Notes under the pieces: generated by a model
Seen by the model: only the letters and a program-made list of their open reading frames with translations
Told to the model about the DNA's origin: nothing
Database searches by the model: none
Assembly: GCA_033581555.1 (NCBI GenBank)
Contig: JAVQSZ010000002.1
Coordinates: 70,065-134,064 of the forward strand
Direction: 5' to 3'
From: Nitrososphaerota archaeon
GTDB lineage: Archaea; Thermoproteota; Nitrososphaeria_A; Caldarchaeales; Calditenuaceae
Length of the DNA: 64,000 bases
In this document: positions 1 to 64,000 of the stretch, piece by piece
Layout: the number at the start of each line of letters is the position of its first letter
Numbering within the stretch: position 1 is the first letter of the stretch
Program-made: the position numbers and the translations under genes

Positions 1-978
1 CTTCAGGACATGCACGTCAGGGAAATGATGAGGTACGCGCAGATCGCTGAGGAGCAAGGTTTCGAGTCGGTTTGGATCGCCGAGTCCAGGCTCTCGAGAG
101 ACGCGATAGTCCCGATGACCGCCATCGCCGCCGTGACAGAGAGGATCAAAGTTGGAGCGGGCGTGATCAACACCTGGACAAGGAACGCCGCGTTGATCGC
201 TCAGACATTCGCGACCCTCGACGAGCTCGCCGACGACAGGATCCTGCTGGGCCTCGGGGCTTGGTGGGACCCGCTCGCGTGGAAGGTCGGGATCGAGAGG
301 AGGGAGCCCCTTAAGTGCATGAGGGAGTACGTCGAGACGATCAGGAGGCTCCTCAGGATGGAGGAGGTGACCCATGAGGGCGAGTTCGTCAAGCTGAGGG
401 GCGTGAGGCTGGACGTCCTGCACGGCAAGGGTCCGGTCCCGAGGAACGTCCCGATCTACATCGGCGCCACCGGGTTCAAGATGATGGAGCTATCGGGCGA
501 GATAGCGGACGGCGTCCTCCTCAACTACTTGGTCTCGCCTCTTTACAACGACAAGGCCATCGAGCACATCAAGGTCGGGGCCGCGAGGGCCAAGAGGAGG
601 CTGGAGGACATCGACAGGCCCCAGCTGATAGCCTGCTCGGTCCACGAGGACGGCGACTACGCCGTCAAGCTCGCGAAGAAGCACGTAACGATGACCCTCG
701 GCCAGCAGCCCCACATCATGAAGGCGAGCGGCGTGAGAGAGGACCTAATCGAGGAGGTTCAGAGGGCGATGGGCGGATGGCCCGCGAAGCCTGGCGGGAT
801 CGAGAGGGCGATGGAGATCGTCCCGGACGACGTCGTGAGGCTCATTACGGCATCGGGCACGCCGTCCGAGGTGAAGAGGAAGATCGAAGAGTACATGGCC
901 CACGGCTGCACCGCGCCCCTCATCCTCCCGCTGAGCGGCGACGTCGAGTACGCGATTAGGGCCCTCGCAGCCCTCTGA
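1..978 (+). CDS. LLM-class flavin/F420-dependent oxidoreductase (luciferase-like monooxygenase family), 5' end truncated by window edge
   Basis: ORF 10..978; translation shows TIM-barrel LLM pattern ([12 protein letters not shown]..., [27 protein letters not shown]). The typical N-terminus is missing, so the gene probably begins upstream of base 1. Confidence 0.7.
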
Positions 979-987
979 GGTGGGACG

Positions 988-2358
988 ATGAAGTCCGAGA
1001 GGAAGCTGGTCAGGGGCGGAGTGTTAGTCACGATGGACGACGAGCTCGGCGTGATCAGGGACGGAGCCGTCCTGGTCGAGGGCGAGAGGATAGCCGCGGT
1101 CGGGAAGGCCGACGAGTTGACGAGGACGGAGAAGGTCGACGAGGTCGTCGACGCGAGGGGGAGCTTCGTGCTTCCGGGGCTGATCTGCGGCCACACCCAT
1201 CTGTACGGGATCGCGCTGAGGGGATCCGGCCTGAAGGTCGAGCCGCCGACTGACTTCCTCCAGATCCTCCAGAGGGTCTGGTGGCCGCTGGACGAGAGGC
1301 TGGACAACGAGGCGGCTTACGCGACGGCCCTGGCCGCGTCCATGGAGATGGCCCTCACCGGGACCACCTGCTTCGCCGACACGTACTCCGCGCCCAACGG
1401 AATCGAGGGGTCCCTCGACGCGATCGCAAGGGCGGTCGACGAGGTCGGGATCAGGGGCCTGATCTCCTTCGAGGCGACGGAGAGGCGGAGCGGCGATGAG
1501 GGCCTTAGGGGGCTGAAGGAGAACGAGCGGTTCCTCTCGAGCTCATCCTCGCGGAGGGCGATGGGGATGGTGAGCGTCCACGCGTCCTTCACGGTCACCG
1601 ACGAGCTGATCGAGAGGGCCGTAGAACTCTCGAGGCGGTTCGACTGCCCGATCACGGTCCACGTCTCCGAGGGGCCGAACGACGTCTACCACAACATCGA
1701 GAGGTACGGCATCAGGACCGTCGAGAGGCTCGAGGGGCTGGGGTTGCTCTCGCCGAGGGCTGTCCTGGCCCACTGCGTCCACCTCTCACCGAAGGAGATA
1801 TCGATCCTCGCGAGGACGGGGGCGAACGTCGCCCACAACCCGATGAGCAACATGCTGAACGCCGTGGGCGTCTCCCCGGTCCCGGAGATGCTCAGGGAGG
1901 GCGTGAACGTCTGCCTCGGGAACGACGGCTACGTCTTCGACGCCTTCGAGAACGCGAGGGCCGCGTTCCTGGTCCACAGGGTCCACAGGAGGGACCCGAC
2001 CGCGCTCTCCGCGAAGGTGGTGCTAGAGATGGCGACCGTCAGGGCTGCTGGGGCTTACGGCCTGAAGGACCTAGGGTCCCTGAGGCCCGGGAAGCTCGCG
2101 GACCTGATCGTCGTGAGGCCGACCGTAATGGCTACGCCCCTCACCGGAGACCCGTACTCCTACGTCGTCAACGGGCTGAGGGGATCGGACGTAAGGCTCG
2201 TGATGGTCGGCGGCGAGGTCGTCGCTAGAGACGGGAGGCTCACGAGGCTCGACCAGAGGGAGGCGGAGGAGAGGGTCCTCAGGTCGATCGAGAGGCTCTG
2301 GGAGAAGTTGGGCGAGGGGCCGCTCAGGGCCGTCGAGCCTCTGCGCGGAGGTGCGTGA
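988..2358 (+). CDS. Metal-dependent amidohydrolase (chlorohydrolase / SsnA / MTA-SAH-deaminase-like family)
   Basis: 456 aa. Motifs PGLICGHTHLYGIALRG (HxH metal site), later VHVSEGPNDV and CLGNDGYVFDAF, typical of subtype III amidohydrolases. 10 nt gap to upstream gene, 4 nt overlap with downstream gene. Confidence 0.75.
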   Translation: MKSERKLVRGGVLVTMDDELGVIRDGAVLVEGERIAAVGKADELTRTEKVDEVVDARGSFVLPGLICGHTHLYGIALRGSGLKVEPPTDFLQILQRVWWPLDERLDNEAAYATALAASMEMALTGTTCFADTYSAPNGIEGSLDAIARAVDEVGIRGLISFEATERRSGDEGLRGLKENERFLSSSSSRRAMGMVSVHASFTVTDELIERAVELSRRFDCPITVHVSEGPNDVYHNIERYGIRTVERLEGLGLLSPRAVLAHCVHLSPKEISILARTGANVAHNPMSNMLNAVGVSPVPEMLREGVNVCLGNDGYVFDAFENARAAFLVHRVHRRDPTALSAKVVLEMATVRAAGAYGLKDLGSLRPGKLADLIVVRPTVMATPLTGDPYSYVVNGLRGSDVRLVMVGGEVVARDGRLTRLDQREAEERVLRSIERLWEKLGEGPLRAVEPLRGGA

Positions 2359-3620
2359 GCGTGTCCTTCGTCAGGGAGCTGGTCTGCTCGAGGTGCGGAA
2401 GGAGCTACCTGCCGACCGAGAGGCCGGTCCTCTGCGCCTCCAGGGACCTCGGGAGGCTCGACGTGGTCTACGACTACGAGGAGCTGAAGGAGTTCCTGAC
2501 CAGGGAGGCGGTCTCGAGGAGGCCTTGGGCCGGAGGGGTCTGGAGGTACTGGGAACTGCTCCCTGCCGCGATGGAGTTCGGCGCGCCCTTCGACGAGGGC
2601 CTGACACCGCTGTTCTGCGCCAGGAGGCTCAACGACCACCTCGGCCTGAGGAGGATGAGGCTGAAGGACGAGACCCGGAACCCCACGAGCTCCTTCAAGG
2701 ACAGGGCGATGGCCGTGGGAGCCGCGAAGGCCGCCGAGTGGGGTGCGGAGACGGTTGTGACCGCATCGAGCGGGAACGCTGCCTCAGCGCTAGCCGCATA
2801 CGCAGCGAGCCTGGGCCTGAAGTGCGTCGCGTTCGTCCCCGAGAACGTCTCGCTCGGGAAGGCGGCGCAGCTGATCTCCTACGGCGCGAGGCTCTTCAGG
2901 GTCAAGTCGGTCGAGGAGGGGAGGGACCCGACGGTCCAGGCGATGCTGAGAGCGGTCGAGGAGTTCGGGTGGTACCCCTGTCCGAGCTTCGGCCCCTTCA
3001 ACCCGTACCAGGTCGAGGGCCCCAAGACCATCGTCTACGAGGTCGCGGAGCAGTTGGGCTGGAGGTTCCCGGACGCGTTCATCGTCCCGACTGGCTCGGG
3101 GTGCCTTCTCGCGGGGATCTGGAAGGGCGTGAGGGATCTGGTCGAGCTGGGGCTCGTTGAGGGCGAGATGCCGAGGTTGATAGCGGTCCAGCCGGAGGGG
3201 AACCAGCCCCTGGTGAGGGCTGTCAGGAAGGGACTCTCCTTCAGCGATGTCGTGCCCGAGAGGTCGCCCAAGTCGATCGCCTCCGGGTTGCTGGACCCGT
3301 ACCCCTGGGACGGCGACGCGGCGATGGAGGGGATAAGGAGGACCGGTGGGACAGGGGTCGCGGTCACCGACGAGGAGATCCTCGAGGCGGTCAAGCTCCT
3401 AGCCAGCAAAGCAGGCGTCTTCGCGGAGCCCTCGGGCGCGGTCGGAGTCGCGGCCGCGGTGAGGCTGCAGGACGAGGGCCACCTCGACGGGTCGGACGAG
3501 GTAGTAGTGCTGGTCACGGGTTCGGGGCTGAAGGAGGTCGAGAAGCTGGTCCCGACGGTCGGTGAGATACCGCTGATAACGCCTGACGTCGAGCAGTTGA
3601 GGCGCTACCTGGGGACCTGA
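2355..3620 (+). CDS. thrC: Threonine synthase-like PLP enzyme with N-terminal Cys4 zinc ribbon
   Basis: 421 aa. N-terminal C-x2-C ribbon (CSRCGRSY ... LCAS). PLP-lysine motif TSSFKDRAM. Gly-rich PLP loop TASSGNAASALAAYAA, fold type II. Start overlaps the amidohydrolase stop (GTG start). Confidence 0.8.
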   Translation: MSVSFVRELVCSRCGRSYLPTERPVLCASRDLGRLDVVYDYEELKEFLTREAVSRRPWAGGVWRYWELLPAAMEFGAPFDEGLTPLFCARRLNDHLGLRRMRLKDETRNPTSSFKDRAMAVGAAKAAEWGAETVVTASSGNAASALAAYAASLGLKCVAFVPENVSLGKAAQLISYGARLFRVKSVEEGRDPTVQAMLRAVEEFGWYPCPSFGPFNPYQVEGPKTIVYEVAEQLGWRFPDAFIVPTGSGCLLAGIWKGVRDLVELGLVEGEMPRLIAVQPEGNQPLVRAVRKGLSFSDVVPERSPKSIASGLLDPYPWDGDAAMEGIRRTGGTGVAVTDEEILEAVKLLASKAGVFAEPSGAVGVAAAVRLQDEGHLDGSDEVVVLVTGSGLKEVEKLVPTVGEIPLITPDVEQLRRYLGT

Positions 3621-5005
3621 GCCCTCGTCGCCCTATGGACGTACCGCCCCCTCCCGGGCCTCGAGGTGACCTCTCCGTCCTCAGCGACCACTTCGCCCCT
3701 CGAGATCGTCAGCACGGGGTACCCCGTGACCTCAACCCCCTCGTAGATCGAGAAGTCGAGCCTGCTGTGGAGGACGTCCTTCCCGAGCCTCACCCTCCTC
3801 TCCGGATCGATCAGAACGATGTCCGCGTCCGCTCCCACCGCGATCCTCCCCTTTCTCGGGTAGAGGCCGTAGACCCTCGCGGGGACGTAGGAGGTCAGGC
3901 GGACGAAGCGTTCGAGGCTGATCCTGCCCTTCCTCACTCCCTCCGAGAAGAGCGTCGGAACGATCGTCTCAGTCCCCTGGACGCCGCCCGGGATCTCCCT
4001 GAAGTCCCTCGACTTGAGCTTGTGGGCAGAGGCATAGGGCGCGTGGTCGCTCCCCACCACGTCGATCTGCCCCGAGGCGAGCCCGGACCAGAGGGCCTGG
4101 GCGTCCTCCCGCGTCCTCAGGGGCGGCGCCATGACGAAGAGCCCACCGTCGGGCCTCGAGTAGACCTCCTTCGTGAGGAGGAGGTAGTGGGGACAGGTCT
4201 CAACCCACATCCTCGCCCCGATCCCCCTCGCGGCCTCCGCGGCCCTCAACCCCGCTCCCGAGGAGAGGTGGACGACCAGGACCTCTGCCCCGGTCACCGA
4301 CGAGAGGTAGCCGAGCCTCAGGACCGCCTCCGCCTCCGAGACCGCCGGCCTGCTCTCCTCGTACCTCGAGACGTCCGCACCCGCCTCCTCCACGACCCTC
4401 TCGGTCTCCTTCAGGACAATCCACTCGTTCTCGCAGTGGCAGAGGACCAGCACCCCGGCCCTCGAGGCCCAGCTCAGCGCCCTGAGGAGGGACCCGTCGT
4501 CGATCATCAGCCCCCTCCTGCTGTAGGCCGTGAAGACCTTGACCGAGGAGACGCCCCTCCCGCCCACGAGCTCGTTCAGCTCAGCCTCTACCCTCGGACC
4601 CCACTCGAGGACGCAGACGTGGAGCCCGAAGTCGATCCTCGACTTCGCTGACGCGGCCGCCAGCCTCTCCTCGAAGGCCCCGACGATCGATCCTCCCCTC
4701 TCGGGCGTGACGAAGTCGATGAAGGTCGTGACGCCACCACACGAGGCCGCTGAGCTGCCCGAGTCGAAGTCATCAGCGGTCGCCATCCCACCGCCGTACT
4801 GCATCTCGAAGTGGACGTGCCCGTCTATCGCACCAGGGACGACCACTTTCCCGGAGGCGTCGATCACCCTTTCGGCCCGTGCCTCGATCGACTTCGCGAT
4901 GACCGCTATCTTCCCGCCCTCGACCCCAATCTCGCACTCGAAGGTCCCGAACGGGTCAGCCACCCTGCAGTTCCTCAGGACCAGGTCAAACCCCAACTCC
5001 CGCAC
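3605..5005 (-). CDS. Dihydropyrimidinase / hydantoinase-family cyclic amidohydrolase
   Basis: ORF track gives 3605..5158. The first ~50 aa are S/R/T-rich low complexity with no homology signal. The conserved N-terminus (LVLRNCRVADP..., PGAIDGHVHFEMQYGGGMATADDF..GGVTTFIDF) begins at a GTG at 5005 or TTG at 4996. This sits directly after the ade stop at 5016. Confidence 0.7.
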   Translation of the reverse strand: MRELGFDLVLRNCRVADPFGTFECEIGVEGGKIAVIAKSIEARAERVIDASGKVVVPGAIDGHVHFEMQYGGGMATADDFDSGSSAASCGGVTTFIDFVTPERGGSIVGAFEERLAAASAKSRIDFGLHVCVLEWGPRVEAELNELVGGRGVSSVKVFTAYSRRGLMIDDGSLLRALSWASRAGVLVLCHCENEWIVLKETERVVEEAGADVSRYEESRPAVSEAEAVLRLGYLSSVTGAEVLVVHLSSGAGLRAAEAARGIGARMWVETCPHYLLLTKEVYSRPDGGLFVMAPPLRTREDAQALWSGLASGQIDVVGSDHAPYASAHKLKSRDFREIPGGVQGTETIVPTLFSEGVRKGRISLERFVRLTSYVPARVYGLYPRKGRIAVGADADIVLIDPERRVRLGKDVLHSRLDFSIYEGVEVTGYPVLTISRGEVVAEDGEVTSRPGRGRYVHRATRAQVPR

Positions 5006-5015
5006 CGCCTTGAGC

Positions 5016-6800
5016 TCAGGCCGGGACGACGGCCGCGACCGGGTCGACGAACCTCTGCGCGTTGACGTCGAAGAGACCCTTGTCGGTAACGCGGGCCTCG
5101 GGGATGACCGAGAGCGTGAGGAGTGAGACGATCGGCATGTACGGGTGGTCGATCGCACCGAGCCTCTCCAGCGCCCTTCTGAATCCCCTCATCTTCTCCG
5201 CCATGACCCGCACGGGCTCCTCGGACATCAGCCCCGCGATCGGGAGCTCTATCCTCGAGAGGACCTCGCCGTTCAGGGTCGCGACCAGTCCTCCCTCCGA
5301 CTTGACGACCTCTGTCGCCGCGAGGTGCATGTCCCTCGGGTCGGTCCCTATCACTGCGAGGTTGTGGGAGTCGTGGGCGACCGTGGTCGCGATCGCGCCC
5401 CTCTCCATGAAGCCCTTCACGAACCCGTAGCCCCTCTTCCCAGTGCCCCTGTGCCTCTCCATTACCACCATCAGCGCGACGTCGCCCAGCAGGGCCCTAC
5501 CTCCCCTGACTTCGACCTCGGCGGTAGACCTCTTCGTCACGATCATCTCCAGGAACGCCCTCGAGACGTCTTCCACGGACGGGTCGGGCCTCCTGAACTC
5601 GATCACGTTCAGGACCAGCTTGCCGTCGCTGATCGGCGGCCTGAACTCGAAGTCTTCAGGCCTCAGGTCCTTGACCCTGACGGTGCCCAGGGCTCTCTTG
5701 TCGAACCTCCTCTCCGGGAGCTCCGCGACGAGCCTTCCGTCCCTCGCGACGACCTTGCCCCCGAAGAGCACCATCCTCACGTCGATCCTCTTCAGGCTAC
5801 CGAGGACTACTAGGTCGGCGAGCTTACCAGGCGAGACCGCTCCCAGCTCGAACATCCTCATGTGGGTCGCGGGCCTCAGTGTCACGCTCCGGATCGCCTC
5901 GACCTCGTCCATGCCGGCCTCGATCATCGACCTGACCACGAAGTCCAGGTGTCCCCTCTCCGCGAGCGTGTCGGGCATCACGTCGTCCGTCACAAGGATC
6001 ACCCGGTTCCAGGGGCTCGGGAGAGAGCCGATCGACCTCACGAACCTCCTTGGGTCCAGGATGTAGGGCCCCCTCAGCTTGACGTACATCCCCCTCCTGA
6101 GCTTCTCGACCGCCGACTCGACAGTGAAGTTCTCGTGGTCTGCCTCAGGGCCCGTCGCGACGTACGCGTTCAGCCTCGCGCCTGAGAGGAGTACGCAGTG
6201 CCCGTCGATCACGCACCTCCTCCTCCAGCCTATCTCGAGGATCCGCATGAACTTCTCACGGCCCGCGAGGACCGACTCGAAGTCCATCACCTCGCCCAGC
6301 CCCACAATCCCTTCCCAGTCGAGGGCCCTCTCGACGTCCTCCGGGGTGATCTCGGCCCCAGCCGTCACCGCATCGGACTCCGGGACGCAGGTCGGGACGA
6401 AGTAGGTGATCCTCATCGGTAATTCCCTAGAGTTCTCGAGCATCATCCTGACGCCCTCGATCCCGAGGACGTTCGCGATCTCGTGGGGGTCAGCGCAGAC
6501 CGTCGTGGTGCCGTGCGGGAGGACGGCCTCCGCGAACCTAACCGGGGTGACCATGCTGCTCTCGATGTGGAGGTGGGTGTCGATGAAGCCCGGCACCACC
6601 ACGCCCTCTACGTCCAACACGCCCTCGGCGCTCGGAGCGTCCTTGCCCACGTAGACTACCCTGTCCCTGTATATCCCGACGTCGGCCCATTCTACCTCAC
6701 CCGAGTAGACGTTGAGGACCTGGGCGCCCCTCAAAAGGAGCGTGAGTTTCCTTTTGCCCTGCGCAGCCTCGACGAGCTCCCTGATGTACTGCGCGTCCAT
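5016..6800 (-). CDS. ade: Adenine deaminase
   Basis: 594 aa. N-terminal LLRGAQVLNVYSGE..., metal site PGFIDTHLHIESSM. Length and motifs match the adenine deaminase (AdeC) family of amidohydrolases. Confidence 0.8.
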   Translation of the reverse strand: MDAQYIRELVEAAQGKRKLTLLLRGAQVLNVYSGEVEWADVGIYRDRVVYVGKDAPSAEGVLDVEGVVVPGFIDTHLHIESSMVTPVRFAEAVLPHGTTTVCADPHEIANVLGIEGVRMMLENSRELPMRITYFVPTCVPESDAVTAGAEITPEDVERALDWEGIVGLGEVMDFESVLAGREKFMRILEIGWRRRCVIDGHCVLLSGARLNAYVATGPEADHENFTVESAVEKLRRGMYVKLRGPYILDPRRFVRSIGSLPSPWNRVILVTDDVMPDTLAERGHLDFVVRSMIEAGMDEVEAIRSVTLRPATHMRMFELGAVSPGKLADLVVLGSLKRIDVRMVLFGGKVVARDGRLVAELPERRFDKRALGTVRVKDLRPEDFEFRPPISDGKLVLNVIEFRRPDPSVEDVSRAFLEMIVTKRSTAEVEVRGGRALLGDVALMVVMERHRGTGKRGYGFVKGFMERGAIATTVAHDSHNLAVIGTDPRDMHLAATEVVKSEGGLVATLNGEVLSRIELPIAGLMSEEPVRVMAEKMRGFRRALERLGAIDHPYMPIVSLLTLSVIPEARVTDKGLFDVNAQRFVDPVAAVVPA

Positions 6801-6830
6801 ACCGATTGGGCGTCGCCGGTGTTAATTTAG

Positions 6831-7529
6831 GTGAGGGGCCATGACCCCGGGACCGCGGCCTGGACAAACCGATATCTCTCGGGGCTTGTGGGAAAGGGGA
6901 GCATGGAGCAGGTCCAGGGGAGGCTGCCTCCAGGTCAGAGGTACGTCCGGGACTTCATCGTCTACGCGGCGCTGGGGATACCGAGGGTCGACCTGAACAG
7001 CTACAGGCTCTCGGTGACTGGTCTCGTCGAGAGGCCGCTCTCGTTCACCTACGAGGAGCTGCTCAGGATGCCGATGAAGAAGTACGTCAGGGACGCCCAC
7101 TGCGTTACCAAGTGGTCGGTGAAGGACGTCGAGTGGGAGGGAGTTCAGATCAGGTACCTCGCCGAGCTCGCCGGCGTCAAGCCCGAGGCCAGGTGGGTGA
7201 TGTTCAGGTGCCTAGACGGCTACTCGGCCCCCGTGCCGGTAGAGGACGCGCTGGACGAGTACTCTATCGTCGCTTTAAGGATCAACGGGAGGCCCATACC
7301 CCTCGAGAACGGGTTCCCCGCGAGGCCCTTCATCCCCCACCTCTACCTCTGGAAGAGCGCGAAGTGGTTGAACGAGATCGAGTTCATCGAGGAGTATGAG
7401 GACGGGTTCTGGGAGAGGCCAGAGAACGGCGGCTACCATGAGCGGGGGAACGTCTGGCAGGAGGAGAGGTTCAAGGACGCGGGCGGGTTCCACTCGAGGA
7501 GGAGGCCGATCAGGCCGAAGGGTTTCTGA
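6831..7529 (+). CDS. Sulfite-oxidase-family molybdopterin-binding oxidoreductase (YedY/MsrP-like catalytic domain)
   Basis: 232 aa. Conserved Mo-ligand region [18 protein letters not shown] and [16 protein letters not shown]. The true start may be the internal Met at 6903 (MEQVQ...). Confidence 0.7.
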
Positions 7530-7550
7530 GCTCCTGATGCCAGGCCCACA

Positions 7551-8318
7551 TCAAGATGGCAAGAACTTGGACCTGAGCCTGCTGCTCGCGACGTCTATCG
7601 CAACGACGAACGCTAGGACCACGAGCAGGGCCGTCGTGAGGGACCTGTAGTCGAGGACCTGGACGTAGGAGAGGATGTAGAACCCGATGCCTCCCGCGCC
7701 GACCAGCCCGAGGATCGTCGAGGCCCTCACGTTGTACTCGAACATGAAGATCGCCTGGCTGATGATGTAGTTCGCAGACTCAGGGATCACGACGTACCTC
7801 ATCAGAGCCAGCTTCCCCGCGCCAGAGATCCTGACCGAGTCTAGGACGTCCCTGTCGACCGCATCGAAGGCCTCGTAGAGTAGCTTGCCGAGGTATCCGA
7901 TCGAGTACACCGCGGTCCCCAGGACGCCGGCTAGGGGCCCGAACCCGACTGTGATGACGAAGAGGAGCGCCCAGAGGATGGCCGGGATGGTCCTAATCAC
8001 AGACAGGAGGAACCTGAAGAAGCTGGTGACCGGCGCAGTGAACAACGACCTGCTGCTCAGCGATGCCAGCGGCACCGAGACTAGGACCGCGAGCGTCGTC
8101 CCGGCGAGCGCTATCAACACCGTCTCGAGCATGCTCCCGAGGAGAACCGGTATCGGCTCCGGGTCTGGAGGGAAGGCGTTCGCGAGGAAGACGCAGAGGT
8201 TCGGGAGCTTGGAGATCGTCCTTGGGCTGAAGGCTCCGAAGTGCCAAAGCAGGACCAGCGCGACCCCCAGGAGGATCAGGAGGTTCGCGTTGGGGCCGGC
8301 CCACCGTAAGGCCCTCAA
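7551..8318 (-). CDS. phnE: ABC transporter permease, phosphonate/phosphite PhnE-like
   Basis: 255 aa, six predicted TM segments. Forms a 3-gene block with the upstream ATPase and binding protein; 4 nt overlap with ATPase stop. Confidence 0.55.
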   Translation of the reverse strand: MRALRWAGPNANLLILLGVALVLLWHFGAFSPRTISKLPNLCVFLANAFPPDPEPIPVLLGSMLETVLIALAGTTLAVLVSVPLASLSSRSLFTAPVTSFFRFLLSVIRTIPAILWALLFVITVGFGPLAGVLGTAVYSIGYLGKLLYEAFDAVDRDVLDSVRISGAGKLALMRYVVIPESANYIISQAIFMFEYNVRASTILGLVGAGGIGFYILSYVQVLDYRSLTTALLVVLAFVVAIDVASSRLRSKFLPS

Positions 8319-9022
8319 AACACGCTCAGGACCTCCTCGACGGACGCGTTAGAAGCGTCCTTGTGGAGCGCGATCCGGCCGTCCCTGATCACAGCGACCT
8401 TGTCGCCGAACTTCGGGACGAGGTGGACGTCGTGTGTGGTGATCGCGAACCCTATCCCTTGCGTCCTCAGGTCCCTAGTCAGCTCCAACACCTCCAGCGA
8501 AGTTAAGGGGTCGAGCTGGGAGACGAACTCGTCGGCGAGGACAATCTTCGCGCCTTGGACCAGTGCCCTCGCGATCGCGACCCTCTGCTTCTGCCCGCCG
8601 CTAAGCTCTTTCGCCTTGACGTTGACGTAATCCCCGAGTCCCAGGAGCTCGCAGGCGTCCTTCGCCCTCGAGACCGCCTCTCTGGGGAAGGACCCGACGA
8701 CCTGCGAGAAGAGCGAGAGCCCGCCGAGGGCCCCGAGGAGCGCGTTCTCCAGGACCGTGAGGTTCTCGACGATGCCGATCGCCTGCGGGACGTAAGCTAT
8801 GGCCCGACTTCGCCTCCCGTCGACTTGAAGGCCCTCGTATACCACGGAGCCCGACTGTGGTTTCAGGAGGCCCGCCGCGAGCTTGAGGAGCGTCGTCTTC
8901 CCCGCGCCGCTCCTCCCCAGGACCATCAGGACCTCGCCGGACTCGATGTCCAGGCTCACGGAGCTGAGGACCGGCCTCCCGGGCCTGTAGGCGAAGCTCA
9001 CGTCCCGCAGCGATATCCTCAA
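8315..9022 (-). CDS. phnC: ABC transporter ATP-binding protein, PhnC-like
   Basis: 235 aa. Walker A GRSGAGKTTLLK, signature LSGGQKQRVAIARAL, Walker B ILADEF. Confidence 0.6.
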   Translation of the reverse strand: MRISLRDVSFAYRPGRPVLSSVSLDIESGEVLMVLGRSGAGKTTLLKLAAGLLKPQSGSVVYEGLQVDGRRSRAIAYVPQAIGIVENLTVLENALLGALGGLSLFSQVVGSFPREAVSRAKDACELLGLGDYVNVKAKELSGGQKQRVAIARALVQGAKIVLADEFVSQLDPLTSLEVLELTRDLRTQGIGFAITTHDVHLVPKFGDKVAVIRDGRIALHKDASNASVEEVLSVF

Positions 9023-9032
9023 CGGAGGTCCC

Positions 9033-9962
9033 TCAAGCGTCGTACCCGAGCCCCGTCAGCTCGATGAACCTTTGCAGGGAGGCGAGGTGCTCCTTCGAGT
9101 CCTTCCTCTCCCACCCGACGAAGAGCCCGGAGACGAGCCTCCTCATGAGCTCCCTGTACTCCTCCCTCCCGAGGTCCTCAAAGGCCGAGATCAGGAGCTC
9201 CCTCGTCCGCGGGTCCAGCCTCTTCGAGACGACCAGCGTGTGGGACGGGAGCGGCCCCTGCTGCTCGATCACCCTGGTCGTGGCCATCACCTTCTGGAAG
9301 AGGTCGTAAGCGACGTCGCCCGCGGTCACGGTCACGTCCACGTTCCCGGCCATCAAAGCCTCGTAGCACTGCTGGTATCCGCCGCCGAAGTAAACCTCGG
9401 AGAAGAACTCCTTCGGGTCGACGGGCTTATCGCCCTTCCTGGTCAGGAGACCGAGCTCAACCATCCTCGCGAGCGGCGCCAGGTAACCCGAGGACGAGAT
9501 GGGGCTCGGGAAGCAGACCCTCTTCCCCCTCAGGTCCTCGAGCTTGGTGTACGGCGAGTCCGGCCTCACGATCCAGTACGAGAAGTAGAACGTGCCCTCG
9601 ACCCTCCTGCCGTCGATCGCCACGGTCCTCACCTCCGCGAGGTAGACCTCCGAGTCCGCGACCCTCACCGCGATCGCGGACGGCCACGAGCCCATCATCG
9701 CCGCGTGGACGTTGACGTACCTCAGCGCCTCGATCACCGCCGAGTAGCTCGTCGGGACGTAGACCTCGACCGGTCTGCCGAGCTTGGCCGTCAGGTACTC
9801 CTTCAGCTGCTGGGCCCTCTCGAGGATCGCTGCGGGGTTCTGAGTCGGTTGGATCGCGACAACGATCGGCTCGTCTCTGGTCTGCACGCCCCAGAGGGAC
9901 CAAACCGCGATGGACGCCAACGCGACGATCGCAAGGATCCCGAGGAGGTGCGAGCGTCTCAC
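9033..9962 (-). CDS. phnD: Phosphonate/phosphite/phosphate-family ABC substrate-binding protein, PhnD-like
   Basis: 309 aa. N-terminal signal/TM (LLGILAIVALASIAVWSLW), then a periplasmic-binding-protein type 2 pattern. Sits first in the operon with phnC/phnE. Confidence 0.55.
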   Translation of the reverse strand: MRRSHLLGILAIVALASIAVWSLWGVQTRDEPIVVAIQPTQNPAAILERAQQLKEYLTAKLGRPVEVYVPTSYSAVIEALRYVNVHAAMMGSWPSAIAVRVADSEVYLAEVRTVAIDGRRVEGTFYFSYWIVRPDSPYTKLEDLRGKRVCFPSPISSSGYLAPLARMVELGLLTRKGDKPVDPKEFFSEVYFGGGYQQCYEALMAGNVDVTVTAGDVAYDLFQKVMATTRVIEQQGPLPSHTLVVSKRLDPRTRELLISAFEDLGREEYRELMRRLVSGLFVGWERKDSKEHLASLQRFIELTGLGYDA

Positions 9963-10101
9963 GCCCGCTAGAGTATAACGTCGTTATAATAACCTTTCAC
10001 GACGACAACGCCCGACACGGGAGGACGACCGTCAGTAAGGCTCACTGAACCCTGAAATTCCCGCACGGGCGAGCGGATTTCACGGCGTTAAACCACGACC
10101 A

Positions 10102-10905
10102 TTAGGCTACGCTGCGCCTCGATCCGAGGAGGACCTCGAGCATCGCTACGTGCTTCTGCTCGTCGTGGTCGATCGAGACCAGCAGCGCCGCGAGCGCCGG
10201 ATTTCCCACCATCTCAGCGAGCTCGGTGAGGCCCTTCTCCTCGGCCTCCGACTCGTACTCCATCAGCTCCTCCAGTAGGGCCAGGTCTGACCTCAGGGAC
10301 CCGTGGTCGGTCCCGATGCCCCTCGAGACGAGCGTGAGTATCTCGGCGTGCCTGAGGCTGTCGACCGCGATCTGCCTGAGGACCTGTTGGACCGCGGCGT
10401 CCCTCACCCTGTTCATCACCTCGAGCACCCTCCTCGCGACGGCCTCCTCGAGCCTGATCCTCTCGGCGATGGAGCTGAGAGTCTCCTCGCTCAGGACCCC
10501 TGCGCCTCCGGCTGCGCGCTCGCCTGCGATGACCGAGTAGAGCCTGTTCGCGAGCTCGGAGACCTCCCTCGAGGCCTCTACCGCCACGCCCAGCCTGTGC
10601 CTCCTCGCCATAGACTCCGCAGCCTCGGATATCATCCTCCGGGCCGTCGCGTCTGACTCGATCGCCTCGAGCCATTGCGCGCCCCTCTTCTTGCTGAGGT
10701 AATGGGTGACCGTCGCGGGCCTGACGCCAAGTATTGAGGCGACCTGGACCTTCCGGAGCCCGTGCTTCTCGAGCAGCTCCCTACAGAGGGCCGCCCTCAC
10801 CGAAGGCAAGAGCTCCTCTGGCCGCTCGGGGAGCCTGACGCTCTGCACGACCCGAACCTCTGATCCCAAGATAAAACTGAATCCGGGAAGGGGTTGGGGG
10901 CTCAC
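10102..10905 (-). CDS. Putative transcriptional regulator (HTH) with C-terminal ferritin/rubrerythrin-like helical domain
   Basis: 267 aa. HTH-like segment KVQVASILGVRPATVTHYLSKK. The C-terminal half is helical with E/H-rich motifs (HAEILTL, DHDEQKHVAMLEVL). Sits 139 nt upstream of phnD on the same strand. Confidence 0.4.
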   Translation of the reverse strand: MSPQPLPGFSFILGSEVRVVQSVRLPERPEELLPSVRAALCRELLEKHGLRKVQVASILGVRPATVTHYLSKKRGAQWLEAIESDATARRMISEAAESMARRHRLGVAVEASREVSELANRLYSVIAGERAAGGAGVLSEETLSSIAERIRLEEAVARRVLEVMNRVRDAAVQQVLRQIAVDSLRHAEILTLVSRGIGTDHGSLRSDLALLEELMEYESEAEEKGLTELAEMVGNPALAALLVSIDHDEQKHVAMLEVLLGSRRSVA

Positions 10906-10970
10906 CGTCCACCTTCAGATAACATGTTGGGTAGAGACCTGGAAAGGACTTCCGACGGAAGGGGCTGGGG

Positions 10971-11192
10971 TCAGCCGTCGACGCCCAAGTTCTCCCTCAG
11001 GGCCCTGAGCCTAGAGAACTGGAGCCTTACCTCTTCCTCGAACGGGACGTCTCCCTCGCCGAAGCCGTGCTCGGACCTCAGCTCCCGCTTCAACACGACC
11101 ATCTCCTCCGCGACCCTCCAGAGCTCCTCCTCCGAGATGCCGGGCTCAAGGGCACGCCTCGCCAGCCTCCCGAACCTCTCGGCGTGGCTCAA
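10971..11192 (-). CDS. Small hypothetical protein (73 aa), start overlaps aspS stop
   Basis: ORF 10971..11192. ATGA-type 4 nt overlap with the aspS stop suggests translational coupling. Helical, charged; no recognisable motif. Confidence 0.35.
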   Translation of the reverse strand: MSHAERFGRLARRALEPGISEEELWRVAEEMVVLKRELRSEHGFGEGDVPFEEEVRLQFSRLRALRENLGVDG

Positions 11193-12538
11193 GGCATGAA
11201 CCTCTCAGGCGCCCTCGGGAAGAGCACGACCTCCCTGATGTTCGAGGCTCCGACTACCGCCATCGTCAGCCTCTCGATCCCGATGTTGAAGCCACCGTGG
11301 GGTGGTGCGCCGTACCTGAAGAACTCGGTGAACCACTTCACGCTCTCGGGGTTCATCCCCTTGAGCCTGACCTGCTCCACGATCTTCTCGTACCTATGCT
11401 CCCTCTGTCCCCCCGAGCTCATCTCAAGCCCCCTGTATACCAGATCGATGCTCCTCGCCCACGTCGGGTCCTCGTCGACCCTCATGACGTAGAAGGGCTT
11501 CACGGCGAACGGGAACCTGTTGATGAAGAAGGCCTCCGACTTGTACTTCTCCAAGACGTACTGGCTGAGGAGCCTCTCGGACTCCCTGTCAAGGTCGTCG
11601 CCGTACCTGATATCCTTGCCCATCGAGCTGAGGATCTCGTAGATCTCCGGGAACCTGAGCTCAGGGAGCGGCGTCCTCGGCACCTCCAGCTCCACGCCGA
11701 GAGCTTCGAGCTCCCTCGTCCTCTCCTCGAGGACCCTCTTCAGCCCCGCGATGAAGAGCTCCTCCTCGACCCTCATGACGTCAGTCTCGTCGGAGATGTA
11801 GGAGAGCTCAACGGCGCAGCCCCTGTGCTCGCAGAGGTGCCTCGGCGTGTGGCTGGGCTCGGCCCTCCAACTCGGACCGACCTCGTAGATCCTATCGAAG
11901 CCCGCGACCATCAGGAGCTGTCTGTGTAGCTGCGGGTCCTGCCTGAGGTAGGCCCTCTTCCCGAAGTAGTCGATCTCGAACATCTCCGCGCCGCTCTCTG
12001 AGGGAGCGCCGATGATGCAGGGCGTGAAGACTTGAACGAACCCGCGGGACTCGAGCCACTCGGTCATCCCCCTGACGAGGGACTGCTGGATCCTGAACAC
12101 GGCCAGGTTCCTGGGGTTCCTGAGGTCGATGGGCCTCCAGTCGAGCCTCGTGTCGAGCTGGGTCGCGGCGGCCCCCGTCACGTCTATCGGAAGCCTCTCC
12201 GCCCTCGAGAGGACCTCGACCTCCTTCGGGATCAGCTCGATTCCGACCTTCGCCTCCCTCCGCTCCGGAACCACGCCGACGACCGAGACGACGTCGTGGG
12301 TGTTCAGGGACTTCGCGACCCTAACGAGGTCCTCGGGCGCCTCCGCCTTCCTCAAGGTGAGCTGCGCGATCCCGCTCCTGTCCCTGACCCAGACGAAGAC
12401 CAGCCTCCCGACCTCCTTCACGTTCTCTACGAACCCCGCGATCCTCACCGTCGTCCCGGGCTCCTCGGGGATCTCGGCGATCTCGTGCGTCCTCTTCACG
12501 TCCCTCACCAGCCCTCGGGGAGTTAAAAGCCTGGTCAC
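11189..12538 (-). CDS. aspS: Aspartyl-tRNA synthetase, archaeal type
   Basis: 449 aa. N-terminal OB anticodon-binding domain; class II motifs (FEIDYFGKRAYLRQDPQLHRQ..., GAPPHGGFNIGIERL motif 3). Confidence 0.85.
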   Translation of the reverse strand: MTRLLTPRGLVRDVKRTHEIAEIPEEPGTTVRIAGFVENVKEVGRLVFVWVRDRSGIAQLTLRKAEAPEDLVRVAKSLNTHDVVSVVGVVPERREAKVGIELIPKEVEVLSRAERLPIDVTGAAATQLDTRLDWRPIDLRNPRNLAVFRIQQSLVRGMTEWLESRGFVQVFTPCIIGAPSESGAEMFEIDYFGKRAYLRQDPQLHRQLLMVAGFDRIYEVGPSWRAEPSHTPRHLCEHRGCAVELSYISDETDVMRVEEELFIAGLKRVLEERTRELEALGVELEVPRTPLPELRFPEIYEILSSMGKDIRYGDDLDRESERLLSQYVLEKYKSEAFFINRFPFAVKPFYVMRVDEDPTWARSIDLVYRGLEMSSGGQREHRYEKIVEQVRLKGMNPESVKWFTEFFRYGAPPHGGFNIGIERLTMAVVGASNIREVVLFPRAPERFMP

Positions 12539-12584
12539 GAGGTCCGACGACTTTTATTAGATCGAGGAAGGGCAGCTGCGCGGG

Positions 12585-13079
12585 ATGCCCATCAAGACGT
12601 TCAGGTTCGACGTTGAGGGAGGGAAGGCGACCGCCGGTCCGCCGATAGGCCCTTCGCTGACGCCTTTGGGGCTGAACGTCCTCGCGGTCGTCGAGAGGAT
12701 CAACGAGCTGACCTCGGAGTTCAGGGGGATGAGGGTCCCCGTGAAAGTCAGGGTCAACACCGACACGAAAGAGTTCGACGTCGAGGTCGGGATACCCACG
12801 GTCTCAGCGCTGATAGCGAAGGAGGCCCAGATCGAGAAGGGCTCGGGGGAGCCCGGGAGGAAGGCGGTCGCGAACCTCACGATGGAGCAGGTCGTGAAGA
12901 TCGCGAGGATGAAGATGCCCCACATGAGGGTCAACTCGCTCAGGGCCGCGGTCAAGACCGTCCTCGGGGTCTGCGTGAGCATGGGCGTGAACGTCGACGG
13001 CAAGAACCCCAAGGAGGTCCTCAGGGAACTCGAAGAGGGGGTACACGAGGGGCTCCTCGGAGAGGCGGCTACCGCCTGA
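12585..13079 (+). CDS. rpl11: 50S ribosomal protein L11 (uL11)
   Basis: 164 aa. GGKATAGPPIGPSLTPLGLNV is a diagnostic uL11 motif. Confidence 0.9.
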   Translation: MPIKTFRFDVEGGKATAGPPIGPSLTPLGLNVLAVVERINELTSEFRGMRVPVKVRVNTDTKEFDVEVGIPTVSALIAKEAQIEKGSGEPGRKAVANLTMEQVVKIARMKMPHMRVNSLRAAVKTVLGVCVSMGVNVDGKNPKEVLRELEEGVHEGLLGEAATA

Positions 13080-13728
13080 CCGAGAGCCTCACCGGCTCGC
13101 CCATCGAGAGCTTCAGGTAGACCGACTGAACGTTCGCCCACCTCTTCGGGAGCCTCTCGACGACCCTGTTCAGGACCGCCTGCGCGTTCTCGAGGAGGTG
13201 ATCTATCGGCATCTCCTCGGTCCCGATCACGCAGTTCGCCTGCGGGTTCTTCCTCACCCTGACCGTCACGCTCCGCTTGTACCTCGCGGCCATCGCGTCG
13301 ATGTCGGTCCCCGCTGGAACGGGCACCGGCGCCTTCCCCACATAGCCCAGTGCTGACCCCAGGGCCCTCGCGGCGAGGGAGATGAGGGAAGTGTCGACGA
13401 GGAAGTAGTCGTACTCCCTCGCGAGCTTCTTCGCGGCCTTCTTGTTCCCCACGAGCAGCTCGACCTCCTCCCTCTCGAGGACCTTGTCGATGTTCGCGGA
13501 CTTCCTCGCCTCAACAGCGAGCGCGCCGCCCGCGATCACCGCGACCCTCCTCGGCCTCGACCCCAGGCCCCTCGGCAGCTCGACCGTCTCAGTGAACCTG
13601 TTCTCCGGTTTCTTCAGGTCTATGTCCCTGAGGTTCACCTGTAGCTCCACCGACTGGACGAACTTCCTCTTCCCCCGGTCGCCCATCGCCCTTCTGAGGC
13701 CCTCCGAGATCTCCTGCGCTGCCAGCAT
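13069..13728 (-). CDS. rpl1: 50S ribosomal protein L1 (uL1)
   Basis: 219 aa. Typical uL1 N-terminus (KRKFVQSVELQVNLRDIDLKKPENRF) and overall pattern. Its 3' end overlaps the rpl11 3' end by 11 nt in convergent orientation. Confidence 0.9.
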   Translation of the reverse strand: MLAAQEISEGLRRAMGDRGKRKFVQSVELQVNLRDIDLKKPENRFTETVELPRGLGSRPRRVAVIAGGALAVEARKSANIDKVLEREEVELLVGNKKAAKKLAREYDYFLVDTSLISLAARALGSALGYVGKAPVPVPAGTDIDAMAARYKRSVTVRVRKNPQANCVIGTEEMPIDHLLENAQAVLNRVVERLPKRWANVQSVYLKLSMGEPVRLSVRR

Positions 13729-13836
13729 GCTCCTACCACGTGCGCAGACCTAAGGGAAATACGTACCGCGATCGGGCGCCAGGGCTCTGCCGATCTCCCG
13801 AAAATGTTAAGAGCTGAGCAGGATGGCAGGTCGGTG

Positions 13837-13910
<74 letters not shown>

Positions 13911-13997
13911 GAGGGCAGACATCTTCAAGGTCTCGGCCTCGCGCCCCTAACCGTTGAGGTCTCGACAGACCTCTCGATGGGCTAGGCCCTCAGCAAC

Positions 13998-14945
13998 TCA
14001 CGAGCCGGCCAGCCTCACCAGCCCCTCCCAACGGGCCTCAACCTCCCTCTTCAGCTCCTCGAGGAGATGGGCGTTCTCGGGTCTGAGGAGGTAGCTGAAC
14101 CTCTCTTGGAGACGGAGGAACTCCTCGAGCGGCCGTGGCCTCGAGACGAAGTAATTGATCCTGTACTTCCCTTCTTCGACCTCGTAGAGCGGGAAGTACC
14201 GAGTCTCGACCGCGAGCTTCGCGATCCGCATCGTCAGGGACGGATCGAACCTCCAGCCCCTGTTGCAGGGCGCCAGGACGTGGAGGAAAGTCGGCCCATC
14301 GAAGGTCAGGGCCTTCCTCACCTTGTTGGCGAGGTCCTTCCAGAAGTAGGGCGATGCGGTGGCGGCGTAGGGGACGCCATGGGAGACCGCGAACGCGATC
14401 AGGTCCTTCTTCGGGCCCGCCTTCCCGAACGGCGTAGTCGAGGTCCACGCGCCGTGGGGCGTGAGGGAGGAGCGCTGGATCCCGGTGTTCATGTAGGCCT
14501 CGTTGTCATAGCAGACGTAGAGGAACGAGTGTCTCCTCTCGAGGGCGCCCGAGAGCGCTTGGAGGCCTATGTCCGCGGTACCCCCGTCGCCTGCGATCAC
14601 GACGACCCTATGGTCCCGCGCCAGCCCCTTCTCCTTCAGGACCCTCAGGGCCGCCTCGATCCCAGAGGCGACCGCTGCCGCGTTCTCGAAGGCCACGTGG
14701 ACGTACGGGACCCTCCACGCCGTGTTCGGGTACTGGGTCGTCACGACCTCGACGCACCCGGTGGCGTTCACGACGATGTAGGGCTGCGGCACAGCGAGCA
14801 GGACCTGCCTGACCGCGATCATCGCGCCGCAGCCCGCGCAGGCCGAGTGGCCCGGGCTCAGGGGCTCGAACCCGACCAGCTCGTCGAGCCTTGACACCAT
14901 GCCGGCCACCTCACCTGAGGAGGATCCGCCTCGACCTGGCTTCAC
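13998..14945 (-). CDS. porB: Pyruvate/2-oxoacid:ferredoxin oxidoreductase, beta (TPP-binding) subunit
   Basis: 315 aa. TPP motif VVIAGDGGTADIG, cysteine cluster CAGCGA ... ATGC; last gene of the G-D-A-B operon. Confidence 0.8.
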   Translation of the reverse strand: MKPGRGGSSSGEVAGMVSRLDELVGFEPLSPGHSACAGCGAMIAVRQVLLAVPQPYIVVNATGCVEVVTTQYPNTAWRVPYVHVAFENAAAVASGIEAALRVLKEKGLARDHRVVVIAGDGGTADIGLQALSGALERRHSFLYVCYDNEAYMNTGIQRSSLTPHGAWTSTTPFGKAGPKKDLIAFAVSHGVPYAATASPYFWKDLANKVRKALTFDGPTFLHVLAPCNRGWRFDPSLTMRIAKLAVETRYFPLYEVEEGKYRINYFVSRPRPLEEFLRLQERFSYLLRPENAHLLEELKREVEARWEGLVRLAGS

Positions 14946-16071
14946 GCTCCCTCACTCCCCTCTCCGCCTCCCCGAGGAGCCTGCCGATCTTCCTCAGCGT
15001 GACAGGCTTCCCGCCAAGCCCGTAAACGACGCTCCACACCGGTACACGGAACCCTGCGTCGTAAAGCGCGGACTTGACCTCTGAGACCAGCGGAGGCGAC
15101 ACGGCCCCCGGCGAGAGGGACCTGTCCATCACGACCACGAGCTCCGCGTCGTTCAGCAGCTCGATCAACCTCCGCCTCGGGAAGGGCCTGAATAGCCTGA
15201 CCGAGAGGACATCGAAGATGTCCTGCAGCCTCTGCGTCTTCACGAAGTGCCTGAGCGACCCCGCGACGTCGCCCATGCAAATCAGCTTCACTCGCCCCCC
15301 GGTCCACTCGGCGTGGATCGCGCCCCTCTTCGACTCGGAGTTCGGGTAAAGCTCCTCAACCTCCGTGAAGACTCGGCCCGCGGCCCTGAGGGCCTTCTCC
15401 TGCTCGACCTTCGACTCGAAGTAGGCGTCCGGGAGCGCGAAGCCACCGATCGTCATCGGCTCGTCGTAGCTGAGCCTATGCCTCTCCCTCCTCGGGAGGA
15501 ACCTCCTGACCTCCTCATCTGGGAGCACGGCGACTGGTTCGCACGAGTGCGAGGTGGTAAAGCCGTTGAAGTTAACCGCTACCGGGAGCAGCACCCTCGG
15601 GTCCTCGGCGAGCCTGAAGGCCTTGACGACGTTGTCGTAGACGTCCTGCGGGTCCTCGCAGAAGACCTGGACCCATCCCGAGTCCCTCGAACCCATGATG
15701 TCAGAGTGGTCGCAGTGGATGTTGATCGGAGCGGAGAGCGCCCTGTTCGCCACCGCCATTACGATCGGGAGCCTCAGCCCGGAGGCGACGTACATCACCT
15801 CGTGCATGTACGCGAGCCCCTGGCTGCTGGTGGCGGTGAAGACCCTGGCCCCCGCCGCGGAGGCGCCTATGCACGCGCTGAGCGCGGAGTGCTCCGACTC
15901 GATGAGGACCATCGCGGCCTTGACGTCCCCCCTCCCGACGTACTCGGCCAACTTCTCGACGATCGTCGTCTGGGGCGTGATCGGGTATGCGGTGATCAGG
16001 TCGACGTCGGACTGCTTGACCGCGTACGCCGCGGCCTCGTTCCCGGTCATGAGGAGCGAGTTGAGCAACAT
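14911..16071 (-). CDS. porA: Pyruvate/2-oxoacid:ferredoxin oxidoreductase, alpha subunit
   Basis: ORF track gives 14911..16221. The first 50 aa are R/D-rich low complexity overlapping porD. The conserved N-terminus MLLNSLLMTGNEAAAYAVK starts at 16071, with a 1 nt overlap on the porD stop. Confidence 0.8.
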   Translation of the reverse strand: MLLNSLLMTGNEAAAYAVKQSDVDLITAYPITPQTTIVEKLAEYVGRGDVKAAMVLIESEHSALSACIGASAAGARVFTATSSQGLAYMHEVMYVASGLRLPIVMAVANRALSAPINIHCDHSDIMGSRDSGWVQVFCEDPQDVYDNVVKAFRLAEDPRVLLPVAVNFNGFTTSHSCEPVAVLPDEEVRRFLPRRERHRLSYDEPMTIGGFALPDAYFESKVEQEKALRAAGRVFTEVEELYPNSESKRGAIHAEWTGGRVKLICMGDVAGSLRHFVKTQRLQDIFDVLSVRLFRPFPRRRLIELLNDAELVVVMDRSLSPGAVSPPLVSEVKSALYDAGFRVPVWSVVYGLGGKPVTLRKIGRLLGEAERGVREREARSRRILLR

Positions 16072-16337
16072 CACGACTCCCTCACCATCCTTATCGCTCT
16101 CCTGGGACACTCGACCGCACAGATCCCGCAGCCCTTGCAGTGGTCGTAGTCTATCGCGACCTTCCCGTCCTCGGTCACGATTATCGCGGGCTCTGGACAA
16201 TAGATCCAGCAGATCAGGCACCCGACGCAGTTCGCGAGGTCCACAACGGGCCTAGAGCTCCTCCAGCCCGCGGTGACGTTCCGTGCTGAAGACCCCGGTT
16301 CGAAGATCAGCGCAGCTGTCCTGGGGCGGTGGGCCAA
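16071..16337 (-). CDS. porD: 2-oxoacid:ferredoxin oxidoreductase delta subunit (2x[4Fe-4S] ferredoxin)
   Basis: 88 aa with two CxxCxxCxxxCP motifs (CVGCLICWIYCP, CKGCGICAVECP). Confidence 0.8.
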   Translation of the reverse strand: MAHRPRTAALIFEPGSSARNVTAGWRSSRPVVDLANCVGCLICWIYCPEPAIIVTEDGKVAIDYDHCKGCGICAVECPRRAIRMVRES

Positions 16338-16338
16338 C

Positions 16339-16860
16339 TCAAGTCACCTCGTTGTAAGCCGCCCTGGCGACCGCAGCGTCCTGCGGGCTCAAGTGCTCCG
16401 AGACGGCCTGTTCGAGCGCCCCGATCTCCGGCACCCCAATCGCCCTTGACATCGCCCCGAGCAGAGCGATCCCTACCGACCTCGGCCTCCCTAGCCTCTC
16501 CGCGATCCATGACGCGTTGACCACCGTGACCCTGTAAGGCGCGCCCGACGGCTCCGGCCCCCTCGTCGCGGAGTTGACAACTACGTGCGACTCCCTCTTT
16601 ACCAGCCTCTCGAGCGGGACAAAACCCAGCAGCCTCTCCTCGAGGACGACAGCGACGTCCGCGCGTTCTACCGGCGTCCTGAGCTCGATCGGCCTCCGGG
16701 AGAACCTCAGGTAGGCCCTGACCGGTGCGCCGGCCCTCTCCGGTCCGAACTCGGGAAACGTTTGGACGTGAAAGCCCGTGCGGAAGAGGGCGGTCGCGCA
16801 GATCCGCGCCGACGTGACCACCCCTTGGCCTCCCCTCCCGAGGAAGACCACCTCGGCCAA
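16339..16860 (-). CDS. porG: 2-oxoacid:ferredoxin oxidoreductase gamma subunit
   Basis: 173 aa. MAEVVFLGRGGQGVVTSARI is a typical gamma-subunit N-terminus; first gene of the operon. Confidence 0.75.
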   Translation of the reverse strand: MAEVVFLGRGGQGVVTSARICATALFRTGFHVQTFPEFGPERAGAPVRAYLRFSRRPIELRTPVERADVAVVLEERLLGFVPLERLVKRESHVVVNSATRGPEPSGAPYRVTVVNASWIAERLGRPRSVGIALLGAMSRAIGVPEIGALEQAVSEHLSPQDAAVARAAYNEVT

Positions 16861-17143
16861 GGAGACTTCACCCCCATAATGACAGGGTAACGACGTAAAA
16901 AATATTGGACGAACGAGGGAAATTCATCATAGCCTGCGAACGTCTAAAGGGGGAAGGGCGCGGAAACACGACGGACGGTAGGGATCATGGGTTCCGCTCT
17001 GAACGCGTTCGGGACCGGTGATTCACGACGTCTCCCGCTGGGATCGATAGCGACTCTTGACGAAGACGATGGGATCGCTCTCGGCCGATCGTCGACATTT
17101 GGAGTCGTGGGACTCGCCCGCCGGTCGATGCGCTTCAGACGGC

Positions 17144-18385
17144 TCAGAAGTCCTTCCACTTGGTAGCCACGACCGCGAGGGAGAGGCCGAGCGCGGCCAG
17201 CCCGGCGACCACGAGCGCAGGGAGGAGGGCTCCGGCCGGAGACCCGACGATGAGCGCCTCCCTAAGGGCCACATGGAAATAATAGAGGGGCGTGAACCTC
17301 GCGACCGCCTGAAGGAACTCGGGCATCAGCTCGAGGGGCCAGAGGGCTCCAGAGAGGAACATCATCGGGAACGCGACGGAATTCGCGAGAGCGGTCACCG
17401 CCCCCGCCTCCCTGAGAGAGCCGCCTATCGCGACGCCGAAGCCCGTGAAGGCCAGCGTCCCGAGCAGAATGACCAGGAGGCTCAGGGCGTCTGGGAACGC
17501 GGAGATCCTGAAGACCGCCCAGCCGACCGCTAGCATCACCCCCAGCAGGATCAGCGAGACGATGGTCTGGACGACGACGATCGACGCGATCCACGTCGAC
17601 TTCGGGAGCGGCGTCGAGGCGAGGAGCTTGACTAGGCCGCGCCTGTACGCGTCGAAGACCAGGAGGGAGACCCCGATCAACCCGTTCGTCATGACGAAGG
17701 CCGCGACGTATCCGGGGAGGTAGTAGTCGACGAGGCGGAGCTGCTTGGTTTGCGTTAAGACTGAGCTCACCTCCATCGCCGAGGAGGCGTTGAGGAGCGC
17801 GAGCTCGAACTTCGACGCTATCACGTTGATGATGCCCTCGATCGGCTGGAGGAGCCTGTCGTCGGGGCTGCCCTCCAGGGTCAGCTTAGGCCTCTCGCCC
17901 CCAATGGTCTGCCTGAAGGACCTTATCGCCCTCACCGACGACTCGATCTCTGCTCTGGTTTGCGGGGGGATCGACTCCCCGGCCATCGCGACCATCCTCA
18001 GTATCGTGTCGGCCGTGATCTCGAGCCTGTTGGCGACGGTGACGTTAAGGAGGTTCTCGGTGAAGCCCTTCGGGATCGTGAGGATCCGGACCGCCGCGAA
18101 TCCGGTGCCGCGCGGCGCGGGGTCGTCGGGCCTGAGGAGGTGGACCTCGAAGACGCTCTCGTTGAGGGCCCTGATGAAGGCCTCCGAGAGGGCTCCAGGC
18201 TTCCCGCTCTGGTCGACGTCGAGGTTCCTGACGTAAAGCGTGTAGTTCGGCGGCGAAGGCCCTCCGAAGACGCTCCCGAAGATGAGCAGGAGCATCACGG
18301 GGAAGAGGAACCCGAAGAAGATGCTCTGCTTGCTCCTCATCCAGGCCTTGAAGAGTAGCTTGATCAGGGTCGGTGCCGCCCTCAC
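17144..18385 (-). CDS. ABC-2 type transporter permease
   Basis: 413 aa. N-terminal TM, large extracytoplasmic loop, then a C-terminal 5-TM ABC-2 core; 4 nt overlap with the upstream ATPase. Confidence 0.7.
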   Translation of the reverse strand: MRAAPTLIKLLFKAWMRSKQSIFFGFLFPVMLLLIFGSVFGGPSPPNYTLYVRNLDVDQSGKPGALSEAFIRALNESVFEVHLLRPDDPAPRGTGFAAVRILTIPKGFTENLLNVTVANRLEITADTILRMVAMAGESIPPQTRAEIESSVRAIRSFRQTIGGERPKLTLEGSPDDRLLQPIEGIINVIASKFELALLNASSAMEVSSVLTQTKQLRLVDYYLPGYVAAFVMTNGLIGVSLLVFDAYRRGLVKLLASTPLPKSTWIASIVVVQTIVSLILLGVMLAVGWAVFRISAFPDALSLLVILLGTLAFTGFGVAIGGSLREAGAVTALANSVAFPMMFLSGALWPLELMPEFLQAVARFTPLYYFHVALREALIVGSPAGALLPALVVAGLAALGLSLAVVATKWKDF

Positions 18386-19314
18386 GCCAGCTCGCCCCTC
18401 TCGGTGAGCCTTGACCCGATGACCCTCAGGAAGACGTCCTCGAGCCCGGCCCTCCTGATCTCGGGGTAGGCCTCGACCGAGAGCTCCCTGAGGGTCGAGA
18501 TCACCTCCGCGACCTCCGACTGCGTGCGGACCTTTACGACGGCTCGGCCATCTGGGGCGACCTCGACCTCGTACCCTCTCTCCCGGAGAGACCTGACAGC
18601 CCTCTCCTCCAACCCCTCGAAGAAGAGCCTCGTCTTCCCCCCGTGCTCCTCGATCAGCCTCCTCACCTCGCCGATCGCAGCGATCCTCCCCTTGACGATG
18701 ATCGCGACCCTGTCGCTCAGCCTCTCGGCCTCCTCCATGTAGTGGGTGGTGAGGACCACCGTCACGCCCTCCCTCTTCAGCTGCTTGATGTAGAGCCAGG
18801 TCTCCCGCCTCGCCTCCGGGTCAAGTCCGGTCGTGGGCTCGTCGAGGAAGACGATCTCCGGGTCCCCCACGAGGGCCATCGCTATCCCGACCCTCCTCTT
18901 CAGCCCTCCCGAGAGCTTGGAGAACAGCCTGCCCCTGAGCTCCCAGAGGCCCAGCTTCTCGAGGACCTCCCTGACGTTCTCCGCGCCCTTCGACGCTGCC
19001 GCCAGCTCGACGTTCTCGTACACGGTGAGGTCGTCCTCGGCGTTGAACTCCTGGGGCAGGACGCCGATCAGCTTCTTGATCTCCCGTACGCCGGCGGGGT
19101 CTCGGATGCTGAAGCCCTTCAGGTACGCGTTCCCTGAGGTCGGCGTTCGCAAACATTCGAGCATCTCGACGGTCGTCGTCTTCCCGGCGCCGTTGGGACC
19201 GAGAAGCGCGAAGACTTCGCCCTCGTTAACCGTGAAAGAGATCCTGTCCACCGCGAGGACATCACCGTACCTCTTGGTGAGATCCTCTACGACGATGGCG
19301 GGAGAGACTCTCAC
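18382..19314 (-). CDS. ABC transporter ATP-binding protein (DrrA/ABC-2 associated type)
   Basis: 310 aa. Walker A GPNGAGKTTT, signature LSGGLKRRVGIAMAL, Walker B VFLDEPTTGLD. Confidence 0.8.
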   Translation of the reverse strand: MRVSPAIVVEDLTKRYGDVLAVDRISFTVNEGEVFALLGPNGAGKTTTVEMLECLRTPTSGNAYLKGFSIRDPAGVREIKKLIGVLPQEFNAEDDLTVYENVELAAASKGAENVREVLEKLGLWELRGRLFSKLSGGLKRRVGIAMALVGDPEIVFLDEPTTGLDPEARRETWLYIKQLKREGVTVVLTTHYMEEAERLSDRVAIIVKGRIAAIGEVRRLIEEHGGKTRLFFEGLEERAVRSLRERGYEVEVAPDGRAVVKVRTQSEVAEVISTLRELSVEAYPEIRRAGLEDVFLRVIGSRLTERGELA

Positions 19315-19474
19315 GCTGCCACTTCCGGCTGCCGCTATAAAAGATCAAAGAGGTCGAAGACCAGCTCAGGCACTTTAGCGCCGCGAGGATTGCGACCTGA
19401 CCGTCGTGCGGAGGCGAACGAGTAGCTCAAACTCAGTCCTAAACAATTATATCGGCTCAGCATAACAAATCCTC

Positions 19475-20980
19475 GTGAACTCCCAGTGGCCTTCACTTTC
19501 CAAGGAGCAAATCTTCGCGAGGCTGAGGGAATACGCCTCAGAGGACGCGGAGCCGTCGAGCGGGAGGCTCTTCACGATCGCCTTCGAGTCCGGCCTCGAC
19601 GACCTGAAGGAAATCGCCCTCGAGGCCTTCAGGGCCTTCATGGACAAGAACATGCTCGACTTCACGGAGTTCCCCAGCGTGATCAGGATGGAGAGAGATG
19701 TGGTCGGGATCGCGACAAGGTTGATGAACGGCGACGAGCAGGTCGCGGGGACCTACACCTTCGGCGGTACCGAGAGCGTCTTCCTCGCGGTGAAGGCCGC
19801 GCGCGACTGGTTCATCCTCGGGAGAGGAACGATCACGATCCCCGAGTTAGTGATCCCCGTCACCGCGCACCCGTGCTTCGACAAGGCCGCCGAGTACATG
19901 GGCCTAAAGGTCAAACGAGTGAAGGTGGACCCGGAGACGCTTCAGGCTGATGTCGAGGCCGTGAAGGAGGCGATCACGGAGAACACCGCGATGGTCGCAG
20001 CTTCTGCTCCGAACTGGCTCTTTGGGACTGTCGACCCAGTTAAGGAGATGGCCGAGGTCGCGCAGGACGGTCGCATCTGGTTCCACGTCGACGCTTGTGT
20101 CGGCGGCTTCGCGCTCCCGTTCATGAGGAAGCTGGGCGAGGACGTCCCGGACTTCGACTTCAGCGTCGAGGGGGTCACCTCGATATCGCTGGACCCGCAT
20201 AAGTACGCATACGCGCCCATAGGAGCATCGGTGGTCCTCTTCAGGAAGGAGTACTACAAGATGTATTCCCAGTTCGCCTGCCTGAGGTGGCCGGGTTACC
20301 CGATCGTGAACCCCGCCGTGCTCTCGTCGAGGTCCGCGGGACACCTGGCCTCCACGTGGGCAGTCCTCCACTACTTGGGCGAAGAGGGTTACCTGCGGCT
20401 CACCAGGTCGATAATCGAGGCGAGAGACCTGATCTCCCGCGGCGTGGAGAAGCTGGGTTACAGGGTTATGGGGAGGCCGACGGTCATACTCGCCTTCACC
20501 TCGGAAGACCTCAACCTCTTCAGGCTCTCCGACGAGATGACGAAGAGGGGCTGGTACCTCTTGCCTCAGAGGGGCGTCCCTGAGATGGGGATACCCCCAA
20601 GCGTCCACCTCACGATCACTCCGCTCAACAGGAGAACCTGCGATGAGATGGTGAGGGACCTGGAGGAGTGCACCGATCTCGTGAGGAGGCTCCCGCCCAG
20701 CGAAGCAGAGGGACTGATCGAGGGACTAGGTCTGATCATGCGGCTGATCACGCCCCAGGAGTTCGACCTGGCCTCATTGGGGGCTCTGATGAGGGAGCTT
20801 GAAAGGAGCCTAGAGGTCTACGGCCCCGCGCTCCTCAAGGCCCTTGGCCTGAAGGAGGGCCTCCCCAAGGAGATGTCGACTATATATCAGCTCTTCAACA
20901 ACCTGCCGCCGAGTGTCACGGAGCTCCTCGTGAACTACGTTGTCATACAGCTCTTCCGGGGAGCCGGACGACCCGTGTGA
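19475..20980 (+). CDS. PLP-dependent group II decarboxylase family protein (sphingosine-1-phosphate-lyase / glutamate-decarboxylase-like)
   Basis: 501 aa. PLP-lysine motif SISLDPHKYAYAPIG (S-x-x-x-D-x-HK); Gly-rich TFGGTESV. Confidence 0.65.
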   Translation: MNSQWPSLSKEQIFARLREYASEDAEPSSGRLFTIAFESGLDDLKEIALEAFRAFMDKNMLDFTEFPSVIRMERDVVGIATRLMNGDEQVAGTYTFGGTESVFLAVKAARDWFILGRGTITIPELVIPVTAHPCFDKAAEYMGLKVKRVKVDPETLQADVEAVKEAITENTAMVAASAPNWLFGTVDPVKEMAEVAQDGRIWFHVDACVGGFALPFMRKLGEDVPDFDFSVEGVTSISLDPHKYAYAPIGASVVLFRKEYYKMYSQFACLRWPGYPIVNPAVLSSRSAGHLASTWAVLHYLGEEGYLRLTRSIIEARDLISRGVEKLGYRVMGRPTVILAFTSEDLNLFRLSDEMTKRGWYLLPQRGVPEMGIPPSVHLTITPLNRRTCDEMVRDLEECTDLVRRLPPSEAEGLIEGLGLIMRLITPQEFDLASLGALMRELERSLEVYGPALLKALGLKEGLPKEMSTIYQLFNNLPPSVTELLVNYVVIQLFRGAGRPV

Positions 20981-21009
20981 ACTCCGCACCTGTAGTGCGT
21001 ATCTGACCG

Positions 21010-22629
21010 TTATGGTTGCTGACTTTTCGTTGACCTTTCAATGAAATAATTCTTGTACATCTCGCGAAGGGCCTTCTTGTCGAACTTCCCTGTCCCTGTT
21101 TTCGGTATCGATTCGACGAAGATTATTTCATCGGGTAACTGCCACTTAGCCACCCGTTCTCTCAGGTGATCGATTATCTCTGCCTTACCGATTTTGTTCA
21201 CGTAATCGCCCTTGAGTACAACAAAAGCCAGAGGCCTCTCCTGCCATACCTCGTGTGGAACCCCCACGACGGCTGCTTCGAGTACAGCGGGGTGACTCAT
21301 TATGAGATTCTCTAAGTCAACCGATGAGATCCATTCTCCCCCGCTCCTTATGAGGTCTTTGTATCTATCGACTATCTGAATGTAGCCCTTTTCATCAATA
21401 GTCGCCGCATCACCAGTTCTCAACCATCCTCCACAGAAGGATTGAGCTGTCCTCTCTGGGTCCTTGAAGTACGAGTCGATAACCCACGCTCCCCTGAACA
21501 GTAGTTCTCCGACCGACTTCCCATCCCGAGGAAGCTCGTTCCCCTCCTGATCCACGACCTTGACCTCGATGCCGGGGACCGGTATTCCCTGCTTGAGCTT
21601 GACCCTCCTCACCTCCTCCTCGTTGCCGTCGATGTCCCTCTTGAGCCAGTTGACCACCGCGGCTGGCCCCTCGGTCATCCCCCACGCGTGCACTACCTCC
21701 ACACCTAATTCCTCGAACTCGTTCAATATCGCCGGCGTGAGAGAGGCTCCTCCGACGATGACCCTCTTCAGGCTGCTGATGTCGTAGTTCCGGGTTTTGT
21801 TGAGGTGATTGAGGAAGTTGATCCAGACGGTCGGTGCGCCTGCGGTCACGGTCACCCTTTCGCCCTCTATCAGCTCAGCGAGCCTCTGAGGGGTAGGATG
21901 TGGACCGGGTAGGACGATCTTCGCTCCCGCTATCATCGAGGAGAAGGGGAGGAACCATCCGACCGCATGGAAAAGCGGGACCTGTAGGAGCACCACGTCA
22001 CGGTCCGTCAGGTTGAAGAACTGAGGGAGACAGAGCGCCAGCCCAGCGATGAACACGCTTCTGTGGCTGTGAATCACTCCCTTGGGAGGCCCAGTCGTTC
22101 CGCTCGTGTAGAGGAGGAACGCCGGCGCGTTCTCGTCTAGGCTGTCGGGGAACTCGAAGCCCTGCTGGCCGTTCTCCAGTAATTTCTCATACGACGCGAC
22201 CCCTGACCGGTGTTCCGTCTGATCCTCCCCCATGATTACGCATCTGAGGTCGTGCCTGCCCAATTCCGCGAAGGCGGCGTACTGGTCTTCGTCGACGAAG
22301 ACGATCTTGTCGTCCGCGTGGTTGAGAATGTAACCTATTTCACGCTTCGAAAGTCTGAGGTTCAACGTGTGCAGGACGGCGCCCATGCAGGGGACGGCGT
22401 AGTACAGCTCGAGGTGACGGTGAGTGTTCCACGCGAGCGTTCCCACGACGTCGGCCTCGCCTACACCTAAGCCCCGGAGAGCTGAGCCGAGCCGCTTTAC
22501 CCTTTCGTAAAACTCAGTGTAGCTGTATCTTAAAATTTCACCGTCCGATTTATAAGAAGCTATCTCCTGACTTCCGAATAATAAGGCCGCACGCCTGAGG
22601 ACGCAGATTAAACTCAACTGAAAGACCAC
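21010..22629 (-). CDS. AMP-forming acyl-CoA synthetase / fatty-acid-CoA ligase
   Basis: 539 aa. AMP-binding P-loop LLYTSGTTGPPKGV; later YRTGDAA... and GKFDKKALRE C-terminal lysine motif. Confidence 0.85.
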   Translation of the reverse strand: MVFQLSLICVLRRAALLFGSQEIASYKSDGEILRYSYTEFYERVKRLGSALRGLGVGEADVVGTLAWNTHRHLELYYAVPCMGAVLHTLNLRLSKREIGYILNHADDKIVFVDEDQYAAFAELGRHDLRCVIMGEDQTEHRSGVASYEKLLENGQQGFEFPDSLDENAPAFLLYTSGTTGPPKGVIHSHRSVFIAGLALCLPQFFNLTDRDVVLLQVPLFHAVGWFLPFSSMIAGAKIVLPGPHPTPQRLAELIEGERVTVTAGAPTVWINFLNHLNKTRNYDISSLKRVIVGGASLTPAILNEFEELGVEVVHAWGMTEGPAAVVNWLKRDIDGNEEEVRRVKLKQGIPVPGIEVKVVDQEGNELPRDGKSVGELLFRGAWVIDSYFKDPERTAQSFCGGWLRTGDAATIDEKGYIQIVDRYKDLIRSGGEWISSVDLENLIMSHPAVLEAAVVGVPHEVWQERPLAFVVLKGDYVNKIGKAEIIDHLRERVAKWQLPDEIIFVESIPKTGTGKFDKKALREMYKNYFIERSTKSQQP

Positions 22630-22714
22630 GCCTTTGCGACGGTGAACCTAAATTTTAAGCCTTTCCTTTATTGCTCATTAGGTCGGTCATAGATTTATTA
22701 ACCACGAGGGGGTA

Positions 22715-24181
22715 GTGAAAGAGATGATCAGAAACCCAGAAGATTATATAGCGAGCATACAGGACGGCAGGGAAGTCTATTACATGGGTAAGAGGGTTAG
22801 CGACATCGCCGGCCACCCGTCCCTCAGGATCCCGCTCCATCACGCAAAAAGGATGTACGAACTGAGGAGCGACCCAGCCTACAGGGCTACACTCGTCTAC
22901 GAGGACGAGAGGTTCGGTCCCGTCAGCTCCTTCTTCAAGGTACCTAGGAGTGAGCAGGACCTAGTGGAACGCGCAGAGACGATCGGTGCCCTCACGAGGG
23001 CCTGCAACGGGATATTCAACATCACGCAGGCGATAGGAAGCGACGCCCTGTTCGCGCTGATGATAATCACGAAGAGGCTGGAGAAGGAGCAGGGCAAGGG
23101 CGAATACCACGAGAGGCTGATGAGGTATTACGAGCACGTCGTGACCCGGGACTTGGCGCTAGCGACGGCCCAGATGGACGTCAAGGGGGATCGGTCCAAG
23201 AGGCCCCACGAGCAGCCCGACCCCGACCTCTACCTACGGGTCGTGGAGGTGAGCGAGGGCGGAATCGTGGTCTGCGGTGCCAAGGCCCACACGACCCAGA
23301 GCGTAGTCGCCGACGAGCTGTTCTTCATCCCCAGCAGGGCAATGACCGAGAAGGACCAAGACTACTCCGTTGCCTTCGCGATCCCCGCAAACGCGAAGGG
23401 CCTCAAGTTCATCGTGAGGCCCCTGTTGGAGTTCGACGGTTACGCGGAGAAGGAGGACGCCCCGCTCAGCTCGTCGAACCTCGAGGCCGAGACGCTCACG
23501 GTCCTTGACCACGTCTTCGTCCCATGGGACCGGGTCTTCCTCTTCAAGGAGTGGAGGTTAGCCGGCGAGCTCGCGAACCTATTCGCAACCTACCACAGGT
23601 ATACGGCGGTCAGTTACCGGTCCGTCCTGGTCGACCTCTTCTTAGGCGCGGCGAGGCTGGCGGCCGCTTGCAACGGCATCGAGAACGCGCCGCACGTCAG
23701 GGACGACATCTTGGACATAGTCCTCTACAAGGAGATCATGCGCATGGCCACGAGGATGGCCGCGTTGAAGGCGATCCGCGACCCCGAAACGGGGATCCTC
23801 GTGCCGAACCCCGTCTACACAAACATCGGCAAGCTGTACTCGAACGCCTTCTTCCCAGTCGTGATCAAGAACCTGATCGACATAGCTGGAGGACTCGTCT
23901 CCACCCTTCCCTCGACCGCAGAGCTCAAGAACCCGGCCACTGGGCACTACATAGAGAAGTTCATGCAGGGCAGTCCGAAGTTCAGCGGGCTGGATCGATT
24001 CAAAGTCATGAGACTCGTGCGGGAGCTGGCTGGAGGGCCCCTGACCGGATACCTGTTAGGCGCCATGATACACGCGGAGGGATCCGTCGCCGCCAGCAAG
24101 ATCGCGCTCTACAGGGACTACGACTTCGCCGAGGCCGAGAGGCTCGCCATGAAGGTAGCGGGGCTGAGCGAGGGAGAGTGA
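22715..24181 (+). CDS. HpaB / 4-hydroxybutyryl-CoA dehydratase family protein (4-hydroxyphenylacetate 3-monooxygenase-like fold)
   Basis: 488 aa. Family-level resemblance from the N-terminus (EDYIASIQDGREVYYMGKRV) and length. Only three scattered Cys, so no clear AbfD-type [4Fe-4S] ligand set. Subfamily not resolved. Confidence 0.55.
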   Translation: MKEMIRNPEDYIASIQDGREVYYMGKRVSDIAGHPSLRIPLHHAKRMYELRSDPAYRATLVYEDERFGPVSSFFKVPRSEQDLVERAETIGALTRACNGIFNITQAIGSDALFALMIITKRLEKEQGKGEYHERLMRYYEHVVTRDLALATAQMDVKGDRSKRPHEQPDPDLYLRVVEVSEGGIVVCGAKAHTTQSVVADELFFIPSRAMTEKDQDYSVAFAIPANAKGLKFIVRPLLEFDGYAEKEDAPLSSSNLEAETLTVLDHVFVPWDRVFLFKEWRLAGELANLFATYHRYTAVSYRSVLVDLFLGAARLAAACNGIENAPHVRDDILDIVLYKEIMRMATRMAALKAIRDPETGILVPNPVYTNIGKLYSNAFFPVVIKNLIDIAGGLVSTLPSTAELKNPATGHYIEKFMQGSPKFSGLDRFKVMRLVRELAGGPLTGYLLGAMIHAEGSVAASKIALYRDYDFAEAERLAMKVAGLSEGE

Positions 24182-24194
24182 GTCACCCGATAGT

Positions 24195-24248
24195 CCGAAG
24201 GCGAACTCGAGCTCCGAACTTCGGCGATCACAAGCCCCCTTTTCGCTT
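24195..24248 (+). terminator. Candidate transcription terminator downstream of the HpaB-like gene
   Basis: Inverted repeat CCGAAG(24195-24200)/CTTCGG(24219-24224), followed by C5T4-rich tract CCCCCTTTTCGCTT (24235-24248). Archaeal terminators are typically oligo-T tracts. Confidence 0.3.
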
Positions 24249-24284
24249 AACCGGAGCGAAATCGACCTCTGACCGACAGCTCGG

Positions 24285-25181
24285 TCAACGTGTGAAAGTC
24301 TGATGAGATACCTCGTAACGCGAGTACTTGATCATCCCGAGTCCCGCTGTCCTCTCGTCGCCGACGTTGAAGAGTTCCCCCAGCTTGAGAAGCGCATCGG
24401 TGAACCTCATGAAGGTCTCGGACATCAGCGAGTCTGAGGGTATTACGTAGTGGACCCTCCCCAAGAATCCGATGCTCGCCCCACCCCGTTTCAATGAGAC
24501 AGTCTTTATGCCCTTCGGATAGCCAGAGCACGCAACCCCCCCGGCCTTCAGCCACCTCCTGTACGCCTCATTAGGAACTGGCGTCTCGCCGAGGTTGGCA
24601 ACCCAGAAGTTAAGGAGGCTCACCAACAGCCTCTCAGGATCGGGGAACATCACGTTGCGCGGAGGAGCCAGCCACACTCGATCACCGCTTAGGCCCAGCA
24701 GATCGGACACGTCCCTCGGCGGCGCGGTAAACCTTGTGGGTGTGATGAAGCGTACCGCGAATCTGTTCACCGGGACTGACCTCTTCCAGAGCTCTCGAAG
24801 TTCTATCAATCTGAAGTCGATGGCCTCAACTTTGCACTCAGTTCCGTTGAATGAGACCTTGTTGAGCGCCATTATTCCTTTGCTGAGCGCTCCACTGAGT
24901 CGTTCACCGAGAGCAGTTACGTTGAAGTAGAAAATCTTCTCAGGAAGTAAATACCTGTACACGGGCTCCGCAGTTGCTGCATCGATCACCGGCGTGACAG
25001 AGTAGGGCGCCGGCTTATTTGTTGAGTGAATCTCGTCAGCCAAGCTACCGTCAACCGAGGACAATATATTGTAAAATAATCCCTGTACCGCGTATCCACT
25101 GTAATCTGAGAAAGTGATCGGCGCTCTGGTTTTGAACGAGATAGTGAACCTCGCGCACAATTCTTGGGAGTCGTATTTCAT
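24285..25181 (-). CDS. cas6: Cas6-like CRISPR RNA endoribonuclease (last gene of the type I-A cassette)
   Basis: 298 aa. Its position after cas8a and a C-terminal glycine-rich segment (KRGGASIGFLGRVHY) fit the Cas6 G-rich loop. The rest of the assignment rests on operon context. Confidence 0.55.
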   Translation of the reverse strand: MKYDSQELCARFTISFKTRAPITFSDYSGYAVQGLFYNILSSVDGSLADEIHSTNKPAPYSVTPVIDAATAEPVYRYLLPEKIFYFNVTALGERLSGALSKGIMALNKVSFNGTECKVEAIDFRLIELRELWKRSVPVNRFAVRFITPTRFTAPPRDVSDLLGLSGDRVWLAPPRNVMFPDPERLLVSLLNFWVANLGETPVPNEAYRRWLKAGGVACSGYPKGIKTVSLKRGGASIGFLGRVHYVIPSDSLMSETFMRFTDALLKLGELFNVGDERTAGLGMIKYSRYEVSHQTFTR

Positions 25182-26311
25182 ATCGCTCTGCTGAGTTTCC
25201 TTGCGATTCTCAGACTTCTCCTCTGAAGCATGTACAAATTGAAATCCTTGTCGCCTCTGTTAGGAAGTTTGTTCGTGTCCATCAACACCCAACGCATGAA
25301 CTCCCTGTCAACCGTGTATACGAACTCCTCATAAGGCTTGAGACCGTGTATGACCTCATAGAGGAGAACAGAATATCTGATCGCTGCGGCCCTCTCGGAG
25401 CCGCTGTTAGTCGCGTCCAGCGCCACCTCGAGGAGCCCATGGAAGTCGTCCGCCACCCCGTTACCGTCTATGATACCGCATCTTCTCAGCTCTGCGTAGG
25501 TCCGATCGAGTCTCATGGTCATCGAAGTGAAGATCGATGCTGGTGCGCTCCCCCCGGGCTCTCTAATCGCGTATACGGATACGCTCGTCGAGCGCATGAG
25601 GCTCGCCATCAGTAGGTGGAGTGCCGACTCGGGGAAGAGTCCCGCCAAACGTCCCTTTCTCTTACCTACATAAGTGCTTAGGTCCTTGTAGCCGGTTTGA
25701 TGCGAAATAATGCGCTCCGCGTTGATGGTGAAGCCCCTCTCCGTCGAGGACGTCAGCGGGGTCACCACGACCGTAACGTAGTCGTTCACTCCTACCAACG
25801 TCCTGCCTACCGCGCATCCGAGGTAACCGCATAACGCGAGCGCTATCGAAGATAATGGGTATTTTTTGCTTTTAATGAGGCCAGCCGTAGAATAGCCTGG
25901 AACCCTGTTGTGTTCATAGAACTCAGGCTTGAGTATTTCTATCAGTCTAAAATTTTCATTCGAGGACACGACGGAACGCAAATTGTCCTTCACCAGCTTC
26001 AAGAAAGAAAGGGCGTCTATCCCTTCATCTCGCTTTCCGAGTTCTCGCAATATCTCTACCATCACTTTCTTATCGTTCCCACTCATCGGCAGCCTGAGAG
26101 AGACCCCCTTACTCACCGATGCTTGCTTCTCTTCCAGAAGTTGTTCCACTGCTTCTAATGCGTTTTCTAAGGCCTTTACAGGTCTAGGACCGTCTACGAT
26201 TATTTCCGTAGGCGTTACGGTTATTCTGTACGCAGGGTCTAAATGGAACAATAATCCGAGTAGACAATCAGTAGCGAATTTGGGGAGAAGCTTTATTGTA
26301 AGCGTAGGCAC
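25178..26311 (-). CDS. cas8a: Cas8a-like large subunit candidate (Cas8a2/Csa4-type) of type I-A Cascade
   Basis: 377 aa with no clear motif. Assigned from its canonical position between cas3'' and cas6 in I-A cassettes and from its size; overlaps both flanking genes by 4 and 1 nt. Confidence 0.4.
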   Translation of the reverse strand: MPTLTIKLLPKFATDCLLGLLFHLDPAYRITVTPTEIIVDGPRPVKALENALEAVEQLLEEKQASVSKGVSLRLPMSGNDKKVMVEILRELGKRDEGIDALSFLKLVKDNLRSVVSSNENFRLIEILKPEFYEHNRVPGYSTAGLIKSKKYPLSSIALALCGYLGCAVGRTLVGVNDYVTVVVTPLTSSTERGFTINAERIISHQTGYKDLSTYVGKRKGRLAGLFPESALHLLMASLMRSTSVSVYAIREPGGSAPASIFTSMTMRLDRTYAELRRCGIIDGNGVADDFHGLLEVALDATNSGSERAAAIRYSVLLYEVIHGLKPYEEFVYTVDREFMRWVLMDTNKLPNRGDKDFNLYMLQRRSLRIARKLSRAI

Positions 26312-27129
26312 TAAACTTCACCTCCTAATGCGCTCTTCAGCTCCTCGATGAATTGAGTACGACTAGATGTCGATTCGTCGCTCCGCCTGCTCTCGGAAGC
26401 ATCTAGGTTGTCTCCTATCAATATCGGTAAGAGAATCAAAACATACCCCTTCAGCTTCTTTCTCCTGGTAGAATCTTCTTCAAAATTCGATATGCTTTTC
26501 ATCAGCTCTACGACTTCCTCAAAAGATATCTTCTCAGCTAGCGCTTCGTGAACGTGATAGGTCTCTATCCCCGTTCGTCTAGATATGTAATCGGACAAGT
26601 TGGAGAGATATTCTCTCTTGATATATCCACCGGTTTTTATCAAGTGGATAAACTTGTCGCGAATTTCTCTGTGCTCGCCGCTAAGATAAGTCACATCGAA
26701 CGTGAAAGCCTCTTTGAAGTTATCGAAAGTCCTACCCATGGCGTGCAGATGATCCAAAACAGCGAGAACAGTCAAGTGTGTGAGATCGCTCTTCTCTCCT
26801 AAACTGTCAAAAACTCTCTTAAGGTATACAGCTGAAAACACCTCATGTAGGTAGAAGCCAGACGCCCTTCCCTCTATAGGGGTGCAATCGTCTTCGTAAT
26901 TGACTTGGTATGCTTCGATAGCCTTTCCTACGTCATGAAACACGCCGGCGATCATAATACTCTGCTTGATCTCCTCGGGCGAGGTCCCTATACCTAAGAC
27001 TCTGAGGCGTCCCGAAACAGTCTCGTGGTAGCCGTTATCGATTATCTTCTCAACATATTTCAGGACTCCTTCGGTGTGTCGTATCAGCGATTGACCTCTA
27101 TAAGCACACGGCTTGCAGTCGGTCACCAC
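26311..27129 (-). CDS. cas3'': Cas3'' HD nuclease domain protein (split Cas3, type I-A)
   Basis: 272 aa. HD-domain metal motifs H..(GVFHDVGK) and downstream His (DHLHAMG); a standalone HD gene immediately after a DExH helicase gene. Confidence 0.75.
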   Translation of the reverse strand: MVTDCKPCAYRGQSLIRHTEGVLKYVEKIIDNGYHETVSGRLRVLGIGTSPEEIKQSIMIAGVFHDVGKAIEAYQVNYEDDCTPIEGRASGFYLHEVFSAVYLKRVFDSLGEKSDLTHLTVLAVLDHLHAMGRTFDNFKEAFTFDVTYLSGEHREIRDKFIHLIKTGGYIKREYLSNLSDYISRRTGIETYHVHEALAEKISFEEVVELMKSISNFEEDSTRRKKLKGYVLILLPILIGDNLDASESRRSDESTSSRTQFIEELKSALGGEV

Positions 27130-28796
27130 TGCATACCTACCTCCTCATCATAGCCTTCTAAAATTACCGCTGCTATGTTATTCATCACGAATTGCTTCGA
27201 TAGGCAGTCCGCTCTCGATGACAGTCTGATGTCTTTACGCCGCACAATTTCCTTTGACTCGGTGACGAACTCCTTGATCCGCTCGGAGTCGAACAGCCTC
27301 CAAAATTCTTCGTCTCCTATCGTGAATATTAGATTAATTCGCTCCTGAGGGTTCTTTACGAAGGTATCCGCGTATGCTCTGGGAACGACCGGAATCATCT
27401 CTCCCTCACGAACGAACCCACAATAAGCCTCCCACACTTTTACAGCAACCCTTGCAGAGAGGGATGGATAAAAGTCCACCAGCCTCAGCTGATAGAGCAG
27501 GCTCCTGTCTACGAGCCGGGTTTCAACGTAATCGTCATAAACCTCGAGTAGTGCGGTAGACAACTCTCTCATCCCCAGGAGCTTTCGAAGGGTCTTCTCA
27601 ACCAGCTCTTCGGCGTACACACTCTTTCCGCCCTCGCTCAGTGGATATATGAGCACCTTACCAGATCCGCCTTTCCTCGCTACTCTACCGGCCCTCTGAA
27701 TGAGCGAGTCTGGTGGAGCGGCCTCGGTTATCAGAGCGTCGAAGCTCATGTCTACGCCCGCTTCAAAAATCTGTGTGGCTACAACAACGCACGGCCCTCT
27801 CTCTACTTCGGAAAGCCTCCGTCTTCTCTCGGCCTCAATCATCTTCGCGTGAAGTATTACAGGCTTGATCCCTTCCTTCTGCAAGGACCTGTAAATCTCA
27901 ATCGCGTTTCTTACCGTATTGGCGATAACTAATACGCGGCTGAACCTCCTCGCGGCTTCAACTATCTGACTTAATTTATCCTCTTCTCCCACTATTTCTA
28001 CATCGATCTGTCTTTTAACAAATCCAAGATCAGATTGTGAAGGCATTATCTCTTTTATGAGTGAATCCTCTAACACTCTTTCGACCTCTTCTTTTATTTT
28101 GTTTTTAATTAGTTGAGGCATCGTCGCTGTAGATATTATAACGGGAACTCCCATTTCTAGTAAGCCTATTATGCTTGTAATCGCAGAAGTTAACATTTTG
28201 CTTCGCCCATTCACAATAGAATTCGAGCTTACAAAGAGGTGAAATTCATCGAAGACTACTGTCGCGGAGTAAATGCAGCCCCTAGGCACCTCATAGTGAG
28301 CGTAGCCCTTAGTAAAGAGTTTCTTTAATTCTACCGGAGGGATCTTATATAATGAAGAGACGAACGTATCGAGGGTTGTGATGACGAACCTCTTACATAA
28401 CATAGGACTTCCCGGAGAGCTCATCTGTTGAAGGCCTACTTCATCCCCAGCCAGTGGAAGCCCGGTTTCACTCAATCTCCCCACATAATCCCGCATCCTC
28501 TTCAGCATGTGTGTCCCTATCGAGCGCATAGGTAGGACGTGTATCACCCTCTGCCCTAAGTCAGCCCTCCCTTGTTTAATTGCGGCGTAAATGGTGAGAG
28601 AGAGGGTACTCTTGCCGTAGCCCGTTGGGGCCTCAAGAAAGATAAGAGTCCTCGACTCCTCTCTTACCCCCTCTTCAAGGGCTGAGAGGGTCTTTTCTAA
28701 CAAGGGCCTCGCGTCTCCGTTGAAGAGTTTGCGGCTGATGTCCTGATAGACCTCACTCAAAGACTGCGAGCCCATCATCCCCCACCCTGTAAGCAT
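27123..28796 (-). CDS. cas3': Cas3' DExH helicase (split Cas3, type I-A)
   Basis: 557 aa. Walker A EAPTGYGKST, DExH box VVFDEFH, motif VI QRAGRVARKG. The start may be a slightly internal Met, since the ORF overlaps cas5 by 44 nt. Confidence 0.8.
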   Translation of the reverse strand: MLTGWGMMGSQSLSEVYQDISRKLFNGDARPLLEKTLSALEEGVREESRTLIFLEAPTGYGKSTLSLTIYAAIKQGRADLGQRVIHVLPMRSIGTHMLKRMRDYVGRLSETGLPLAGDEVGLQQMSSPGSPMLCKRFVITTLDTFVSSLYKIPPVELKKLFTKGYAHYEVPRGCIYSATVVFDEFHLFVSSNSIVNGRSKMLTSAITSIIGLLEMGVPVIISTATMPQLIKNKIKEEVERVLEDSLIKEIMPSQSDLGFVKRQIDVEIVGEEDKLSQIVEAARRFSRVLVIANTVRNAIEIYRSLQKEGIKPVILHAKMIEAERRRRLSEVERGPCVVVATQIFEAGVDMSFDALITEAAPPDSLIQRAGRVARKGGSGKVLIYPLSEGGKSVYAEELVEKTLRKLLGMRELSTALLEVYDDYVETRLVDRSLLYQLRLVDFYPSLSARVAVKVWEAYCGFVREGEMIPVVPRAYADTFVKNPQERINLIFTIGDEEFWRLFDSERIKEFVTESKEIVRRKDIRLSSRADCLSKQFVMNNIAAVILEGYDEEVGMQW

Positions 28797-29586
28797 CGTG
28801 CCTCTCAGCCAACTTGATCCTCATCCAGCAGCTCGAGACCGGGTCCCTACTGCCCGGGATGATGTATTCTTCCGTCTCAGGCTCACCGACCCATCGGTAG
28901 TCAAGCGCCCAGAAGGACTCCGTATAAACACCTGATAGGGCGTACGGTCCGCCTCCGTATTCTAAGACGTCTTCCACCAGCCTCTTAGGGTGGTAGAAAC
29001 GGGTTCTATACTCCCGTCCGATCATTACGGCCTTCCTGAGGTCTGCCTGCTCGACCGAGACGATGCCCTCTTTTGAGCCGAGAGCTGTAATCGAGTTAGC
29101 CGCCACGAGTAGCTTGTGCTCCCAGTCTTTCCCGAGCTTCTCCTCAGCTAGCTCCTCCTTGACGAGCAGGCCTAACGTTAACAATCCCGAGGGCATGTAG
29201 ATTTTACCCGTGGGAACGACGTTGAACCTGTACAGTGGGTCCCCCCGCCTACTGGGCCTCTGGAACTGCAGGATTTGATATCTCACTATGTCCTCCCAGT
29301 ATTTTCCGACGCGTTTCTCTCCGCCTTCCTCTTCCACGAAGAACGCAGATGCCGAAGCGAAGATGTCCTTATAGAGTTCTGCGCTCGATCCAATCACCGC
29401 CTTCCCCATCTGTGATACGGTGATAAGTTCTCCTGTCTTGCCCATCACGCACAATGGCTTTGATATCGCTCCGATGATCGTTGTTGGTGGGGGAGGTGAG
29501 GAGTAGGCGTGCTGGACTTTCGATACTAGGGGGGTCTTGACGCTGAAACCCCAACATAGTCTGAGATCGATCGTCAAGCTCATCAT
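28753..29586 (-). CDS. cas5: Cas5 (Cas5a, type I-A)
   Basis: 277 aa. N-terminal Cas5 signature ...AYSSPPPPTTIIGAISKPL (PPP[ST]TI[IV]G), glycine-rich loop. Confidence 0.75.
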   Translation of the reverse strand: MMSLTIDLRLCWGFSVKTPLVSKVQHAYSSPPPPTTIIGAISKPLCVMGKTGELITVSQMGKAVIGSSAELYKDIFASASAFFVEEEGGEKRVGKYWEDIVRYQILQFQRPSRRGDPLYRFNVVPTGKIYMPSGLLTLGLLVKEELAEEKLGKDWEHKLLVAANSITALGSKEGIVSVEQADLRKAVMIGREYRTRFYHPKRLVEDVLEYGGGPYALSGVYTESFWALDYRWVGEPETEEYIIPGSRDPVSSCWMRIKLAERHDAYRVGDDGLAVFE

Positions 29587-29596
29587 GGTTGATCTA

Positions 29597-30619
29597 CTAT
29601 TTGCCTTGTGTGACCAGATTCATGATGTCTTCGAAAACGTCCTCGAGCGTTTCGTGTTTTGAGACGCCGGCGGGGACGCTCAACCCCTCTCTATTCACGC
29701 ACCATACTTTGACTTCATGACCTGTTAGCGCCAAGTACTTCTGCGCCCTCTTCCACGTCCTCTCAACGTAGTCGGTGTAGTTCCCTGGAGAGACAGTGAA
29801 GGAGTCACGAGATAGCGCGAGCACGGAAGACCTAAGCTCGATGTTGGGGAAGAACCTCGACCTCTTCCCGCCATAGGAGTTGTTGGTAAGCAGCTTCAGG
29901 AGCGCGATCAGAGCGGCCTTTCTCCTATTGGGGATCGAATTGCTTAGTTCTTGTTTTTTCTTCTCCAATTCATCGCGCGCTCCCTTTGGAGTTTCCCCGA
30001 AAACGTTAGATGGTACGCCGATTCCTGCTAAGTCGAGGTTTAGGTTAAGCGTGTATACAGAAGAGGCTATCTCGACGTTATACGGGATCTGACCGAGTTT
30101 GGCGTCTTTCCCAGCCTGCGAGAACAGGTAGCGAACGTGAAACTCAGCCTCCATCGCGGTGGCGTTAAGCACGTCCTGGATAGCTGGGATCATGTATCCG
30201 ACCTGAAAGCGGGATGTTCGTTTAACTGGGATATCACCAGTGTAAAGGAACCCGCCTACGTCGGCTACAATGTCTTTCAATAGAACGTCTATTTCGAACC
30301 TCATGATGTCCTCGTGGCTCTTCGGCGGCTTGACACCCTCTTCCGTAAGATAGCTGTCCTCAGAGAACTTGATGAACTCGTTTCTGGATGAGAATACGCC
30401 TACAGGCAATTTCATAGATTTCGCTACGTCGACTAACAGAGCCTGATATCCGTGGGCTATTGATTCTCCGGAGACTGCTGGCACGTATTTCAGGGTGTAG
30501 CCGTCGTGCTGTGGGATCACCATCGGTACAGTTCGATGCCTCGACAGGTTGCCGACGGTCTCGACCGAGTTGAGGGCCTCGACGTTCATCAAGCACCTCA
30601 AGGATATGCTGAGGAACAC
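29597..30619 (-). CDS. cas7: Cas7 (Csa2) backbone subunit, type I-A
   Basis: 340 aa. N-terminal MNVEALNSVETVGNLSRHR and overall RAMP pattern typical of Csa2. Confidence 0.75.
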   Translation of the reverse strand: MFLSISLRCLMNVEALNSVETVGNLSRHRTVPMVIPQHDGYTLKYVPAVSGESIAHGYQALLVDVAKSMKLPVGVFSSRNEFIKFSEDSYLTEEGVKPPKSHEDIMRFEIDVLLKDIVADVGGFLYTGDIPVKRTSRFQVGYMIPAIQDVLNATAMEAEFHVRYLFSQAGKDAKLGQIPYNVEIASSVYTLNLNLDLAGIGVPSNVFGETPKGARDELEKKKQELSNSIPNRRKAALIALLKLLTNNSYGGKRSRFFPNIELRSSVLALSRDSFTVSPGNYTDYVERTWKRAQKYLALTGHEVKVWCVNREGLSVPAGVSKHETLEDVFEDIMNLVTQGK

Positions 30620-30620
30620 C

Positions 30621-31067
30621 TCACTTCACCTCGCCCTGTTGAGCCGAAGGGGCTCTCAATCTCGACTCCACCAGTATCGCCGAGGCATACGCACCGATCT
30701 TCCTGGCAAGCGATGTATCGCTCTGAACCTTATCGATGAATTCCCTAACCATCTCGCTGCTGGGGAGGTGTCCCACGATCTGAAAGACACCGATTTCGTC
30801 CTGCACCTCGACGACCCGATACTCCCGCCCAGTGGTCGTTGTCTTAGTGCCAACCCTAAGTCTCCGTTCACTCTCGGATCGCGCTAGCTCGCTGTCTACG
30901 AGCCTCAGCGAGTCCCGTATAGTTCGAACCGCGGGCTCGGGGTTTAGCGCGTTAGCCATCCTGTCGATCATCGAGGGCGAACCGCTCAGAGCAGCAGCTG
31001 TAGCCAGGAGGACAGCGATCGGTCTGAACCCTTCTAGATCATGTTGAGGAGACTTACTCCCTGTCAT
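30621..31067 (-). CDS. csa5: Csa5 (Cas11 small subunit, type I-A)
   Basis: ORF track 30621..31130. The first 21 codons lie in AT-rich promoter-like DNA and would overlap csa3. The internal Met at 31067 gives a 148 aa alpha-helical protein, typical Csa5 size, immediately upstream of cas7. Confidence 0.6.
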   Translation of the reverse strand: MTGSKSPQHDLEGFRPIAVLLATAAALSGSPSMIDRMANALNPEPAVRTIRDSLRLVDSELARSESERRLRVGTKTTTTGREYRVVEVQDEIGVFQIVGHLPSSEMVREFIDKVQSDTSLARKIGAYASAILVESRLRAPSAQQGEVK

Positions 31068-31119
31068 GCGAGCCAAAAATATACAAGATGGTATATAAGA
31101 TTTATTCACCCGGAAAGGA
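31068..31119. promoter_or_regulatory. Divergent csa5/csa3 promoter region with a shared symmetric TATATA element
   Basis: AT-rich 52 nt spacer gagccaaaaatatacaagatggtatataagatttattcacccggaaaggA. TATATAAG at 31093-31100 lies 20-27 nt upstream of the csa3 ATG (31120). On the other strand it lies about 26-31 nt upstream of the csa5 ATG (31067). Both spacings suit leaderless archaeal transcripts. Confidence 0.4.
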
Positions 31120-31839
31120 ATGCATTCCATCTACTTGAAACAGATAAAAGCCTTATTACGGCTTAGTGAAACCATAGAGTCGATGATTTTAGCGGTCACG
31201 CTGGGCTTCGACGAGAAGTTCGCGGTCAGGGCCGTCATTCGGCACTCACACTCACGGCTGACCCGCATCGTGGTGATAACGCCTGCGCTTAGGGCGGATG
31301 AACGCACGGAGGCGGCGATTGGATCTCTGAGGGAGTTCCTGAGGAGATACCTCCAGATCGAGGACGTCGAGAGGGTTGAGGTGAGCGTGGACGACTGTTT
31401 CGACGCCGTCGGCGAACTCGTTGGAATGTTCGACTCGTGGGCAGGAGACGCCGTGACCCTCAACTTAAGCGGCGGAATGAGGCTCCTCGTGATCGAGTGT
31501 CTGATCGGCGCGCTGATGAGCAGGACACTTATGACCATCGAACTGGAGAGCGAAGACGGTTCGGCTTACTTTAGTTTCGGGAACGATTACTTCGATCCAG
31601 CCGTTTTCAACGAAATCGACCATATAGACAAACTGATTCTGAAATATCTAACTAACAAATGTTCCGCGTCTTCGTTGTCGAAGTTGTTGGATCTCCCCAA
31701 GTCTTCTGCTTGGAGGAGGGTAAGGAAACTTGAGAGGCTCGGGCTCGTCGAGGTGGAAAGGGTGGGCAGGTCTCTTGCGGTGAGGCCTACCGACAAAGGA
31801 AGAGTGCTGAGAAGCATCATGCGCGACCTACACCGCTAA
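31120..31839 (+). CDS. csa3: Csa3: CARF-domain + winged-HTH CRISPR-associated transcriptional regulator
   Basis: 239 aa. N-terminal Rossmann-like CARF (ILAVTLGFDEKFAVRAV, VVITPA, VTLNLSGGMRLLVIECL). C-terminal wHTH (LILKYLTNK...LSKLLDLPKSSAWRRVRKLERLGLVE). The alternative start at Met22 is 31183. Confidence 0.7.
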   Translation: MHSIYLKQIKALLRLSETIESMILAVTLGFDEKFAVRAVIRHSHSRLTRIVVITPALRADERTEAAIGSLREFLRRYLQIEDVERVEVSVDDCFDAVGELVGMFDSWAGDAVTLNLSGGMRLLVIECLIGALMSRTLMTIELESEDGSAYFSFGNDYFDPAVFNEIDHIDKLILKYLTNKCSASSLSKLLDLPKSSAWRRVRKLERLGLVEVERVGRSLAVRPTDKGRVLRSIMRDLHR

Positions 31840-31866
31840 CGCTTAGAGTTGAAGCCGAGCCCCCGC

Positions 31867-32286
31867 TCAATCGAGTTTCTGGACGACGTCGTGAACGATG
31901 ACGTTGGTCTTGTCGCCGATGCGCGTTATAGTGGCCTTAGCGATGAAGGCACTCCCGCGTTTGATCAGACCCACAGGGCCGTAGTAGTTAGTGGATTCGA
32001 GCCTTGCCATGAACCGGTCGTTGACCTTTACCACCGCGAACCCCTTGTAAACACGCTCCACCTCGACCTTTAGGAGCCTCCCTCCAGCGAACCTCGACCT
32101 CACCGCGGACGATGCGACGTACCTGCCCCTCACTTTCACCACCCTCCTCGACCTCATTAAGCCCCTGAGGACTGACCGGGCCCTAGAGGGCTCGAGTTCG
32201 AGCTCCTGCGCGACGTCCTCCAGCGTCATCCCTGCCCTGCCTGCGGTCAGGAGAAGCATGTACACCTCCTTCGTAAGGGAGGTCAT
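31867..32286 (-). CDS. Hypothetical protein: N-terminal winged-helix + C-terminal beta-rich domain
   Basis: 139 aa. MarR-like wHTH (VYMLLLTAGRAGMTLEDVAQELELEPSRARSVLRGLMRS). The C-terminal ~70 aa is predicted beta-rich (LLKVEVERVYKGFAVVKVNDRF...). Lower-GC codon usage like the cas genes. Confidence 0.45.
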   Translation of the reverse strand: MTSLTKEVYMLLLTAGRAGMTLEDVAQELELEPSRARSVLRGLMRSRRVVKVRGRYVASSAVRSRFAGGRLLKVEVERVYKGFAVVKVNDRFMARLESTNYYGPVGLIKRGSAFIAKATITRIGDKTNVIVHDVVQKLD

Positions 32287-32415
32287 CTCTCAACAAGTGG
32301 ACTAGTCGTTAAAATAGGTCTACTTCGTCCGGATTTACCGAATGCAACTTTAGAAGACGTATGGAATGTTTTACTATATCCTTACTGGAATAATATGTCT
32401 CAACATATAAGCCAT

Positions 32416-33315
32416 CTACTTTTTTAGGACTACGGAACTTTTTCCATCCCTGTGCTCAGGAGTATCATTGATCAGAACACGGTAGCCACGACGGGATGTC
32501 GTCTGTACTGGTAATTTGTCTTTATCCAACCGTTTAGTTTCAAGCAACCACTCTGCACATCTGGTCAATATATCTTTCCACACTCTAATTTCATACTCCT
32601 TACCGTCAGGGAATCTTATCGACTTGTAACGTAACGGTTCTCCTTTCTTGGGTTTAAGTTCACTTAGCGGTAGACCTTTCCTGTCACGATAAGGAGGCGC
32701 AATTACGGTAGGAGGAGGACTGCCTATGCCGGCGTACCTCATTATCGAAAAGGCGTTCCTGATGACTTCGCCCGGCTCCATCTTCCTTATGTCCCATTCT
32801 GCGATCTTCTTTTCATGCAGAGGCTTCTGCACTTGGGTGTCATAGACCTCCCACTTCGCCCCATCGGTCGCGATGAAGTATCTCACTCCCTCCGACACGC
32901 AGTATGACACCTGCTGAATCAAGTCCTCCTCCTTCCCCAGGCTCTTAGCACCTATGAACGCGATCCTCTGGCCGTTCAGCAGAAGCGCGTAGTCAGGTCT
33001 TCCGGCCTGAGTGGAGACTTCGGGTATGACGAGGTTCGGGTCTTCGGTGTCCCAACCTAGCGCCCTCAGGAAGGGGTCGATGAGCACGTACCTTGTCAGG
33101 GTCTCGCTTTTCTGTAACATGTCACGGTGACTTTCGATTTTCATTCTAAGCTGCCTGACGAGATCAACGAGTCCTTCAAGCGCCACAATCCTAATTTTAA
33201 AATCATAAATATATACTTTATGGGAAATAATTTGTAGGACCGACTGTCGATGTGCGAAACCTAAGTTTACGCTCCTCAATTGAGGCTGCTTTACCGCTAC
33301 GCGACCCTCCAACAT
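32416..33315 (-). CDS. HsdR_N-like (type I restriction enzyme R N-terminal / Mrr-like PD-(D/E)xK) domain protein with uncharacterised C-terminal domain
   Basis: HsdR_N pattern SETLTRYVLIDPFLRALGW...GRPDYALLL...IAFIGAKSLGKEE...GVRYFIATDGAKWEVYD. The C-terminal ~110 aa is K/R-rich and unknown. Start uncertain: Met1 at 33315 would overlap the hef 3' end by ~100 nt; the internal Met at 33144 gives 243 aa. Low-GC island codon usage. Confidence 0.5.
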   Translation of the reverse strand: MLEGRVAVKQPQLRSVNLGFAHRQSVLQIISHKVYIYDFKIRIVALEGLVDLVRQLRMKIESHRDMLQKSETLTRYVLIDPFLRALGWDTEDPNLVIPEVSTQAGRPDYALLLNGQRIAFIGAKSLGKEEDLIQQVSYCVSEGVRYFIATDGAKWEVYDTQVQKPLHEKKIAEWDIRKMEPGEVIRNAFSIMRYAGIGSPPPTVIAPPYRDRKGLPLSELKPKKGEPLRYKSIRFPDGKEYEIRVWKDILTRCAEWLLETKRLDKDKLPVQTTSRRGYRVLINDTPEHRDGKSSVVLKK

Positions 33316-34897
33316 TGGTCCACGGCCAAGGATGACCCACCACGGGTTCAGGCCCCCTTCGCGGAACCAGAACTCCCGGCAAGTCCCTCGAGGCGAGCTT
33401 CAGGACCCTCTCGACCCGCCGGGCCCTCCTATACCCCTCCCTGAAGTAGTACTCGTCTATCGTCCCCTTGGTCACCAGAATAACGACCCTGCCGGGTAAC
33501 CTCCTCCCCGTCCTACCCCTCCTCTGGATGTACCTGATCCCGGACACGGTCGGCTCGTAGAAGACGACCAGCCCACACTCGGGGACGTCGAGCCCCTCCT
33601 CACCGATAGACGTGGCCACCAATACGCTGAACTTCCCCGCCCTGAACTCCTTCAGGATCCTGACCTGCTCGTCCTGGGTCATCCTCGGGCCCGACTTGCC
33701 CTCCGCCTTCCCCACGAAGAGGTGGGCTCTGATACCCCTAGAGCTCATCCTCTCGACGAGGAGCTCAGCCGTAGACCTGAGGTTGGCGAAGACCAGGACC
33801 CTGTCGCCAGGGTTGGAGGAGAGGTGTTCGCTCAGGACCCTGAGGAGGACCTCGACCTTCGGGTGCTCGGCCTCGCATCCCTTCACGAGCTCCACCAGCT
33901 CGCGGAAGTCTGGGCTCGATGACAGGACCCTGTGGCTCCTGCGCCTAGACCTCCTCACCTCGTCGAGGTATCTGAGGAGGAGTGAAGCGTGCTGACTCTC
34001 CACGAGCTCCAGGGCGTAGAAGAGGCTGAGGACTTCGGAGAGGACTACGAGGGAGTGGGCGACCAACCCCCTCGCACCGGACCCGAGCTCCGCCTTCAGC
34101 CGCTCCATCACCGCGAGCAGCGACCTCCGGTTGAACTCGATCCCCTCGAGGGCGACGTAACCCGTTGACCGGAGCCTCTCAAGCCTCGACTCGATCATCT
34201 CCTTGATCTTCGACCTGATTCTTTCGTACTGCTCGGGGAGGGAGACGGTGACCCAGCTGACGTCGGTGCCGGGCACGTAAGCCTTCACGTCCTCGTCCTC
34301 CTCGGTCCTCCATTCGATCCTCTCTATCCAGAGGTTCCTGACCAGCTCCTTCACCCTCTCGGGGTCCGAACCTGGAGAGGCTGTGAGCGCGAGGATCAGG
34401 GGCCATGGGCAGGCCTTGACGTACTCGTTCGCGATCCGCGTGTACGCGTAACGCTCCCTGGACCTGTGGCACTCGTCCATCACGACGACCGCGAACTCCT
34501 CGAGGTTCACGAGGCCCCTGGAGATGTCGTTCCAGACCGTCTGGGGCGTGGCGAGGACTAGCCTTACGCTCGGGTCGAGCCAATACCGTTCCCTGTCGGG
34601 GACGTCGCCGGTCAGCGCCGCGACCTCCCTCCTCTCGAGCCTCAGGTGGGCGAGGACGCTGGAGGTGTGCTGTAGGACGAGGGGCTTGGTCGGGGCCATG
34701 ACTAGGGCCCTGCACCCGGGATACCTGTGGAGGACCTCCGCGACGACGAGCTCCGCGATTACGGTCTTCCCGAGCGCGGTCGGGAGGACGACCAGCGTGT
34801 TGCCCCTCAGCGCGGCCTCCGCGATCCTGACCTGGTACTCGCGCCTCAGCAGGGTCCTCTCCCTCACCATCGGGTGCTCGATGAACTGGACCTCCAT
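33218..34897 (-). CDS. hef: Hef/FANCM-like superfamily 2 helicase (no nuclease domain)
   Basis: 559 aa. Motif I VVLPTALGKT, II MDECHRS, III LTASPG, V ATSIGEEGLDVP, VI QRRGRTGRR. The last ~40 codons run into AT-rich island-boundary DNA; see findings. Confidence 0.75.
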   Translation of the reverse strand: MEVQFIEHPMVRERTLLRREYQVRIAEAALRGNTLVVLPTALGKTVIAELVVAEVLHRYPGCRALVMAPTKPLVLQHTSSVLAHLRLERREVAALTGDVPDRERYWLDPSVRLVLATPQTVWNDISRGLVNLEEFAVVVMDECHRSRERYAYTRIANEYVKACPWPLILALTASPGSDPERVKELVRNLWIERIEWRTEEDEDVKAYVPGTDVSWVTVSLPEQYERIRSKIKEMIESRLERLRSTGYVALEGIEFNRRSLLAVMERLKAELGSGARGLVAHSLVVLSEVLSLFYALELVESQHASLLLRYLDEVRRSRRRSHRVLSSSPDFRELVELVKGCEAEHPKVEVLLRVLSEHLSSNPGDRVLVFANLRSTAELLVERMSSRGIRAHLFVGKAEGKSGPRMTQDEQVRILKEFRAGKFSVLVATSIGEEGLDVPECGLVVFYEPTVSGIRYIQRRGRTGRRLPGRVVILVTKGTIDEYYFREGYRRARRVERVLKLASRDLPGVLVPRRGPEPVVGHPWPWTNVGGSRSGKAASIEERKLRFRTSTVGPTNYFP

Positions 34898-35018
34898 CCC
34901 TTAGGACGCGGCCGGCTCCGCCTAATTTGCCATCGCGTGCTCGACCGTTCTAGTGCCCAACAGACCGAGGACTTAACGCGGCAGACCTTTTTACCAGTCC
35001 GAGTCCGGAACGTTTGGG

Positions 35019-35402
35019 ATGAAGCGGGTCTCGCCGAGGGCGCTGAGGAGGATGCAGGAGAGGCTCCTGTCGTCGTCGGGGATATCGATGAACGAGCTTG
35101 GCGAGGCGAGGGTCCTGATCGAGCTGGGTGAAAGGAGGATAAGGCTCGAGGGCGTGACGGTCGTCGAGCTCGAGGGCCCGATGGGGAAGGTCTACCAGCT
35201 GGTGGGGGGTAGAGAGGTCGAGGAGGTAGCGGTGAGCGAGGAGGTTCAGGCTACGGCCGCGAGCGTTCCGGAGGTCAGCGATGAGGACGTAGCCCTGGTG
35301 GCCGCACAAGCGGGGGTCTCTGAGGAGGAGGCGAGGAGGGCCCTGATCGAGGCCGGAGGCGACCTCGCGAGGGCCATACTCTCGCTCAGGTCCAGGAAGT
35401 AG
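35019..35402 (+). CDS. nac: Nascent polypeptide-associated complex protein (NAC alpha homologue) with C-terminal UBA-like domain
   Basis: 127 aa. N-terminal PRALRRMQERL...MNELGEARVLIELGERRI; C-terminal EEEARRALIEAGGDLARAI (UBA). Confidence 0.8.
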   Translation: MKRVSPRALRRMQERLLSSSGISMNELGEARVLIELGERRIRLEGVTVVELEGPMGKVYQLVGGREVEEVAVSEEVQATAASVPEVSDEDVALVAAQAGVSEEEARRALIEAGGDLARAILSLRSRK

Positions 35403-35403
35403 T

Positions 35404-35808
35404 TCAGAGGCCGACGTAGTGCAGCTTCACGTGCTCCCTCATCAGCTCCCCGTAGGGCGTGGCATAGCCACAGTGGGGACAGACGTGAAGACCAGGGTCG
35501 GCCGGACCTGCCGTGCTCAGCGCGAGCCTGACCTCTTCAGGGTTGAGCACGACCACCCTCAGCCTCTCGCCGTCGGACTCCACCTTGCAGTGCTCCGAGA
35601 CGCTCAACTCCCCTAGGGCGTCCCGAACGAGGCCGAGGAGGGCGGCCTGGCTCGGCCTCGACCAGCTGACCGAGAGGTCTATCGCGACCGACCCCTCCCT
35701 GGGGACCGCGATCCCGCCCAACTCAACAAGGCGCTCGGTGAGCCTCGCCGCGAGGGGGACCTCGAGCCCCCTGAAGCCCACGACGACGACGTAGACGACG
35801 TCCCTCAA
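35404..35808 (-). CDS. Hypothetical protein with C-terminal C2H2-type zinc-finger-like motif
   Basis: 134 aa; C-terminal CPHCGYATPYGELMREHVKLH (C-x2-C...H-x4-H). No other recognisable motif. Confidence 0.35.
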   Translation of the reverse strand: MRDVVYVVVVGFRGLEVPLAARLTERLVELGGIAVPREGSVAIDLSVSWSRPSQAALLGLVRDALGELSVSEHCKVESDGERLRVVVLNPEEVRLALSTAGPADPGLHVCPHCGYATPYGELMREHVKLHYVGL

Positions 35809-36359
35809 GTCCCGGTCACCCGCGGAGCTGAAGTCTTCATTTGGGAGAAGATCACCCTCAGCCTTTCGACGCCGCCGATGCTCCTGATGTACTCCGCGAC
35901 CTCGGGCTGGACGTAGTCCTCCCAGGGCCCTCCCTCGACCATCAGCCTCCTGATCTCGGTCCCGTTGAACCTCTCCCTCTCGAAGAGCTGGGGCTCCCTC
36001 ACCCTGATCCCCGAGGACTCCGCCAACAGCTTTACGAAGGGGTTGTTGGTGTAGAGCGCCTCGAACTTGGGCACCGTGGCTACCACCCTGCTGATCCAGA
36101 GATGGTGCTCTCCGATGTCCGGCACCGGGACCGGAATCACCCTCGAGAGGTCGTGTCCCGCGCTCTTCAGGCCTATGCGGATCATCTCGATCCTCTCACC
36201 CGCGGTGAAGGGGTTGTCGGGCGTGTAGCTGAACTGGGAGCTCCCTATAGCGACTATGAGCTCGTCGTTCTCCGATAGTGCTTGTTCAGCGGCCCTGAGG
36301 TGTCCGAGGTGAAACGGCTGGAACCTCCCGACCAGCAGCCCCCGCTTCGGTATCGCCAA
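35805..36359 (-). CDS. nadM: Nicotinamide-nucleotide adenylyltransferase, archaeal type
   Basis: 184 aa. VGRFQPFHLGHL (HxGH nucleotidyltransferase motif in the archaeal NMNAT context), later ISRV. Confidence 0.85.
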   Translation of the reverse strand: MAIPKRGLLVGRFQPFHLGHLRAAEQALSENDELIVAIGSSQFSYTPDNPFTAGERIEMIRIGLKSAGHDLSRVIPVPVPDIGEHHLWISRVVATVPKFEALYTNNPFVKLLAESSGIRVREPQLFERERFNGTEIRRLMVEGGPWEDYVQPEVAEYIRSIGGVERLRVIFSQMKTSAPRVTGT

Positions 36360-36469
36360 CCCGTGCCGTCGTAGCGGCGACTCTCTAATTAACGGAACAC
36401 CGGTCCTTCCTTCGACCGATCCGGGACCACAAAACTATTAACGCCCCCCAAATCGCGTGCTAGAGGCGC

Positions 36470-36889
36470 ATGTCGACCACTTACGAGGTGCCCAGCGGGC
36501 TGAGCTACTCTAGGAACCACGAGTGGGTCAGGCAGAAGGGCAAGTACGCGGTGATCGGGGTCACGGACTACGTCCAGAAGAAGCTGCGGGAGATACTCTA
36601 CGTGGAGCTCCCGAACATCAACACCAAGCTCACCAGAGGCCAGCACCTCGCGACGATCGAGTCGGTCGGGGGGAGCCACGAGGTGAGGGCCCCGGTCAGC
36701 GGGAAGATAGTTGAGGTGAACGCGAGGCTCATCGACAGCCCCGAGCTGATCAACGAGTACCCCTACGAGGACGGTTGGATCTGCAGGATGGAGGTCTCGG
36801 ACCCGACGGAGCTAGAGGACCTGATGCAGCCCGACGAGTACACTAGATACATCGAGGAGCTTGAGCTGGAGGCTAGCGAGACCGAGTGA
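36470..36889 (+). CDS. gcvH: Glycine cleavage system H protein family member lacking the canonical lipoyl-lysine
   Basis: 139 aa. Classic GcvH pattern (YSRNHEWVR..., AVIGVTDYVQKKL, DPYEDGWI). The lipoylation motif is ESVGGSHEV instead of ESVKA, with Gly in place of the Lys. Confidence 0.7.
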   Translation: MSTTYEVPSGLSYSRNHEWVRQKGKYAVIGVTDYVQKKLREILYVELPNINTKLTRGQHLATIESVGGSHEVRAPVSGKIVEVNARLIDSPELINEYPYEDGWICRMEVSDPTELEDLMQPDEYTRYIEELELEASETE

Positions 36890-36904
36890 GCGCCGTTCAC
36901 TCTC

Positions 36905-37885
36905 TCACGCCGTTAAAGCAGAGATCACCCTCAGCGGCGTCCTCATTATCGAGACGAAGCCCTCGAGCTTGATGCCCCTCGCGATCCCGAAGAGCTCCTC
37001 CACCTCTCCTGGAGTCAGAGGCACGTCGGCGGAGTGCGCGTTGAGCTCGGCCTGTTGGGGCGTCTTCACGCCCGCGATCGCGACGACCTTGTCCCTCTCC
37101 ACGAGGGCCCTCAGCGCGATCTGTGAGACCTCGCACCCGTACTTCCTCGCCAGCTCCCTCATCCTCTCCAGCAACGGCTCGACCCTGCGGAGGTTGGTCC
37201 CGTCGAAGAGCCTGTTGATGCTCCTCACTAGGTCCCTGGGCCTGTTGACGGCCGAGTACTTCCCCGTCAGGAGGCCCTGCGCCAGGGGACTGTAGGCGAG
37301 GACCGTCACCCTCTCGCCGAAGGCCCTGAAGTTGCTCTCCGCCGCTCCCCTCTCCAATAAATTGTACTTCACCTGGTTCGAGACGATCTCCGCAGACCTC
37401 AGGTGCTCCTGGGCCTTTGCGAGCAGTCGCGGTGGGAAGTTGCTGACGCCGACGTACCTGATCTTCCCCTCCCTCAACAGCCTGTCCATCGCCCTCATCG
37501 TCGACGATATCGGGACGAACGGGTTCGGCCAGTGGACCTGATAGAGGTCTATGACGTCCACCCCGAGCCTCTTCAGGCTCCGCTCGCAGGCCTTGATCGT
37601 CCCGTCGTAGGTGGCATGGGTCGGCCAGACCTTCGTCGCTATGAGGACCGAGTCCCTCATCCCCTTGATCGCCCTCCCGACCACCTCCTCTGACCTTCCG
37701 CCGCCGTAGATCTCCGCGGTGTCGATCAGGTTGACCCCGAGCTCGATCGACCTCCTTATGGCCTGGATCACCTCCTCCTCTCCGTAGCCCCTCCCCCAGC
37801 CCCACTCCCTGCTCCCGATCTGCCAAGTCCCGACGGCGATCACCGAGACCCTCTCGGACGACCTCCCGAGAGTCGTGTACCTCAC
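36905..37885 (-). CDS. Aldo/keto reductase
   Basis: ORF track 36905..38356. The first 157 codons are R/G-rich low complexity overlapping the upstream membrane-protein gene. The conserved AKR N-terminus VRYTTLGRSSERVSVIAVGTWQIG starts at a GTG at 37885. Later IDTAEIYGGG and GVSNF. Confidence 0.8.
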   Translation of the reverse strand: MRYTTLGRSSERVSVIAVGTWQIGSREWGWGRGYGEEEVIQAIRRSIELGVNLIDTAEIYGGGRSEEVVGRAIKGMRDSVLIATKVWPTHATYDGTIKACERSLKRLGVDVIDLYQVHWPNPFVPISSTMRAMDRLLREGKIRYVGVSNFPPRLLAKAQEHLRSAEIVSNQVKYNLLERGAAESNFRAFGERVTVLAYSPLAQGLLTGKYSAVNRPRDLVRSINRLFDGTNLRRVEPLLERMRELARKYGCEVSQIALRALVERDKVVAIAGVKTPQQAELNAHSADVPLTPGEVEELFGIARGIKLEGFVSIMRTPLRVISALTA

Positions 37886-38229
37886 GCACCCCCCGACCTC
37901 CTCAGGACGAGCCTCAACGCGGTGCTCAAAGATATCGCGGCTGCGGCCGTCACGGCGAAGTAGACGACCGCGGGAAGCGAGACGAGGACGACAGTCGGCA
38001 GCCCAACGACTGCAGAGAGCAGCTCGGCGAGCCTGAAAGACTTCGGGTGCGAGAGGGTGGAGAGGAGCGCGACGACGTAAGGCAACGTCCCGACGGCCGC
38101 GAACGGGATCGCGTGAGCCCTCCTCTCGAGCAGCGACCCGCCGATCAGTCCGGTGATCAGGGCCGCGACCGCCCAGAGGCCGGAAGGCAAGATGATCAGA
38201 GCCAAGGCGCCGACTGGAACGCCGATCAT
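37882..38229 (-). CDS. Small integral membrane protein (about 115 aa, 3-4 TM)
   Basis: Internal Met MIGVPVGALALIILPSGLW... of ORF 37882..38349; hydrophobic throughout; 4 nt overlap with the AKR start. Confidence 0.45.
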   Translation of the reverse strand: MIGVPVGALALIILPSGLWAVAALITGLIGGSLLERRAHAIPFAAVGTLPYVVALLSTLSHPKSFRLAELLSAVVGLPTVVLVSLPAVVYFAVTAAAAISLSTALRLVLRRSGGA

Positions 38230-38258
38230 CGGAAGGATGCTCCTCGCCCTCAACCCGG

Positions 38259-40799
38259 TCACCCGCTGATCGTGAGGACCATGAGCCTCTCCCTGACCTC
38301 CTCCGGCCTCCTCGGGACCTCCAGCAGGTGATACCTGTAACCGTACCACTCGTCAAATGAGTCGGAGTAGAATTCCGAGACCGGGCTCTCGCTCTGGCCT
38401 CCAGGATAGACTCCGTACGCGATCGGCCTCCCGTCTACGAAGGTCACGACCATCTTCCAGCTCGGGCCCGTGGTGACGTAGACCTTCCTCTCGAGTACAC
38501 GGAGGTCGTACGGGAACCCGGCGTTCATCAAGGTTCCCGAGGCTCCGTCGTGGGACAGTGGCCCGATCGAGAACGCGTCGAGCGAGCTCAGGTGTCCGAC
38601 GCGGAGCCTGTGTATCCTTCCCCAAGTCCACCCTCCCGGGTCCGGCCCGAGGTTCGCCCTCAACCACTCGACCGCCCTCGAGAGCGCGGACCTCGCGACC
38701 CTCCTCAGGTCTCCCCCGAACCAATAACTCTGGGGCTCGTTGTGGATCAGCCAGACCATCGTCGACTCCAGGGGCAGGTAGCTGCTCGAGAGCCCCAGCT
38801 CCCTGAACCTGGCCGCGAAGGACTCCTCGTAGAGCGCTGAGAACCAGGCCCACCATATCGCCGGTGCGACCGAGTCCCTCCTCATTTTGTAGTCCCATCG
38901 CCGGAGCTCCTCAAGCGCGCGCCTCTCGGGATCCGTCAGCCCCTCGAAGCCTGCCGAGAGCTCGAGCAGCTTGGGGACCATCGAGGCCGCGAACCAGAGG
39001 TGGACGTCGTTCTGGTAGGCCATGAAGTCCTCAATTGAATGGGAGCCCTTCGATGCTAGGAGAGCGTGTATCCGCTGGGCCCTAGCGCCGGGGTCGTACC
39101 ATCCCGCCAAGATATAATACGGATAGAGTCTCCCCGCGGTCTGCTGGTTCGGTGCGGCCGCGAAGCCCCTCGCCGGGTTGATCGTCATCGGGACGTGCTC
39201 GTAGGGCACGAAGCCCTCCCACTCGTGCGCGCCGGTTCCGTTCAGAATCGACCTGGAGCCTATCACCTTGATCGACTCGCCGGTCGGAAGCCTCACGGTC
39301 CTGTAGGGGAAGAGCCCGGGGACGACGATGCCGTAGTTCCCATGCTTGTCGATCACAGCCCAGTTCTGCGACGGCACGTCCCAGTACCTCAGCGCTTCAA
39401 CGACCTCGGCGAGCGATCTGGCTCTCATCACCCTGTAGGCTGCGACCGACTCGCGCGTCACTCCGGAGCCGTCGTCGTTGAACCCGGAGATCGCGGTCCA
39501 CTTCATCGAGACGTACACCCCGTTGTGGTGGAAGACCGGCCCGTGGACCGTTAGGTTGACGGTTATGACCCTCTCGCCTCCTCCCCTGACCCTGATCGTC
39601 TCCTCGAGTCTCCTCATCTCCCTCCACTCGCCCTTGAAGGAGTACTGGTTGCCCCTGACTTTCTCGAGGTAGAAGTCTGTGACCCCGATCTGCGAGTTGG
39701 TGAGGCCCCACGCGACGTGCTCGTTGAACCCGATGATCACGAACGGCACCCCTGGGAGAGTGACTCCCCTTACGTTCAGCTCACCGGTCACGAGGTGAAC
39801 CTCGTACCAGACCGAGGGGAGGTTCAGCGATAGGTGGGGGTCATCTGCGAGCATCGGCCCGCCAGTCGCGGAGAGCCTCGGCGAGACGACCCAGTTGTTG
39901 CTACCGACGTCGAGCCTTCCGAAACCCGCGAGGCCCGAGATTGAGTTGATGAACTCGAAGAGCCTACCCGCGAGCTCCTTATCTGTGAGGTCTACGCCGG
40001 TCGCCCACTCCTCGAACCAGTTGAGCCTTTCGAGGAGGTCCGGGTCCGCGCCGAGCCTGAGCCTCCCGATCGAGCCGTCCCCGGGGACGACGGTGACGTT
40101 CTCGATGTAGTAGTGCCTTACTGGGTAGAGCTTCATCGCCTCAGAGGGTCCCAGCTTGACCGCGAGGGCCGTTAACAGCAAGGGGTACCAGAAGCCCGTG
40201 AGCGTCCAAGCCATGAACCTTGCCCATACGAGGGAGTCCTCAGGCCTCCACGGCTCGGGCTCGTAGTTGAGGAGCTTGAACATCAGGGGCAACTTCCCCG
40301 AAGTCCTCATCTCCTCGATCGCGGCGTTCACGCCCTCCGAATACGCGACCAGGACCGAGTGGACCTCAGGGTGGTTCGCCCTGAGCCACTCCGCGGTCGC
40401 CTTCGCGGACCTGTGAAGGCCTATGACCCTCATCAGCGCGTCGGTCCTCAGGCCGGCCTCCCCGACGATCTCGGAGAGCCTCCCTGAGGCCAGCCTCCTC
40501 TGCACGTCCATCTGCCAGAGCCTGTCCCTCGCGTGGACGTAACCTAGGGCCCTGAAAGCGTCGAGCTCGTCGGCGGCGTAGACGTGTGGAACAAGCCTGC
40601 CGTCGTAGACGACCTTCACCTGCGACCTCAGGCCGGGGAGCCTCACGATCGCGTCCGAGACCCCAACCCTCTCGAGCTCGGTCCAGACGCCCTTGATCGG
40701 ATGGAGGACCGCGAAGGGCCCAGACACCAGGATCAGCAAGACGGCTATCGTCGCGGACAAGACGGCTATCGATAGATCTCCGAGGACGCGCCTGACCAT
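38259..40799 (-). CDS. Penicillin-acylase-family Ntn hydrolase (peptidase S45), N-terminally membrane-anchored
   Basis: 846 aa. N-terminal TM helix. Beta-subunit nucleophile region GSNNWVVSPRLSATGGPMLADDPHL ... VPFVIIGFNEHVAWGLT closely parallels the SNMWVIG...GPQFGW...GHN region of penicillin G acylases. Confidence 0.75.
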   Translation of the reverse strand: MVRRVLGDLSIAVLSATIAVLLILVSGPFAVLHPIKGVWTELERVGVSDAIVRLPGLRSQVKVVYDGRLVPHVYAADELDAFRALGYVHARDRLWQMDVQRRLASGRLSEIVGEAGLRTDALMRVIGLHRSAKATAEWLRANHPEVHSVLVAYSEGVNAAIEEMRTSGKLPLMFKLLNYEPEPWRPEDSLVWARFMAWTLTGFWYPLLLTALAVKLGPSEAMKLYPVRHYYIENVTVVPGDGSIGRLRLGADPDLLERLNWFEEWATGVDLTDKELAGRLFEFINSISGLAGFGRLDVGSNNWVVSPRLSATGGPMLADDPHLSLNLPSVWYEVHLVTGELNVRGVTLPGVPFVIIGFNEHVAWGLTNSQIGVTDFYLEKVRGNQYSFKGEWREMRRLEETIRVRGGGERVITVNLTVHGPVFHHNGVYVSMKWTAISGFNDDGSGVTRESVAAYRVMRARSLAEVVEALRYWDVPSQNWAVIDKHGNYGIVVPGLFPYRTVRLPTGESIKVIGSRSILNGTGAHEWEGFVPYEHVPMTINPARGFAAAPNQQTAGRLYPYYILAGWYDPGARAQRIHALLASKGSHSIEDFMAYQNDVHLWFAASMVPKLLELSAGFEGLTDPERRALEELRRWDYKMRRDSVAPAIWWAWFSALYEESFAARFRELGLSSSYLPLESTMVWLIHNEPQSYWFGGDLRRVARSALSRAVEWLRANLGPDPGGWTWGRIHRLRVGHLSSLDAFSIGPLSHDGASGTLMNAGFPYDLRVLERKVYVTTGPSWKMVVTFVDGRPIAYGVYPGGQSESPVSEFYSDSFDEWYGYRYHLLEVPRRPEEVRERLMVLTISG

Positions 40800-40847
40800 C
40801 GAATACGGGAGGAGCGTTCTTGGAAATAAAGGGGATTGATTGGTGCC

Positions 40848-41447
40848 TCAGAGGGGCGTGGTCGCGGTCGGTTGGGCGGGCTGCGGAGGCGACTCAGGTA
40901 TCGAGAAGAACGCGACTATCTGCAGGATCTCTGCGATCAGAATCAGAATGAACCCCACTAGAATTATGCTGAGGAGCGCGCCGTAGAAGTACAGCTTTCC
41001 CACGGTCCCGAACATGGGAACATTAAGCCTGGAGTTGATCGCGTCGTAGCCGCGCCGTAGAAATCTGGCTGAGAAGATCATGACGAGCCAGAACGCGACG
41101 AGGCCCACGATGAACACCCCGAGCAGCTGCGAGAAGAACGCAAAAGGATCAGCCGGCGCTCCCGGACCTAGTCCTCCCCCGAGGATCGTGAAGAACAAAC
41201 CAAAGCCGAGGAGCAGCCCCGCGACTACCGACCCGATGATTGCTAAGATCACCGCTGTCAGGACGTTGTTGAAGATTGTCCTATCGTTCACGGCCTTGGA
41301 GACCCTGTCGACCGCGATCAGTATGAGGACCCACCCCACTATCGCCAGCACAAACCCGACCGAGGGCACGAGACCCAGGACGACTAGTATCGCTCCGATC
41401 CCACCAAGCGTCTTTGCCTCCGAGAGACTTTGCACGGCTGGCCTCAA
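40848..41447 (-). CDS. Integral membrane protein (4-5 TM), function unknown
   Basis: 199 aa; hydrophobic segments separated by short loops; P/Q-rich C-terminal tail. Confidence 0.5.
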   Translation of the reverse strand: MRPAVQSLSEAKTLGGIGAILVVLGLVPSVGFVLAIVGWVLILIAVDRVSKAVNDRTIFNNVLTAVILAIIGSVVAGLLLGFGLFFTILGGGLGPGAPADPFAFFSQLLGVFIVGLVAFWLVMIFSARFLRRGYDAINSRLNVPMFGTVGKLYFYGALLSIILVGFILILIAEILQIVAFFSIPESPPQPAQPTATTPL

Positions 41448-41504
41448 TTCCGTTGATTATTAACTGTTTAGCAAAAACGCGTTCGACTATGAGGGTTAAC
41501 ACCG

Positions 41505-41843
41505 TCAACCTCGGGCGCTGCCCAATAGCCTCGCGAGCTCCTGAGCCTCGAGGACGTTCCCTTGGACCCTGAGCTTGCCCGCGAAGAAGAGCTTGAACGG
41601 GTCGGCCTTTCCCGTGAAGACGTCGACGAGGTCCTGCGAGGACGCTATTATGGTCGCGACAGGGTTCGGCCCTTCTCCCGCTGCGGCCTCGAGCGATCCG
41701 GGCTTGACGTGGAGGTAGAACGGACCTCCGTCCGTGGGCTTGAACTGGAAGACCTTCTCCGCCTTAGCGAGGCTCGCCATCAGACTCGGGTTGGCAGAGA
41801 CCCTGGAGACGAGGTCGCGGAGGGAGTCTAGAGGCGCGCTCAC
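41505..41843 (-). CDS. SCP2 (sterol carrier protein 2)-like lipid-binding domain protein
   Basis: 112 aa; C-terminal FFAGKLRVQGNVLEAQEL is the typical SCP2 signature. Confidence 0.65.
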   Translation of the reverse strand: MSAPLDSLRDLVSRVSANPSLMASLAKAEKVFQFKPTDGGPFYLHVKPGSLEAAAGEGPNPVATIIASSQDLVDVFTGKADPFKLFFAGKLRVQGNVLEAQELARLLGSARG

Positions 41844-41982
41844 GTTATAACACGTAGGTAGTGATTATTAAATCGTTCAGCCGAGCGACTACACGGAGCG
41901 GCCTTACCCGTTTGGGTCAGATCTCCCTCGATCGCACAGTCACGATCGATGGACACCGGTGTGGCCGTCACGCATCCTGCGG

Positions 41983-43056
41983 TCACCTCGAGAACCCGAT
42001 TCCGTCGCAGGTTATCCTCGCGCCCCGGTCGCCGAGGGACTCGACGTCGAACCTCGCGCCTATGACCCTCTCCGCGATGAAGACCGCTGTCTCCGTGTGG
42101 CCTGTCAGCTCGGTCACCCTGTAAGTCGACCTGCCGTCCGCGAGGGCGACCCAGATCACGAGCTGGTCCCCGAGGTGGCTGTCGACCGGCGCGCCTGTCC
42201 TCAGCTGCCTCGCGCACTCCTCGACCGCCCTGTCCGCGACCCTCTCCGCAGGAACCCCCCTCTCTCCCAACGAGTCGAACCCCATCGCGAGGCCGTTGTC
42301 GAGCTCGAGGACGACGATCACTCCCGTGCCGGGGTCGAGGGAGCACTTGGGGTGAGGGCTTTGGAGCGCCTCGGTCTCAACGGCGACCTCAGGTACTTTC
42401 AGCCTTTTCAGGCCCTCGGACGCCCTCCTCGCCATCCTCTCGACGATGTGCTCGGGGAGGTTGCAGCTGTACGCAAAGACCTTCGCCCTTACGACCCTCC
42501 CCGTCTCGACATCGATCGGCCGTAGCCTCCTCACGGGCTCGACCCTCGCCCTAACGATCCCACCTCCCCTAGGATAGAAGCCCCTCCTGACCAGCTCGAT
42601 CTCGGCCCTCACGCCCATCCTCCTCAGCGCGGGCATCAGGACCCAGTTCAGGTACTCTACGGGCGGTGCCATAGGGTTGTTCGTCCCTCCCCGGAGCTCG
42701 AGCTCGACGGGGCCGGTCGCGAACGCCGTTACCGGGAGGAGCGACTGGAGCATCAACGTGGTGCTACCGGCGGTTCCCGCGTCGACGACGAACCTCCCCG
42801 ACCTGGGCGCGGAGGGATAGAACGCGACCTCCATCGACCCGACCCTGAGGCCCTCGACCCTGCCCCCGGTCAGCTCCGCGACGCCCCTCACCGCCACCAG
42901 GTGCTGCGGCCTGAGCCCCGGCGGGTTCCTCTTCGCCCTGACGTTCACGACCCTGATCGGCCTCGAGAGCAGCGCCGCGGCCGAGACCGCCATCCTGAGG
43001 ATCTGGCCGCCCCCCTCACCGACCGATCCGTCGATGACGATGGGCTCCACGACCAC
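41983..43056 (-). CDS. rtcA: RNA 3'-terminal phosphate cyclase
   Basis: 357 aa. N-terminal IDGSVGEGGGQILRMAVSAAALL, catalytic His region; RtcA length. Confidence 0.85.
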   Translation of the reverse strand: MVVEPIVIDGSVGEGGGQILRMAVSAAALLSRPIRVVNVRAKRNPPGLRPQHLVAVRGVAELTGGRVEGLRVGSMEVAFYPSAPRSGRFVVDAGTAGSTTLMLQSLLPVTAFATGPVELELRGGTNNPMAPPVEYLNWVLMPALRRMGVRAEIELVRRGFYPRGGGIVRARVEPVRRLRPIDVETGRVVRAKVFAYSCNLPEHIVERMARRASEGLKRLKVPEVAVETEALQSPHPKCSLDPGTGVIVVLELDNGLAMGFDSLGERGVPAERVADRAVEECARQLRTGAPVDSHLGDQLVIWVALADGRSTYRVTELTGHTETAVFIAERVIGARFDVESLGDRGARITCDGIGFSR

Positions 43057-43057
43057 C

Positions 43058-44260
43058 TCACCTCCGAGCGGCGCTGACGATCGAGACGACGTCCCTCGGC
43101 CTCAGCCTGTAGTCCGCCGGGAGCCTCATCTTGCTCCTCGCGTCGATGGCGTAGAGGAAGTTCTCCCCCAGCTCTGTGTGGACCTTGTATGCCAAATCCC
43201 TGGGGGTCGAGCCCTCCTTCACCAAGTAGACGTCGGGGAGGACGCGACCGTTCGAGTCCGCGAAGGTGCTCGGGTCCTCGACCGGGAAGACCGGGATGTA
43301 CCTCAGGACTTCGAGGTAGACCTTGTCGATCAGCCTCTGGACGCCGGTCCCACCGTTCCGCGCCATGAACTCCGCGACCCTCTCCAGCGCCCTTCGCTGC
43401 TCCGACGTGAGCCTCGCCTGCTCGGTGACCTCGAAGCTCGGGTCGCCGGGCAGGTACTTCACGACGCCCCTCCTCGCCGCGAGCCTCAGGAGCTTCTCGG
43501 CCTCGGCGCTGCAGGCGACGACGTCGTACCCGGCCTCGACCAGCCTACTGATCCCCTCCCTAGCCGTAGGGACGTCGGCCTTGTTGGCCGCTACGATCAT
43601 CGGTTTCGTGAGCCTCCTGAGCGCCCTGACGTAACGCAGCACGTCCTCCCTGGTCCACTTGGAGGGCCTGGAACCGTCGAGGCCCGCGGACTCGAGCGCC
43701 TGCTCGGCGGCCTGCTCGGTAACCCTCAGCCCCGACATCTTCCTCGCGACCTCAGCGGCCATCGTCGACTGCTTCGTCTCCACGACCCTCACGACCCTGT
43801 TCCAGTCCCTCGCGAGGAGCTCGGCCATCCAGAGGTCCATTTCGTCCTCGACCATCCTCACGTCCTCGACGGGGTCGTGCGTCCCCGGCTGGACCGGGTT
43901 GCCGTCGTCGTCGGTCCCTCCAGAGGCGTCCGCGACCACTATCAGCGCGTCGGCCTGCCTTATCTCGTCCAGGAACTGGAGGCCCATCCCCCTCCCCGCG
44001 TGGGCGCCCCTGACGATCCCGGGGCAGTCGATCACCGCGATCGGAACGAACCTGGTCCCGTCGACGCAAAGGGAGTTGTTCGGGTCGTCTTTCACGCCCA
44101 GCTCCCTGCAGACGCAGCTCACCCTTAGGTAGGTGATGCCCCTGTTCGGCTTAGTGGTGGTGAAGGGGAAGTTCGCGGCCGGCACCTCGACCATCGTGAG
44201 CGCGGTGAAGAGCGTGCTCTTGCCGACGTTGGCCTTCCCGACGATGCCGGCCAGCTCCAA
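43058..44260 (-). CDS. ychF: Obg-like ATPase YchF/OLA1 with C-terminal TGS domain
   Basis: 400 aa. G1 GIVGKANVGKSTLF, FPFTTTKPNRG (G2), DCPG (G3), NKAD (G4); C-terminal TGS-like region. Confidence 0.75.
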   Translation of the reverse strand: MELAGIVGKANVGKSTLFTALTMVEVPAANFPFTTTKPNRGITYLRVSCVCRELGVKDDPNNSLCVDGTRFVPIAVIDCPGIVRGAHAGRGMGLQFLDEIRQADALIVVADASGGTDDDGNPVQPGTHDPVEDVRMVEDEMDLWMAELLARDWNRVVRVVETKQSTMAAEVARKMSGLRVTEQAAEQALESAGLDGSRPSKWTREDVLRYVRALRRLTKPMIVAANKADVPTAREGISRLVEAGYDVVACSAEAEKLLRLAARRGVVKYLPGDPSFEVTEQARLTSEQRRALERVAEFMARNGGTGVQRLIDKVYLEVLRYIPVFPVEDPSTFADSNGRVLPDVYLVKEGSTPRDLAYKVHTELGENFLYAIDARSKMRLPADYRLRPRDVVSIVSAARR

Positions 44261-44329
44261 TCCGACTGACGTGGTCCTCGCCGCTATTAGGGGATCCCCT
44301 TTATCAATGGGGCGGGCAGAGGGTGCGCG

Positions 44330-44518
44330 TTGAGCCCGAAGGCCCTGGTGCTGCTGACGGCTGCGGTCGTCACCGTCCTCTCGCTGCTCGGGACCTTCCT
44401 CTACGGCGTCGTTGCGGGCCTCAGGGTAGCCCTCCGGTTCCTCCTGCCCCTGTTGGTGATCGCTGTGGCCCTGATGCTCCTGGTCGCGCTCCTCTCGAGG
44501 CCGAGGGAGGAGGACTAG
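44330..44518 (+). CDS. Possible small membrane protein (62 aa, two TM)
   Basis: Short hydrophobic ORF in the tiaS-ychF intergenic region; no supporting motif. Confidence 0.25.
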   Translation: MSPKALVLLTAAVVTVLSLLGTFLYGVVAGLRVALRFLLPLLVIAVALMLLVALLSRPREED

Positions 44519-45804
44519 ACCGCGCAGGCGTCTGACCCGCTAGATGCCTGCAGCCAGAGAGGCCTGACCAGGTGCCGCCTCGCCGAGACCGCGACCTCGT
44601 AGACCCCCTCCCTGACCTCCCTCTCGACCCTCACCCTGACCTTCGTCGCGTTAGGGTCGACCCTGCCGCAACCCTTGCACCTGTATCCCTTCCCGGAGCC
44701 CACGGACTTCATCGCCCTCCCGCAGTCCTGACACCTAGGAGCGCGCTCCGCGTACACATCCCTCAGCCTGATGACCTCGAGCTTCTCGAGGTTCAGCGTG
44801 AGGCCCTCCGGCTTCGGCTTGACGGCGCCGTAGACCGCGACCTCGTCCCCGACCTCGAGCCTCTCCACGACCCTCCTGAACTCACCAGTCGGCTCGTAGG
44901 CCGCGACCGTGATCTCGCCGGTCCCGTCAGAGACCTCCAGCAGGACGTGCCCTCCTGGGATGACCCTGGGCCTCCCCGCGACTAGGCCCCTCACGACGAC
45001 TGACTCGAGGGGCCTGACCGACTGGACCTGCCGCTCGACGTAGTGGATGTCGGTTGCCTGGTTAGTCCTGTAGACCTCGAAGAACTCGATCGGCTCGTTG
45101 ACCCTCAGCAGGGTGAGCGCGCCAGTGAGGACGTCAGCGCGAACCGACCTGATCCCGAGGAGGACCGGACACGGCGTGTGGGGCGTGACCCTGACTTCGC
45201 CCTTCTCGTAGTCGTAGTTGTCGAAGGTGACGCCGCGGTAGGCCCTGTCCATCTCCTTCACCGACTCGGGGTCGACCAGCCTCTCCTTCCCCCACATCTC
45301 CCTGGTCCGGTAGGCTAGAAGCTCGAACGTCGAGAGGGTCTCCTTCACCGCCCCCGCGGCCGCCGTCGCACCGATCAACCCCCTCATCTCGCCGTAGCCC
45401 CAGTGCGCGATCGCAAAAGTCCGGACGAGCTCCATCGCCTCCTCGAGCTCAACGATCTCCCTGACCGCCCTGAAGTAAAACCGCCGGAGCCCGGGCCTAG
45501 CGTCCTCCCCGAACGCCACGACCCCAGGGTCGGCCCCGCTCTCCAGGTCCGCGAGCTCCTCAACAGTCTCGATAACGGCCCTCCAGACGTCCCCGAACAC
45601 GGAAGGGTCGACCTCGAGGGGCAGGCAGACGGCCGCGTTCCCCCTCGTCTTGTAGGGGCAGTTCGGGTTGAGCCTGACCAGCCAAGGGTGGTCCAGCCTC
45701 CTCGCCCCGAGGGACTCGGCCCTCCTCAGCGCCACCGCTCCGACGTAGGTCGTGCACATCGACCTCTTGGAGTCGGTGTCGTCGATCCCGACGTAGACCC
45801 TCAC
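44515..45804 (-). CDS. tiaS: tRNA(Ile2) 2-agmatinylcytidine synthetase
   Basis: 429 aa. N-terminal MRVYVGIDDTDSKRSMCTTY...LNPNCPYKTRGNAAV is highly diagnostic for TiaS. C-terminal Zn ribbon CQDCG...CKGCG. Confidence 0.85.
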   Translation of the reverse strand: MRVYVGIDDTDSKRSMCTTYVGAVALRRAESLGARRLDHPWLVRLNPNCPYKTRGNAAVCLPLEVDPSVFGDVWRAVIETVEELADLESGADPGVVAFGEDARPGLRRFYFRAVREIVELEEAMELVRTFAIAHWGYGEMRGLIGATAAAGAVKETLSTFELLAYRTREMWGKERLVDPESVKEMDRAYRGVTFDNYDYEKGEVRVTPHTPCPVLLGIRSVRADVLTGALTLLRVNEPIEFFEVYRTNQATDIHYVERQVQSVRPLESVVVRGLVAGRPRVIPGGHVLLEVSDGTGEITVAAYEPTGEFRRVVERLEVGDEVAVYGAVKPKPEGLTLNLEKLEVIRLRDVYAERAPRCQDCGRAMKSVGSGKGYRCKGCGRVDPNATKVRVRVEREVREGVYEVAVSARRHLVRPLWLQASSGSDACAV

Positions 45805-45919
45805 TCCCGAACCTGAGTCCGCCGGCCCGAATTTCAGCCTTCACAGGTCGACGGCTACCCGCTTTCGGCGAGGACCTGCACGGCTTAAAGCGAGCTTCCG
45901 GCCGTGAGGTCAGGAGCGG

Positions 45920-46609
45920 ATGAGCGTCCCGGAGAAGCAGGAGGTGCTGGTCGTGAACGGCTGCGCTCTGCCGAGGATGGCCCTCTACGACCTCGAGAAC
46001 GAGAGCTGGTACCTCGAGGAGGACGACGTCATCAGGGTTGGGGTGCTCCCCACCACGCAGACGAAGTGGGGCAAAGTTACCTCCGTGAGGCCCAAGACCC
46101 CAGGGACCGTCGTTGAGGAGGGGAGGTCGCTGGCGTTCGTCGAGGCTAAGAAGTTCGTGGGACGCGTCAACGCGAGGTTCAAGGTCGAGGTCTTGGAGGC
46201 GAACCGAGAGCTCCTCGAGGTCCCGCACCTCTGCCAGTCCGATCCCTACGGACGTGGATGGATCGTCGAGGTTAGGCCGCTCGAGGCAGGGTACAGGGAG
46301 AGGCTCAGGACGTTCGACGAGGCAGCGGACGTCCTCCGCGAGGAGATCAGGAGCAGGGGGATCATGTGCTTCAGGGAGGTCCCGGACGTCGTGATGGCGG
46401 CCCTGGGGGTCGAGTGCAGCCAGGCGCTGCTAGTCCTGGCCGACGCGATAAGGCATGTCCCTCCGGGGCAGGTGATCCACTTGGTCGCTGAGGCCGACGA
46501 GAACGCTGAGCGGGAGGTCAGGGCCTGGGCGAGGGTCACCGGCAACGAGCTCCTCGAGTTCGCGCTGGAGGGCAGGCTGGCTCACGCGTTGATCAAGAGG
46601 CGTGGGTGA
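45920..46609 (+). CDS. Fusion protein: GcvH-like lipoyl-domain fold (Lys retained) + TusA/SirA-like C-terminal domain
   Basis: 229 aa. The N-terminal ~125 aa follows the GcvH pattern (FVEAKKFVGRVNARFKVEVLEAN..., SDPYGRGWIVEV). The C-terminal ~90 aa resembles the TusA two-layer fold (GIMCFREVPDVVMAAL...LVAEADENAEREVRAWARVTGNEL) but with C-x4-P instead of CPxP. Confidence 0.4.
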   Translation: MSVPEKQEVLVVNGCALPRMALYDLENESWYLEEDDVIRVGVLPTTQTKWGKVTSVRPKTPGTVVEEGRSLAFVEAKKFVGRVNARFKVEVLEANRELLEVPHLCQSDPYGRGWIVEVRPLEAGYRERLRTFDEAADVLREEIRSRGIMCFREVPDVVMAALGVECSQALLVLADAIRHVPPGQVIHLVAEADENAEREVRAWARVTGNELLEFALEGRLAHALIKRRG

Positions 46610-46635
46610 GTCCCTTTCATTAGGGACCGAACGCG

Positions 46636-47562
46636 GTGATCTCTCGGATGGGCGCGGCGGTCGAGTCGGAGGACCTCTGGAAGACCTACGACGGCCAGAA
46701 CTGGGTCCTGAAGGGCGCGACCCTCACGGTCAACGAGGGCGAGGTCTTCGCGCTCCTCGGGAGGAACGGAGCCGGGAAGACGACCTTCATCAGGATAGCC
46801 TGCACGCTCCTCAAGCCCAGCAGGGGGACGGTCAGGGTGCTTGGGCGCGACGTCATCGCGGACGCTGGGTGGATCAGGAGGAGGATCGCGGTGGTGCCGC
46901 AGGAGGGGAGGCCGTCGAACCTCTCGACGCCATGGGCCCACGTCTACTACTACCTGATCGCTAGGGGGATGCCCAGGAGCGAGGCCGCGAGGAGGGCGAG
47001 TGAGTACCTCGAGGCGATGGAGCTTTGGGAGGTCAAGGACGTGATCTGCGGCAACCTCTCAGGAGGGATGAGGCAGAGGGTCTACGTCGCGATGGCGATG
47101 GCGACCGAGGCCGACGTCCTCTTCCTCGACGAGCCAACGATCGGGCTGGACCCCATCTCGAAGACGACGATGTGGTCCCAGATCAGGAGGGCCTCCGAGG
47201 AGGGGAGAACCGTCATAGTCACCACCCACAACATGGAGGAGGCCGAGACGATCTCCGACAGGGTCTCGATCATCAACGCCGGGAGGATCGTCGTGACCGG
47301 GAGCGTCGAGGAGGTGATGAGTGCCGTCGAGTACGATTACAGGGTCGACGTCGAGGGGATGGCTGACCCGCAGGAGCTCAACGCCTACGGTCCCGTCAGG
47401 CGGATCGGTGACCGGTTTAGGGTCCTAACGACCGCGTCCGGCGCGAGGGAGCTCGCGGAGGTCGCGGTCGAGAGGGGTTGGAGGGTGAACGTCTCCAAGA
47501 CCTCGCTCGAGGACGCCTTCATCTTATTGGCGGGTGGTCACGTTGAGGATGAGGCTCGCTGA
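46636..47562 (+). CDS. ABC transporter ATP-binding protein (ABC-2 associated)
   Basis: 308 aa. Walker A GRNGAGKTT, signature LSGGMRQRV, Walker B LFLDEPTIGLD. Confidence 0.8.
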   Translation: MISRMGAAVESEDLWKTYDGQNWVLKGATLTVNEGEVFALLGRNGAGKTTFIRIACTLLKPSRGTVRVLGRDVIADAGWIRRRIAVVPQEGRPSNLSTPWAHVYYYLIARGMPRSEAARRASEYLEAMELWEVKDVICGNLSGGMRQRVYVAMAMATEADVLFLDEPTIGLDPISKTTMWSQIRRASEEGRTVIVTTHNMEEAETISDRVSIINAGRIVVTGSVEEVMSAVEYDYRVDVEGMADPQELNAYGPVRRIGDRFRVLTTASGARELAEVAVERGWRVNVSKTSLEDAFILLAGGHVEDEAR

Positions 47563-48310
47563 GGGCTTAGTCCACTTCGTGAAGTCGGTTTACGCCTCGA
47601 CGATGCTCTTCGGGGTGATCCCGTTCAAGCAGAACCCACTCTGGTCGCTCTCGCCGATGCTGGCGCCGATGGCCTTCCTCCTCTTCCTCTCGGTCTACGG
47701 GATACGTGAGATCGTGCCTTACGCGCTGATAGGTGGGATGACCTCGATCGTCGTCGCGAACTCGATCACGATGGAGTCGGACGCGGCCTTCAACAGGCTG
47801 ATCCTGAAGATAGAGTCGATGTTCGTCCTAACGAGAGGCGGCCTGATACCCTACGCGGTGGGGTTGGCGCTCGGGAACCTGATCAACGCGCTGCCGGGGA
47901 TGCTGGTCTTCGGGGCGTTACTCTGGACCCTCGCAGGGGTGAACCAGCTCTGGAGCTGGGCGGTGTTCCTAGGAGCGCTGGCGGCGACGTGGGCGATCGT
48001 CTCCATGGTGGGCTACTACATCAGCACGTTCGCACGGGACATCAGGGACCTCTGGGTCTACTCGCCGATCTTCACCGGCGTCTTCTCCTACCTGCCACCG
48101 GTCTTCTACCCGCTCGAGAGGATCCCGTGGACTGAGCTGAAGTATTTCGCGTACGTCTCCCCGACCACCGCGCCCGCGAGGCTGATGCAGGCGGCCGCTG
48201 GCCTCGTGAGTATCACTTGGACCGAAGCCCTCCTCCTCTGGCTGTTGCTCCTGGTCCACGGCTCGATCGTCTTCGTTCTGCTCCACCGCAGGCTAAGGAG
48301 GCCCATCTGA
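47534..48310 (+). CDS. ABC-2 type transporter permease
   Basis: 258 aa, six TM segments; overlaps the upstream ATPase by 29 nt. Confidence 0.7.
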   Translation: MVTLRMRLAEGLVHFVKSVYASTMLFGVIPFKQNPLWSLSPMLAPMAFLLFLSVYGIREIVPYALIGGMTSIVVANSITMESDAAFNRLILKIESMFVLTRGGLIPYAVGLALGNLINALPGMLVFGALLWTLAGVNQLWSWAVFLGALAATWAIVSMVGYYISTFARDIRDLWVYSPIFTGVFSYLPPVFYPLERIPWTELKYFAYVSPTTAPARLMQAAAGLVSITWTEALLLWLLLLVHGSIVFVLLHRRLRRPI

Positions 48311-48355
48311 CAGGTCGGGGCTCACGGTGATAAGAGGGCTCCGCGGAGGGCCGGC

Positions 48356-48823
48356 GTGGAGTTCACCCTTAGGGCGGTCGGCGTCGTGAGGGTCGAGGCC
48401 TCGGAGGAGGAGGTGAGGGAGAGGTCCGGGGAGCTGCGGGGGACCGTAGAAGTCTTCCCGGAGTTCGAGGAGGCCCTCGAGGGGATCGAGGGGTACACGC
48501 ACCTATTCCTGATCGCCTACCTGGACAGGGTCCAGCAGAGGCTGCTCAAGGTCAAGCCGAGGAGGCTCCTCAGGAAGGGCTTCAGGGAGGAGGACCTCCC
48601 GGAGCTCGGGGCCTTCGCGACCGACTCGCCGGTGAGACCGAACCCGATCGCGCTGACCCTCGTCAAGCTGGTGAGGAGGGAGGGGAGGTTCCTCCACGTC
48701 GAGGGCCTCGACCTCTTCGACGGCACGCCGGTGCTCGACATCAAGCCCTACAGGTCCGACTACAGGGCTAGGGAGTTCAGGGTCCCCGAGTGGGTGAAGT
48801 TCAACTCGCGCCCCGAGATCTGA
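48356..48823 (+). CDS. trmO: TsaA/YaeB-family tRNA methyltransferase (TrmO-like)
   Basis: 155 aa. GYTHLFLIAYLDR, SPVRPNPIALTLVKLV and GLDLFDGTPVLDIKPY are hallmarks of the YaeB/TrmO beta-barrel family. Confidence 0.75.
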   Translation: MEFTLRAVGVVRVEASEEEVRERSGELRGTVEVFPEFEEALEGIEGYTHLFLIAYLDRVQQRLLKVKPRRLLRKGFREEDLPELGAFATDSPVRPNPIALTLVKLVRREGRFLHVEGLDLFDGTPVLDIKPYRSDYRAREFRVPEWVKFNSRPEI

Positions 48824-48827
48824 ACTG

Positions 48828-49439
48828 CTACTGCCCGGTCAGCGCCCTGACGACGATCGATCTCAGCTGCTCCTCGGCCCTCTTCAACCTATAGTCCAGC
48901 GTCGAGTCTATCACCATGCTGCCGTCCGGCCTCGAGGCCCTCACGCCCCCGATCACGGGTATCGGTCTAACAGAGACGTTCACCTTCACGCCCCTCTCCT
49001 TTGAGAGCTCCTTCGCGATCGACCTGACCGCCTCCATGTCCTCCGCGCAGGTCTCAACGACGACCTCCTCGGTCCCGAGGTACTCTACGGCGTCGGAGAG
49101 GCTCCTCCTCAGGAACTCCCTGTACTCCTTCGAGCCCCTCATCGACTTAACCCGCTCCACCGCGTCCCTGATCGCCGCGTCGACCATCCTCTCCATCTCC
49201 TCAAGGTAGGCCCTCCTCGCCTCGAGCTCCAGCTGGCCGGTCCTCCGCATCCTCTCGGACTCCACCTCCCTGATGACCCGCTCCATCTCCGACCTCAGCT
49301 CCTCGAGGAGCCTCGCGCCCTCCCTCTCGAGCCTCTCAAGGACCCTCTTCCCGGCCTCGTCGAGCTTGGACTCGTAGACGATCAGGGCCTCCGAGACTAC
49401 CTCCTCGATCAGGCGCTCTAGCGTAACGGGCGCCGACAT
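48828..49439 (-). CDS. A/V-type ATPase subunit E-like protein (orphan, outside any atp operon)
   Basis: 203 aa. Long N-terminal coiled coil, then C-terminal globular motif PVIGGVRASRPDGSMVIDSTLDYRL (GGV..S.DG.I..DNT...RL). Confidence 0.5.
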   Translation of the reverse strand: MSAPVTLERLIEEVVSEALIVYESKLDEAGKRVLERLEREGARLLEELRSEMERVIREVESERMRRTGQLELEARRAYLEEMERMVDAAIRDAVERVKSMRGSKEYREFLRRSLSDAVEYLGTEEVVVETCAEDMEAVRSIAKELSKERGVKVNVSVRPIPVIGGVRASRPDGSMVIDSTLDYRLKRAEEQLRSIVVRALTGQ

Positions 49440-49549
49440 CGCGGACCCTCCTCTCGCCGTGGATATAACCTGATACCCGGCGTCGGAGCCCCTCTCGACC
49501 CATCTGGTCGGGGACCACGTTTAAGAGCCCGAGGGGACGAATCGGGACG

Positions 49550-49993
49550 TTGAGGACGAGGCTGTTCCGGTGCACGGACTGCGACCTCGAGGTCAGGCTC
49601 CAGGCGTGGAAGGCCGTCTGCCCTAGGTGCGGCAAGCAGTACACGCTCGTGCCGGTGGAGGAGAGGCTCCCGAAGGCCTCGCCTGCGTTCGCGTACGCCT
49701 CCGCCGCGCTCCTCATCGCGTCTGGCCTCGCGGCCGCGTCGTCCTCGGTCCCCTATTGGGGCGTTGCGGTCGCGTCGGCACTCCTCGCCTCGGTCGCGGT
49801 GCTCACGAGGTCGCTCGGGGGCCACCTGATCGGGGCCTCGGTCGGCCTCGCTCTGGGGCTCCTGTTCGGGGTCTTGATCTCCACGAACCCGGTAGTCCTC
49901 GTCGCGGGCCTCGCCTCGTCGGCGCTCTCGGTCTACGATGAGATCGCGGTCTCGGGCTCCAAGAGGAGGCTGTTGGAGCTCAGGAGCCACTGA
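49550..49993 (+). CDS. Zinc-ribbon membrane protein, function unknown
   Basis: 147 aa. N-terminal C-x2-C...C-x2-C (CTDCDLEV...CPRCGKQ) followed by three hydrophobic helices. Confidence 0.45.
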   Translation: MRTRLFRCTDCDLEVRLQAWKAVCPRCGKQYTLVPVEERLPKASPAFAYASAALLIASGLAAASSSVPYWGVAVASALLASVAVLTRSLGGHLIGASVGLALGLLFGVLISTNPVVLVAGLASSALSVYDEIAVSGSKRRLLELRSH

Positions 49994-49995
49994 AC

Positions 49996-51861
49996 TCATT
50001 TAGGCAGAAAGGCCCTGATCCTCTTGCCCTCCGCCAGGGCCGAAAGGAGCGCCTTGCCGGCCTCGGTCCCTTTCGAGACCTTGACCTTCCCCCTCCTTCC
50101 GACGGTCGCCGTGAGGAGGTATTCGCCCTCGACGTAGACGCTCACGGGCCTGCCTACCTCGACGTCCTTCACCGTCAGGACGATGGAGGGGCCCGCGTCG
50201 CTGACCGAGCACTCGACCTCCTCTCCGATCGCGTCCGGGTACGGGACGACCTTCACCCTCACGCCGTGGACCCTCTCCACCTCCTTCAGGGCCCTCCCGA
50301 GGGACTTGCCAGCCGCCCTGAGCTGAGACCTGTCGACCATCACGGCTATCGTGCCTTCGGGAGAGGCCTCGAGCCTGAAGCCCTCGACGCCCGCGCCCCT
50401 CATGAGCTCCTCGACCTTGGAGACGGCCTCCTCCACTCCCCTCGGCTTGAGGGAGACTACCACCCGCTCCTCGCCGAAAGTGTAGATCTCATACTCGAGC
50501 TCACCGGTCTCGAAGTCCCTGACCTCGACCAGCGGCCTGACGAGGTCCTCGTTCCTCATCCCCTTCGGGAGCCTGACGGTCAGCGACAGCTCCAGGACCT
50601 TCTGGACTTTTCCGTCCCTGAGGAAGATCACCGTGTCGACGATGTGCGGCAGCATCCCGAGCTCGGTCCGCTCGAGGAGCCGCTGGATCGCGTCGATCGG
50701 GTCGCTGGCGTGTATCACGCCGACCATCCCAACCCCAGCGAGCCTCATGTCGATGAAGACTTGGAAGTCCTTGGGCCTCCGCATCTCGTCGAAGATCGTG
50801 TAGTCCGGCCTCACGAGCAACAGCACCTCCGCGGTCTTCTCGAAGTCGCCCTCCAGGGGGCCGTACTGGGTGATCTCAGGCCCGACGAGGAGGTCCCTCG
50901 GCGACTCGAGGGTCTTGACGACCTTCCCCAGCCTGGAGTAGAACTCCGCAAGCGAGGAGGCGAAGGTGGTTTTGCCGGACCCGGGCGGGCCCGCGATCAG
51001 AATCCCTTCCGCCCTCTTCGAGAGCCTCGCGATCAGCCTCTCGCTCAGGTTGTAGTCCTCGAGCCTCATCCTGACCAGGGGCCTGACGACCGTCAGCTCC
51101 AATTCGTCGCTGAAGGGGGGCCTCGCGACCGCGATCCTCAGGTCCCCGAGCTGCGCGACCATCGCGCCCTGCCTGACGATCTCGACGTAGCCGTCTTTAG
51201 AGTTCCTCAAGGCCCACATCAGCTCGTCGACGTAGGCCTGGACCTCCTCCTGCGAGAGCGGCTCCTCCCTCAACCTGACCAGCGTGACCGAGCCCGGCCT
51301 CCCCCTCTTCGCTGTCGGGGGCGCGCCGACCTTGAGGTGCAGACTGATCGTGTCGTGCGTCATCAACCTCGTCACCGAGAGCTCGCCAACTTCAGGCCTC
51401 CAGGGGACGTACACCGCCTTCACGCCCTCGGCCTCCGCGACCAGCGCCTGGACGTAGTCCGAGGTGTACAGGACAGCGCCTTCACGCTTCGCGACGTCCC
51501 TGATCAGCGCGTCGATCCTCCCTCCCCTCGCGAGCCTGATCTCCTCGAGCGTCGGCCTCTCTCCCGCGAACCTCAAGGCGACCGAGGCCGACTGCCCCAG
51601 CTCCCTGATCCTCTTGATCTCCTCAAGCCCGACGAGCCCCTCTCCCCTGCCCCTTGAGGCCTGGGCCTGGAGCTCGTCGAGGGCAGGGACCGGAACGATG
51701 ACCTCTGCGTCCCTCAGTTCCCCGGACTCGATCATCCTCGAGAGGACCCTGTTGATCAGGACGCTCGTGTCGGGGACGATCCTCTTCGGCTCCCCGCTCA
51801 TCTCCAGCCTCCTGAGCTTCAGCCCTCGTGCGTGGTAATAAGACAGAGCTTCCGGAGTCAC
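49996..51861 (-). CDS. PIN-domain / PilT-like ATPase / KH-domain protein (PINA-type, COG1855 family)
   Basis: 621 aa. N-terminal PIN (RIVPDTSVLINRVL). Central P-loop ATPase ILIAGPPGSGKTTFA, Walker B TIFDEMR. C-terminal KH-like region. The true start may be Met21 at 51801. Confidence 0.7.
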   Translation of the reverse strand: MTPEALSYYHARGLKLRRLEMSGEPKRIVPDTSVLINRVLSRMIESGELRDAEVIVPVPALDELQAQASRGRGEGLVGLEEIKRIRELGQSASVALRFAGERPTLEEIRLARGGRIDALIRDVAKREGAVLYTSDYVQALVAEAEGVKAVYVPWRPEVGELSVTRLMTHDTISLHLKVGAPPTAKRGRPGSVTLVRLREEPLSQEEVQAYVDELMWALRNSKDGYVEIVRQGAMVAQLGDLRIAVARPPFSDELELTVVRPLVRMRLEDYNLSERLIARLSKRAEGILIAGPPGSGKTTFASSLAEFYSRLGKVVKTLESPRDLLVGPEITQYGPLEGDFEKTAEVLLLVRPDYTIFDEMRRPKDFQVFIDMRLAGVGMVGVIHASDPIDAIQRLLERTELGMLPHIVDTVIFLRDGKVQKVLELSLTVRLPKGMRNEDLVRPLVEVRDFETGELEYEIYTFGEERVVVSLKPRGVEEAVSKVEELMRGAGVEGFRLEASPEGTIAVMVDRSQLRAAGKSLGRALKEVERVHGVRVKVVPYPDAIGEEVECSVSDAGPSIVLTVKDVEVGRPVSVYVEGEYLLTATVGRRGKVKVSKGTEAGKALLSALAEGKRIRAFLPK

Positions 51862-52850
51862 CCTCCCGGCCTCGCCCTCGCCTCCCGGATCCCGAGCACA
51901 GCCGCGACGGCCGCCCCGACTACCGGTGAGTGCTCCCCGAAGGCAGGGTCCTCGACTGAAGGGGCCTCGAGGATCAGGTAGGAGCTCATCCTCGGGATCA
52001 CCGAGCCCGCGAAGAAGTCCTTGTTCGAGAGGTATACCGAGCCGCCCAGGACGAGGACCTCGGGGTCGAGCGCGTTGACCGCTGAGGCGAGTCCAGCCGC
52101 GTGGACCTCCGCGAGCCTCGCGAAGAGCTGAGCTGCTCCCTCGTCGCCGGCGCGGTAGAGCCTGAAGGCCTCTGAGGGGTCCTGACCGCCGGAGGTGAGG
52201 TACTCGGCTAGCTCAGACGAACTCGGGATCAGCCCGTCCTCGAGGAGCCTCCTCGCAAAGGAGAGCATGTTGCCTCCGGACGCGTAGGCCTCCCAGTGTC
52301 CTCTCCCTCCGCAACCGCAGCCCATGTAGCCCGATGGGTCGACGACGACGTGACCCAGCTCGATCGCGTTCCCCCTCCTCCCTAGGAGCGGCCTCGAGGA
52401 GAGGACGCAGCCCGCGCCGATTCCGGTGCTTACGGTGACGTAGAGCAGGTCCTCGATCCCCCTTGACCTCCTCGCCCACCACTCCGCGATCGCCGCCGCG
52501 TTGCAGTCGTTCAGGACGAAGACCTCCTCGACGCCCCCGACCTCGACCACCGGCCCGACCACGTCGACCATCTCCGGCCTCCCGGCGACGTTGGGCGCCC
52601 TCAGTACCACGCCCCTCCTCGCGTCCAGAGGCCCGATCGTCGCGACGCCAGCCTCCCTCCTCACCCTCTCCCCCGCGACGACCTCCCTCACCACTTCCCT
52701 CAGAGCCTCAGGGATCGCCTCCCTCCTCCCCGACTGAGGAGTGGGCGCCCTCACGAGCTTCAGGACCCTCAGGGCCTCTGGGTCGACCAGCGCGGCCCTC
52801 AGCCACGTCGCGCCCACGTCGACCGAGAGGACGGCCTCCAACGCCTCCAC
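51858..52850 (-). CDS. ROK-family sugar kinase (glucokinase-like)
   Basis: 330 aa. N-terminal LSVDVGATWLRAALVD; ROK zinc motif GCGCGGRGHWEAYASG. Confidence 0.75.
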   Translation of the reverse strand: MEALEAVLSVDVGATWLRAALVDPEALRVLKLVRAPTPQSGRREAIPEALREVVREVVAGERVRREAGVATIGPLDARRGVVLRAPNVAGRPEMVDVVGPVVEVGGVEEVFVLNDCNAAAIAEWWARRSRGIEDLLYVTVSTGIGAGCVLSSRPLLGRRGNAIELGHVVVDPSGYMGCGCGGRGHWEAYASGGNMLSFARRLLEDGLIPSSSELAEYLTSGGQDPSEAFRLYRAGDEGAAQLFARLAEVHAAGLASAVNALDPEVLVLGGSVYLSNKDFFAGSVIPRMSSYLILEAPSVEDPAFGEHSPVVGAAVAAVLGIREARARPGG

Positions 52851-53174
52851 CTAGTCCGGCCAGCTCCACGACTTGTACAAGGAGTAGACTTCGCCTCGCC
52901 TGAAGAAGTGGTGCCTCAGCTCGGAGAAGGTCTCGGGGGCCTTCATATCCTCAGCGCTGCACTCGCCCTCCTCCTCGACGACCTTGAAGGCGACGAAGTC
53001 GCCTGCCCTCGAGCCGTAAGGCCACTGAGAGGACCTCGCGGCCGAGACGATCAGCCACGCCGCGTAGTCTACCGCAGCCTCCCTCTCCCTGAAGCACTCC
53101 GGCACACCGGCTCGCTCACCCCCCGGGACCCATCCCTTGCCTTGGACGAAGAGGAGGACCCTGTACCTCGCCAT
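52851..53174 (-). CDS. Hypothetical protein (107 aa)
   Basis: ORF immediately upstream of the ROK kinase on the same strand, with good RBS-free compact spacing. No motif recognised. Confidence 0.3.
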   Translation of the reverse strand: MARYRVLLFVQGKGWVPGGERAGVPECFREREAAVDYAAWLIVSAARSSQWPYGSRAGDFVAFKVVEEEGECSAEDMKAPETFSELRHHFFRRGEVYSLYKSWSWPD

Positions 53175-53250
53175 CGGGGCCTGAAGACCTCGGCCTCTGA
53201 TATCGCTTAGCCCGCGATACCGTTTTTACGCCGAAGACCGCGATCCGCCC

Positions 53251-54417
53251 GTGACCGTCGCCGACGGCCTCGACTCCGTGGGCACCTCGAGGATAGAGGA
53301 ACTCTTCGAGCTGGCGATGAAGATGGAGGACGCCATCAACCTCGGCGTGGGCGAACCCGACTACGACGCGCCCGAACCCCTCGTCGAGGCCGCTTGCAGG
53401 CAGATCAGGGCCGGAAAGAACAAGTACGGTCCGGTGGCAGGGATCCCTGAGCTCAGGGAGAGGATAGCTGAGAGCTACGCGGAGCGGGGGGTCGACTTGA
53501 GCCCGGAGAACGTCTTCGTCACGCTGGGCGCTCAGAATGCGATCTTCGCAGCGATGGCATCGATACTCGAGCGGGGCGACGAGGTCGCGGTCTTCTCGCC
53601 TGCCTTCCCGACTTATGCCGCGGTCGCGACGATGCTGGGGGCGAGGGTCAAGTTCGTGAGGACTTCGCCCTCGAGGAGGTACGTCCCGGACCCTGAGGAG
53701 GTGAGGTCCGCCGTAACGAGGTCTACGAAGGTCGTCGTGGTCAACTCGCCCTCGAACCCGACGGGCGCGGTCTACGGGAGGAGGGAGATGGCTGAGGTGT
53801 TCGAGGCCGCGAGGAGGGCGGGGGCATACGTCATCTCCGACGAGGTCTACGAGGAGTTCGTCTATGACGGAGAGTTCGTCAGCGCCGCCGAGTTCCTCGA
53901 CGTCCACGACAGGGTCCTGATCGCCAACAGCTTCTCGAAGACGCTAGCAGTGACCGGGTGGAGGCTCGGGTACCTGATCGCGCCCCCTGACCTCTCCGAG
54001 AGGATCGGCAAGGTCCTCCTCTACGGGCACACCTGCCCCCCGACCTTCGCGCAGCACGCGGTCCTCGAGGTCCTCGGAAGCGAGGAGGTGAAGGGGTTCG
54101 TCAGGAGGATAAGGGAGGAGTACCGGAGGAGGAGGGACGCGTCCGTTGGGGTTCTTAACGAGCACGGGATCGAGGTAGTGCCGCCGTCCGGATCGCTCTA
54201 CCTCTTCCCCAAGCTGCCAGGCCCGCTCGACGACAACGCCTTCTGCCTGAGGCTGCTCGAGCGCGAGAGAGTCGTCGCTGTCCCGGGCAGCACCTTCGGT
54301 CCGGGAGGAGAGCGCCACGTCAGGTTGAGCATCACCAGACCGCTGGACGTCCTCGTCGAGGGAGTCAGGAGGTTCGCGAGGCTCGCGAGGGCCCTGTCGG
54401 ACCTAGGCGACCCGTGA
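53251..54417 (+). CDS. Class I/II PLP aminotransferase (aspartate/aromatic aminotransferase-like)
   Basis: 388 aa. PLP-lysine motif ANSFSKTLAVTGWRLGY, NLGVGEPDYD N-terminal region. Confidence 0.8.
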   Translation: MTVADGLDSVGTSRIEELFELAMKMEDAINLGVGEPDYDAPEPLVEAACRQIRAGKNKYGPVAGIPELRERIAESYAERGVDLSPENVFVTLGAQNAIFAAMASILERGDEVAVFSPAFPTYAAVATMLGARVKFVRTSPSRRYVPDPEEVRSAVTRSTKVVVVNSPSNPTGAVYGRREMAEVFEAARRAGAYVISDEVYEEFVYDGEFVSAAEFLDVHDRVLIANSFSKTLAVTGWRLGYLIAPPDLSERIGKVLLYGHTCPPTFAQHAVLEVLGSEEVKGFVRRIREEYRRRRDASVGVLNEHGIEVVPPSGSLYLFPKLPGPLDDNAFCLRLLERERVVAVPGSTFGPGGERHVRLSITRPLDVLVEGVRRFARLARALSDLGDP

Positions 54418-55437
54418 GTGCCTCAGCCTATCGAGCTCCTCCTCGATCGCCCCGAAGTCCCGAGAGACTGCCCTGTAAGAGAGCCTGCCCCTGGTGGCGC
54501 GCTCCGCCAGGCCGATCTCGACCAAGAACTCGGCGTGGGATAAGGCCTCGAGGACAGCTAGCCAAGTGTCGACCGGGCCGAGCTCCTCGAACCTCCCCCT
54601 GGACCACGTGAGGCTTGCCGCGAGGCCGATCGCGTCCATCCAGCCGCCCATCGCCTCGAGCGCCTCCCTAAGCCTCTTCACGTGGTGCTCGAAGAGGAAG
54701 TCGACCCTCGCGCTGACGTCAGAGAACGGCTCGCCGTGGGCCGGGAGGACGACCGAGGGCCTGAGCGTCTCGGCCTTCACGAGGGACATTAGGTATGATC
54801 GGAGCGAGTTGTAACCCGGGATCGGGTAGAACGGGACGTTCGAGGTCTCCCTCGGGAGCAGGTGGTCGCCTGAGATAAGGGCCCTGGTCTCCGAGTTGAG
54901 CACGCACACGTGCCCCGGCGTGTGGCCCGGCGTGTGGACGACCACCCACGGGCTCCCCTCGCCGCCCAACCTCTCGCCCTCGCTCACGGGACCTAAGTCC
55001 TCCGGCAGGAGCTTGACGTTCCGCTCGAAGAAGGACCTGATCAGCTCCTTCACCCTCCCCTCGACGCCGAGCAGGTCGAAGAATCCCAGCTCGCTCCGAA
55101 CCGCCCCCTTCACCATCTCCAGCACGCCGATGTCGCCTGGGTGCATGCGGACACCGCACCCGAAGACCTCTGCGACCGCCCTCGAGCCTCCCGAGTGGTC
55201 GTAATGGATGTGCGTCAGGACGACATCATAGGGACCGGAGCCGCCCGCGACCCTCTTGACCTCCCCGATCAGCAGCGAGGAACTGTCCGGGAAGCCAGTG
55301 TCGACCAGCGTCCACCTGCCGCCGGCCTTTAGGAGGTAGGCGTTGACGTGGTCGACGTACTCGGAGCTCGACCACATCCTCAGCCTCCAGACTCCTGGGA
55401 GGACCTCGGAGCTCTCCGCCTCCAACCGACCCCCCAA
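54403..55437 (-). CDS. Metallo-beta-lactamase-fold hydrolase
   Basis: 344 aa. LTHIHYDHSGG (HxHxDH), later HTPGHTPGH and DH; helical C-terminal extension. Confidence 0.75.
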   Translation of the reverse strand: MGGRLEAESSEVLPGVWRLRMWSSSEYVDHVNAYLLKAGGRWTLVDTGFPDSSSLLIGEVKRVAGGSGPYDVVLTHIHYDHSGGSRAVAEVFGCGVRMHPGDIGVLEMVKGAVRSELGFFDLLGVEGRVKELIRSFFERNVKLLPEDLGPVSEGERLGGEGSPWVVVHTPGHTPGHVCVLNSETRALISGDHLLPRETSNVPFYPIPGYNSLRSYLMSLVKAETLRPSVVLPAHGEPFSDVSARVDFLFEHHVKRLREALEAMGGWMDAIGLAASLTWSRGRFEELGPVDTWLAVLEALSHAEFLVEIGLAERATRGRLSYRAVSRDFGAIEEELDRLRHSRVA

Positions 55438-55458
55438 GACCAGCCCCTCTAAAAACGG

Positions 55459-57183
55459 TTAGCCCAGGAGAGGAGGCCCGAGCTCGCCGACGTTCCTGAC
55501 CCTCGACGCGATCAACGACCCGATCCACTCGGCGAGCTCCCCGACCTTGATGCCCCTCACTACCGTGCCCCTGTGGTCCCTGAGCGAGACTGTCCCCTCG
55601 CTCGCCTCTGCCTTCCCGACGATCGCGACGAAGGAGACCCTCTGCCTGTGGGCCTCCCTGATCCTCCTCTCGAGCGTCCCCTCCGTCCAGACCTCTGTCC
55701 TGACTCCGTGCCCCTCGAGGAGCTCAGCGACCCTCCGCGCGTAGTCCGACTCGCCCTCGGTGACGGGCAGCACCGCCACCTGGACCGGTGTGAGCCAGAC
55801 CGGAAGCCTACCGTTGTAGTGCTCGAGGAGAACGCCGATGAACCTCTCGAGGCTCCCGAGGATCGCCCTGTGTATCATCACCGGCCTCCGCCTGACGTTG
55901 TCCTGGTCGACGTACTCGAGCCCCAGCCTCTCGGGCATGAAGAAGTCCAGCTGGACGGTCGTACACTGCCATCTCCTCCCCATCGAGTCCTCGACGTCGA
56001 CGTCTATCTTCGGGCCGTAAAAGGCCCCCTCGCCGTGCTTGATCTGATAGCTCGCTCCGACCGCTTCCAGCGCCGACTTGAGGTCGGACTCGGCGACCTC
56101 CCAGAGCTCCGGGGTGCCGATGAACTTATCCGGCCTCGTCGAGAGGTTGACGTAGAGCCTGGCGCCGAGCGTCCTCTCCAGCACGTCGAACGCCGCCTCG
56201 AGTATCTCGGTGACTACCCGCTCGACCTGGTCGGGCCTCGCGAAGACGTGCCCGTCGTCCTGGGTGATGCTCCTGACCCTCAACAGGCCCGTCAGCTCGC
56301 CGGCCTGCTCGTTCCTGTAGACGGTCCCGAACTCCGAGAGCTTCACCGGGAGGTCCCTGTAACTCCTCGGCTTACTGGCGTAGATCATCGCGTGCCCTGG
56401 GCAGTTCATCGGCTTCAGGACGTACTCCTCGTCGCCGAGCGTGAAGTGGAACATCCTGTCCCTGAAGGTCTCGTAGTGTCCAGTCCTGTACCAGAGCGTC
56501 GACTTGAAGAGGTGGGGCGTCCAGACCTCCTGAAAACCCAACCTTCTGTTAACCTCCCTGATCAGCCTGATCAGCTCGTCCCTGATGACGAACCCCCTCG
56601 GGTGGAAGAGGATCAGCCCAGGCCCCACGTTCTCGTTAACGCTGAAGACGTCAAGCTCCCTCCCGAGCGATATGTGGACCGGCTCAGCCTGCTTGACCTC
56701 GACCGCGGCGACCGCACCGCTCTCCTGCTCGGCCCGTCGGACCTGCGCCCGCTCGGCCCCCCTCCTCGCGACCTCCTTGGTCACGACCCTCAGCTGCTCC
56801 GCGAGCGGGTGGCCCTTCACCGAGACCGAGAACCTCTTGTTCCACCCGAAGGGAGCCCTGTGGACCTCAATCCCGAGACCCGCCGCGCGGTCGGCCATGA
56901 ACCTGATCAGCTCGAGGGCCTTCGAAGGCGGAGCGAGGTCCGGGCTCAGGTGGGCATAGGGGTAGATCAGGAGCCTCTTGGCCCCAAGCCGGTCCATCGC
57001 TTCCTTCACCTGCCTCACCATCTCCTCAGCGACCTCCTCTCCGTCGTCACGCTCGACGGTCGTAAAGAGCACAAGGAGGTCCTCGTGCCTCTTGACGCGC
57101 CTCTCGGCCTCCTCGTGGACCGGCCCCTCGACCGCGATCGGCTCGTACTCGATCGAGTCGACGTGGAGCTGCAGCGCCCTCAT
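55459..57183 (-). CDS. thrS: Threonyl-tRNA synthetase (archaeal type with N-terminal DTD-like editing domain)
   Basis: 574 aa. N-terminal ~130 aa with LLIYPYAHLSPDLA (archaeal editing-domain-like). Class II core FKSTLWYRTGHYETFRDRMF, anticodon-binding C-terminus. Confidence 0.85.
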   Translation of the reverse strand: MRALQLHVDSIEYEPIAVEGPVHEEAERRVKRHEDLLVLFTTVERDDGEEVAEEMVRQVKEAMDRLGAKRLLIYPYAHLSPDLAPPSKALELIRFMADRAAGLGIEVHRAPFGWNKRFSVSVKGHPLAEQLRVVTKEVARRGAERAQVRRAEQESGAVAAVEVKQAEPVHISLGRELDVFSVNENVGPGLILFHPRGFVIRDELIRLIREVNRRLGFQEVWTPHLFKSTLWYRTGHYETFRDRMFHFTLGDEEYVLKPMNCPGHAMIYASKPRSYRDLPVKLSEFGTVYRNEQAGELTGLLRVRSITQDDGHVFARPDQVERVVTEILEAAFDVLERTLGARLYVNLSTRPDKFIGTPELWEVAESDLKSALEAVGASYQIKHGEGAFYGPKIDVDVEDSMGRRWQCTTVQLDFFMPERLGLEYVDQDNVRRRPVMIHRAILGSLERFIGVLLEHYNGRLPVWLTPVQVAVLPVTEGESDYARRVAELLEGHGVRTEVWTEGTLERRIREAHRQRVSFVAIVGKAEASEGTVSLRDHRGTVVRGIKVGELAEWIGSLIASRVRNVGELGPPLLG

Positions 57184-57259
57184 TCCCCCGCAGAGGGCCC
57201 CCGGTCGACCATAACTTAAACGGGTACCGTTCGGGACCGCGCGGTTCAGGGTTATCTAC

Positions 57260-57577
57260 TTGGGGCTCGAGGGGCGCGGCGTGAGCTCGATCGATGACGT
57301 GAGGATCGAATCGGTCGAAACCGAGGGGAAGGTCAGCCTCTTCAAGGGCAGGGCGAGGGTCTCGGGGGTCGAGGTGCGGTTCAGCGGGATAGCAGTCTAC
57401 ACGATCGGAGGTCCGACGGTCGGGATTGAGCTCGACGAGGACTCGAGGCTGAGCCTCGCTGCGATGGGGGTCTCCGGAGAGGCAATCGACGAGCTCCTCG
57501 GCGAGCTGACGAGGCGCATAGTTGAGGGGGATTTGATCCTCGCGGGAGAGAAGAGGGTCAGGGGTCAGCCCCTTTGA
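57260..57577 (+). CDS. Hypothetical protein (105 aa)
   Basis: ORF with consistent codon usage; 4 nt overlap with the downstream NTF2-like gene. No motif. Confidence 0.35.
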   Translation: MGLEGRGVSSIDDVRIESVETEGKVSLFKGRARVSGVEVRFSGIAVYTIGGPTVGIELDEDSRLSLAAMGVSGEAIDELLGELTRRIVEGDLILAGEKRVRGQPL

Positions 57578-58005
57578 CGGAGCGAGGGCCTCAGGACCCG
57601 TTCGAGGCGGTGGTCTCGGCCTACGAGTCGATCGGGCGCGGAGACGTCGAGTCGCTCATCGAGGCCTACGCAGAGGGATACACGCTGGTCAGCGAGCTGA
57701 ACCCCGGGGAGCTCCTCGAGCCCGAGAGGGCGATCGCGACGAGGAGGTCGATGCCTGCTCAGATCGCCGACCTCGAGTTCAAGCTTGAGGAGGTTCACAC
57801 AAGGCGGATCGGGAACGACGCGGCGCTGGTCGTCTACAGGCTGAGGTACAAGGGGATCCTCGTCTACCAGTATAGGTTCGAAGGAGCTTATCTCGAGGTC
57901 GAGGCGATTGGGACCGCGCTCCTAGTGAGGGAGGGAGAGAGGTGGAAGATCGTCCACGAACACCTCACGCCGCTAACGCGCCCCTTAGACGTCACCTCTC
58001 GGTGA
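57574..58005 (+). CDS. NTF2/SnoaL-like fold protein (DUF4440-like)
   Basis: 143 aa; pattern of conserved D/W/H in ...ERWKIVHEHLTP typical of NTF2-like small proteins. Confidence 0.4.
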   Translation: MTERGPQDPFEAVVSAYESIGRGDVESLIEAYAEGYTLVSELNPGELLEPERAIATRRSMPAQIADLEFKLEEVHTRRIGNDAALVVYRLRYKGILVYQYRFEGAYLEVEAIGTALLVREGERWKIVHEHLTPLTRPLDVTSR

Positions 58006-58378
58006 GCCAGCCGATCACGCCCTCTGGGTCCTCGGTCTCGACGTAGACGTCGATCCACCCGATCTCAGGTATCTCGTCCTCCTCGAGGAAGGAGACCGTC
58101 CCGACGTAGGCGGCCTGCTTGCTCAGGACCAGCCTCACGTAGCCCGTGCCGGAGTAGGACCTGATGATCCGCTCGGCCGCAGCCCTCACCTTCCTCCTCC
58201 TCAAGTTCTCCTTTAGGTACTTGAGAGAGGAGAGCTGGTCGGACTCGCCGTAGACCTCGACAGACCCTCCCCTCTCCCTCACCTCGAATTTCACCTCGGG
58301 GAACAACCTCGAGACCGCGGCCAAGACCTTCCTCTGGTCCTCGGTCGGCTTGACCTCCGCTACGATCCTCACCCTCAC
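57992..58378 (-). CDS. UPF0201/COG1325-family small protein (putative RNA-binding)
   Basis: 128 aa. N-terminal MRVRIVAEVKPTEDQRKV... resembles the conserved archaeal UPF0201 family. Confidence 0.45.
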   Translation of the reverse strand: MRVRIVAEVKPTEDQRKVLAAVSRLFPEVKFEVRERGGSVEVYGESDQLSSLKYLKENLRRRKVRAAAERIIRSYSGTGYVRLVLSKQAAYVGTVSFLEEDEIPEIGWIDVYVETEDPEGVIGWLTER

Positions 58379-58389
58379 GCGGCCTCCAC

Positions 58390-58845
58390 GTGAAGCCCGC
58401 GACTAAAAGTCAAATGAGCGGTCTGGCCCAGCGGTGGCCGATGGCGAAGTTCTCCGTCACGTTGAAAGGAAGGAGCGCGGACGCGACGGTCCACGCGGAC
58501 AGCCTCGAAGAGCTCAGGTCGTTGGTAGCGGAGGTTAAGGCCCTCCTCGACGAGCTCGACGGTCACGGTGCCGAGCCCGAGGCTCGAGCGTTGCTGGGGA
58601 AGAGGAGGGGGTCGTCGGAGGCGGCGCTAGCGCTCGAGGCGATCGGGTCGCTGCTCGTGCCGAGGGGCTTCTTCGCAAAGCCCAGGAAGACCTCGGAGGT
58701 CAGGGATGAGATCGAGCGGCTTACCGGGCTGAAGCTTCAGAGCAGGAAGGTGAGTCAAGCCCTGGGATACCTCTACAAGAGGGGCCGGCTCCGGAGGTTG
58801 GGCTCGAAGGGCGAGGACTCCTATGTCTCGGCTCAAACTAACTAA
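58390..58845 (+). CDS. Hypothetical protein (151 aa)
   Basis: ORF with archaeal codon usage; basic C-terminus; no motif. Confidence 0.35.
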   Translation: MKPATKSQMSGLAQRWPMAKFSVTLKGRSADATVHADSLEELRSLVAEVKALLDELDGHGAEPEARALLGKRRGSSEAALALEAIGSLLVPRGFFAKPRKTSEVRDEIERLTGLKLQSRKVSQALGYLYKRGRLRRLGSKGEDSYVSAQTN

Positions 58846-58965
58846 CCGGCACCCTCGGAGAGGGACGCGGGCAGGCGATGACTGGTTTGACCAGGTCCGA
58901 GCGGTGAGGTCCCACGGGACAGGTCGAGCCTGCCATCCTTTATACGGGCGCTCGTTGACCTTGGA

Positions 58966-59346
58966 GTGATGTCGGAGGGCGATGACATCGAGCTGAGGCT
59001 GATCAGGTTGAGGAGGCTGAGTAGGCTGATGGCCTCGAGGGTGGCCCAGGAAGCGAAGACCGTCGATGACAAGAGGTCGGCCGTCGAGGAGCTGAAGGCT
59101 CATTTGGACGAGAGGGGGATCGAGGTGTTGGAGGAGGCCCGAGAGCTGAACCCGACTTTGGCCGAAAGAGTCGCGGAAGCGCTGCTGAACGCCGTGAGGG
59201 GCGGGAGGCTCGAGTCGCCCATCGATGCCGGCGCTCTCCTAAGGCTCTTCAGGTCATTAGGCCTCCCGGTCAGGCCATCGACGTCCGTTAAGGTCCTCAA
59301 GGACGGAGAGGTCAAGGACCTCAGCAAGTACCTCGCGGAGCGCTAA
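58966..59346 (+). CDS. PDCD5/TFAR19-like dsDNA-binding protein homologue
   Basis: 126 aa. Pattern EAK...EE....ILE.AREL.P..AERV...L........G.L...I....L..L parallels the PDCD5-family helical bundle. Confidence 0.45.
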   Translation: MMSEGDDIELRLIRLRRLSRLMASRVAQEAKTVDDKRSAVEELKAHLDERGIEVLEEARELNPTLAERVAEALLNAVRGGRLESPIDAGALLRLFRSLGLPVRPSTSVKVLKDGEVKDLSKYLAER

Positions 59347-59389
59347 TCGTCAACCCGCTCGAAAACGCTTAATCGCGCTCGGGACGTCG

Positions 59390-60787
59390 ATGACCGGTTT
59401 GGAGGGCTACAGCTCGCCTTCGAGCACAGACCTCGAGAGGCTCAGAAGGGTCCTGGGGCCGGAGGACGTCTCGACCGACCGGTACGACCTCATCACGAAC
59501 TCGCTGGACGCCTTTCCCGGGGAGGTCCACTTACCCGACGCGGTCGTCTGGCCCGAGACCCCTGCGGAGGTCTCAGAGGTGCTGAGGCTCGCGAACGAGC
59601 GACGAATTCCGGTCTACGTCAGGGGCGCGGGCACCGGGCTCGCGGGCGCCTGCGTCCCGGTCTACGGGGGGATCGTGATGAACACGATGAAGATGAACAG
59701 GGTCCTCGAAGTCAGGCCCCTGGACTTCCAGGTCGACGTTCAGCCAGGCGTGATCTACGACCAGCTCAACGCCCACCTCGCGCCCTACGGGCTCTTCTTC
59801 CCCCCTGACCCTGGAAGCAGCAGGTCCTGCACGATCGGCGGGATGATTGCGAACAACGCCTCGGGGCTGAGGGCGGTGAGGTACGGCGTCACGAGGGACT
59901 ACGTCCTCTCGGTGGAGGTGGTGCTGCCCACGGGAAAGCAGATGCGTGTCGGGGTGAACGTCTTCAAGTCATCGATCGGGTACGACCTGGTCAGGCTGCT
60001 AGTCGGTTCGGAGGGGACGCTGGGGGTGATAACCGGCTCTACGCTGAGGCTGAGGAGGCTCCCGAGGCACAGGATGACCGTCGCGGCCTACTTCGACTCG
60101 ATCGAAGGTGGAGTGTCGGCGATCGGCTCGATCAGGCAGGAGGGCCTTGAGCCGGCGGCGATCGAGTTCCTCGACAGGGTCCACCTCGAGCTGATCTCGG
60201 CGCACTCGAGCGTGCTCCTCCCGTCCCACGAGTGCATGCTGATCCTCGAGTTCCACGGGTACTCGGCCAGCGGCGTGGGTGACGAGGTGAGGGCCGCCGC
60301 AGCCATACTCGGCGAGAGCGGCGCGGTCCTGGTCGACCTCCCGAGGGACCCGGAGGAGGAGCAGCGGATTTGGGAGGCGAGGAAGGCGCTTTACCCCTCG
60401 GTGACTAGGGCCTGCAGGGCGCCGATAACTGGGGACGTAATCGTCCCGCTCTCGAGGCTGATGGAGACGGTGATGAAGGCGTACGAGCTCGGCAGGAGAT
60501 ACGGCGTGAGGGTCGGAGTCGCAGGACACCTCGGCGACGGGAACATTCACGCGAACTGGCTCACCGAAGGCCGCGACACCGATTCGTGGAAAAGGGCCTG
60601 GAGGGCTAACGCGGAGCTTGTGAGCTACGCGATCTCGGTGGGGGGCGCGGCCTCCGCGGAGCACGGCATAGGGATCGAGAAGAAGGAGTTCATGAGGGAG
60701 CAGCACGGCGACACCCTCGAGCTGATGCGGCGGATCAAGGAGCTCTTCGACCCCAACTGGATCCTCAACCCGGGAATAATGCTCTGA
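59390..60787 (+). CDS. FAD-linked oxidase (GlcD / D-lactate dehydrogenase family)
   Basis: 465 aa. FAD-binding PCMH domain (PVYVRGAGTGLAGA), C-terminal FAD-oxidase domain (GVAGHLGDGNIHAN..., HGIGIEKKEF). Confidence 0.8.
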   Translation: MTGLEGYSSPSSTDLERLRRVLGPEDVSTDRYDLITNSLDAFPGEVHLPDAVVWPETPAEVSEVLRLANERRIPVYVRGAGTGLAGACVPVYGGIVMNTMKMNRVLEVRPLDFQVDVQPGVIYDQLNAHLAPYGLFFPPDPGSSRSCTIGGMIANNASGLRAVRYGVTRDYVLSVEVVLPTGKQMRVGVNVFKSSIGYDLVRLLVGSEGTLGVITGSTLRLRRLPRHRMTVAAYFDSIEGGVSAIGSIRQEGLEPAAIEFLDRVHLELISAHSSVLLPSHECMLILEFHGYSASGVGDEVRAAAAILGESGAVLVDLPRDPEEEQRIWEARKALYPSVTRACRAPITGDVIVPLSRLMETVMKAYELGRRYGVRVGVAGHLGDGNIHANWLTEGRDTDSWKRAWRANAELVSYAISVGGAASAEHGIGIEKKEFMREQHGDTLELMRRIKELFDPNWILNPGIML

Positions 60788-60857
60788 GGACCATCCACGA
60801 CAAGCCTGTTTATGTTCGCATACCGTTAAATCGCCGACGTGCTGTTAAGTCTCAGAC

Positions 60858-61730
60858 ATGCTTTCAGCCCTGAAGTCCGGATGGGCCTGGGCTTCGGTCT
60901 TCGCCGCGGCACTAGTCCTGTCCTCGGTTCTGACCGTGGGCCTCAGCGAGCAGTCCTACTTCGTCTACGAGTACCGGCTTGAGCGCGCTGACGGACCGTC
61001 CGTCTCAGGGAAGCTGAGGGTCACCGCGACCGAGGTAGGCGAGGGGACGGTCAGGCTTAGGGTTGACTTCACCTTCAACGACGGCGTCGCGTCGCTCGAG
61101 AAGAACGTCCCCGCATCGGCCTTCATCGTCCCTACGCTGCCCGCTGACTTCTCGCCGGGCACCTTCAGCTACTCAAGGGGGAACTACTCGCTCCTCGTGA
61201 CCGTCGAGGAGGTCGGAAGGGCCCAGAGACAGGTCGGAGGTAGGACTTACCAGACCGTGAGCTACTCGGTCAGGGCGGTCTCTGCAGTCGGCGGCGACCG
61301 GCGCACCGAGTTCACAGCGACGGTCGAGGCGATCGAGCCGTCTAGGGTGATCTACGCCCACTCGGCCTCGCTCGCGTCGGATGGCCGATGGTTGAAGTCC
61401 CTTGAGCTCAAGCTCACCGACTCGAACATCGACCTCGCTTCTGTCAGGCCTGCTGCTACCTCGTTCGCGGTCGAGAGGCTGCTGACCGTCCCCTACGCGT
61501 CCGGCGTCATCGAGGCGGGCTCGGGCATCGCGTCCTCTGGGTCTAACCCCTTGAAGCCTGTGGGTCCGGGAGCCTCGGTCGAGCAGGCCTCCCAGGACCA
61601 GGGCCTCAGGGTCGCAGCGGTCGGCGTCGCTGGCCTCGCAGCAGTAGCGGCGGTCGCGGTCCTCTCGCTGAGGGCCTCCAGGAGGACGGGTCCCGCTGAC
61701 GCGGCTCTGGGGAAGCCTCATTACGTCTGA
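60858..61730 (+). CDS. Secreted/cell-surface protein with N-terminal signal and C-terminal TM anchor
   Basis: 290 aa. N-terminal hydrophobic signal, S/T/V-rich beta-rich body, C-terminal AAVGVAGLAAVAAVAVL anchor; directly upstream of an ABC-2 pair. Confidence 0.45.
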   Translation: MLSALKSGWAWASVFAAALVLSSVLTVGLSEQSYFVYEYRLERADGPSVSGKLRVTATEVGEGTVRLRVDFTFNDGVASLEKNVPASAFIVPTLPADFSPGTFSYSRGNYSLLVTVEEVGRAQRQVGGRTYQTVSYSVRAVSAVGGDRRTEFTATVEAIEPSRVIYAHSASLASDGRWLKSLELKLTDSNIDLASVRPAATSFAVERLLTVPYASGVIEAGSGIASSGSNPLKPVGPGASVEQASQDQGLRVAAVGVAGLAAVAAVAVLSLRASRRTGPADAALGKPHYV

Positions 61731-61742
61731 GGGCCCGAGGGC

Positions 61743-62681
61743 TTGGGAGCGGTCATAAGGGTCGAGTCTCTGGTCAAGGAGTACCGGGACGGAGGGAGGG
61801 TTGGGCCTATAACTCTCACCGTGGGTCAGTCGGAGGTCTACGGGCTCGTTGGCCCGAACGGCTCCGGGAAGACTACCACGCTGAGGGCGGTCCTGGGGCT
61901 CCTCAGGCCTACGTCAGGACGCGTCGAGGTCCTCGGCGCCGACCCTTTCGAGGACCCCAAGAGGGTCAACTCCCGCGTCGGTTACTCCCCGGAGCTCCCG
62001 ACCTTCCCGGCCTTCTTCACCGCAAGGAAGCTGCTCGAGGTGACCTGCAGGCTGAAGGGCATGAGCCTCCAGGAGACGAAGAGGGAGGTCGAGAGGGTGC
62101 TCGACCTGACCGGGCTGGTCAGGCACGCCGACAGGAGGGTCGCTGGCTTCTCGAAGGGGATGATACAGAGGCTCTCAATCGGCCAGGCCCTCGTCGGCGA
62201 CCCGGATCTCCTGATCCTCGACGAGCCGATGCTCGGGGTCGACCCGGTCGGGAGGGTCCACATCAGGGAAGTCCTGCAGGAGGAGAGGAGGCAGGGCAAG
62301 ACGATCGTCTTCTCCTCCCACGAGCTGTACGAGGTCGAGAGGGTCTCCGACAGGGTTGCGATGGTCTACATGGGGAGGACCGTGCTCGAGGGGTCGGTCG
62401 CGGACCTGCTGAGACCGAGCGAGGACGTCGTCCTCGAGGTCAGGGTGAAGAGGCCGCCGGCCGACGGCGTGAGGAACGCCATTCTGAGGACTGAAGGGGT
62501 GAGGTCGCTGGAGATCGACGGCCAGGCCCTGAGGGTCGTATTCGATGGGTCGAGGGACCCGAGGGAGGAGATCGCGGACCTGCTGGTCAGGTCGGGTTGC
62601 GGGCTGCTCGAGATGAGGACGGCCCCGCCTTCGCTCGAGGACGTCTTCGTCAAGGTGGTCAGGGATGGCGTCCACTCTTAG
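61743..62681 (+). CDS. ABC transporter ATP-binding protein (ABC-2 associated)
   Basis: 312 aa. Walker A GPNGSGKTTT, signature FSKGMIQRLSIGQAL, Walker B LILDEPMLGVD. Confidence 0.8.
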   Translation: MGAVIRVESLVKEYRDGGRVGPITLTVGQSEVYGLVGPNGSGKTTTLRAVLGLLRPTSGRVEVLGADPFEDPKRVNSRVGYSPELPTFPAFFTARKLLEVTCRLKGMSLQETKREVERVLDLTGLVRHADRRVAGFSKGMIQRLSIGQALVGDPDLLILDEPMLGVDPVGRVHIREVLQEERRQGKTIVFSSHELYEVERVSDRVAMVYMGRTVLEGSVADLLRPSEDVVLEVRVKRPPADGVRNAILRTEGVRSLEIDGQALRVVFDGSRDPREEIADLLVRSGCGLLEMRTAPPSLEDVFVKVVRDGVHS

Positions 62682-63516
62682 GGCCCTGACGGTGCTCGTC
62701 GAGTACGAGTTATTGCGCAGTTTAGCGAGGCGCCGCGTGCTCCTCCTGCTGACAGCGACCCTGCTCCTCGAGGTCGCGATCTACTTCGTCCTCACGAGGC
62801 TCCCGCCCCTCTTCGTGAACCCGATAAGGCAGTATGCGTGGTCGGTCGGGCTGATCGCGCCCTCCACGGCCCTCCTTCACGTCCTCGCGATCACGATCGG
62901 CGCCTCGGCGTCCTCGGAGGAGTACGAGACCGGCACGGCGGACTTCTGGTTCACGAGGCCGATCTCGAGGCTCGAGTATTTCGCGGGCAAGACGCTGGGA
63001 GGCCTGCTACTCCTCGGGTCCATCATAGCCCTATACTCTTCGTTGGCCCTGGTCCTGTCCTGGTACGCCTTCGGCCCTCAGTCGAGGCTCGACGCCCTCG
63101 TCCTGGGCATCGCGGCCTCTCTCGCCTCCGCGGCGCCCTCGTTCGCGCTGGGCGTGGCGCTCGGCGAGCTGACCAGGAGGAGCATGATCGCGATACTCCT
63201 CGGCGGAATCCTCTTCTTCGGGTCGGTGCTGTTCCAGAGCTACGCGAACGTCGTCGCGGTCCTCAACAATGACAGGTCGCTCCTCGAGATCGCCTCCTAC
63301 CTTCCCAGCTGGGGCGCGGTGGGCTACACGGTCACCGTGGTCTCTGAACTCCTGAACCTGCGCGGCTTCGCGGCAAGCTTCTTCGCGGCCGCTTCCGGGC
63401 TCACGCTCGTTGACGTCGGGAGGGCCCACCTCAGCATCCTCGCGTACTCGGTCGCGCCCTTCCTCGCGGCCTGGTTCAGGCTCAGGTACGGCGACGTCAC
63501 GAGGCGGTCTGCCTGA
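62665..63516 (+). CDS. ABC-2 type transporter permease
   Basis: 283 aa, six TM segments; overlaps the upstream ATPase by 17 nt. Confidence 0.65.
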   Translation: MASTLRALTVLVEYELLRSLARRRVLLLLTATLLLEVAIYFVLTRLPPLFVNPIRQYAWSVGLIAPSTALLHVLAITIGASASSEEYETGTADFWFTRPISRLEYFAGKTLGGLLLLGSIIALYSSLALVLSWYAFGPQSRLDALVLGIAASLASAAPSFALGVALGELTRRSMIAILLGGILFFGSVLFQSYANVVAVLNNDRSLLEIASYLPSWGAVGYTVTVVSELLNLRGFAASFFAAASGLTLVDVGRAHLSILAYSVAPFLAAWFRLRYGDVTRRSA

Positions 63517-63559
63517 CCGGAATTTGGCTTAAATTCAGCTGATCCCTAGGGGCGTAGAG

Positions 63560-63715
63560 ATGTCGAAGAAGACCCTGCCCAAGAAGAAGAGGCTGGCCGC
63601 GGCGACGAAGAGGGCGAAGCCGGTCCCGGCGTGGATAAGGCTGAGGACCGGGAACGAGGTGACGGTCAGCAGGAGGCAGAGGAACTGGAGGCGGTCCGCA
63701 AGCGTGAAGCCGTGA
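63560..63715 (+). CDS. rpl39e: 50S ribosomal protein L39e (eL39)
   Basis: Not in the ORF track (51 aa). My translation of ATG at 63560 gives MSKKTLPKKKRLAAATKRAKPVPAWIRLRTGNEVTVSRRQRNWRRSASVKP*, the classic eL39 pattern. It sits immediately upstream of L31e, as in many archaea. Confidence 0.8.
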   Translation: MSKKTLPKKKRLAAATKRAKPVPAWIRLRTGNEVTVSRRQRNWRRSASVKP

Positions 63716-63720
63716 GGTGA

Positions 63721-63990
63721 GTGAGGGTGACCGAGAGGAAGTGGGAGGTCACGCTGAACCTTAGGGACGCGTACGAGTCCAAGCGGTTGAGGAGGGCGAA
63801 GAGGGCGATCACCCTACTGAAGGAGAAGGCGAGGAGGATCGCGAAGGCGAAGAGCGTCGTGATCGACCAGTCCCTGAACGAGGTCTTCTGGAGCAGATCC
63901 GCATCAAGGCCGCCGAGGAGGCTCAAGGTCGTGATCGAGAAGGTCGACGACGAGACTGCTGAGGTCAAGCTGTCCGGTTCGGAGGGGTGA
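63721..63990 (+). CDS. rpl31e: 50S ribosomal protein L31e (eL31)
   Basis: 89 aa (GTG start). EVTLNLRDAYESKRLRRAKRAITLLKE...VVIDQSLNEVFWSRSASRPPRRLKV matches the eL31 family. Confidence 0.8.
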   Translation: MRVTERKWEVTLNLRDAYESKRLRRAKRAITLLKEKARRIAKAKSVVIDQSLNEVFWSRSASRPPRRLKVVIEKVDDETAEVKLSGSEG

Positions 63991-64000
63991 ACCCCCTGGA

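Follow-up and report, generated by a model that had tools for sequence, protein, structure and literature searches.

Probable origin of an array-less type I-A CRISPR-Cas interference cassette by deletion of adaptation genes and array in a Calditenuaceae genome

The DNA stretch analyzed in this work (64 kb, hereafter the window) is part of a 205,777-bp contig from a Calditenuaceae (Aigarchaeota) MAG and carries the interference genes, one half of a standard archaeal type I-A CRISPR-Cas locus. The best overall explanation, which we consider very likely, is that this is an ordinary I-A cassette that lost its adaptation genes and CRISPR array by deletion.

The genes are arranged in the order csa5-cas7-cas5a-cas3'-cas3''-cas8a(csaX)-cas6 on the reverse strand, with csa3 divergent from csa5. 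Every cas gene call has HMM support, in agreement with the type I-A gene set and divergent csa3 proposed in the initial annotation. Cas7 (Csa2 family), Csa5/Cas11a, Cas5a, and Cas6, as expected for a type I-A interference module, are all present. The small-subunit gene csa5/cas11a (30621–31067; 148 aa) matches PF09702 (8.9e-19; 68.2 bits vs. a cutoff of 23) and PADLOC Cas11a (1.6e-19) but falls below the cutoff of the NCBIfam equivalog (41.5 vs. 53.35 bits). A longer csa5 ORF extending to 31130 is probably spurious, the start being at 31067 as in the sister MAG annotation (gene call in L001). The gene for the Cascade backbone subunit, cas7/csa2 (29597–30619), exceeds the TIGR02583 cutoff (250.8 vs. 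212.6 bits), and its product is identical to MDW8042938.1 and matches P0246 at 340 of 340 residues. The cas5a gene (28753–29586) matches TIGR01874 (39.7 bits vs. a cutoff of 23.05) and PADLOC Cas5a (1.5e-29). Cas3 is split between two adjacent genes that both score above the model cutoffs: one for the SF2 helicase Cas3' (27123–28796; TIGR01587, 191.7 vs. 102.45 bits; PF22590, 6.6e-24), with the motifs GYGKS, DEFH, SAT/TAT, and QRAGRVAR, and the other for the HD nuclease Cas3'' (26311–27129; TIGR01596, 45.4 vs. 43.45 bits), with an HD dipeptide at residue 65. The pre-crRNA endoribonuclease gene cas6 (24285–25181; PF10040, 1.7e-11, 45.2 bits vs. a cutoff of 25; PADLOC Cas6, 8e-20) retains the glycine-rich loop GDERTAGLG and is annotated in GenBank with a later start (MDW8042933.1, 252 aa).

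The large-subunit candidate is encoded by cas8a/csaX (25178–26311), which occupies the cas8a position after cas3''. This gene matches PADLOC Cas8a (CAS-I-A effector_LS, 4.3e-23) and CsaX (1.2e-22) but is below the NCBIfam CsaX cutoff (TIGR03876; 78.7 vs. 222.5 bits). PF27795 matches its orthologs, and a search for sequence relatives of the product in the PDB found none. As csaX is regarded as an annotation of cas8a (PMC4141822), the predicted product fits the large subunit Cas8a of a type I-A interference module.

On the forward strand, csa3 (31183–31839) encodes a regulator with CARF (Csa3_N) and winged-helix domains (PF22662, 6.6e-23; HTH_24, 4.5e-07; TIGR01884, 86.2 bits vs. a cutoff of 60.2), and it is Csa3b-like by its position beside the interference cassette. 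The starts of csa5 and csa3 are corrected to, probably, 31067 and 31183, which would leave a 115-bp divergent promoter region between the two genes (31068–31182). This region contains a perfect 12-nt palindrome, GGAATGCATTCC (31117–31128), upstream of a TATA-like box, CTTATATAC (31091–31099), which precedes the csa5 ATG by ~25–35 nt. The TATA box is conserved in 5 of 5 aligned sequences, and the palindrome in the window, L001, L089, and (with a single change) L003. We regard the palindrome as a candidate Csa3 operator.

Of a complete (integral) type I-A system, the window lacks both the adaptation genes in the locus and the array in cis, as had been proposed previously. No CRISPR array was found in the 64 kb by Tandem Repeats Finder, a repeat finder, Rfam, or a custom k-mer array detector that found arrays in 23 related loci, and the cognate repeat has no match in the window at up to three mismatches. 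Contiguous array-free DNA flanks the cassette, with 24 kb beyond cas6 and 30 kb at the opposite end. Similarly, tblastn searches of the 64 kb with Csa1, Cas1, Cas2, and Cas4 from the sister genome gave nothing significant, and Cas1 of a relative had no match. The reported absence of integrases and transposases in the window also held in Pfam scans and the precomputed annotation (for a few ORFs that are short or questionable, there was no match or no scan); by the same sources, the flanks contain housekeeping genes only.

Evidence for a deletion came from GCA_025058175.1, a sister MAG of the same species. Its 3,060-bp contig L087 matches window positions 24425–24312 with bases 1–114 at 97.4% identity, and the alignment is random below 24312; the first 82 bases of L087 are also 100% identical to the end of L001. 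After the end of cas6, L087 continues with csa1-cas1-cas2-cas4, a leader, and the first CRISPR repeat (GAACCTCACGAAGAGGATTGAAAG; also given as GAACCTCAC(G/A)AAGAGGATTGAAAG) at the contig end. The order cas6-csa1-cas1 is shared by L002, L090, L085, and L111, and cas1 lies within ~1 kb of cas6 in all 12 of the 12 clade relatives with contigs reaching past cas6. These comparisons indicate that the ancestral locus ran cas6-csa1-cas1-cas2-cas4-leader-array with the repeat seen in L087, and that the array-less state is secondary, with a deletion in the window haplotype having removed csa1-cas1-cas2-cas4, the leader, and the array. The description of an array-less interference cassette thus stands for what is found in cis, but not as a stand-alone or repurposed unit, given that the sister haplotype is complete. 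A later insertion of the segment from csa1 to the array into cas6 was also considered, and the outgroups argue against it.

The breakpoint (24311/24312) is inside the last cas6 codons, and the departure from the sister haplotype occurs nine codons before the cas6 stop. As a result, cas6 is now fused to the 130 bp preceding the convergent hpaB gene. This junction segment, from the hpaB stop (24181) to the breakpoint (24182–24311), supplies the last eight codons and the stop of cas6; Cas6 of the window ends in RYEVSHQTFTR, compared with the ancestral RHE(T/I)CS in L087, L090, and L002. The segment has no homology to the csa1 region of the sister haplotype, and blastn of 24101–24312 against all fetched loci gave no significant match. 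Both haplotypes were binned into one MAG, and they co-occur in the same hot-spring population; a 368-kb contig of GCA_025058175.1 is 99.92% identical to window positions 31687–44897. One genome may carry a second, partial cas6 copy. Relief of self-targeting is one possibility for the cause of the deletion.

For the function of what was left, we lean slightly toward the reading that the cassette remains a working effector that targets DNA under crRNA guidance. Cas6 would cut pre-crRNA from arrays with the same repeat elsewhere in the genome, leaving an 8-nt ATTGAAAG handle, and a complex of Cas7, Cas5a, Cas8a, Csa5, Cas3', and Cas3'' would form on the crRNA. Csa3 would regulate the cassette promoter through the kept palindrome. 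A deletion strain would then be capable of interference from existing spacers but would gain no new spacers via its own I-A adaptation genes. The supply of crRNA in trans is plausible, given the dispersed arrays of this repeat type in related genomes: SKYB103, SKYB46, and DT_Bin_10 have arrays with the exact repeat at several sites, with no I-A cas genes within 5–8 kb. For this species, no arrays were found outside L087, and one scan of a genome collection gave arrays from other species only. Also, no Cas1 was found with an accession near MDW80429xx, which fits the loss of adaptation genes and is uninformative on arrays.

Alternatively, the cassette may be a recently orphaned and inert remnant, an effector without guides or a compatible array that is heading to pseudogenization or loss. 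We consider this unlikely, even though the array and adaptation genes of this species were recovered only on the complete-haplotype contig and CRISPR-locus deletions are common in archaea (PMC4390879). All eight cas ORFs are open, with catalytic motifs present, and relatives typically have the same repeat in dispersed arrays. The dN/dS values are 0.07–0.24 against L003 and L090, and higher (~0.45 overall) against the closest allele L001, chiefly in csaX (17 nonsynonymous and three synonymous changes) and csa5. This increase could reflect relaxed selection and would favor an inert remnant, but these changes do not cluster in the window lineage, where derived replacements are not in excess (12, compared with 15 in the L001 lineage). 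Furthermore, a diverged allele in another assembly encodes the deletion-type Cas6 at full length. Overall, the cassette is intact, with long-term purifying selection in its past and no excess decay.

Another scenario, which we regard as improbable, is that the two haplotypes are maintained together, an interference-only majority and a full-locus minority, with recombination shuttling cassettes and arrays between them. An interference-only locus acquires no spacers and would therefore avoid the cost of adaptation and the risk of autoimmunity. If true, the coexisting haplotypes would represent a population-level division of labor in CRISPR immunity in an uncultivated thermophile.

Could the junction be an artifact, such that a chimeric contig skipped the adaptation genes and array of a genome that is in reality complete? 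Three other assemblies break at the cassette edges, the complete-form contig is present in the sister bin, and the MDW and MCS records are seemingly from the same samples. However, three SNPs distinguish the window over the last 37 nt ahead of the breakpoint, which indicates a distinct allele rather than L087 joined to foreign DNA, and the junction has no long shared k-mer. Moreover, the junction-specific Cas6 tail is encoded in four assemblies, namely, the source genome (MDW8042933.1), GCA_025058175.1 (MCS7127276.1, at the terminus of a 95-kb contig), MCX8203856.1, and a Logan contig, whose divergent allele differs at six other amino acids. The finding of this tail in four assemblies indicates that the junction is real, and an artifact is very improbable.

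The composition of the segment differs from that of the high-GC host genome. The GC content is ~0.51 at 24.3–33.3 kb and ~0.65 in the flanks. In 1-kb windows, the flanks range from 0.60 to 0.68 and the 25–33 kb segment from 0.455 to 0.54, while the third-position GC (GC3) is 0.53–0.69 in the eight cas genes and 0.84–0.93 in host genes. Both profiles are non-uniform and bear out the lower-GC island with an abrupt break that had been noted from the sequence. The cassette is compositionally foreign, and a horizontal origin of the locus is supported by three lines of evidence: the strong GC3 contrast between the cas genes and flanks; the differing chromosomal sites of the locus or arrays among related genomes (e.g., the cassette adjoins the POR operon in L003, and an array adjoins ABC-transporter genes in SKYB46); and the patchy, raised strain diversity within the island, with flanks that are 99.4–100% identical. 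The cas locus is a hotspot of strain variation against a near-clonal background. The suggested horizontal acquisition is thus supported for the locus, but not for the interference module on its own, which is what remains of a complete I-A locus. Horizontal transfer of an interference-only module by itself, or its repurposing for a crRNA-free function, would fit the foreign composition and has a parallel in the crRNA-less Cascade subcomplex that joins Csa3b in promoter repression in Sulfolobus (PMC5389559), but we give it hardly any credence, as the breakpoint inside cas6 and the collinearity of the sister haplotype to that base indicate that the module arrived within a complete locus, and cas6, cas3', and cas3'' are kept intact although a purely regulatory role would need none of them.

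Both type I interference-only modules and deletions in CRISPR loci are known from archaea, and this is not a new kind of system. The unit of csa3b and a seven-gene cassette was described in Sulfolobus in 2017 (PMC5389559). Common to both are csa5, cas7, cas5, cas3', cas3'', cas8a, and cas6, the close association of csa3 (CARF and HTH) with these genes, and a palindrome upstream of the TATA box in the cassette promoter. The differences are the Calditenuaceae host, the divergent csa3 at the csa5 end, and the palindrome itself, which is TTTTCN8GAAAA in Sulfolobus. The split Cas3'/Cas3'' with Cas7, Cas5a, Cas8a, and Csa5 resembles the I-A Cascade of Thermoproteus tenax (Plagens et al., 2014; PMC4005679), but the match of the large subunit to CsaX/Cas8a models is only moderate here, no sequence relative of it is in the PDB, and the complex is a predicted one. 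The link between adaptation and interference modules is loose, and they can be exchanged (Garrett et al., 2015; PMC4390879); complete archaeal genomes contain 11 type I "interference alone" modules vs. 106 integral systems (Vestergaard et al., 2014; PMC3973734, Table 1). The cassette resembles these modules in having no neighboring adaptation module, but in this case the origin is traced to a specific deletion and the complete form persists in co-occurring strains. As in Sulfolobus (PMC4390879), CRISPR DNA was deleted and strains with otherwise similar genomes vary; unlike in Sulfolobus, csa1-cas1-cas2-cas4 was also lost and the deletion ends inside cas6, not between repeats. The MAG of Pelearchaeum maunauluense, which belongs to the same order (Caldarchaeales), has a putative cas locus of the same subtype, with no array nearby but arrays on other contigs (PMC10547907); that gap is explicable by MAG fragmentation, in contrast to the contiguous array-free flanks found here.

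These findings call for caution, as an "orphan" effector cassette on a MAG contig, unusual when viewed by itself, proved to be a strain variant of an ordinary, complete type I-A locus. They also provide a clear natural case in which the adaptation genes and array were deleted and the effector spared, with the breakpoint placed at base level. With both alleles in one hot-spring community, the persistence of interference-only loci and immunity from dispersed arrays could be tested.

Beyond csa3, the island has a reverse-strand gene for a 139-aa winged-helix (wHTH) protein (31867–32286; GC3 0.79) with weak TrmB/IclR HTH matches. All strains sampled have this gene between csa3 and hef (seen in L001, L004, and L089), and nine SNPs relative to GCA_025058175.1 cluster around the gene. 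It is followed by a strain-variable indel of ~1 kb (32287–33316, reverse strand), absent in L089 and present in L004, which carries an HSDR_N-like (PD-(D/E)xK nuclease) gene (ORF 32416–33315; PF04313, 2.7e-07) and contributes the final 33 codons of hef in the window (product MDW8042943.1). The wHTH gene and the HSDR_N-like nuclease gene were not in the island gene list of the initial annotation.

The compositional break of this segment is confirmed by calculation: GC in 1-kb windows is 0.60–0.68 in the flanks and 0.455–0.54 at 25–33 kb, and third-position GC is 0.84–0.93 in host genes compared with 0.53–0.69 in the eight cas genes. Cas HMMs match the ORFs, in agreement with the initial annotation of a type I-A interference module with a divergent csa3. 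Seven genes are located on the reverse strand, namely, cas6 (24285–25181), cas8a/csaX (25178–26311), cas3′′ with the HD domain (26311–27129), the helicase gene cas3′ (27123–28796), cas5a (28753–29586), cas7/csa2 (29597–30619), and csa5/cas11a (30621–31067); csa3, which encodes CARF and wHTH domains, is on the forward strand (31183–31839). The large-subunit protein matched the PADLOC models for Cas8a (4.3e-23) and CsaX (1.2e-22), the latter being another annotation for cas8a at the same operon position (PMC4141822), and no sequence relative of it was found in the PDB. The genes for Cas7 and for HpaB, the host gene convergent with cas6, have GTG starts. A type I-A interference cassette with csa3b that matches this eight-gene unit has been described (PMC5389559).

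The absence of an array, of adaptation genes, and of mobile-element genes from the 64 kb, as first noted by inspection, also held. Four methods detected no CRISPR array in the window, and the cognate repeat has 0 copies there even when 3 mismatches are allowed. For adaptation genes, we combined tblastn using proteins of the sister genome with Pfam batches of the window proteins; Csa1, Cas1, Cas2, and Cas4 of the sister genome had no tblastn match in the window. A weak Cas2-like match of 27 aa within the HSDR_N-like ORF of the island (single-subject search; E = 0.004) was judged to be due to chance. Based on Pfam batches and annotation, the flanks contain housekeeping genes and no integrases or transposases.

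A complete haplotype of this locus was found in a 3,060-bp contig (L087) of GCA_025058175.1, a sister MAG of the same species. This contig starts with the final 114 nt of cas6, which are 97.4% identical to window 24425–24312; over the first 82 nt, the contig matches the end of the closest cassette allele (L001) at 100%. After cas6, it continues with csa1, cas1, cas2, cas4, a leader, and the first CRISPR repeat, which lies right at the contig end. The window is collinear with this contig to base 24312 and unrelated below. The order cas6-csa1-cas1 is found in four other related loci (L002, L090, L085, and L111), the stretch from cas3′ to cas4 is unbroken in L090, and cas1 lies within ~1 kb of cas6 in all 12 of the metagenomic and genomic clade relatives with contigs reaching past cas6. 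The C-terminus of Cas6 reads ...RHE(T/I)CS* in L087, L090, and L002, whereas it reads ...RYEVSHQTFTR* in the window. Judged from these sequence comparisons, the complete form is ancestral, and the array-less, adaptation-less state of the window is the product of a deletion. The proximal breakpoint precedes the current stop codon of cas6 by nine codons, and 130 bp are left between it and the convergent hpaB stop (24181). No degenerate terminal repeat was found in this 130-bp segment; the distal endpoint was not found either, and no locus from the repeat scan reaches DNA homologous to the hpaB side of the window. In L002, a 930-bp "gap" 3′ of cas6 was considered as a possible array and rejected, as it is coding and csa1-like.

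The cas6 junction is real. The Cas6 tail that it created is encoded in four assemblies: the source genome, GCA_025058175.1 (MCS7127276.1, a partial Cas6 that ends a 95-kb contig), a third MAG (MCX8203856.1), and a Logan contig in which Cas6 has six other residue differences. Compared with the complete haplotype, the window has three SNPs within the 37 nt preceding the breakpoint and is therefore a distinct allele rather than a chimeric join. GCA_025058175.1 holds both a deletion-type contig and the complete one, so both haplotypes were present in that sample; the way in which the contigs broke leads us to infer that the major haplotype is the deletion type.

Several lines of evidence bear on whether the truncated locus is functional. 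All cassette ORFs are intact, with the motifs GYGKS, DEFH, and QRAGRVAR in Cas3′, the HD motif in Cas3′′, and the glycine-rich loop of Cas6, which was kept despite the deletion. The dN/dS of the cassette is 0.07–0.24 against two related cassettes from sample SRR28200751 (L003 and L090); the ratio is higher against the near-identical L001, with 17 nonsynonymous and 3 synonymous differences in csaX. Polarised replacements are symmetric between the window lineage (12) and L001 (15). The csa3/csa5 intergenic region contains a perfect palindrome, GGAATGCATTCC (31117–31128), conserved in the window, L001, L003, and a Logan contig from SRR7039830 (L089), and a TATA-like box, CTTATATAC (31091–31099), present in all five aligned sequences. 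The ATG that opens the long csa5 ORF is overlapped by this palindrome and is therefore probably not the true start. This promoter region is similar to the one controlled by Csa3b in Sulfolobus (PMC5389559). The cognate 24-nt repeat, GAACCTCAC(G/A)AAGAGGATTGAAAG, is common to the arrays of at least five MAGs that belong to different Calditenuaceae/Caldarchaeales species, and the arrays with this repeat in related genomes are dispersed at several sites with no I-A cas genes nearby. Given the intact ORFs and motifs, the dN/dS, the symmetric replacements, the conserved promoter, and the dispersed arrays in relatives, we favor function with crRNAs supplied in trans over the unlikely alternative that the cassette is an inert remnant. 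With crRNAs made in trans, the cassette may well still work, and the crRNAs cut by Cas6 would bear the 8-nt 5′ handle ATTGAAAG. The scan of the genome collection with the repeat recovered arrays from other species only, and no Cas1 with an accession neighboring those of the source genome was found. Many of the arrays recovered are at contig ends, and array-caused assembly breaks are pervasive in Calditenuaceae/Caldarchaeales.

Interference-only modules, array-less I-A loci, and deletions in CRISPR loci are already documented. Among type I systems in complete archaeal genomes, 11 "interference alone" modules were reported versus 106 integral systems (PMC3973734), an array-less I-A locus is already known in Caldarchaeales (PMC10547907), and CRISPR modules are loosely coupled, with frequent deletions (PMC4390879). 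What is new here is that a deletion allele has been mapped and coexists with the complete allele.

The suggested horizontal acquisition is supported by the lower GC of the locus and by its varying chromosomal position among relatives. Locus GC is below that of the flanks in most relatives, and the gap is widest in the high-GC lineage of the window. In L003 (1–8265 versus window 13950–19227 and 28828–31827), csa3 adjoins a POR/ABC operon at the equivalent of window 13950, a point at which the window has a tRNA-Gly (13837–13910); identity to the window is ~88% in the flank and ~80% in the cassette. In SKYB46, an array is found beside ABC-transporter genes. The position next to hef, the host gene on the other side of the island, is common to at least three assemblies of the window's species; the acquisition is therefore older than the divergence of these strains. 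At a distance of one gene from the cas island, an AMP-binding acyl-CoA synthetase gene (21010–22629) has an overall GC of 0.55 and a GC3 of 0.69, clearly lower than the 0.84–0.90 of its neighbors, and may be a second gene of foreign or variable character.

The source genome is a MAG recorded as "Nitrososphaerota / Candidatus Calditenuaceae archaeon": Cas7 of the window is identical to MDW8042938.1, encoded there on a contig of 205,777 bp, Cas6 and Hef correspond to MDW8042933.1 and MDW8042943.1, respectively, and the accession spacing agrees with the gene order. GCA_025058175.1 and GCA_025054565.1 are of the same species as the window MAG. In the former, a 368-kb contig is 99.92% identical to window 31687–44897 and stops inside csa3; in the latter, the cassette is on a 7.9-kb contig (98.9% identical) with both ends within the island. 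Identical proteins have paired MCS71... and MDW80... accessions, so the same hot-spring samples were apparently assembled or binned, and submitted, twice; MAGs that look "independent" may come from shared samples. One 99-aa piece of the cassette's Cas7 was deposited under an "Anaerolineae bacterium" MAG, probably a binning error.

Strain differences cluster in the island. Of the 10 differences between the window and GCA_025058175.1 over 13.2 kb, nine are within 250 nt (31750–32000) next to the contig break, and identity to L089 is 99.4% in the flank versus 96.1% in the cassette. Differences from L001 have a patchy distribution; at the amino-acid level they cluster C-terminally in CsaX/Cas8a (residues 343–367) and Cas3′ (residues 481–540), separated by kilobase stretches with zero differences, a pattern pointing to recombination tracts or to diversifying selection that acts on certain surfaces. 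An indel of ~1 kb (32287–33316; GC ~0.51) carries the HSDR_N-like (PD-(D/E)xK nuclease) gene, for which PADLOC gave weak matches only (type IIG REase N-terminus and PDC-M54B). This segment is present in the window and GCA_025058175.1 and missing from L089; as its boundary lies inside hef, the last 33 codons of hef in the window differ from the 565-aa form. A 139-aa wHTH protein (31867–32286) has ~50% identical homologs upstream of csa3 in two distant cassette relatives (L018, 613–870; L022, 1–138), a hint that the protein and the locus are loosely associated.

What the first reader, a model, noticed from the sequence alone, without database searches (positions are those of the whole stretch)
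32416..33315. Uncharacterised HsdR_N-like PD-(D/E)xK domain protein with a novel basic C-terminal domain, riding on the cas island
The N-terminal ~160 aa follow the type I restriction enzyme R-subunit N-terminal (Mrr-like nuclease) pattern: LIDPFL..LGW, GRPDYALL, then FIGAKSLGKE, then YFIATDGAKWEVYD. The usual (D/E)xK glutamate appears as Gly (IGAK), so catalytic competence is unclear. The C-terminal ~110 aa is K/R-rich with no recognisable motif. The gene lies in the lower-GC island directly beside csa3 and the interference cassette. It is a candidate accessory nuclease or sensor of the defence locus, not a standard cas gene.
Basis: partly seen in the sequence, partly recalled or inferred. 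Interest (0 to 1): 0.65.

Follow-up and report, generated by a model that had tools for sequence, protein, structure and literature searches.

The report
Frameshifted solitary restriction-type nuclease gene
This is a broken copy of a widespread stand-alone DNA-cutting enzyme gene that landed as a 1-kb piece of foreign DNA next to the CRISPR genes; it is a neighbour of that locus, not a working part of it.

Summary
The ORF is real and its N-terminal half is a genuine HsdR_N-type PD-(D/E)xK nuclease domain. Evidence: Pfam HSDR_N at 31.1 bits (cut-off 25.1), a profile hit to HsdR structure 3h1t, and Foldseek hits to DrdV, BpuSI and EcoR124I.

Both ends of the reported ORF are wrong. Translation starts at GTG 33186, not ATG 33315. 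The 3' end is cut by a 1-nt deletion in an A-run (32439-32443). The -1 frame continues for 43 conserved codons to a stop at 32309-32311.

Homologues show that the 'motif-less basic tail' is a conserved ~120-aa domain. It matched 2,584 clusters (E<=1e-3) in a library of 50%-identity cluster representatives. It is absent from Pfam, NCBIfam and PDB.

The Glu-to-Gly change in ExK is shared by half the family. It covaries with a Glu six residues after the Lys (49/49 against 2/41), which fits a Cfr10I-type relocated active-site residue.

The CRISPR link fails. No homologue locus examined has cas genes or a CRISPR array (about 90 loci, checked in three ways and to different depths). A sister strain carries the same cas island (96% identity) without this gene. 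The gene lies on a 1,030-bp, 47%-GC cassette (32287-33316) that replaces 197 bp.

Best reading: a decaying, horizontally acquired, methylase-less (type IV-like) restriction nuclease.

The parts
32287..33316 (-). 1,030-bp low-GC cassette carrying the nuclease gene. It is present in the window and in L095, and absent from sister contig L014, where 197 bp stand in its place.
   Evidence: Alignment A4 and blastn. Identity to L014 is 99.3% down to 33317 and resumes at 96% exactly at 32286. Cassette GC is 47.3%, against 64.4% for the helicase core and 57% for L014's 197 bp.
33206..33215 (-). TATA-like element (TATATATTTA) centred about 24 nt upstream of the GTG start. It could serve as an archaeal promoter for a leaderless mRNA.
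   Evidence: Read directly from the sequence. The promoter function is an inference and has not been tested.
33187..33315 (-). The first 43 codons of the reported ORF, which are not part of the protein. In another frame, 33218..33316 encodes the replaced C-terminal tail of the upstream helicase.
   Evidence: Homologue N-termini align at ORF residue 44. The exact 256-aa product starting at this GTG is what NCBI annotates. Helicase ORF.
32737..33186 (-). HsdR_N-type PD-(D/E)xK nuclease domain, residues 1-150 counted from GTG 33186. Key residues: E28, E56, D65, G79-x-K81, E87, Q91xxxY95.
   Evidence: Pfam HSDR_N 31.1 bits. Profile hit to 3h1t, E=1.8e-5. AF2 pLDDT 94. Foldseek hits to DrdV, HsdR and BpuSI. 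Residue conservation and covariation.
32677..32736 (-). Proline-rich linker, residues 151-170. It varies in length among homologues.
   Evidence: pLDDT dips to 59 here. The alignment is gappy in this stretch.
32440..32676 (-). First two thirds of the conserved C-terminal domain (residues 171-249), in the original reading frame.
   Evidence: Alignments A2 and A3. AF2 model of the domain, pLDDT 96.6.
32439..32443 (-). Frameshift site: an A5 run where A6 would keep the frame.
   Evidence: The same A5 is present in an independent assembly, L095, which differs from the window by 10 SNPs over 11.5 kb.
32416..32418 (-). Premature TAG stop of the shifted reading. It ends the annotated 256-aa product.
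32309..32440 (-). Last third of the C-terminal domain, in the -1 frame: 43 codons plus TAA. It is still open and still conserved.
   Evidence: Identity to homologues is 0.42-0.63 after the shift and 0.41-0.49 before it within the same domain.

Best explanation
The gene encodes a solitary, methylase-less restriction-type endonuclease of the HsdR_N / COG2810 kind ('predicted type IV restriction endonuclease'). It has two modules.

1. An N-terminal PD-(D/E)xK nuclease head. I infer that Mg2+-dependent DNA cleavage uses D65, K81 and a Glu (E87) relocated from the beta-strand to the start of the next helix. E28, E56 and the QxxxY motif would assist.

2. A basic ~120-aa C-terminal domain. I infer that this is the DNA- or target-recognition module, because close relatives of the same nuclease head carry RAMA, Mrr_N winged-helix or DUF4357 domains at that position.

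The gene arrived in this lineage as a 1,030-bp lower-GC single-gene cassette. The cassette replaced 197 bp between a housekeeping SF2 helicase gene and a small wHTH gene at the edge of the cas island.

In this genome a 1-nt deletion in an A-run removes the last 43 residues of the recognition domain. The copy is therefore most likely inactive, or at best a nuclease head without proper targeting: a recently pseudogenised defence-type gene. Its position beside csa3 and the type I-A cassette is defence-island-style clustering, not a functional partnership.

Shown: the domain identity, gene boundaries, frameshift, cassette indel, residue covariation and lack of cas linkage. Inferred: DNA cleavage, the recognition role of the C-terminal domain, restriction of modified or foreign DNA, and loss of function.
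For: Nuclease head:
- Pfam HSDR_N above cut-off.
- Profile hit to Vibrio HsdR 3h1t, E=1.8e-5.
- AF2 pLDDT 94.3.
- Foldseek hits to DrdV, 3h1t, BpuSI, EcoR124I HsdR and Hjc.
- D65, K81 and Y95 are invariant; E28 and E56 are conserved in 89/90 sequences.

Active site: G79 pairs with E87 in 49/49 sequences, whereas E79 sequences have E87 in only 2/41. Migration of Glu to the adjacent helix, giving PD-XXK-E, is documented for Cfr10I (PMC3424549).

Modular C-terminus:
- RAMA in P0044 and P0049, Mrr_N in P0074 and DUF4357 in P0102 occupy the same slot.
- The domain is basic (pI 9.6; family median 9.7).
- It occurs in 1-4 copies, almost always behind HSDR_N.

Solitary status: there is no recurrent neighbour. 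424 neighbours fall into 271 clusters, and the largest cluster covers 8 of 76 loci. Only one neighbour is a methyltransferase.

Patchy, mobile behaviour:
- 309 loci among 185,579 species.
- Presence/absence between strains that are 99.3% identical in the flanks.
- One homologue sits between a DpnII R-M system and Gabija.
- One lies on the Thermomicrobium roseum megaplasmid.

Foreign origin: cassette GC is 47% against 64% for the helicase core, with a sharp break at 33316.

Frameshift. It is identical in a second assembly.
Against: - No member of this two-domain family has been characterised, as far as I could find, so cleavage and any modification dependence are untested.
- Several close homologues sit in conserved housekeeping synteny, for example NifU - gene - EamA - ABC transporter in two Caldarchaeum MAGs. 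That fits a vertically inherited cellular nuclease as well as a defence gene.
- The post-frameshift segment shows no decay. The shift is therefore either very recent or bypassed at some level.
- I could not inspect model coordinates, so I could not check that E87 points into the active site.
- Foldseek E-values for the nuclease head are modest (about 1e-3).
Confidence: 0.65

Rival explanations
1. It is a CRISPR-Cas accessory nuclease or sensor working with csa3 and the type I-A interference cassette.
For: The gene lies two genes from csa3, at the edge of the low-GC cas island.
Against: - None of the roughly 90 homologue loci examined has cas genes or a CRISPR array.
- The sister strain carries the same cas island at 96% identity without the gene.
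- No CARF, SAVED or other signalling domain is present.
- This copy is frameshifted.
Confidence: 0.03
2. It is a housekeeping DNA repair or recombination nuclease, vertically inherited in most carriers, and not a defence gene. The copy in this window is a stray, decaying paralogue.
For: - Neighbours are overwhelmingly metabolic or housekeeping genes.
- Synteny is conserved within Caldarchaeum and within Binatia (CN_hydrolase upstream in 8 loci).
- Hjc resolvase and RecU appear among the weaker fold hits.
Against: - The distribution is very patchy: 309 loci among 185,579 species.
- The gene is present or absent between near-identical strains.
- Sister proteins carry RAMA or Mrr_N, domains typical of restriction enzymes.
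- Best matches are to restriction-enzyme nuclease heads.
- One locus lies inside an R-M/Gabija island.
Confidence: 0.17
3. The frameshift is bypassed by -1 ribosomal or transcriptional slippage on the A-run, so the full-length 292-aa enzyme is still made and the gene is functional here.
For: - tRNA-Lys can re-pair perfectly one base back (GGA AAA A -> A AAA), and the -1 frame gives exactly the conserved continuation.
- The downstream 43 codons are open and as conserved as the rest of the domain.
- The same frameshift is kept in two strains.
Against: - The site is not a canonical X XXY YYZ heptamer.
- There is no stimulatory RNA structure downstream (z = 0.14).
- All homologues are encoded in a single frame.
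- An A5 run is short for transcriptional slippage.
- The two strains differ by only 10 SNPs over 11.5 kb, so shared ancestry explains the shared frameshift.
Confidence: 0.08
4. It is a selfish free-standing (homing-type) endonuclease gene that promotes its own insertion.
For: It forms a single-gene 1-kb cassette that precisely replaces 197 bp and differs between near-identical strains. A PD-(D/E)xK homing endonuclease (I-Bth0305I) is a weak fold hit.
Against: - No terminal repeats, intron or intein context, and no second copy in the window.
- Homologues keep stable synteny in several lineages.
- DNA similarity to other loci is confined to the coding region.
Confidence: 0.05

Closest known systems
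Nuclease domain of type I restriction R subunits (HsdR; Pfam HSDR_N PF04313; structures 3h1t and EcoR124I 2w00)
   Same: The same PD-(D/E)xK head, including the N-terminal E..tR...IdP.L..LGW helix, the PD motif, the xK strand and the QxxxY motif.
   Different: There is no SF2 motor domain and no HsdM/HsdS partner genes. The protein is only 292 aa. In this subfamily the ExK Glu is replaced by Gly, with a Glu in the following helix.
Nuclease heads of type IIG/IIL enzymes of the MmeI family (DrdV 7lo5/7lvv, BpuSI 3s1s; Pfam MmeI_N)
   Same: These are the best structural matches of the whole model (E about 1.5e-3, prob 1.00). There is also a weak MmeI_N Pfam hit.
   Different: Those enzymes are ~1,000-aa fusions with a methyltransferase and a target-recognition domain. 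This protein has neither.
Mrr-type and other type IV (modification-dependent) restriction endonucleases; COG2810 'predicted type IV restriction endonuclease'
   Same: A nuclease plus a separate reader/DNA-binding domain, with no cognate methylase. JGI names homologue P0021 this way. A sister protein, P0074, carries the Mrr_N winged helix.
   Different: Domain order is reversed relative to Mrr (nuclease first). Modification dependence is untested.
Cfr10I / NgoMIV / Bse634I-type active sites (PD...xxK...E)
   Same: The acidic residue of (D/E)xK is missing from the strand and appears to be supplied from the neighbouring helix. In this family G79 and E87 covary almost perfectly (PMC3424549).
   Different: These are unrelated type II enzymes. 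The resemblance concerns active-site architecture only, and here it rests on covariation, not on a solved structure.
phrog_32890 (phage protein family of unknown function)
   Same: 34 of 51 C-terminal domains match part of this profile, best E = 2.5e-12.
   Different: Only about 70 of the 189 profile positions are matched. The PHROG has no assigned function, and I did not examine its members.

Membership tests
HSDR_N-type PD-(D/E)xK nuclease domain (Pfam PF04313) | A significant match to the family profile, above the curated cut-off | tested here: met
   31.1 bits against a cut-off of 25.1, E=2.7e-7. Most homologues carry a precomputed PF04313 hit.
HSDR_N-type PD-(D/E)xK nuclease domain (Pfam PF04313) | Restriction-endonuclease-like fold matching solved HsdR or MmeI-family heads | tested here: met
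   AF2 pLDDT 94.3. Foldseek hits to DrdV, 3h1t, BpuSI and EcoR124I with prob 0.75-1.00 but E of only ~1e-3 to 3e-2. Profile hit to 3h1t, E=1.8e-5.
HSDR_N-type PD-(D/E)xK nuclease domain (Pfam PF04313) | Catalytic triad D...(D/E)xK | tested here: inconclusive
   D65 and K81 are invariant. The middle acid is Gly in this protein and in 49/90 relatives. A covarying E87 (49/49) probably substitutes. I could not check the geometry in the model, and there is no biochemistry.
Type I restriction-modification R subunit (HsdR) | SF2 translocase domains (ResIII/Helicase_C) in the same polypeptide | tested here: not met
   The protein is 292 aa and HSDR_N is its only known domain. The adjacent helicase is a separate gene that is also present in the strain lacking the nuclease.
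Type I restriction-modification R subunit (HsdR) | Adjacent hsdM and hsdS genes | tested here: not met
   Nothing of the kind flanks the gene in the window. Only 1 of 139 immediate neighbours of homologues is a methyltransferase.
Type IV (modification-dependent) restriction endonuclease | A nuclease with a separate DNA-reader domain and no cognate methyltransferase | tested here: inconclusive
The architecture and lack of a methylase fit.
Type IV (modification-dependent) restriction endonuclease | Cleavage only of modified DNA | not testable with these tools
   This needs enzyme assays on modified and unmodified substrates.
CRISPR-Cas accessory / associated gene | Recurrent co-localisation with cas genes or CRISPR arrays across genomes | tested here: not met
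   No cas genes in six homologue look-ups with Pfam-annotated neighbours. No Cas model among the 25 PADLOC families listed (of 41 matched) for the neighbours of 76 loci. No true array in 80 loci. A sister strain has the cas island without the gene.
CRISPR-Cas accessory / associated gene | A signalling or Cas-interaction domain (CARF, SAVED, etc.) | tested here: not met
   No such Pfam, NCBIfam or PADLOC hit.

The most novel reading that the evidence does not exclude
The ~120-aa C-terminal module may be an undescribed nucleic-acid reader domain, possibly a new fold. It matched 2,584 clusters (E<=1e-3) in a library of 50%-identity cluster representatives, occurs in 1-4 tandem copies, is almost always tethered to an HsdR_N nuclease head, and has no Pfam, NCBIfam, PDB or BFVD match. 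It could define a large, uncharacterised class of solitary restriction enzymes in Chloroflexota, Binatia, Latescibacterota and hot-spring archaea, with a new recognition specificity such as a DNA modification.
Probability: 0.3. Interest if true: 0.55.

Novelty: new member of a known kind. Interest (0 to 1): 0.27.

Why it matters
For this window the result is mainly corrective.
- The gene is not part of the CRISPR-Cas system.
- Its ORF boundaries were wrong at both ends.
- It is a frameshifted, horizontally acquired single-gene cassette, an example of defence-island turnover between near-identical strains.

The more useful by-product concerns the family. Its C-terminal domain is widespread, folds confidently and has no entry in the domain or structure libraries searched. 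The family also shows a very clean G79/E87 covariation that documents active-site residue migration within a single family. A cultured carrier, Thermomicrobium roseum (WP_012642919.1), makes the biochemistry testable.

Tried and rejected
- Programmed frameshifting. I folded the 79 nt after the slip site and found no structure beyond shuffled controls (z = 0.14). I kept this as a low-probability rival.

- Split HsdR (upstream SF2 helicase plus this nuclease). Rejected. The helicase is conserved, with housekeeping synteny, in the strain that lacks the nuclease. No helicase family appears among the 25 Pfam families listed (of 91 matched) for the homologues' neighbours.

- Toxin-antitoxin or regulator pairing with the downstream 139-aa wHTH gene. 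Rejected. The wHTH gene is present next to csa3 in the strain without the nuclease.

- Donor identification. DNA similarity of the cassette to the fetched loci is limited to the nuclease-coding part (at most 76%). The flanks match nothing.

- Fold identification of the C-terminal domain.
  - Foldseek against PDB gave best E = 0.065 and TM < 0.3.
  - Foldseek against BFVD gave best E = 0.2.
  - Profile searches against PDB sequences, Pfam and NCBIfam found nothing.

- CRISPR-like k-mer repeats in six homologue loci. These turned out to be plain tandem repeats without spacers.

- Literature searches for COG2810 and PF04313 found no study of this two-domain family.

- The PADLOC hits of the protein itself (PDC-M54B, REase_MTase_IIG) cover only the generic nuclease-head motif.

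Full report
OBSERVATION

Pfam HSDR_N matches above its curated cut-off (E=2.7e-7, 31.1 bits against 25.1). NCBIfam gives only a faint echo of a type I endonuclease model.

- a type I-A cassette on the minus strand, running cas6 ... cas3'' (HD), cas3', cas7/csa2, csa5, across 24285..31130;
- csa3 at 31120..31839 on the plus strand;
- a 139-aa wHTH gene at 31867..32286 on the minus strand;
- the target gene;
- an SF2 helicase at 33218..34897 on the minus strand.

The island has lower GC (45-55%) than the ~65% of the rest of the window.

GENE BOUNDARIES

A database search found 105 homologues, the best at 62% identity, from Candidatus Caldarchaeum MAGs. All of them align to the ORF only from residue 44 onward.

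Residue 44 is a GTG at 33186..33184. A TATA-like TATATATTTA lies at 33215..33206, about 24 nt upstream, and directly follows the helicase stop codon. The exact 256-aa product that starts at this GTG is what NCBI annotates in two MAG assemblies, as MCS7126765.1 and MDW8042942.1 (Ca. Calditenuaceae / Nitrososphaerota). The first 43 codons of the reported ORF are therefore an artefact of reading back into the helicase gene.

At the other end, every homologue continues about 43 residues beyond the window's stop. The window has GGAAAAAGTTCC, with five A's at 32439..32443. One more A, or a -1 shift, gives GKKFRSPKKVDGLYVETYYSSKDIVKHSIRLLKLHSVNPDEVDLF* ending at TAA 32311..32309. That continuation matches the family consensus.

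An independent assembly, L095 (GCA_025058175.1), is 99.91% identical to the window over 11.5 kb, with 10 mismatches and no gaps. It carries the same A5 run. The frameshift is therefore real in this lineage and not a random assembly error.

The 43 post-shift codons are as similar to homologues (0.42-0.63) as the pre-shift part of the same domain (0.41-0.49). This means the lesion is either recent or bypassed. The RNA downstream of the slip site folds no better than shuffled sequence (z = 0.14), and the site is not a canonical slippery heptamer. I therefore rate recoding as unlikely.

THE PROTEIN

I repaired the sequence to 292 aa, aligned it with 89 homologues (A2) and modelled it.
- AlphaFold2 gives pLDDT 94.3 and two domains joined by a Pro-rich linker.
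- The whole model matches the nuclease heads of DrdV (7lo5/7lvv, E about 1.5e-3, prob 1.00), Vibrio HsdR (3h1t), BpuSI and EcoR124I HsdR, and more weakly Hjc.
- The family profile hits the 3h1t sequence at E=1.8e-5.

Conserved residues, counted from the GTG:

| Residue | Conservation across 90 sequences |
|---|---|
| E28 | 89/90 |
| R32 | invariant |
| E56 | 89/90 |
| D65 | invariant |
| K81 | invariant |
| Q91 | 73/90 |
| Y95 | invariant |
| D108 | 81/90 |
| G109 | invariant |
| W112 | 89/90 |

Q91xxxY95 corresponds to the QxxxY motif that I recall, from my own knowledge of the EcoR124I literature, as typical of RecB-family and HsdR nucleases.

The Gly in 'IGAK' (G79) is not a private defect. 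49 of 90 family members have Gly there and 41 have Glu. All 49 Gly sequences have Glu at position 87, just before the next helix. Only 2 of the 41 Glu sequences do. This near-perfect reciprocal pattern is what one expects if the catalytic acid has moved from the strand to the adjacent helix. That variant, PD-XXK-E, is documented for Cfr10I (PMC3424549). I could not open the model coordinates to verify the geometry.

THE C-TERMINAL DOMAIN

Modelled on its own (A3, 51 sequences), the domain gives pLDDT 96.6 and pTM 0.90, with an alpha+beta arrangement. It has conserved positions (FPDG, W203, L207, W213-L214, P226, P243, H245, G248, F251, E263) and is basic (pI 9.6; family median 9.7).

It has no match in:
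- Pfam;
- NCBIfam;
- PDB sequences;
- PDB structures by Foldseek (best E = 0.065, TM < 0.3);
- BFVD.

Thirty-four of 51 members match part of phrog_32890, a phage family of unknown function.

An exhaustive profile search found 2,584 cluster representatives at E<=1e-3, of which 1,429 were at E<=1e-10. Sampling 20 of these showed:
- a single copy behind HSDR_N in proteins of about 300-400 aa;
- two to four tandem copies behind HSDR_N in proteins of 450-800 aa;
- stand-alone copies;
- one case with two copies behind an SF2 helicase, P0161.

Proteins whose nuclease heads are 47-51% identical to the window's carry other domains in the same slot: RAMA (P0044, P0049), Mrr_N winged helix (P0074) or DUF4357 (P0102). 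From this I infer that the C-terminal slot holds an exchangeable DNA/target-reader module, as in type IV and type IIG restriction enzymes.

IS IT LINKED TO CAS?

No.

1. Six homologue look-ups with precomputed neighbour annotation (11 places in all) show no cas genes. Most neighbours are housekeeping genes. P0001 and P0009 lie between NifU and EamA/ABC-transporter genes. P0005, P0021 and P0065 are also in metabolic or translation contexts. P0039 lies between a DpnII R-M system and Gabija (GajA/GajB), next to an IS.

2. A scan of one genome per species found 309 loci. These are mostly in Dehalococcoidia/Chloroflexota, Binatia and Latescibacterota, plus hot-spring archaea.

3. For 76 of the best 80 loci, the 424 nearest ORFs fall into 271 similarity clusters. 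The largest cluster is present at only 8 loci.

4. The commonest Pfam families among the immediate neighbours are CN_hydrolase, luciferase-like monooxygenase, metallophosphoesterase, NifU, DHDPS and NUDIX.

5. PADLOC models hit essentially one methyltransferase and a few singletons. No Cas model appears among the 25 families listed, of 41 that matched.

6. Repeated k-mers in six loci proved to be plain tandem repeats without spacers.

7. Most directly, sister contig L014 (Logan SRR7039830) is 99.3% identical to the window over 11.6 kb down to position 33317. It is 96.05% identical over 3.6 kb from 32286 to 28722, a stretch that covers the wHTH gene, csa3, csa5, cas7 and the next gene. It lacks the nuclease gene: its helicase is followed after 83 bp by the wHTH gene. 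The cas island therefore exists without this gene.

THE CASSETTE

The window segment 32287..33316 (1,030 bp, GC 47.3%) replaces 197 bp of L014 (GC 57%). GC falls from 0.67 to 0.46 exactly at 33316.

The replacement also removed the helicase's last ~33 codons. The helicase now reads into cassette DNA for a different 32-residue tail.

The cassette has no terminal repeats and no second copy in the window. Its non-coding flanks match none of the fetched loci.

I read this as horizontal acquisition of a single-gene cassette from a lower-GC donor. The closest proteins are from Caldarchaeum. The cassette landed at the border of a variable region.

MECHANISM AND VERDICT

The most likely reading (confidence about 0.65) is a solitary, methylase-less restriction-type endonuclease of the HsdR_N/COG2810 kind. 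Its basic C-terminal reader would tether a PD...xK...E nuclease head to its DNA target. In this genome the enzyme is disabled by loss of the last third of the reader domain: the two strands at residues 254-263, the helix at 268-281 and the terminal strand in the model.

It is not an HsdR subunit, because it has no motor domain and no HsdM/S partners. It fails the test for a cas-associated gene.

Rival readings are:
- a housekeeping repair nuclease (0.17);
- frameshift bypass (0.08);
- a selfish homing-type gene (0.05);
- a cas accessory gene (0.03).

NOVELTY

Noticed in passing
window 33218-33316 (minus strand), compared with L014 11584-11700: Insertion of the cassette replaced the last ~33 codons of the upstream SF2 helicase. 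The helicase now ends in a different 32-residue tail encoded by foreign low-GC DNA (559 aa here, 565 aa in the strain without the cassette).
   Followed up: partly
window 1-64000; cas cassette 24285-31130: A complete-looking type I-A cas cassette plus csa3 is present. Neither Tandem Repeats Finder nor a k-mer scan finds any CRISPR array anywhere in the 64-kb window.
   Followed up: partly
window 28722-32286 compared with 33317-44890, against L014: Between the two strains the cas-island side is 96.05% identical, while the housekeeping side is 99.3% identical. The cas region is therefore diverging or recombining faster than its flank. The GCA_025058175.1 contig (L095) also ends inside csa3, at about window position 31687, which may reflect strain heterogeneity there.
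   Followed up: no
window 25178-26311 and 28753-29586 (minus strand): Two ORFs inside the type I-A cassette (377 aa and 277 aa) have no Pfam hit at E<=1e-3. By position they are presumably cas8a and cas5a, but I did not check this.
   Followed up: no
window 31867-32286 (minus strand): A 139-aa protein with only a sub-threshold TrmB-like wHTH hit (19.6 bits) sits between the nuclease cassette and csa3. It is conserved next to csa3 in the strain that lacks the nuclease. It may be a regulator linked to csa3.
   Followed up: partly
P0161 (859 aa), P0123, P0131, P0143: The undescribed C-terminal domain also occurs as 2-4 tandem copies behind HSDR_N. In P0161 it occurs as two copies behind an SF2 helicase (ResIII + Helicase_C) with Cys-rich zinc-ribbon-like segments, which suggests a wider toolkit built around this reader module.
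   Followed up: partly
L040 5093-5510, L054 5546-5760, L067 17555-17840: Chloroflexota and Dehalococcoidia loci carry arrays of near-identical 67-71-bp tandem repeats with internal palindromes (for example GGTAGCGCAGGTTTGTAACCTGCG). There are no variable spacers, so they are not CRISPR arrays.
   Followed up: no
L061 9860-11491 and 11587-12597: One Dehalococcoidia genome has two family members in tandem. The first is a longer protein of about 540 aa.
   Followed up: no

What the first reader, a model, noticed from the sequence alone, without database searches (positions are those of the whole stretch)
36470..36889. GcvH paralogue with the lipoyl-lysine replaced by glycine
The protein aligns position by position with glycine-cleavage H proteins. 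Where H proteins have ESVKA followed by the second conserved ...PVSGEI... motif, it reads TIESVGGSHEVRAPVSGKIVEVN. It has no lysine at the lipoylation site and so cannot carry lipoate. No gcvT/gcvP genes are nearby; the neighbours are NMNAT and an aldo/keto reductase. This suggests a non-catalytic or regulatory/carrier role distinct from glycine cleavage.
Basis: seen in the sequence. Interest (0 to 1): 0.55.

Follow-up and report, generated by a model that had tools for sequence, protein, structure and literature searches.

The report
Lysine-less H-protein kept by selection
A hot-spring archaeal family (Calditenuaceae) keeps, under strong purifying selection, a glycine-cleavage H-protein whose lipoate-carrying lysine has been replaced (Gly here, Arg in sister genera), so this universal "swinging-arm" carrier must have a job here that needs no arm.

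Summary
Window 36470..36889 (+) encodes a 139-aa protein that scores as GcvH above curated cut-offs and models as a near-perfect H-protein fold. The lipoyl-lysine at the hairpin tip is Gly67 (codon GGG).

It is not an error or a decaying gene:
- Four species carry Gly, written with three synonymous codons.
- The genus Calditenuis carries Arg (AGG).
- The Lys-less sequences form one clade (200/200 bootstraps) nested among Lys-bearing Caldarchaeales GcvH.
- dN/dS is 0.04-0.18.
- The protein is more conserved than its neighbours.

The arm-docking residues next to the lysine changed too (E. coli Ser67 to His/Tyr, Tyr70 to Arg). The fold, the HEW motif, Glu(-3) and Gly(+11) are kept.

"Paralogue" is not supported. 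It looks like the family's relocated orthologue.

No gcvT/gcvP lies in the 64 kb, but Lys-bearing relatives also lack such neighbours.

Best reading: a lipoylation-dead "pseudo-carrier" that works by binding a partner. The partner is unknown.

I could not test whether GCS or lipoylation genes exist elsewhere in the genome.

Side finding: a Calditenuaceae-specific GcvH-like/TusA fusion lies 9 kb away and also lacks a conserved lysine.

Public annotation calls all of these plain GcvH.

The parts
36470..36889 (+). Lys-less H-protein gene (139 aa plus stop), full-length GcvH fold
   Evidence: ORF. Pfam and NCBIfam GcvH hits above cut-off. AF2 model pLDDT 96.1. TM 0.96 to Thermus H-protein. dN/dS 0.04-0.18.
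36668..36670 (+). Codon 67 (GGG, Gly) at the position of the lipoyl-lysine. It is GGC, GGC and GGA in three related species, AGG (Arg) in Calditenuis and AAA/AAG (Lys) in outgroups.
36671..36688 (+). Codons 68-73 (G-S-H-E-V-R), the remodelled strand after the hairpin tip. These are the equivalents of E. coli A65, A66, S67, D68, I69 and Y70. Arg73 (AGG) replaces the near-universal Tyr/Phe (TAC/TAT/TTC), a change at all three codon positions that is shared by the Gly and Arg sublineages.
   Evidence: Role of the E. coli residues from PMC7733448.
36431..36441 (+). A/T-rich box AAAACTATTAA about 30-40 nt upstream of the ATG. It is conserved in the four Gly-type species and is a candidate archaeal TATA element (inferred, not tested).
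   Evidence: Intergenic alignment. The bacterial-type promoter/terminator scan finds nothing, as expected for an archaeon.
35805..36359 (-). Divergent neighbour: archaeal nicotinamide-nucleotide adenylyltransferase (context, not shown to be functionally linked)
   Evidence: TIGR01527 192.5 vs 181.2 bits. Adjacent in all Gly-type loci.
36905..37885 (-). Convergent neighbour: aldo/keto reductase. It is the one neighbour conserved next to the Lys-less gene across the whole family (context).
   Evidence: Pfam Aldo_ket_red 1.5e-66. Synteny.
45920..46609 (+). Second GcvH-fold protein of the same genome: a GcvH-like domain fused to a TusA-like domain. It is restricted to Calditenuaceae and has no conserved lysine at the canonical position. 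It is a separate gene, listed because it bears on the interpretation.

Best explanation
This is the Calditenuaceae version of the glycine-cleavage H-protein. It lost its lipoate attachment lysine in the ancestor of the family. The most parsimonious path is Lys (AAR) to Arg (AGG), kept in Calditenuis, then Arg to Gly in the lineage that includes this genome.

Shown here: the protein cannot be lipoylated at the canonical site. The residues that dock the loaded lipoyl arm on the strand after the lysine were replaced at the same time. The rest of the H-protein (fold, HEW motif, Glu at -3 and Gly at +11 around the former lysine) is kept under strong purifying selection.

Inferred: the protein no longer shuttles aminomethyl groups or relays lipoyl groups. 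It works as an arm-less 'pseudo-carrier', a small binding module that still docks onto a partner which recognises the H-protein surface. It would act as a structural, regulatory or adaptor subunit, in the way plant BADC proteins (BCCP homologues without the biotinyl-lysine) act on acetyl-CoA carboxylase.

The partner is not identified. Candidates are any T or P protein or lipoylation enzyme encoded elsewhere in the genome, or a lineage-specific partner.
For: Identity and missing lysine. Fold intact: pLDDT 96.1 and TM 0.96 to Thermus H-protein.

Not an accident:
- Gly67 is written GGG, GGC, GGC and GGA in four species. Arg is AGG across Calditenuis.
- The Lys-less clade is monophyletic in 200/200 bootstraps, with Gly and Arg subclades each at 200/200. 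It is nested among Lys-bearing Caldarchaeales GcvH.
- dN/dS is 0.04-0.10 within the Gly type and 0.11-0.18 within the Arg type. This is no higher than the 0.10-0.23 measurable among Lys-bearing relatives.
- The protein is more conserved than its neighbours: 85% vs 65-84% identity to L003, and 74% vs 52-66% to Calditenuis.

Co-ordinated remodelling shared by both sublineages: Y/F73 to R (three nucleotide changes), position 70 to H/Y, A35 to V, E23 to K. In E. coli, Ser67, Asp68 and Tyr70 are the residues that hold and release the aminomethyl-lipoyl arm (PMC7733448).

Kept: E64, S65, G78 and the HEW motif are invariant or nearly so across 18 to 66 homologues.

The gene looks like an orthologue rather than an extra copy. 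It is the nearest relative of the K-type GcvH of sister families, and no K-type stand-alone copy was seen from Calditenuaceae assemblies. The PDCD5-like gene that precedes K-type gcvH elsewhere sits at window about 59032-59343 without a gcvH beside it.

Literature: within the family only the genus Calditenuis has a lipoylated E2 (DBT), and it was acquired later from a Thermus-like source (PMC12979851). This fits an ancestor with little or no use for lipoate.

Precedent for arm-less carrier homologues acting as regulators: BADC (10.1101/634550).
Against: - No partner is identified and no binding was tested.
- I could not scan the rest of the genome, so I do not know whether GcvT, GcvP, Lpd, lipoate ligase or lipoyl synthase genes exist in these organisms. 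Only 64 kb here and about 10-20 kb in relatives were searched.
- Conserved Glu(-3) and Gly(+11) may simply be structural.
- One Calditenuis contig carries Lys at the site (P0022, AGG to AAG, nested inside the Arg clade). The position therefore tolerates Lys, and the Arg/Gly identity itself may not matter.
- The gene is monocistronic, with a convergent downstream neighbour, so operon context gives no functional partner.
Confidence: 0.55

Rival explanations
1. BADC-like decoy beside a working system. The genomes also encode a normal Lys-bearing GcvH and the T/P/L proteins elsewhere. The Lys-less protein is then a true paralogue that competes with the real H-protein and down-regulates glycine cleavage or the lipoyl relay.
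For: H-protein surface and recognition residues are conserved. The BADC precedent applies. Calditenuis has a lipoylated E2 and so must have some lipoylation machinery (PMC12979851).
Against: The word-indexed search of 5.8 billion proteins returned K-type relatives only from other families or assemblies (Caldarchaeaceae, Wolframiiraptoraceae-type and others). None came from the assemblies that hold the Lys-less gene. The tree places the Lys-less clade as the family's branch of the Caldarchaeales GcvH tree. No gcvT/gcvP lies in any fetched Calditenuaceae DNA.
Confidence: 0.15
2. Neofunctionalised ligand- or modification-bearing protein. The remodelled hairpin (R/G67, H/Y70, E71, R73) would form a new site, possibly linked to NAD metabolism. 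The gene sits next to NMNAT in Gly-type genomes, next to nicotinate phosphoribosyltransferase in Calditenuis, and opposite an NAD(P)H-dependent aldo/keto reductase in all.
For: Two different NAD-salvage genes are the immediate upstream neighbour in the two sublineages. Arg73 was fixed through a three-nucleotide change. There is a precedent for an NAD-dependent modification of an H-like protein: GcvH-L with SirTM (PMC4518038, listed; known to me, not re-read here).
Against: Positions 67 and 70 are not invariant (R/G/K and H/Y), which is poor for a catalytic or ligand site. No sirtuin, macrodomain or ligase is nearby. The NMNAT gene is divergent rather than co-transcribed. The adjacency argument is post hoc and rests on two arrangements. 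There are no PADLOC matches.
Confidence: 0.12
3. Evolutionary relic: a gene that lost its function with the lysine and is drifting towards loss.
For: The defining residue is gone and the position varies (G/R/K). No GCS genes are nearby.
Against: dN/dS is 0.04-0.18 at dS up to 1-2. The length is a constant 139 aa with no frameshifts in about 29 sequence clusters. The protein is better conserved than flanking genes. The Gly codon is synonymously diversified. The upstream A/T box is conserved.
Confidence: 0.04
4. Still a working lipoyl carrier through a non-canonical attachment site, or the Gly is an assembly or sequencing artefact.
For: None beyond the overall GcvH similarity.
Against: There is no lysine in or next to the hairpin tip. 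The same state is seen in independent assemblies and samples with different synonymous codons.
Confidence: 0.02

Closest known systems
Canonical glycine-cleavage H-protein (GcvH; PF01597, TIGR00527; e.g. pea 1HPC, E. coli 3AB9, Thermus 1ONL)
   Same: Same length class, same fold (TM 0.92-0.96), 38-42% identity. HEW motif, ESV motif, Gly(+11) and the PYxxGW motif are all kept. It scores above the curated GcvH cut-offs.
   Different: The lipoyl-lysine is Gly (Arg in the sister genus). The arm-docking residues equivalent to E. coli Ser67 and Tyr70 are His/Tyr and Arg. No gcvT/gcvP lies in 64 kb.
Lys-bearing GcvH of other Caldarchaeales (Caldarchaeum, Geocrenenecus/Wolframiiraptoraceae-type and unnamed MAGs)
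   Same: Nearest relatives (53-63% identity), with a similar acidic C-terminal helix. They are also not next to gcvT/gcvP.
   Different: They keep ESVK and Tyr/Phe at +6. They sit in a conserved pair with an Arcadin_1-domain gene, after a PDCD5-like gene. The Lys-less gene has left that locus.
Plant BADC proteins (BCCP homologues lacking the biotinyl-lysine; negative regulators of heteromeric acetyl-CoA carboxylase)
   Same: A swinging-arm carrier homologue of the same barrel-sandwich-hybrid superfold that has lost the modified lysine yet is conserved. This is a functional analogy only (10.1101/634550).
   Different: Different family, cofactor and kingdom. BADC coexists with a functional BCCP, whereas here no functional GcvH copy was found. 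Binding to a partner is shown for BADC and not shown here.
LbpA (GcvH-like lipoate-binding protein of the sHdr sulfur-oxidation system)
   Same: A GcvH homologue used outside glycine cleavage. A TusA link exists in the same genome through the separate fusion protein (PMC6067878).
   Different: LbpA has a strictly conserved lysine and usually two conserved cysteines, and is encoded in shdr clusters. The protein here has no such lysine, one non-conserved Cys (C105, Gly type only) and no hdr genes in the window.
GcvH-L of the SirTM/macrodomain operon (Streptococcus, Staphylococcus; 5A35)
   Same: An H-like protein with a role outside glycine cleavage. The NAD connection is a speculative parallel.
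   Different: GcvH-L is lipoylated and encoded with LplA2, SirTM and Macro. Structural similarity is much weaker (TM 0.72, 21% identity). No such genes are here.
Other sporadic Lys-less GcvH-like proteins in databases (uncharacterised)
   Same: About a dozen of the 150 nearest 50%-identity clusters lack Lys at this column. One example is P0099 (Thr), an orphan gene beside the rpsF operon of a bacterium.
   Different: They are unrelated lineages, mostly single clusters or tandem-domain proteins. I found no paper describing any of them.

Membership tests
GcvH (glycine cleavage system H protein) | H-protein sequence and fold (PF01597 / TIGR00527) | tested here: met
   Pfam 6e-38 over the full profile. 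NF002270 142.6 vs 117 bits and TIGR00527 124.5 vs 115.85 bits. AF2 pLDDT 96.1. TM 0.96 and rmsd 0.7 A to 1ONL.
GcvH (glycine cleavage system H protein) | Lipoyl-lysine at the tip of the ESVK hairpin | tested here: not met
   Gly67 aligns with the lysine of the pea, Thermotoga, mouse and E. coli H-proteins. In the clade the position is G or R, with one K variant.
GcvH (glycine cleavage system H protein) | Cavity residues that hold and release the aminomethyl-lipoyl arm (E. coli Glu12, His13, Glu14, Ser67, Asp68, Tyr70; PMC7733448) | tested here: not met
   N16, H17, E18, H70, E71 and R73. The His and second Glu are kept, while the Ser67 and Tyr70 equivalents are replaced in the whole clade.
GcvH (glycine cleavage system H protein) | Recognition determinants for lipoylating enzymes: Glu three residues before and Gly eleven residues after the lysine (Fujiwara et al. 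1991/1996; my own knowledge, not re-read here) | tested here: met
   E64 is nearly invariant and G78 invariant in the alignments.
GcvH (glycine cleavage system H protein) | Works with GcvT, GcvP and Lpd encoded in the same genome | not testable with these tools
   None was found in the 64-kb window or in flanks of related loci (tblastn; Pfam).
LbpA (sHdr-associated lipoate-binding protein) | Strictly conserved lysine, two conserved cysteines, location in an shdr/lipoate-ligase cluster (PMC6067878) | tested here: not met
   No lysine. One Cys (C105) that is Phe/Tyr in Calditenuis. No hdr, dsrE or ligase genes in the window.
GcvH-L (SirTM/Macro/LplA2 operon) | Lipoylated H-like protein encoded with a class-M sirtuin, a macrodomain and LplA2 | tested here: not met
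   No lysine and no such neighbours. 5A35 is only a distant structural match.
TIGR03077 'not_gcvH' (chlamydial H-like protein) and NF045810 GcvH_rel_desulf | Score above the model cut-off | tested here: not met
   62.6 vs 144.05 bits and 32.7 vs 150 bits.
Arm-less carrier homologues ('pseudo-carriers', BADC type) - functional class, not a sequence family | Carrier-protein homologue that lacks the modified lysine but is conserved by selection | tested here: met
Arm-less carrier homologues ('pseudo-carriers', BADC type) - functional class, not a sequence family | Binds the enzyme that normally uses the carrier and alters its activity | not testable with these tools
   No partner identified. No multimer modelling or experiment is available here.

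The most novel reading that the evidence does not exclude
The H-protein fold has a lipoate-independent cellular function in Caldarchaeales, and Calditenuaceae have committed to it. The family carries two arm-less GcvH-fold proteins: this stand-alone one and the family-specific GcvH-like/TusA fusion with three conserved cysteines, which lies next to a rhodanese gene in one genus. Together they would form a previously unrecognised adaptor or relay system, for example for sulfur or cofactor trafficking, in which the H-fold serves as a docking module rather than a cofactor carrier.
Probability: 0.15. Interest if true: 0.75.

Novelty: new variant of a known kind. Interest (0 to 1): 0.5.

Why it matters
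The lipoyl-lysine is treated as the defining, universally conserved residue of H-proteins. All known roles of GcvH and its relatives (glycine cleavage, lipoyl relay, LbpA, GcvH-L) depend on it.

A whole archaeal family that replaced the lysine yet keeps the protein under strong constraint is a natural experiment. It isolates whatever H-protein does without lipoate.

It can be tested directly, because a Calditenuis species (Arg type) has now been cultivated and has proteome data (PMC12979851).

There is also a practical consequence. NCBI, JGI and the curated NCBIfam GcvH models (NF002270, TIGR00527) all call these proteins "glycine cleavage system protein GcvH". Automated metabolic reconstructions of Calditenuaceae will therefore wrongly count a working H-protein.

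Tried and rejected
1. Sequencing or assembly error. Rejected: independent samples and species, three synonymous Gly codons.

2. Pseudogene. Rejected by dN/dS and conservation.

3. Ancestral retention of Lys in P0022. Rejected: it differs from L005 by 10 nt and is nested in the Arg clade, so it is a reversion or a variant.

4. Search for GcvT/GcvP. I took bacterial GcvT and GcvP from gcvH-linked loci and ran tblastn against the window and 37 archaeal loci. There were no hits.

5. Pfam annotation of about 55 window ORFs for lipoate ligase, lipoyl synthase, GCS or Hdr genes. None found.

6. Whole-genome presence or absence of GCS and lipoylation genes could not be obtained. The Calditenuaceae papers do not mention glycine cleavage or lipoate. 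Their supplements are not held. The per-species table of PMC10332631 is cut before this taxon. I left one homologous-protein search unused, because no query close enough to a Caldarchaeales GcvT or LplA was available and the top-120 list would have filled with bacterial hits.

7. dN/dS comparison with Lys-bearing relatives. Most pairs are saturated at synonymous sites, so this gives only a rough check.

8. The closest bacterial relatives (Aquificota) were checked for an sHdr/LbpA context. None was found. Instead the locus has GcvH, a YdjM gene and a BPL_LplA_LipB ligase-family gene.

9. Defence-system models (PADLOC): no match.

10. Rfam, tandem repeats and bacterial promoter/terminator scans around the gene: nothing relevant.

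11. Literature searches for natural Lys-less GcvH: none found in the held library.
Full report
**Observation.** Window 36470..36889 (+) is a 139-codon ORF starting at ATG.
- It matches Pfam GCV_H over the whole profile (E=6e-38).
- It scores above the curated cut-offs of the NCBIfam GcvH models: NF002270 142.6 vs 117 bits, TIGR00527 124.5 vs 115.85 bits.
- phmmer against PDB sequences gives an ungapped 125-residue alignment to pea H-protein in which VESVKATSDV pairs with IESVGGSHEV. The Thermotoga, mouse and E. coli H-proteins give the same register.
- The lipoyl-lysine position is therefore Gly67, codon GGG at 36668-36670.
- An AlphaFold2 model built on 66 homologues has mean pLDDT 96.1. It places residues 66-67 at the turn between strands 59-65 and 68-73. 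Foldseek superposes it on Thermus, pea, E. coli, bovine and human H-proteins at TM 0.92-0.96.

Archaeal NMNAT lies divergently at 35805..36359 (TIGR01527, 192.5 vs 181.2 bits) and an aldo/keto reductase lies convergently at 36905..37885.

**Whose gene it is.** The identical protein is annotated in MAGs named Candidatus Calditenuaceae archaeon, e.g. GCA_025058175.1. Calditenuaceae is a family of the Caldarchaeales (formerly Aigarchaeota) with five genera (PMC12979851).

**How widespread the state is.** I aligned the 120 best homologues from a 5.8-billion-protein collection.
- The three closest clusters (85-100% identity) have Gly at the site, as does genome locus L002 (ESIGG).
- About 25 clusters at 71-75% identity have Arg (ESVRGSYEVRSP or ESVRASHEVRSP). 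These are Calditenuis sequences (L004 is JGI OTU-1; L005 is Calditenuis sp.).
- One has Lys.
- Every relative at 63% identity or lower has Lys, with one exception.
- At the DNA level Gly67 is GGG, GGC, GGC and GGA in four species. Arg67 is AGG in all Calditenuis loci read. Outgroup Lys is AAA or AAG.
- A neighbour-joining tree recovers the Lys-less sequences as one clade in 200/200 bootstraps. The Gly and Arg subclades each get 200/200. The clade is nested among Lys-bearing Caldarchaeales GcvH, and its sister is the Lys-bearing P0028 in 93/200 bootstraps.
- The single Lys sequence (P0022) differs from a Calditenuis locus at 10 of 420 nucleotides, has the Calditenuis gene context and sits inside the Arg subclade. 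It is a reversion or a variant, not an ancestral survivor.
- At nucleotide level the cheapest history is Lys to Arg once in the family's ancestor, then Arg to Gly.

**Selection.**
- Pairwise Nei-Gojobori dN/dS is 0.04-0.10 among Gly-type genes (dS 0.34-1.7) and 0.11-0.18 among Arg-type genes.
- This is not higher than the few unsaturated comparisons among Lys-bearing relatives, which give 0.10-0.23.
- The protein is better conserved than almost all flanking genes. Against L003 it is 85% identical, compared with 65-84% for eight neighbours. Against Calditenuis it is 74%, compared with 52-66%.
- Length is constant at 139 aa.
- An A/T-rich box (AAAACTATTAA, 36431-36441) about 30-40 nt upstream of the start codon is conserved in the four Gly-type species. 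This fits an archaeal TATA element, but it is untested.
- The gene is functional. It is neither a relic nor an error.

**What changed and what did not.** I compared 29 Lys-less with 91 Lys-bearing sequences.
- The non-conservative clade-wide shifts are K67 to R/G, Y/F73 to R, E23 to K and A35 to V. Position 70 becomes His or Tyr.
- Arg73 (AGG) differs from the outgroup Tyr/Phe codons at all three positions and is shared by both subclades. The strand after the lysine was therefore remodelled before they split.
- Using the E. coli alignment, positions 70, 71 and 73 correspond to Ser67, Asp68 and Tyr70. Simulation and mutagenesis identify these as the residues that hold and release the aminomethyl-lipoyl arm, together with Glu12, His13 and Glu14 (PMC7733448).
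- His17 and Glu18 (the His13 and Glu14 equivalents) are kept.
- Also kept, invariant or nearly so across 18 to 66 homologues, are E64-S65 before the former lysine, G78 eleven residues after it, and the structural core.
- From my own knowledge (Fujiwara and co-workers, 1991/1996; not re-read here), Glu(-3) and Gly(+11) are the determinants recognised by lipoylating enzymes.
- In short, the arm and its docking groove are gone. The body of the H-protein, and possibly its recognition surface, is preserved.

**Genomic context.**
- The gene is monocistronic. Across the family the conserved neighbours are downstream on the opposite strand: aldo/keto reductase, a small hypothetical protein, a penicillin-amidase-family protein and DUF996.
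- Upstream is NMNAT, divergent, in all Gly-type loci. In all Calditenuis loci it is nicotinate phosphoribosyltransferase (NF006415, 540 vs 243 bits) on the same strand, 223 bp away. Two different NAD-salvage genes next to the same small gene is suggestive, but it is post hoc and rests on two arrangements.
- No GcvT or GcvP homologue is in the window or in any fetched Calditenuaceae locus. Pfam annotation of about 55 window ORFs shows no lipoate ligase, lipoyl synthase, Lpd or Hdr genes.
- This absence says little. Lys-bearing GcvH genes of other Caldarchaeales are not next to gcvT/gcvP either. They sit in a conserved block: PDCD5-like gene, gcvH, Arcadin_1-domain gene, CDP-alcohol phosphatidyltransferase.
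- In the window the PDCD5-like gene is at about 59032-59343, beside an FAD-linked oxidase, as in those relatives, but with no gcvH next to it. The Lys-less gene thus looks like the family's orthologue moved to a new place, not an added paralogue.
- No Lys-bearing stand-alone GcvH from an assembly that holds the Lys-less gene was found. This search is not exhaustive.

**A second arm-less H-fold protein.**
- At 45920..46609 (+), 9 kb away, lies a 229-aa protein with a GcvH-like domain (Pfam 9.6e-21) fused to a TusA-like domain.
- Only ten clusters of it exist in the 5.8-billion-protein collection. Every one that carries an organism name is from Calditenuaceae, including Calditenuis fumarioli and HR02.
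- At the canonical lysine column, three members have Lys and seven have Arg. No lysine is conserved.
- Three cysteines are conserved, including the TusA-type one.
- In HR02 the gene directly follows a rhodanese / 3-mercaptopyruvate-sulfurtransferase-like gene.
- So this family uses the H-fold twice without a conserved lipoyl-lysine.

**Literature.**
- Within Calditenuaceae only the genus Calditenuis has a branched-chain 2-oxoacid dehydrogenase with a lipoylated E2 (DBT), acquired by its ancestor from a Thermus-like source. The other genera lack it (PMC12979851).
- Caldarchaeum subterraneum, which has a Lys-bearing GcvH, encodes LipB and LipA (PMC3904984; PMC10332631 supplement).
- This fits a family ancestor with little use for lipoate, but it does not prove it.
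- I found no paper describing a natural Lys-less GcvH.
- LbpA proteins have a strictly conserved lysine (PMC6067878).
- An exhaustive phmmer search of 1.84 billion cluster representatives shows that Lys-less GcvH-like proteins occur sporadically elsewhere, in about a dozen of the 150 nearest clusters. One is a Thr variant that is an orphan gene beside the rpsF operon of a bacterium. The phenomenon is broader than this family and appears to be uncharacterised.

**Interpretation.**
- Shown: a full, well-folded H-protein without the lipoyl-lysine, fixed in a whole family, under strong purifying selection, with co-ordinated loss of the arm-docking residues.
- Inferred: it cannot act as the aminomethyl shuttle or as a lipoyl relay, and therefore acts by binding. 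I commit to an arm-less 'pseudo-carrier' that docks onto a partner recognising the H-protein surface, analogous to plant BADC proteins. Confidence is about 0.55.
- Rivals:
  - a true decoy beside a working GCS encoded elsewhere (0.15);
  - a new ligand or modification site, perhaps NAD-linked (0.12);
  - a relic (0.04);
  - a cryptic carrier or an artefact (0.02).

**Main gap.** I could not scan the rest of the genome for GCS and lipoylation genes. That scan, together with proteomic detection and an in vitro lipoylation test, would decide between these readings.

**Verdict.** This is a new variant of a known kind and of moderate interest. It also corrects public annotation, which names all these proteins plain GcvH.

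Noticed in passing
window 45920-46609 (+); also L003 11896-12633, L101 10001-10678: GcvH-like domain fused to a TusA-like domain. Only ten clusters were found in 5.8 billion proteins, and every cluster that carries an organism name is from Calditenuaceae. The canonical lysine column is K in 3 and R in 7 members. Three cysteines are conserved. In HR02 it directly follows a rhodanese-type sulfurtransferase gene. It looks like an undescribed sulfur-trafficking fusion.
   Followed up: partly
window 35805-36359 (-); L073 8569-9777 (+): The Lys-less gcvH has a different NAD-salvage gene as its immediate upstream neighbour in the two sublineages: NMNAT in Gly-type genomes and nicotinate phosphoribosyltransferase in Calditenuis. 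An NAD(P)H-type aldo/keto reductase is convergent downstream in all. This may be meaningful or may be chance.
   Followed up: partly
L075 6735-7555, L078 8001-8756, L082 8001-8771, L085 6001-6780, L095 3562-4346: In other Caldarchaeales the Lys-bearing gcvH is always followed by a small Arcadin_1-domain gene and preceded by a PDCD5-like gene. It is never next to gcvT/gcvP. This is a conserved but unexplained gene pair.
   Followed up: no
window 24285-33315: A type I-A-like cas gene cluster (Cas6, HD nuclease, Cas3 helicase, Csa2/DevR, Csa5, Csa3) plus an HSDR_N-domain gene. The block is absent from the otherwise syntenic relative L001, so it is an inserted or lost island. No CRISPR array is in the window.
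   Followed up: partly
P0099 / L102 8001-8381; P0131, P0133, P0151, P0153, P0157, P0168 and others: Lys-less GcvH-like proteins occur sporadically in unrelated lineages, in about 12 of the 150 nearest 50%-identity clusters. They include tandem-domain proteins and a Thr variant that is an orphan gene beside the ribosomal rpsF-ssb-rpsR operon of a bacterium.
   Followed up: partly
L100 6-425 (JGI metagenome 3300038414): One Calditenuis contig has Lys (AAG) where all other Calditenuis sequences have Arg (AGG). It is nested inside the Arg clade, so it is either a natural reversion or a sequencing variant. Read depth could not be checked.
   Followed up: partly
L012 10001-11725: In the closest bacterial relatives (Aquificota MAGs, 155-159 aa with long acidic tails) gcvH is followed by a YdjM gene and a 260-aa BPL_LplA_LipB-family ligase gene, not by gcvT/gcvP.
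   Followed up: no
window 35404-35808 (-): A conserved 134-aa protein with no Pfam, NCBIfam or PADLOC match and a C-terminal CPHCG...H..H zinc-finger-like motif. It overlaps the NMNAT gene by 4 bp and is conserved in all Gly-type loci.
   Followed up: no
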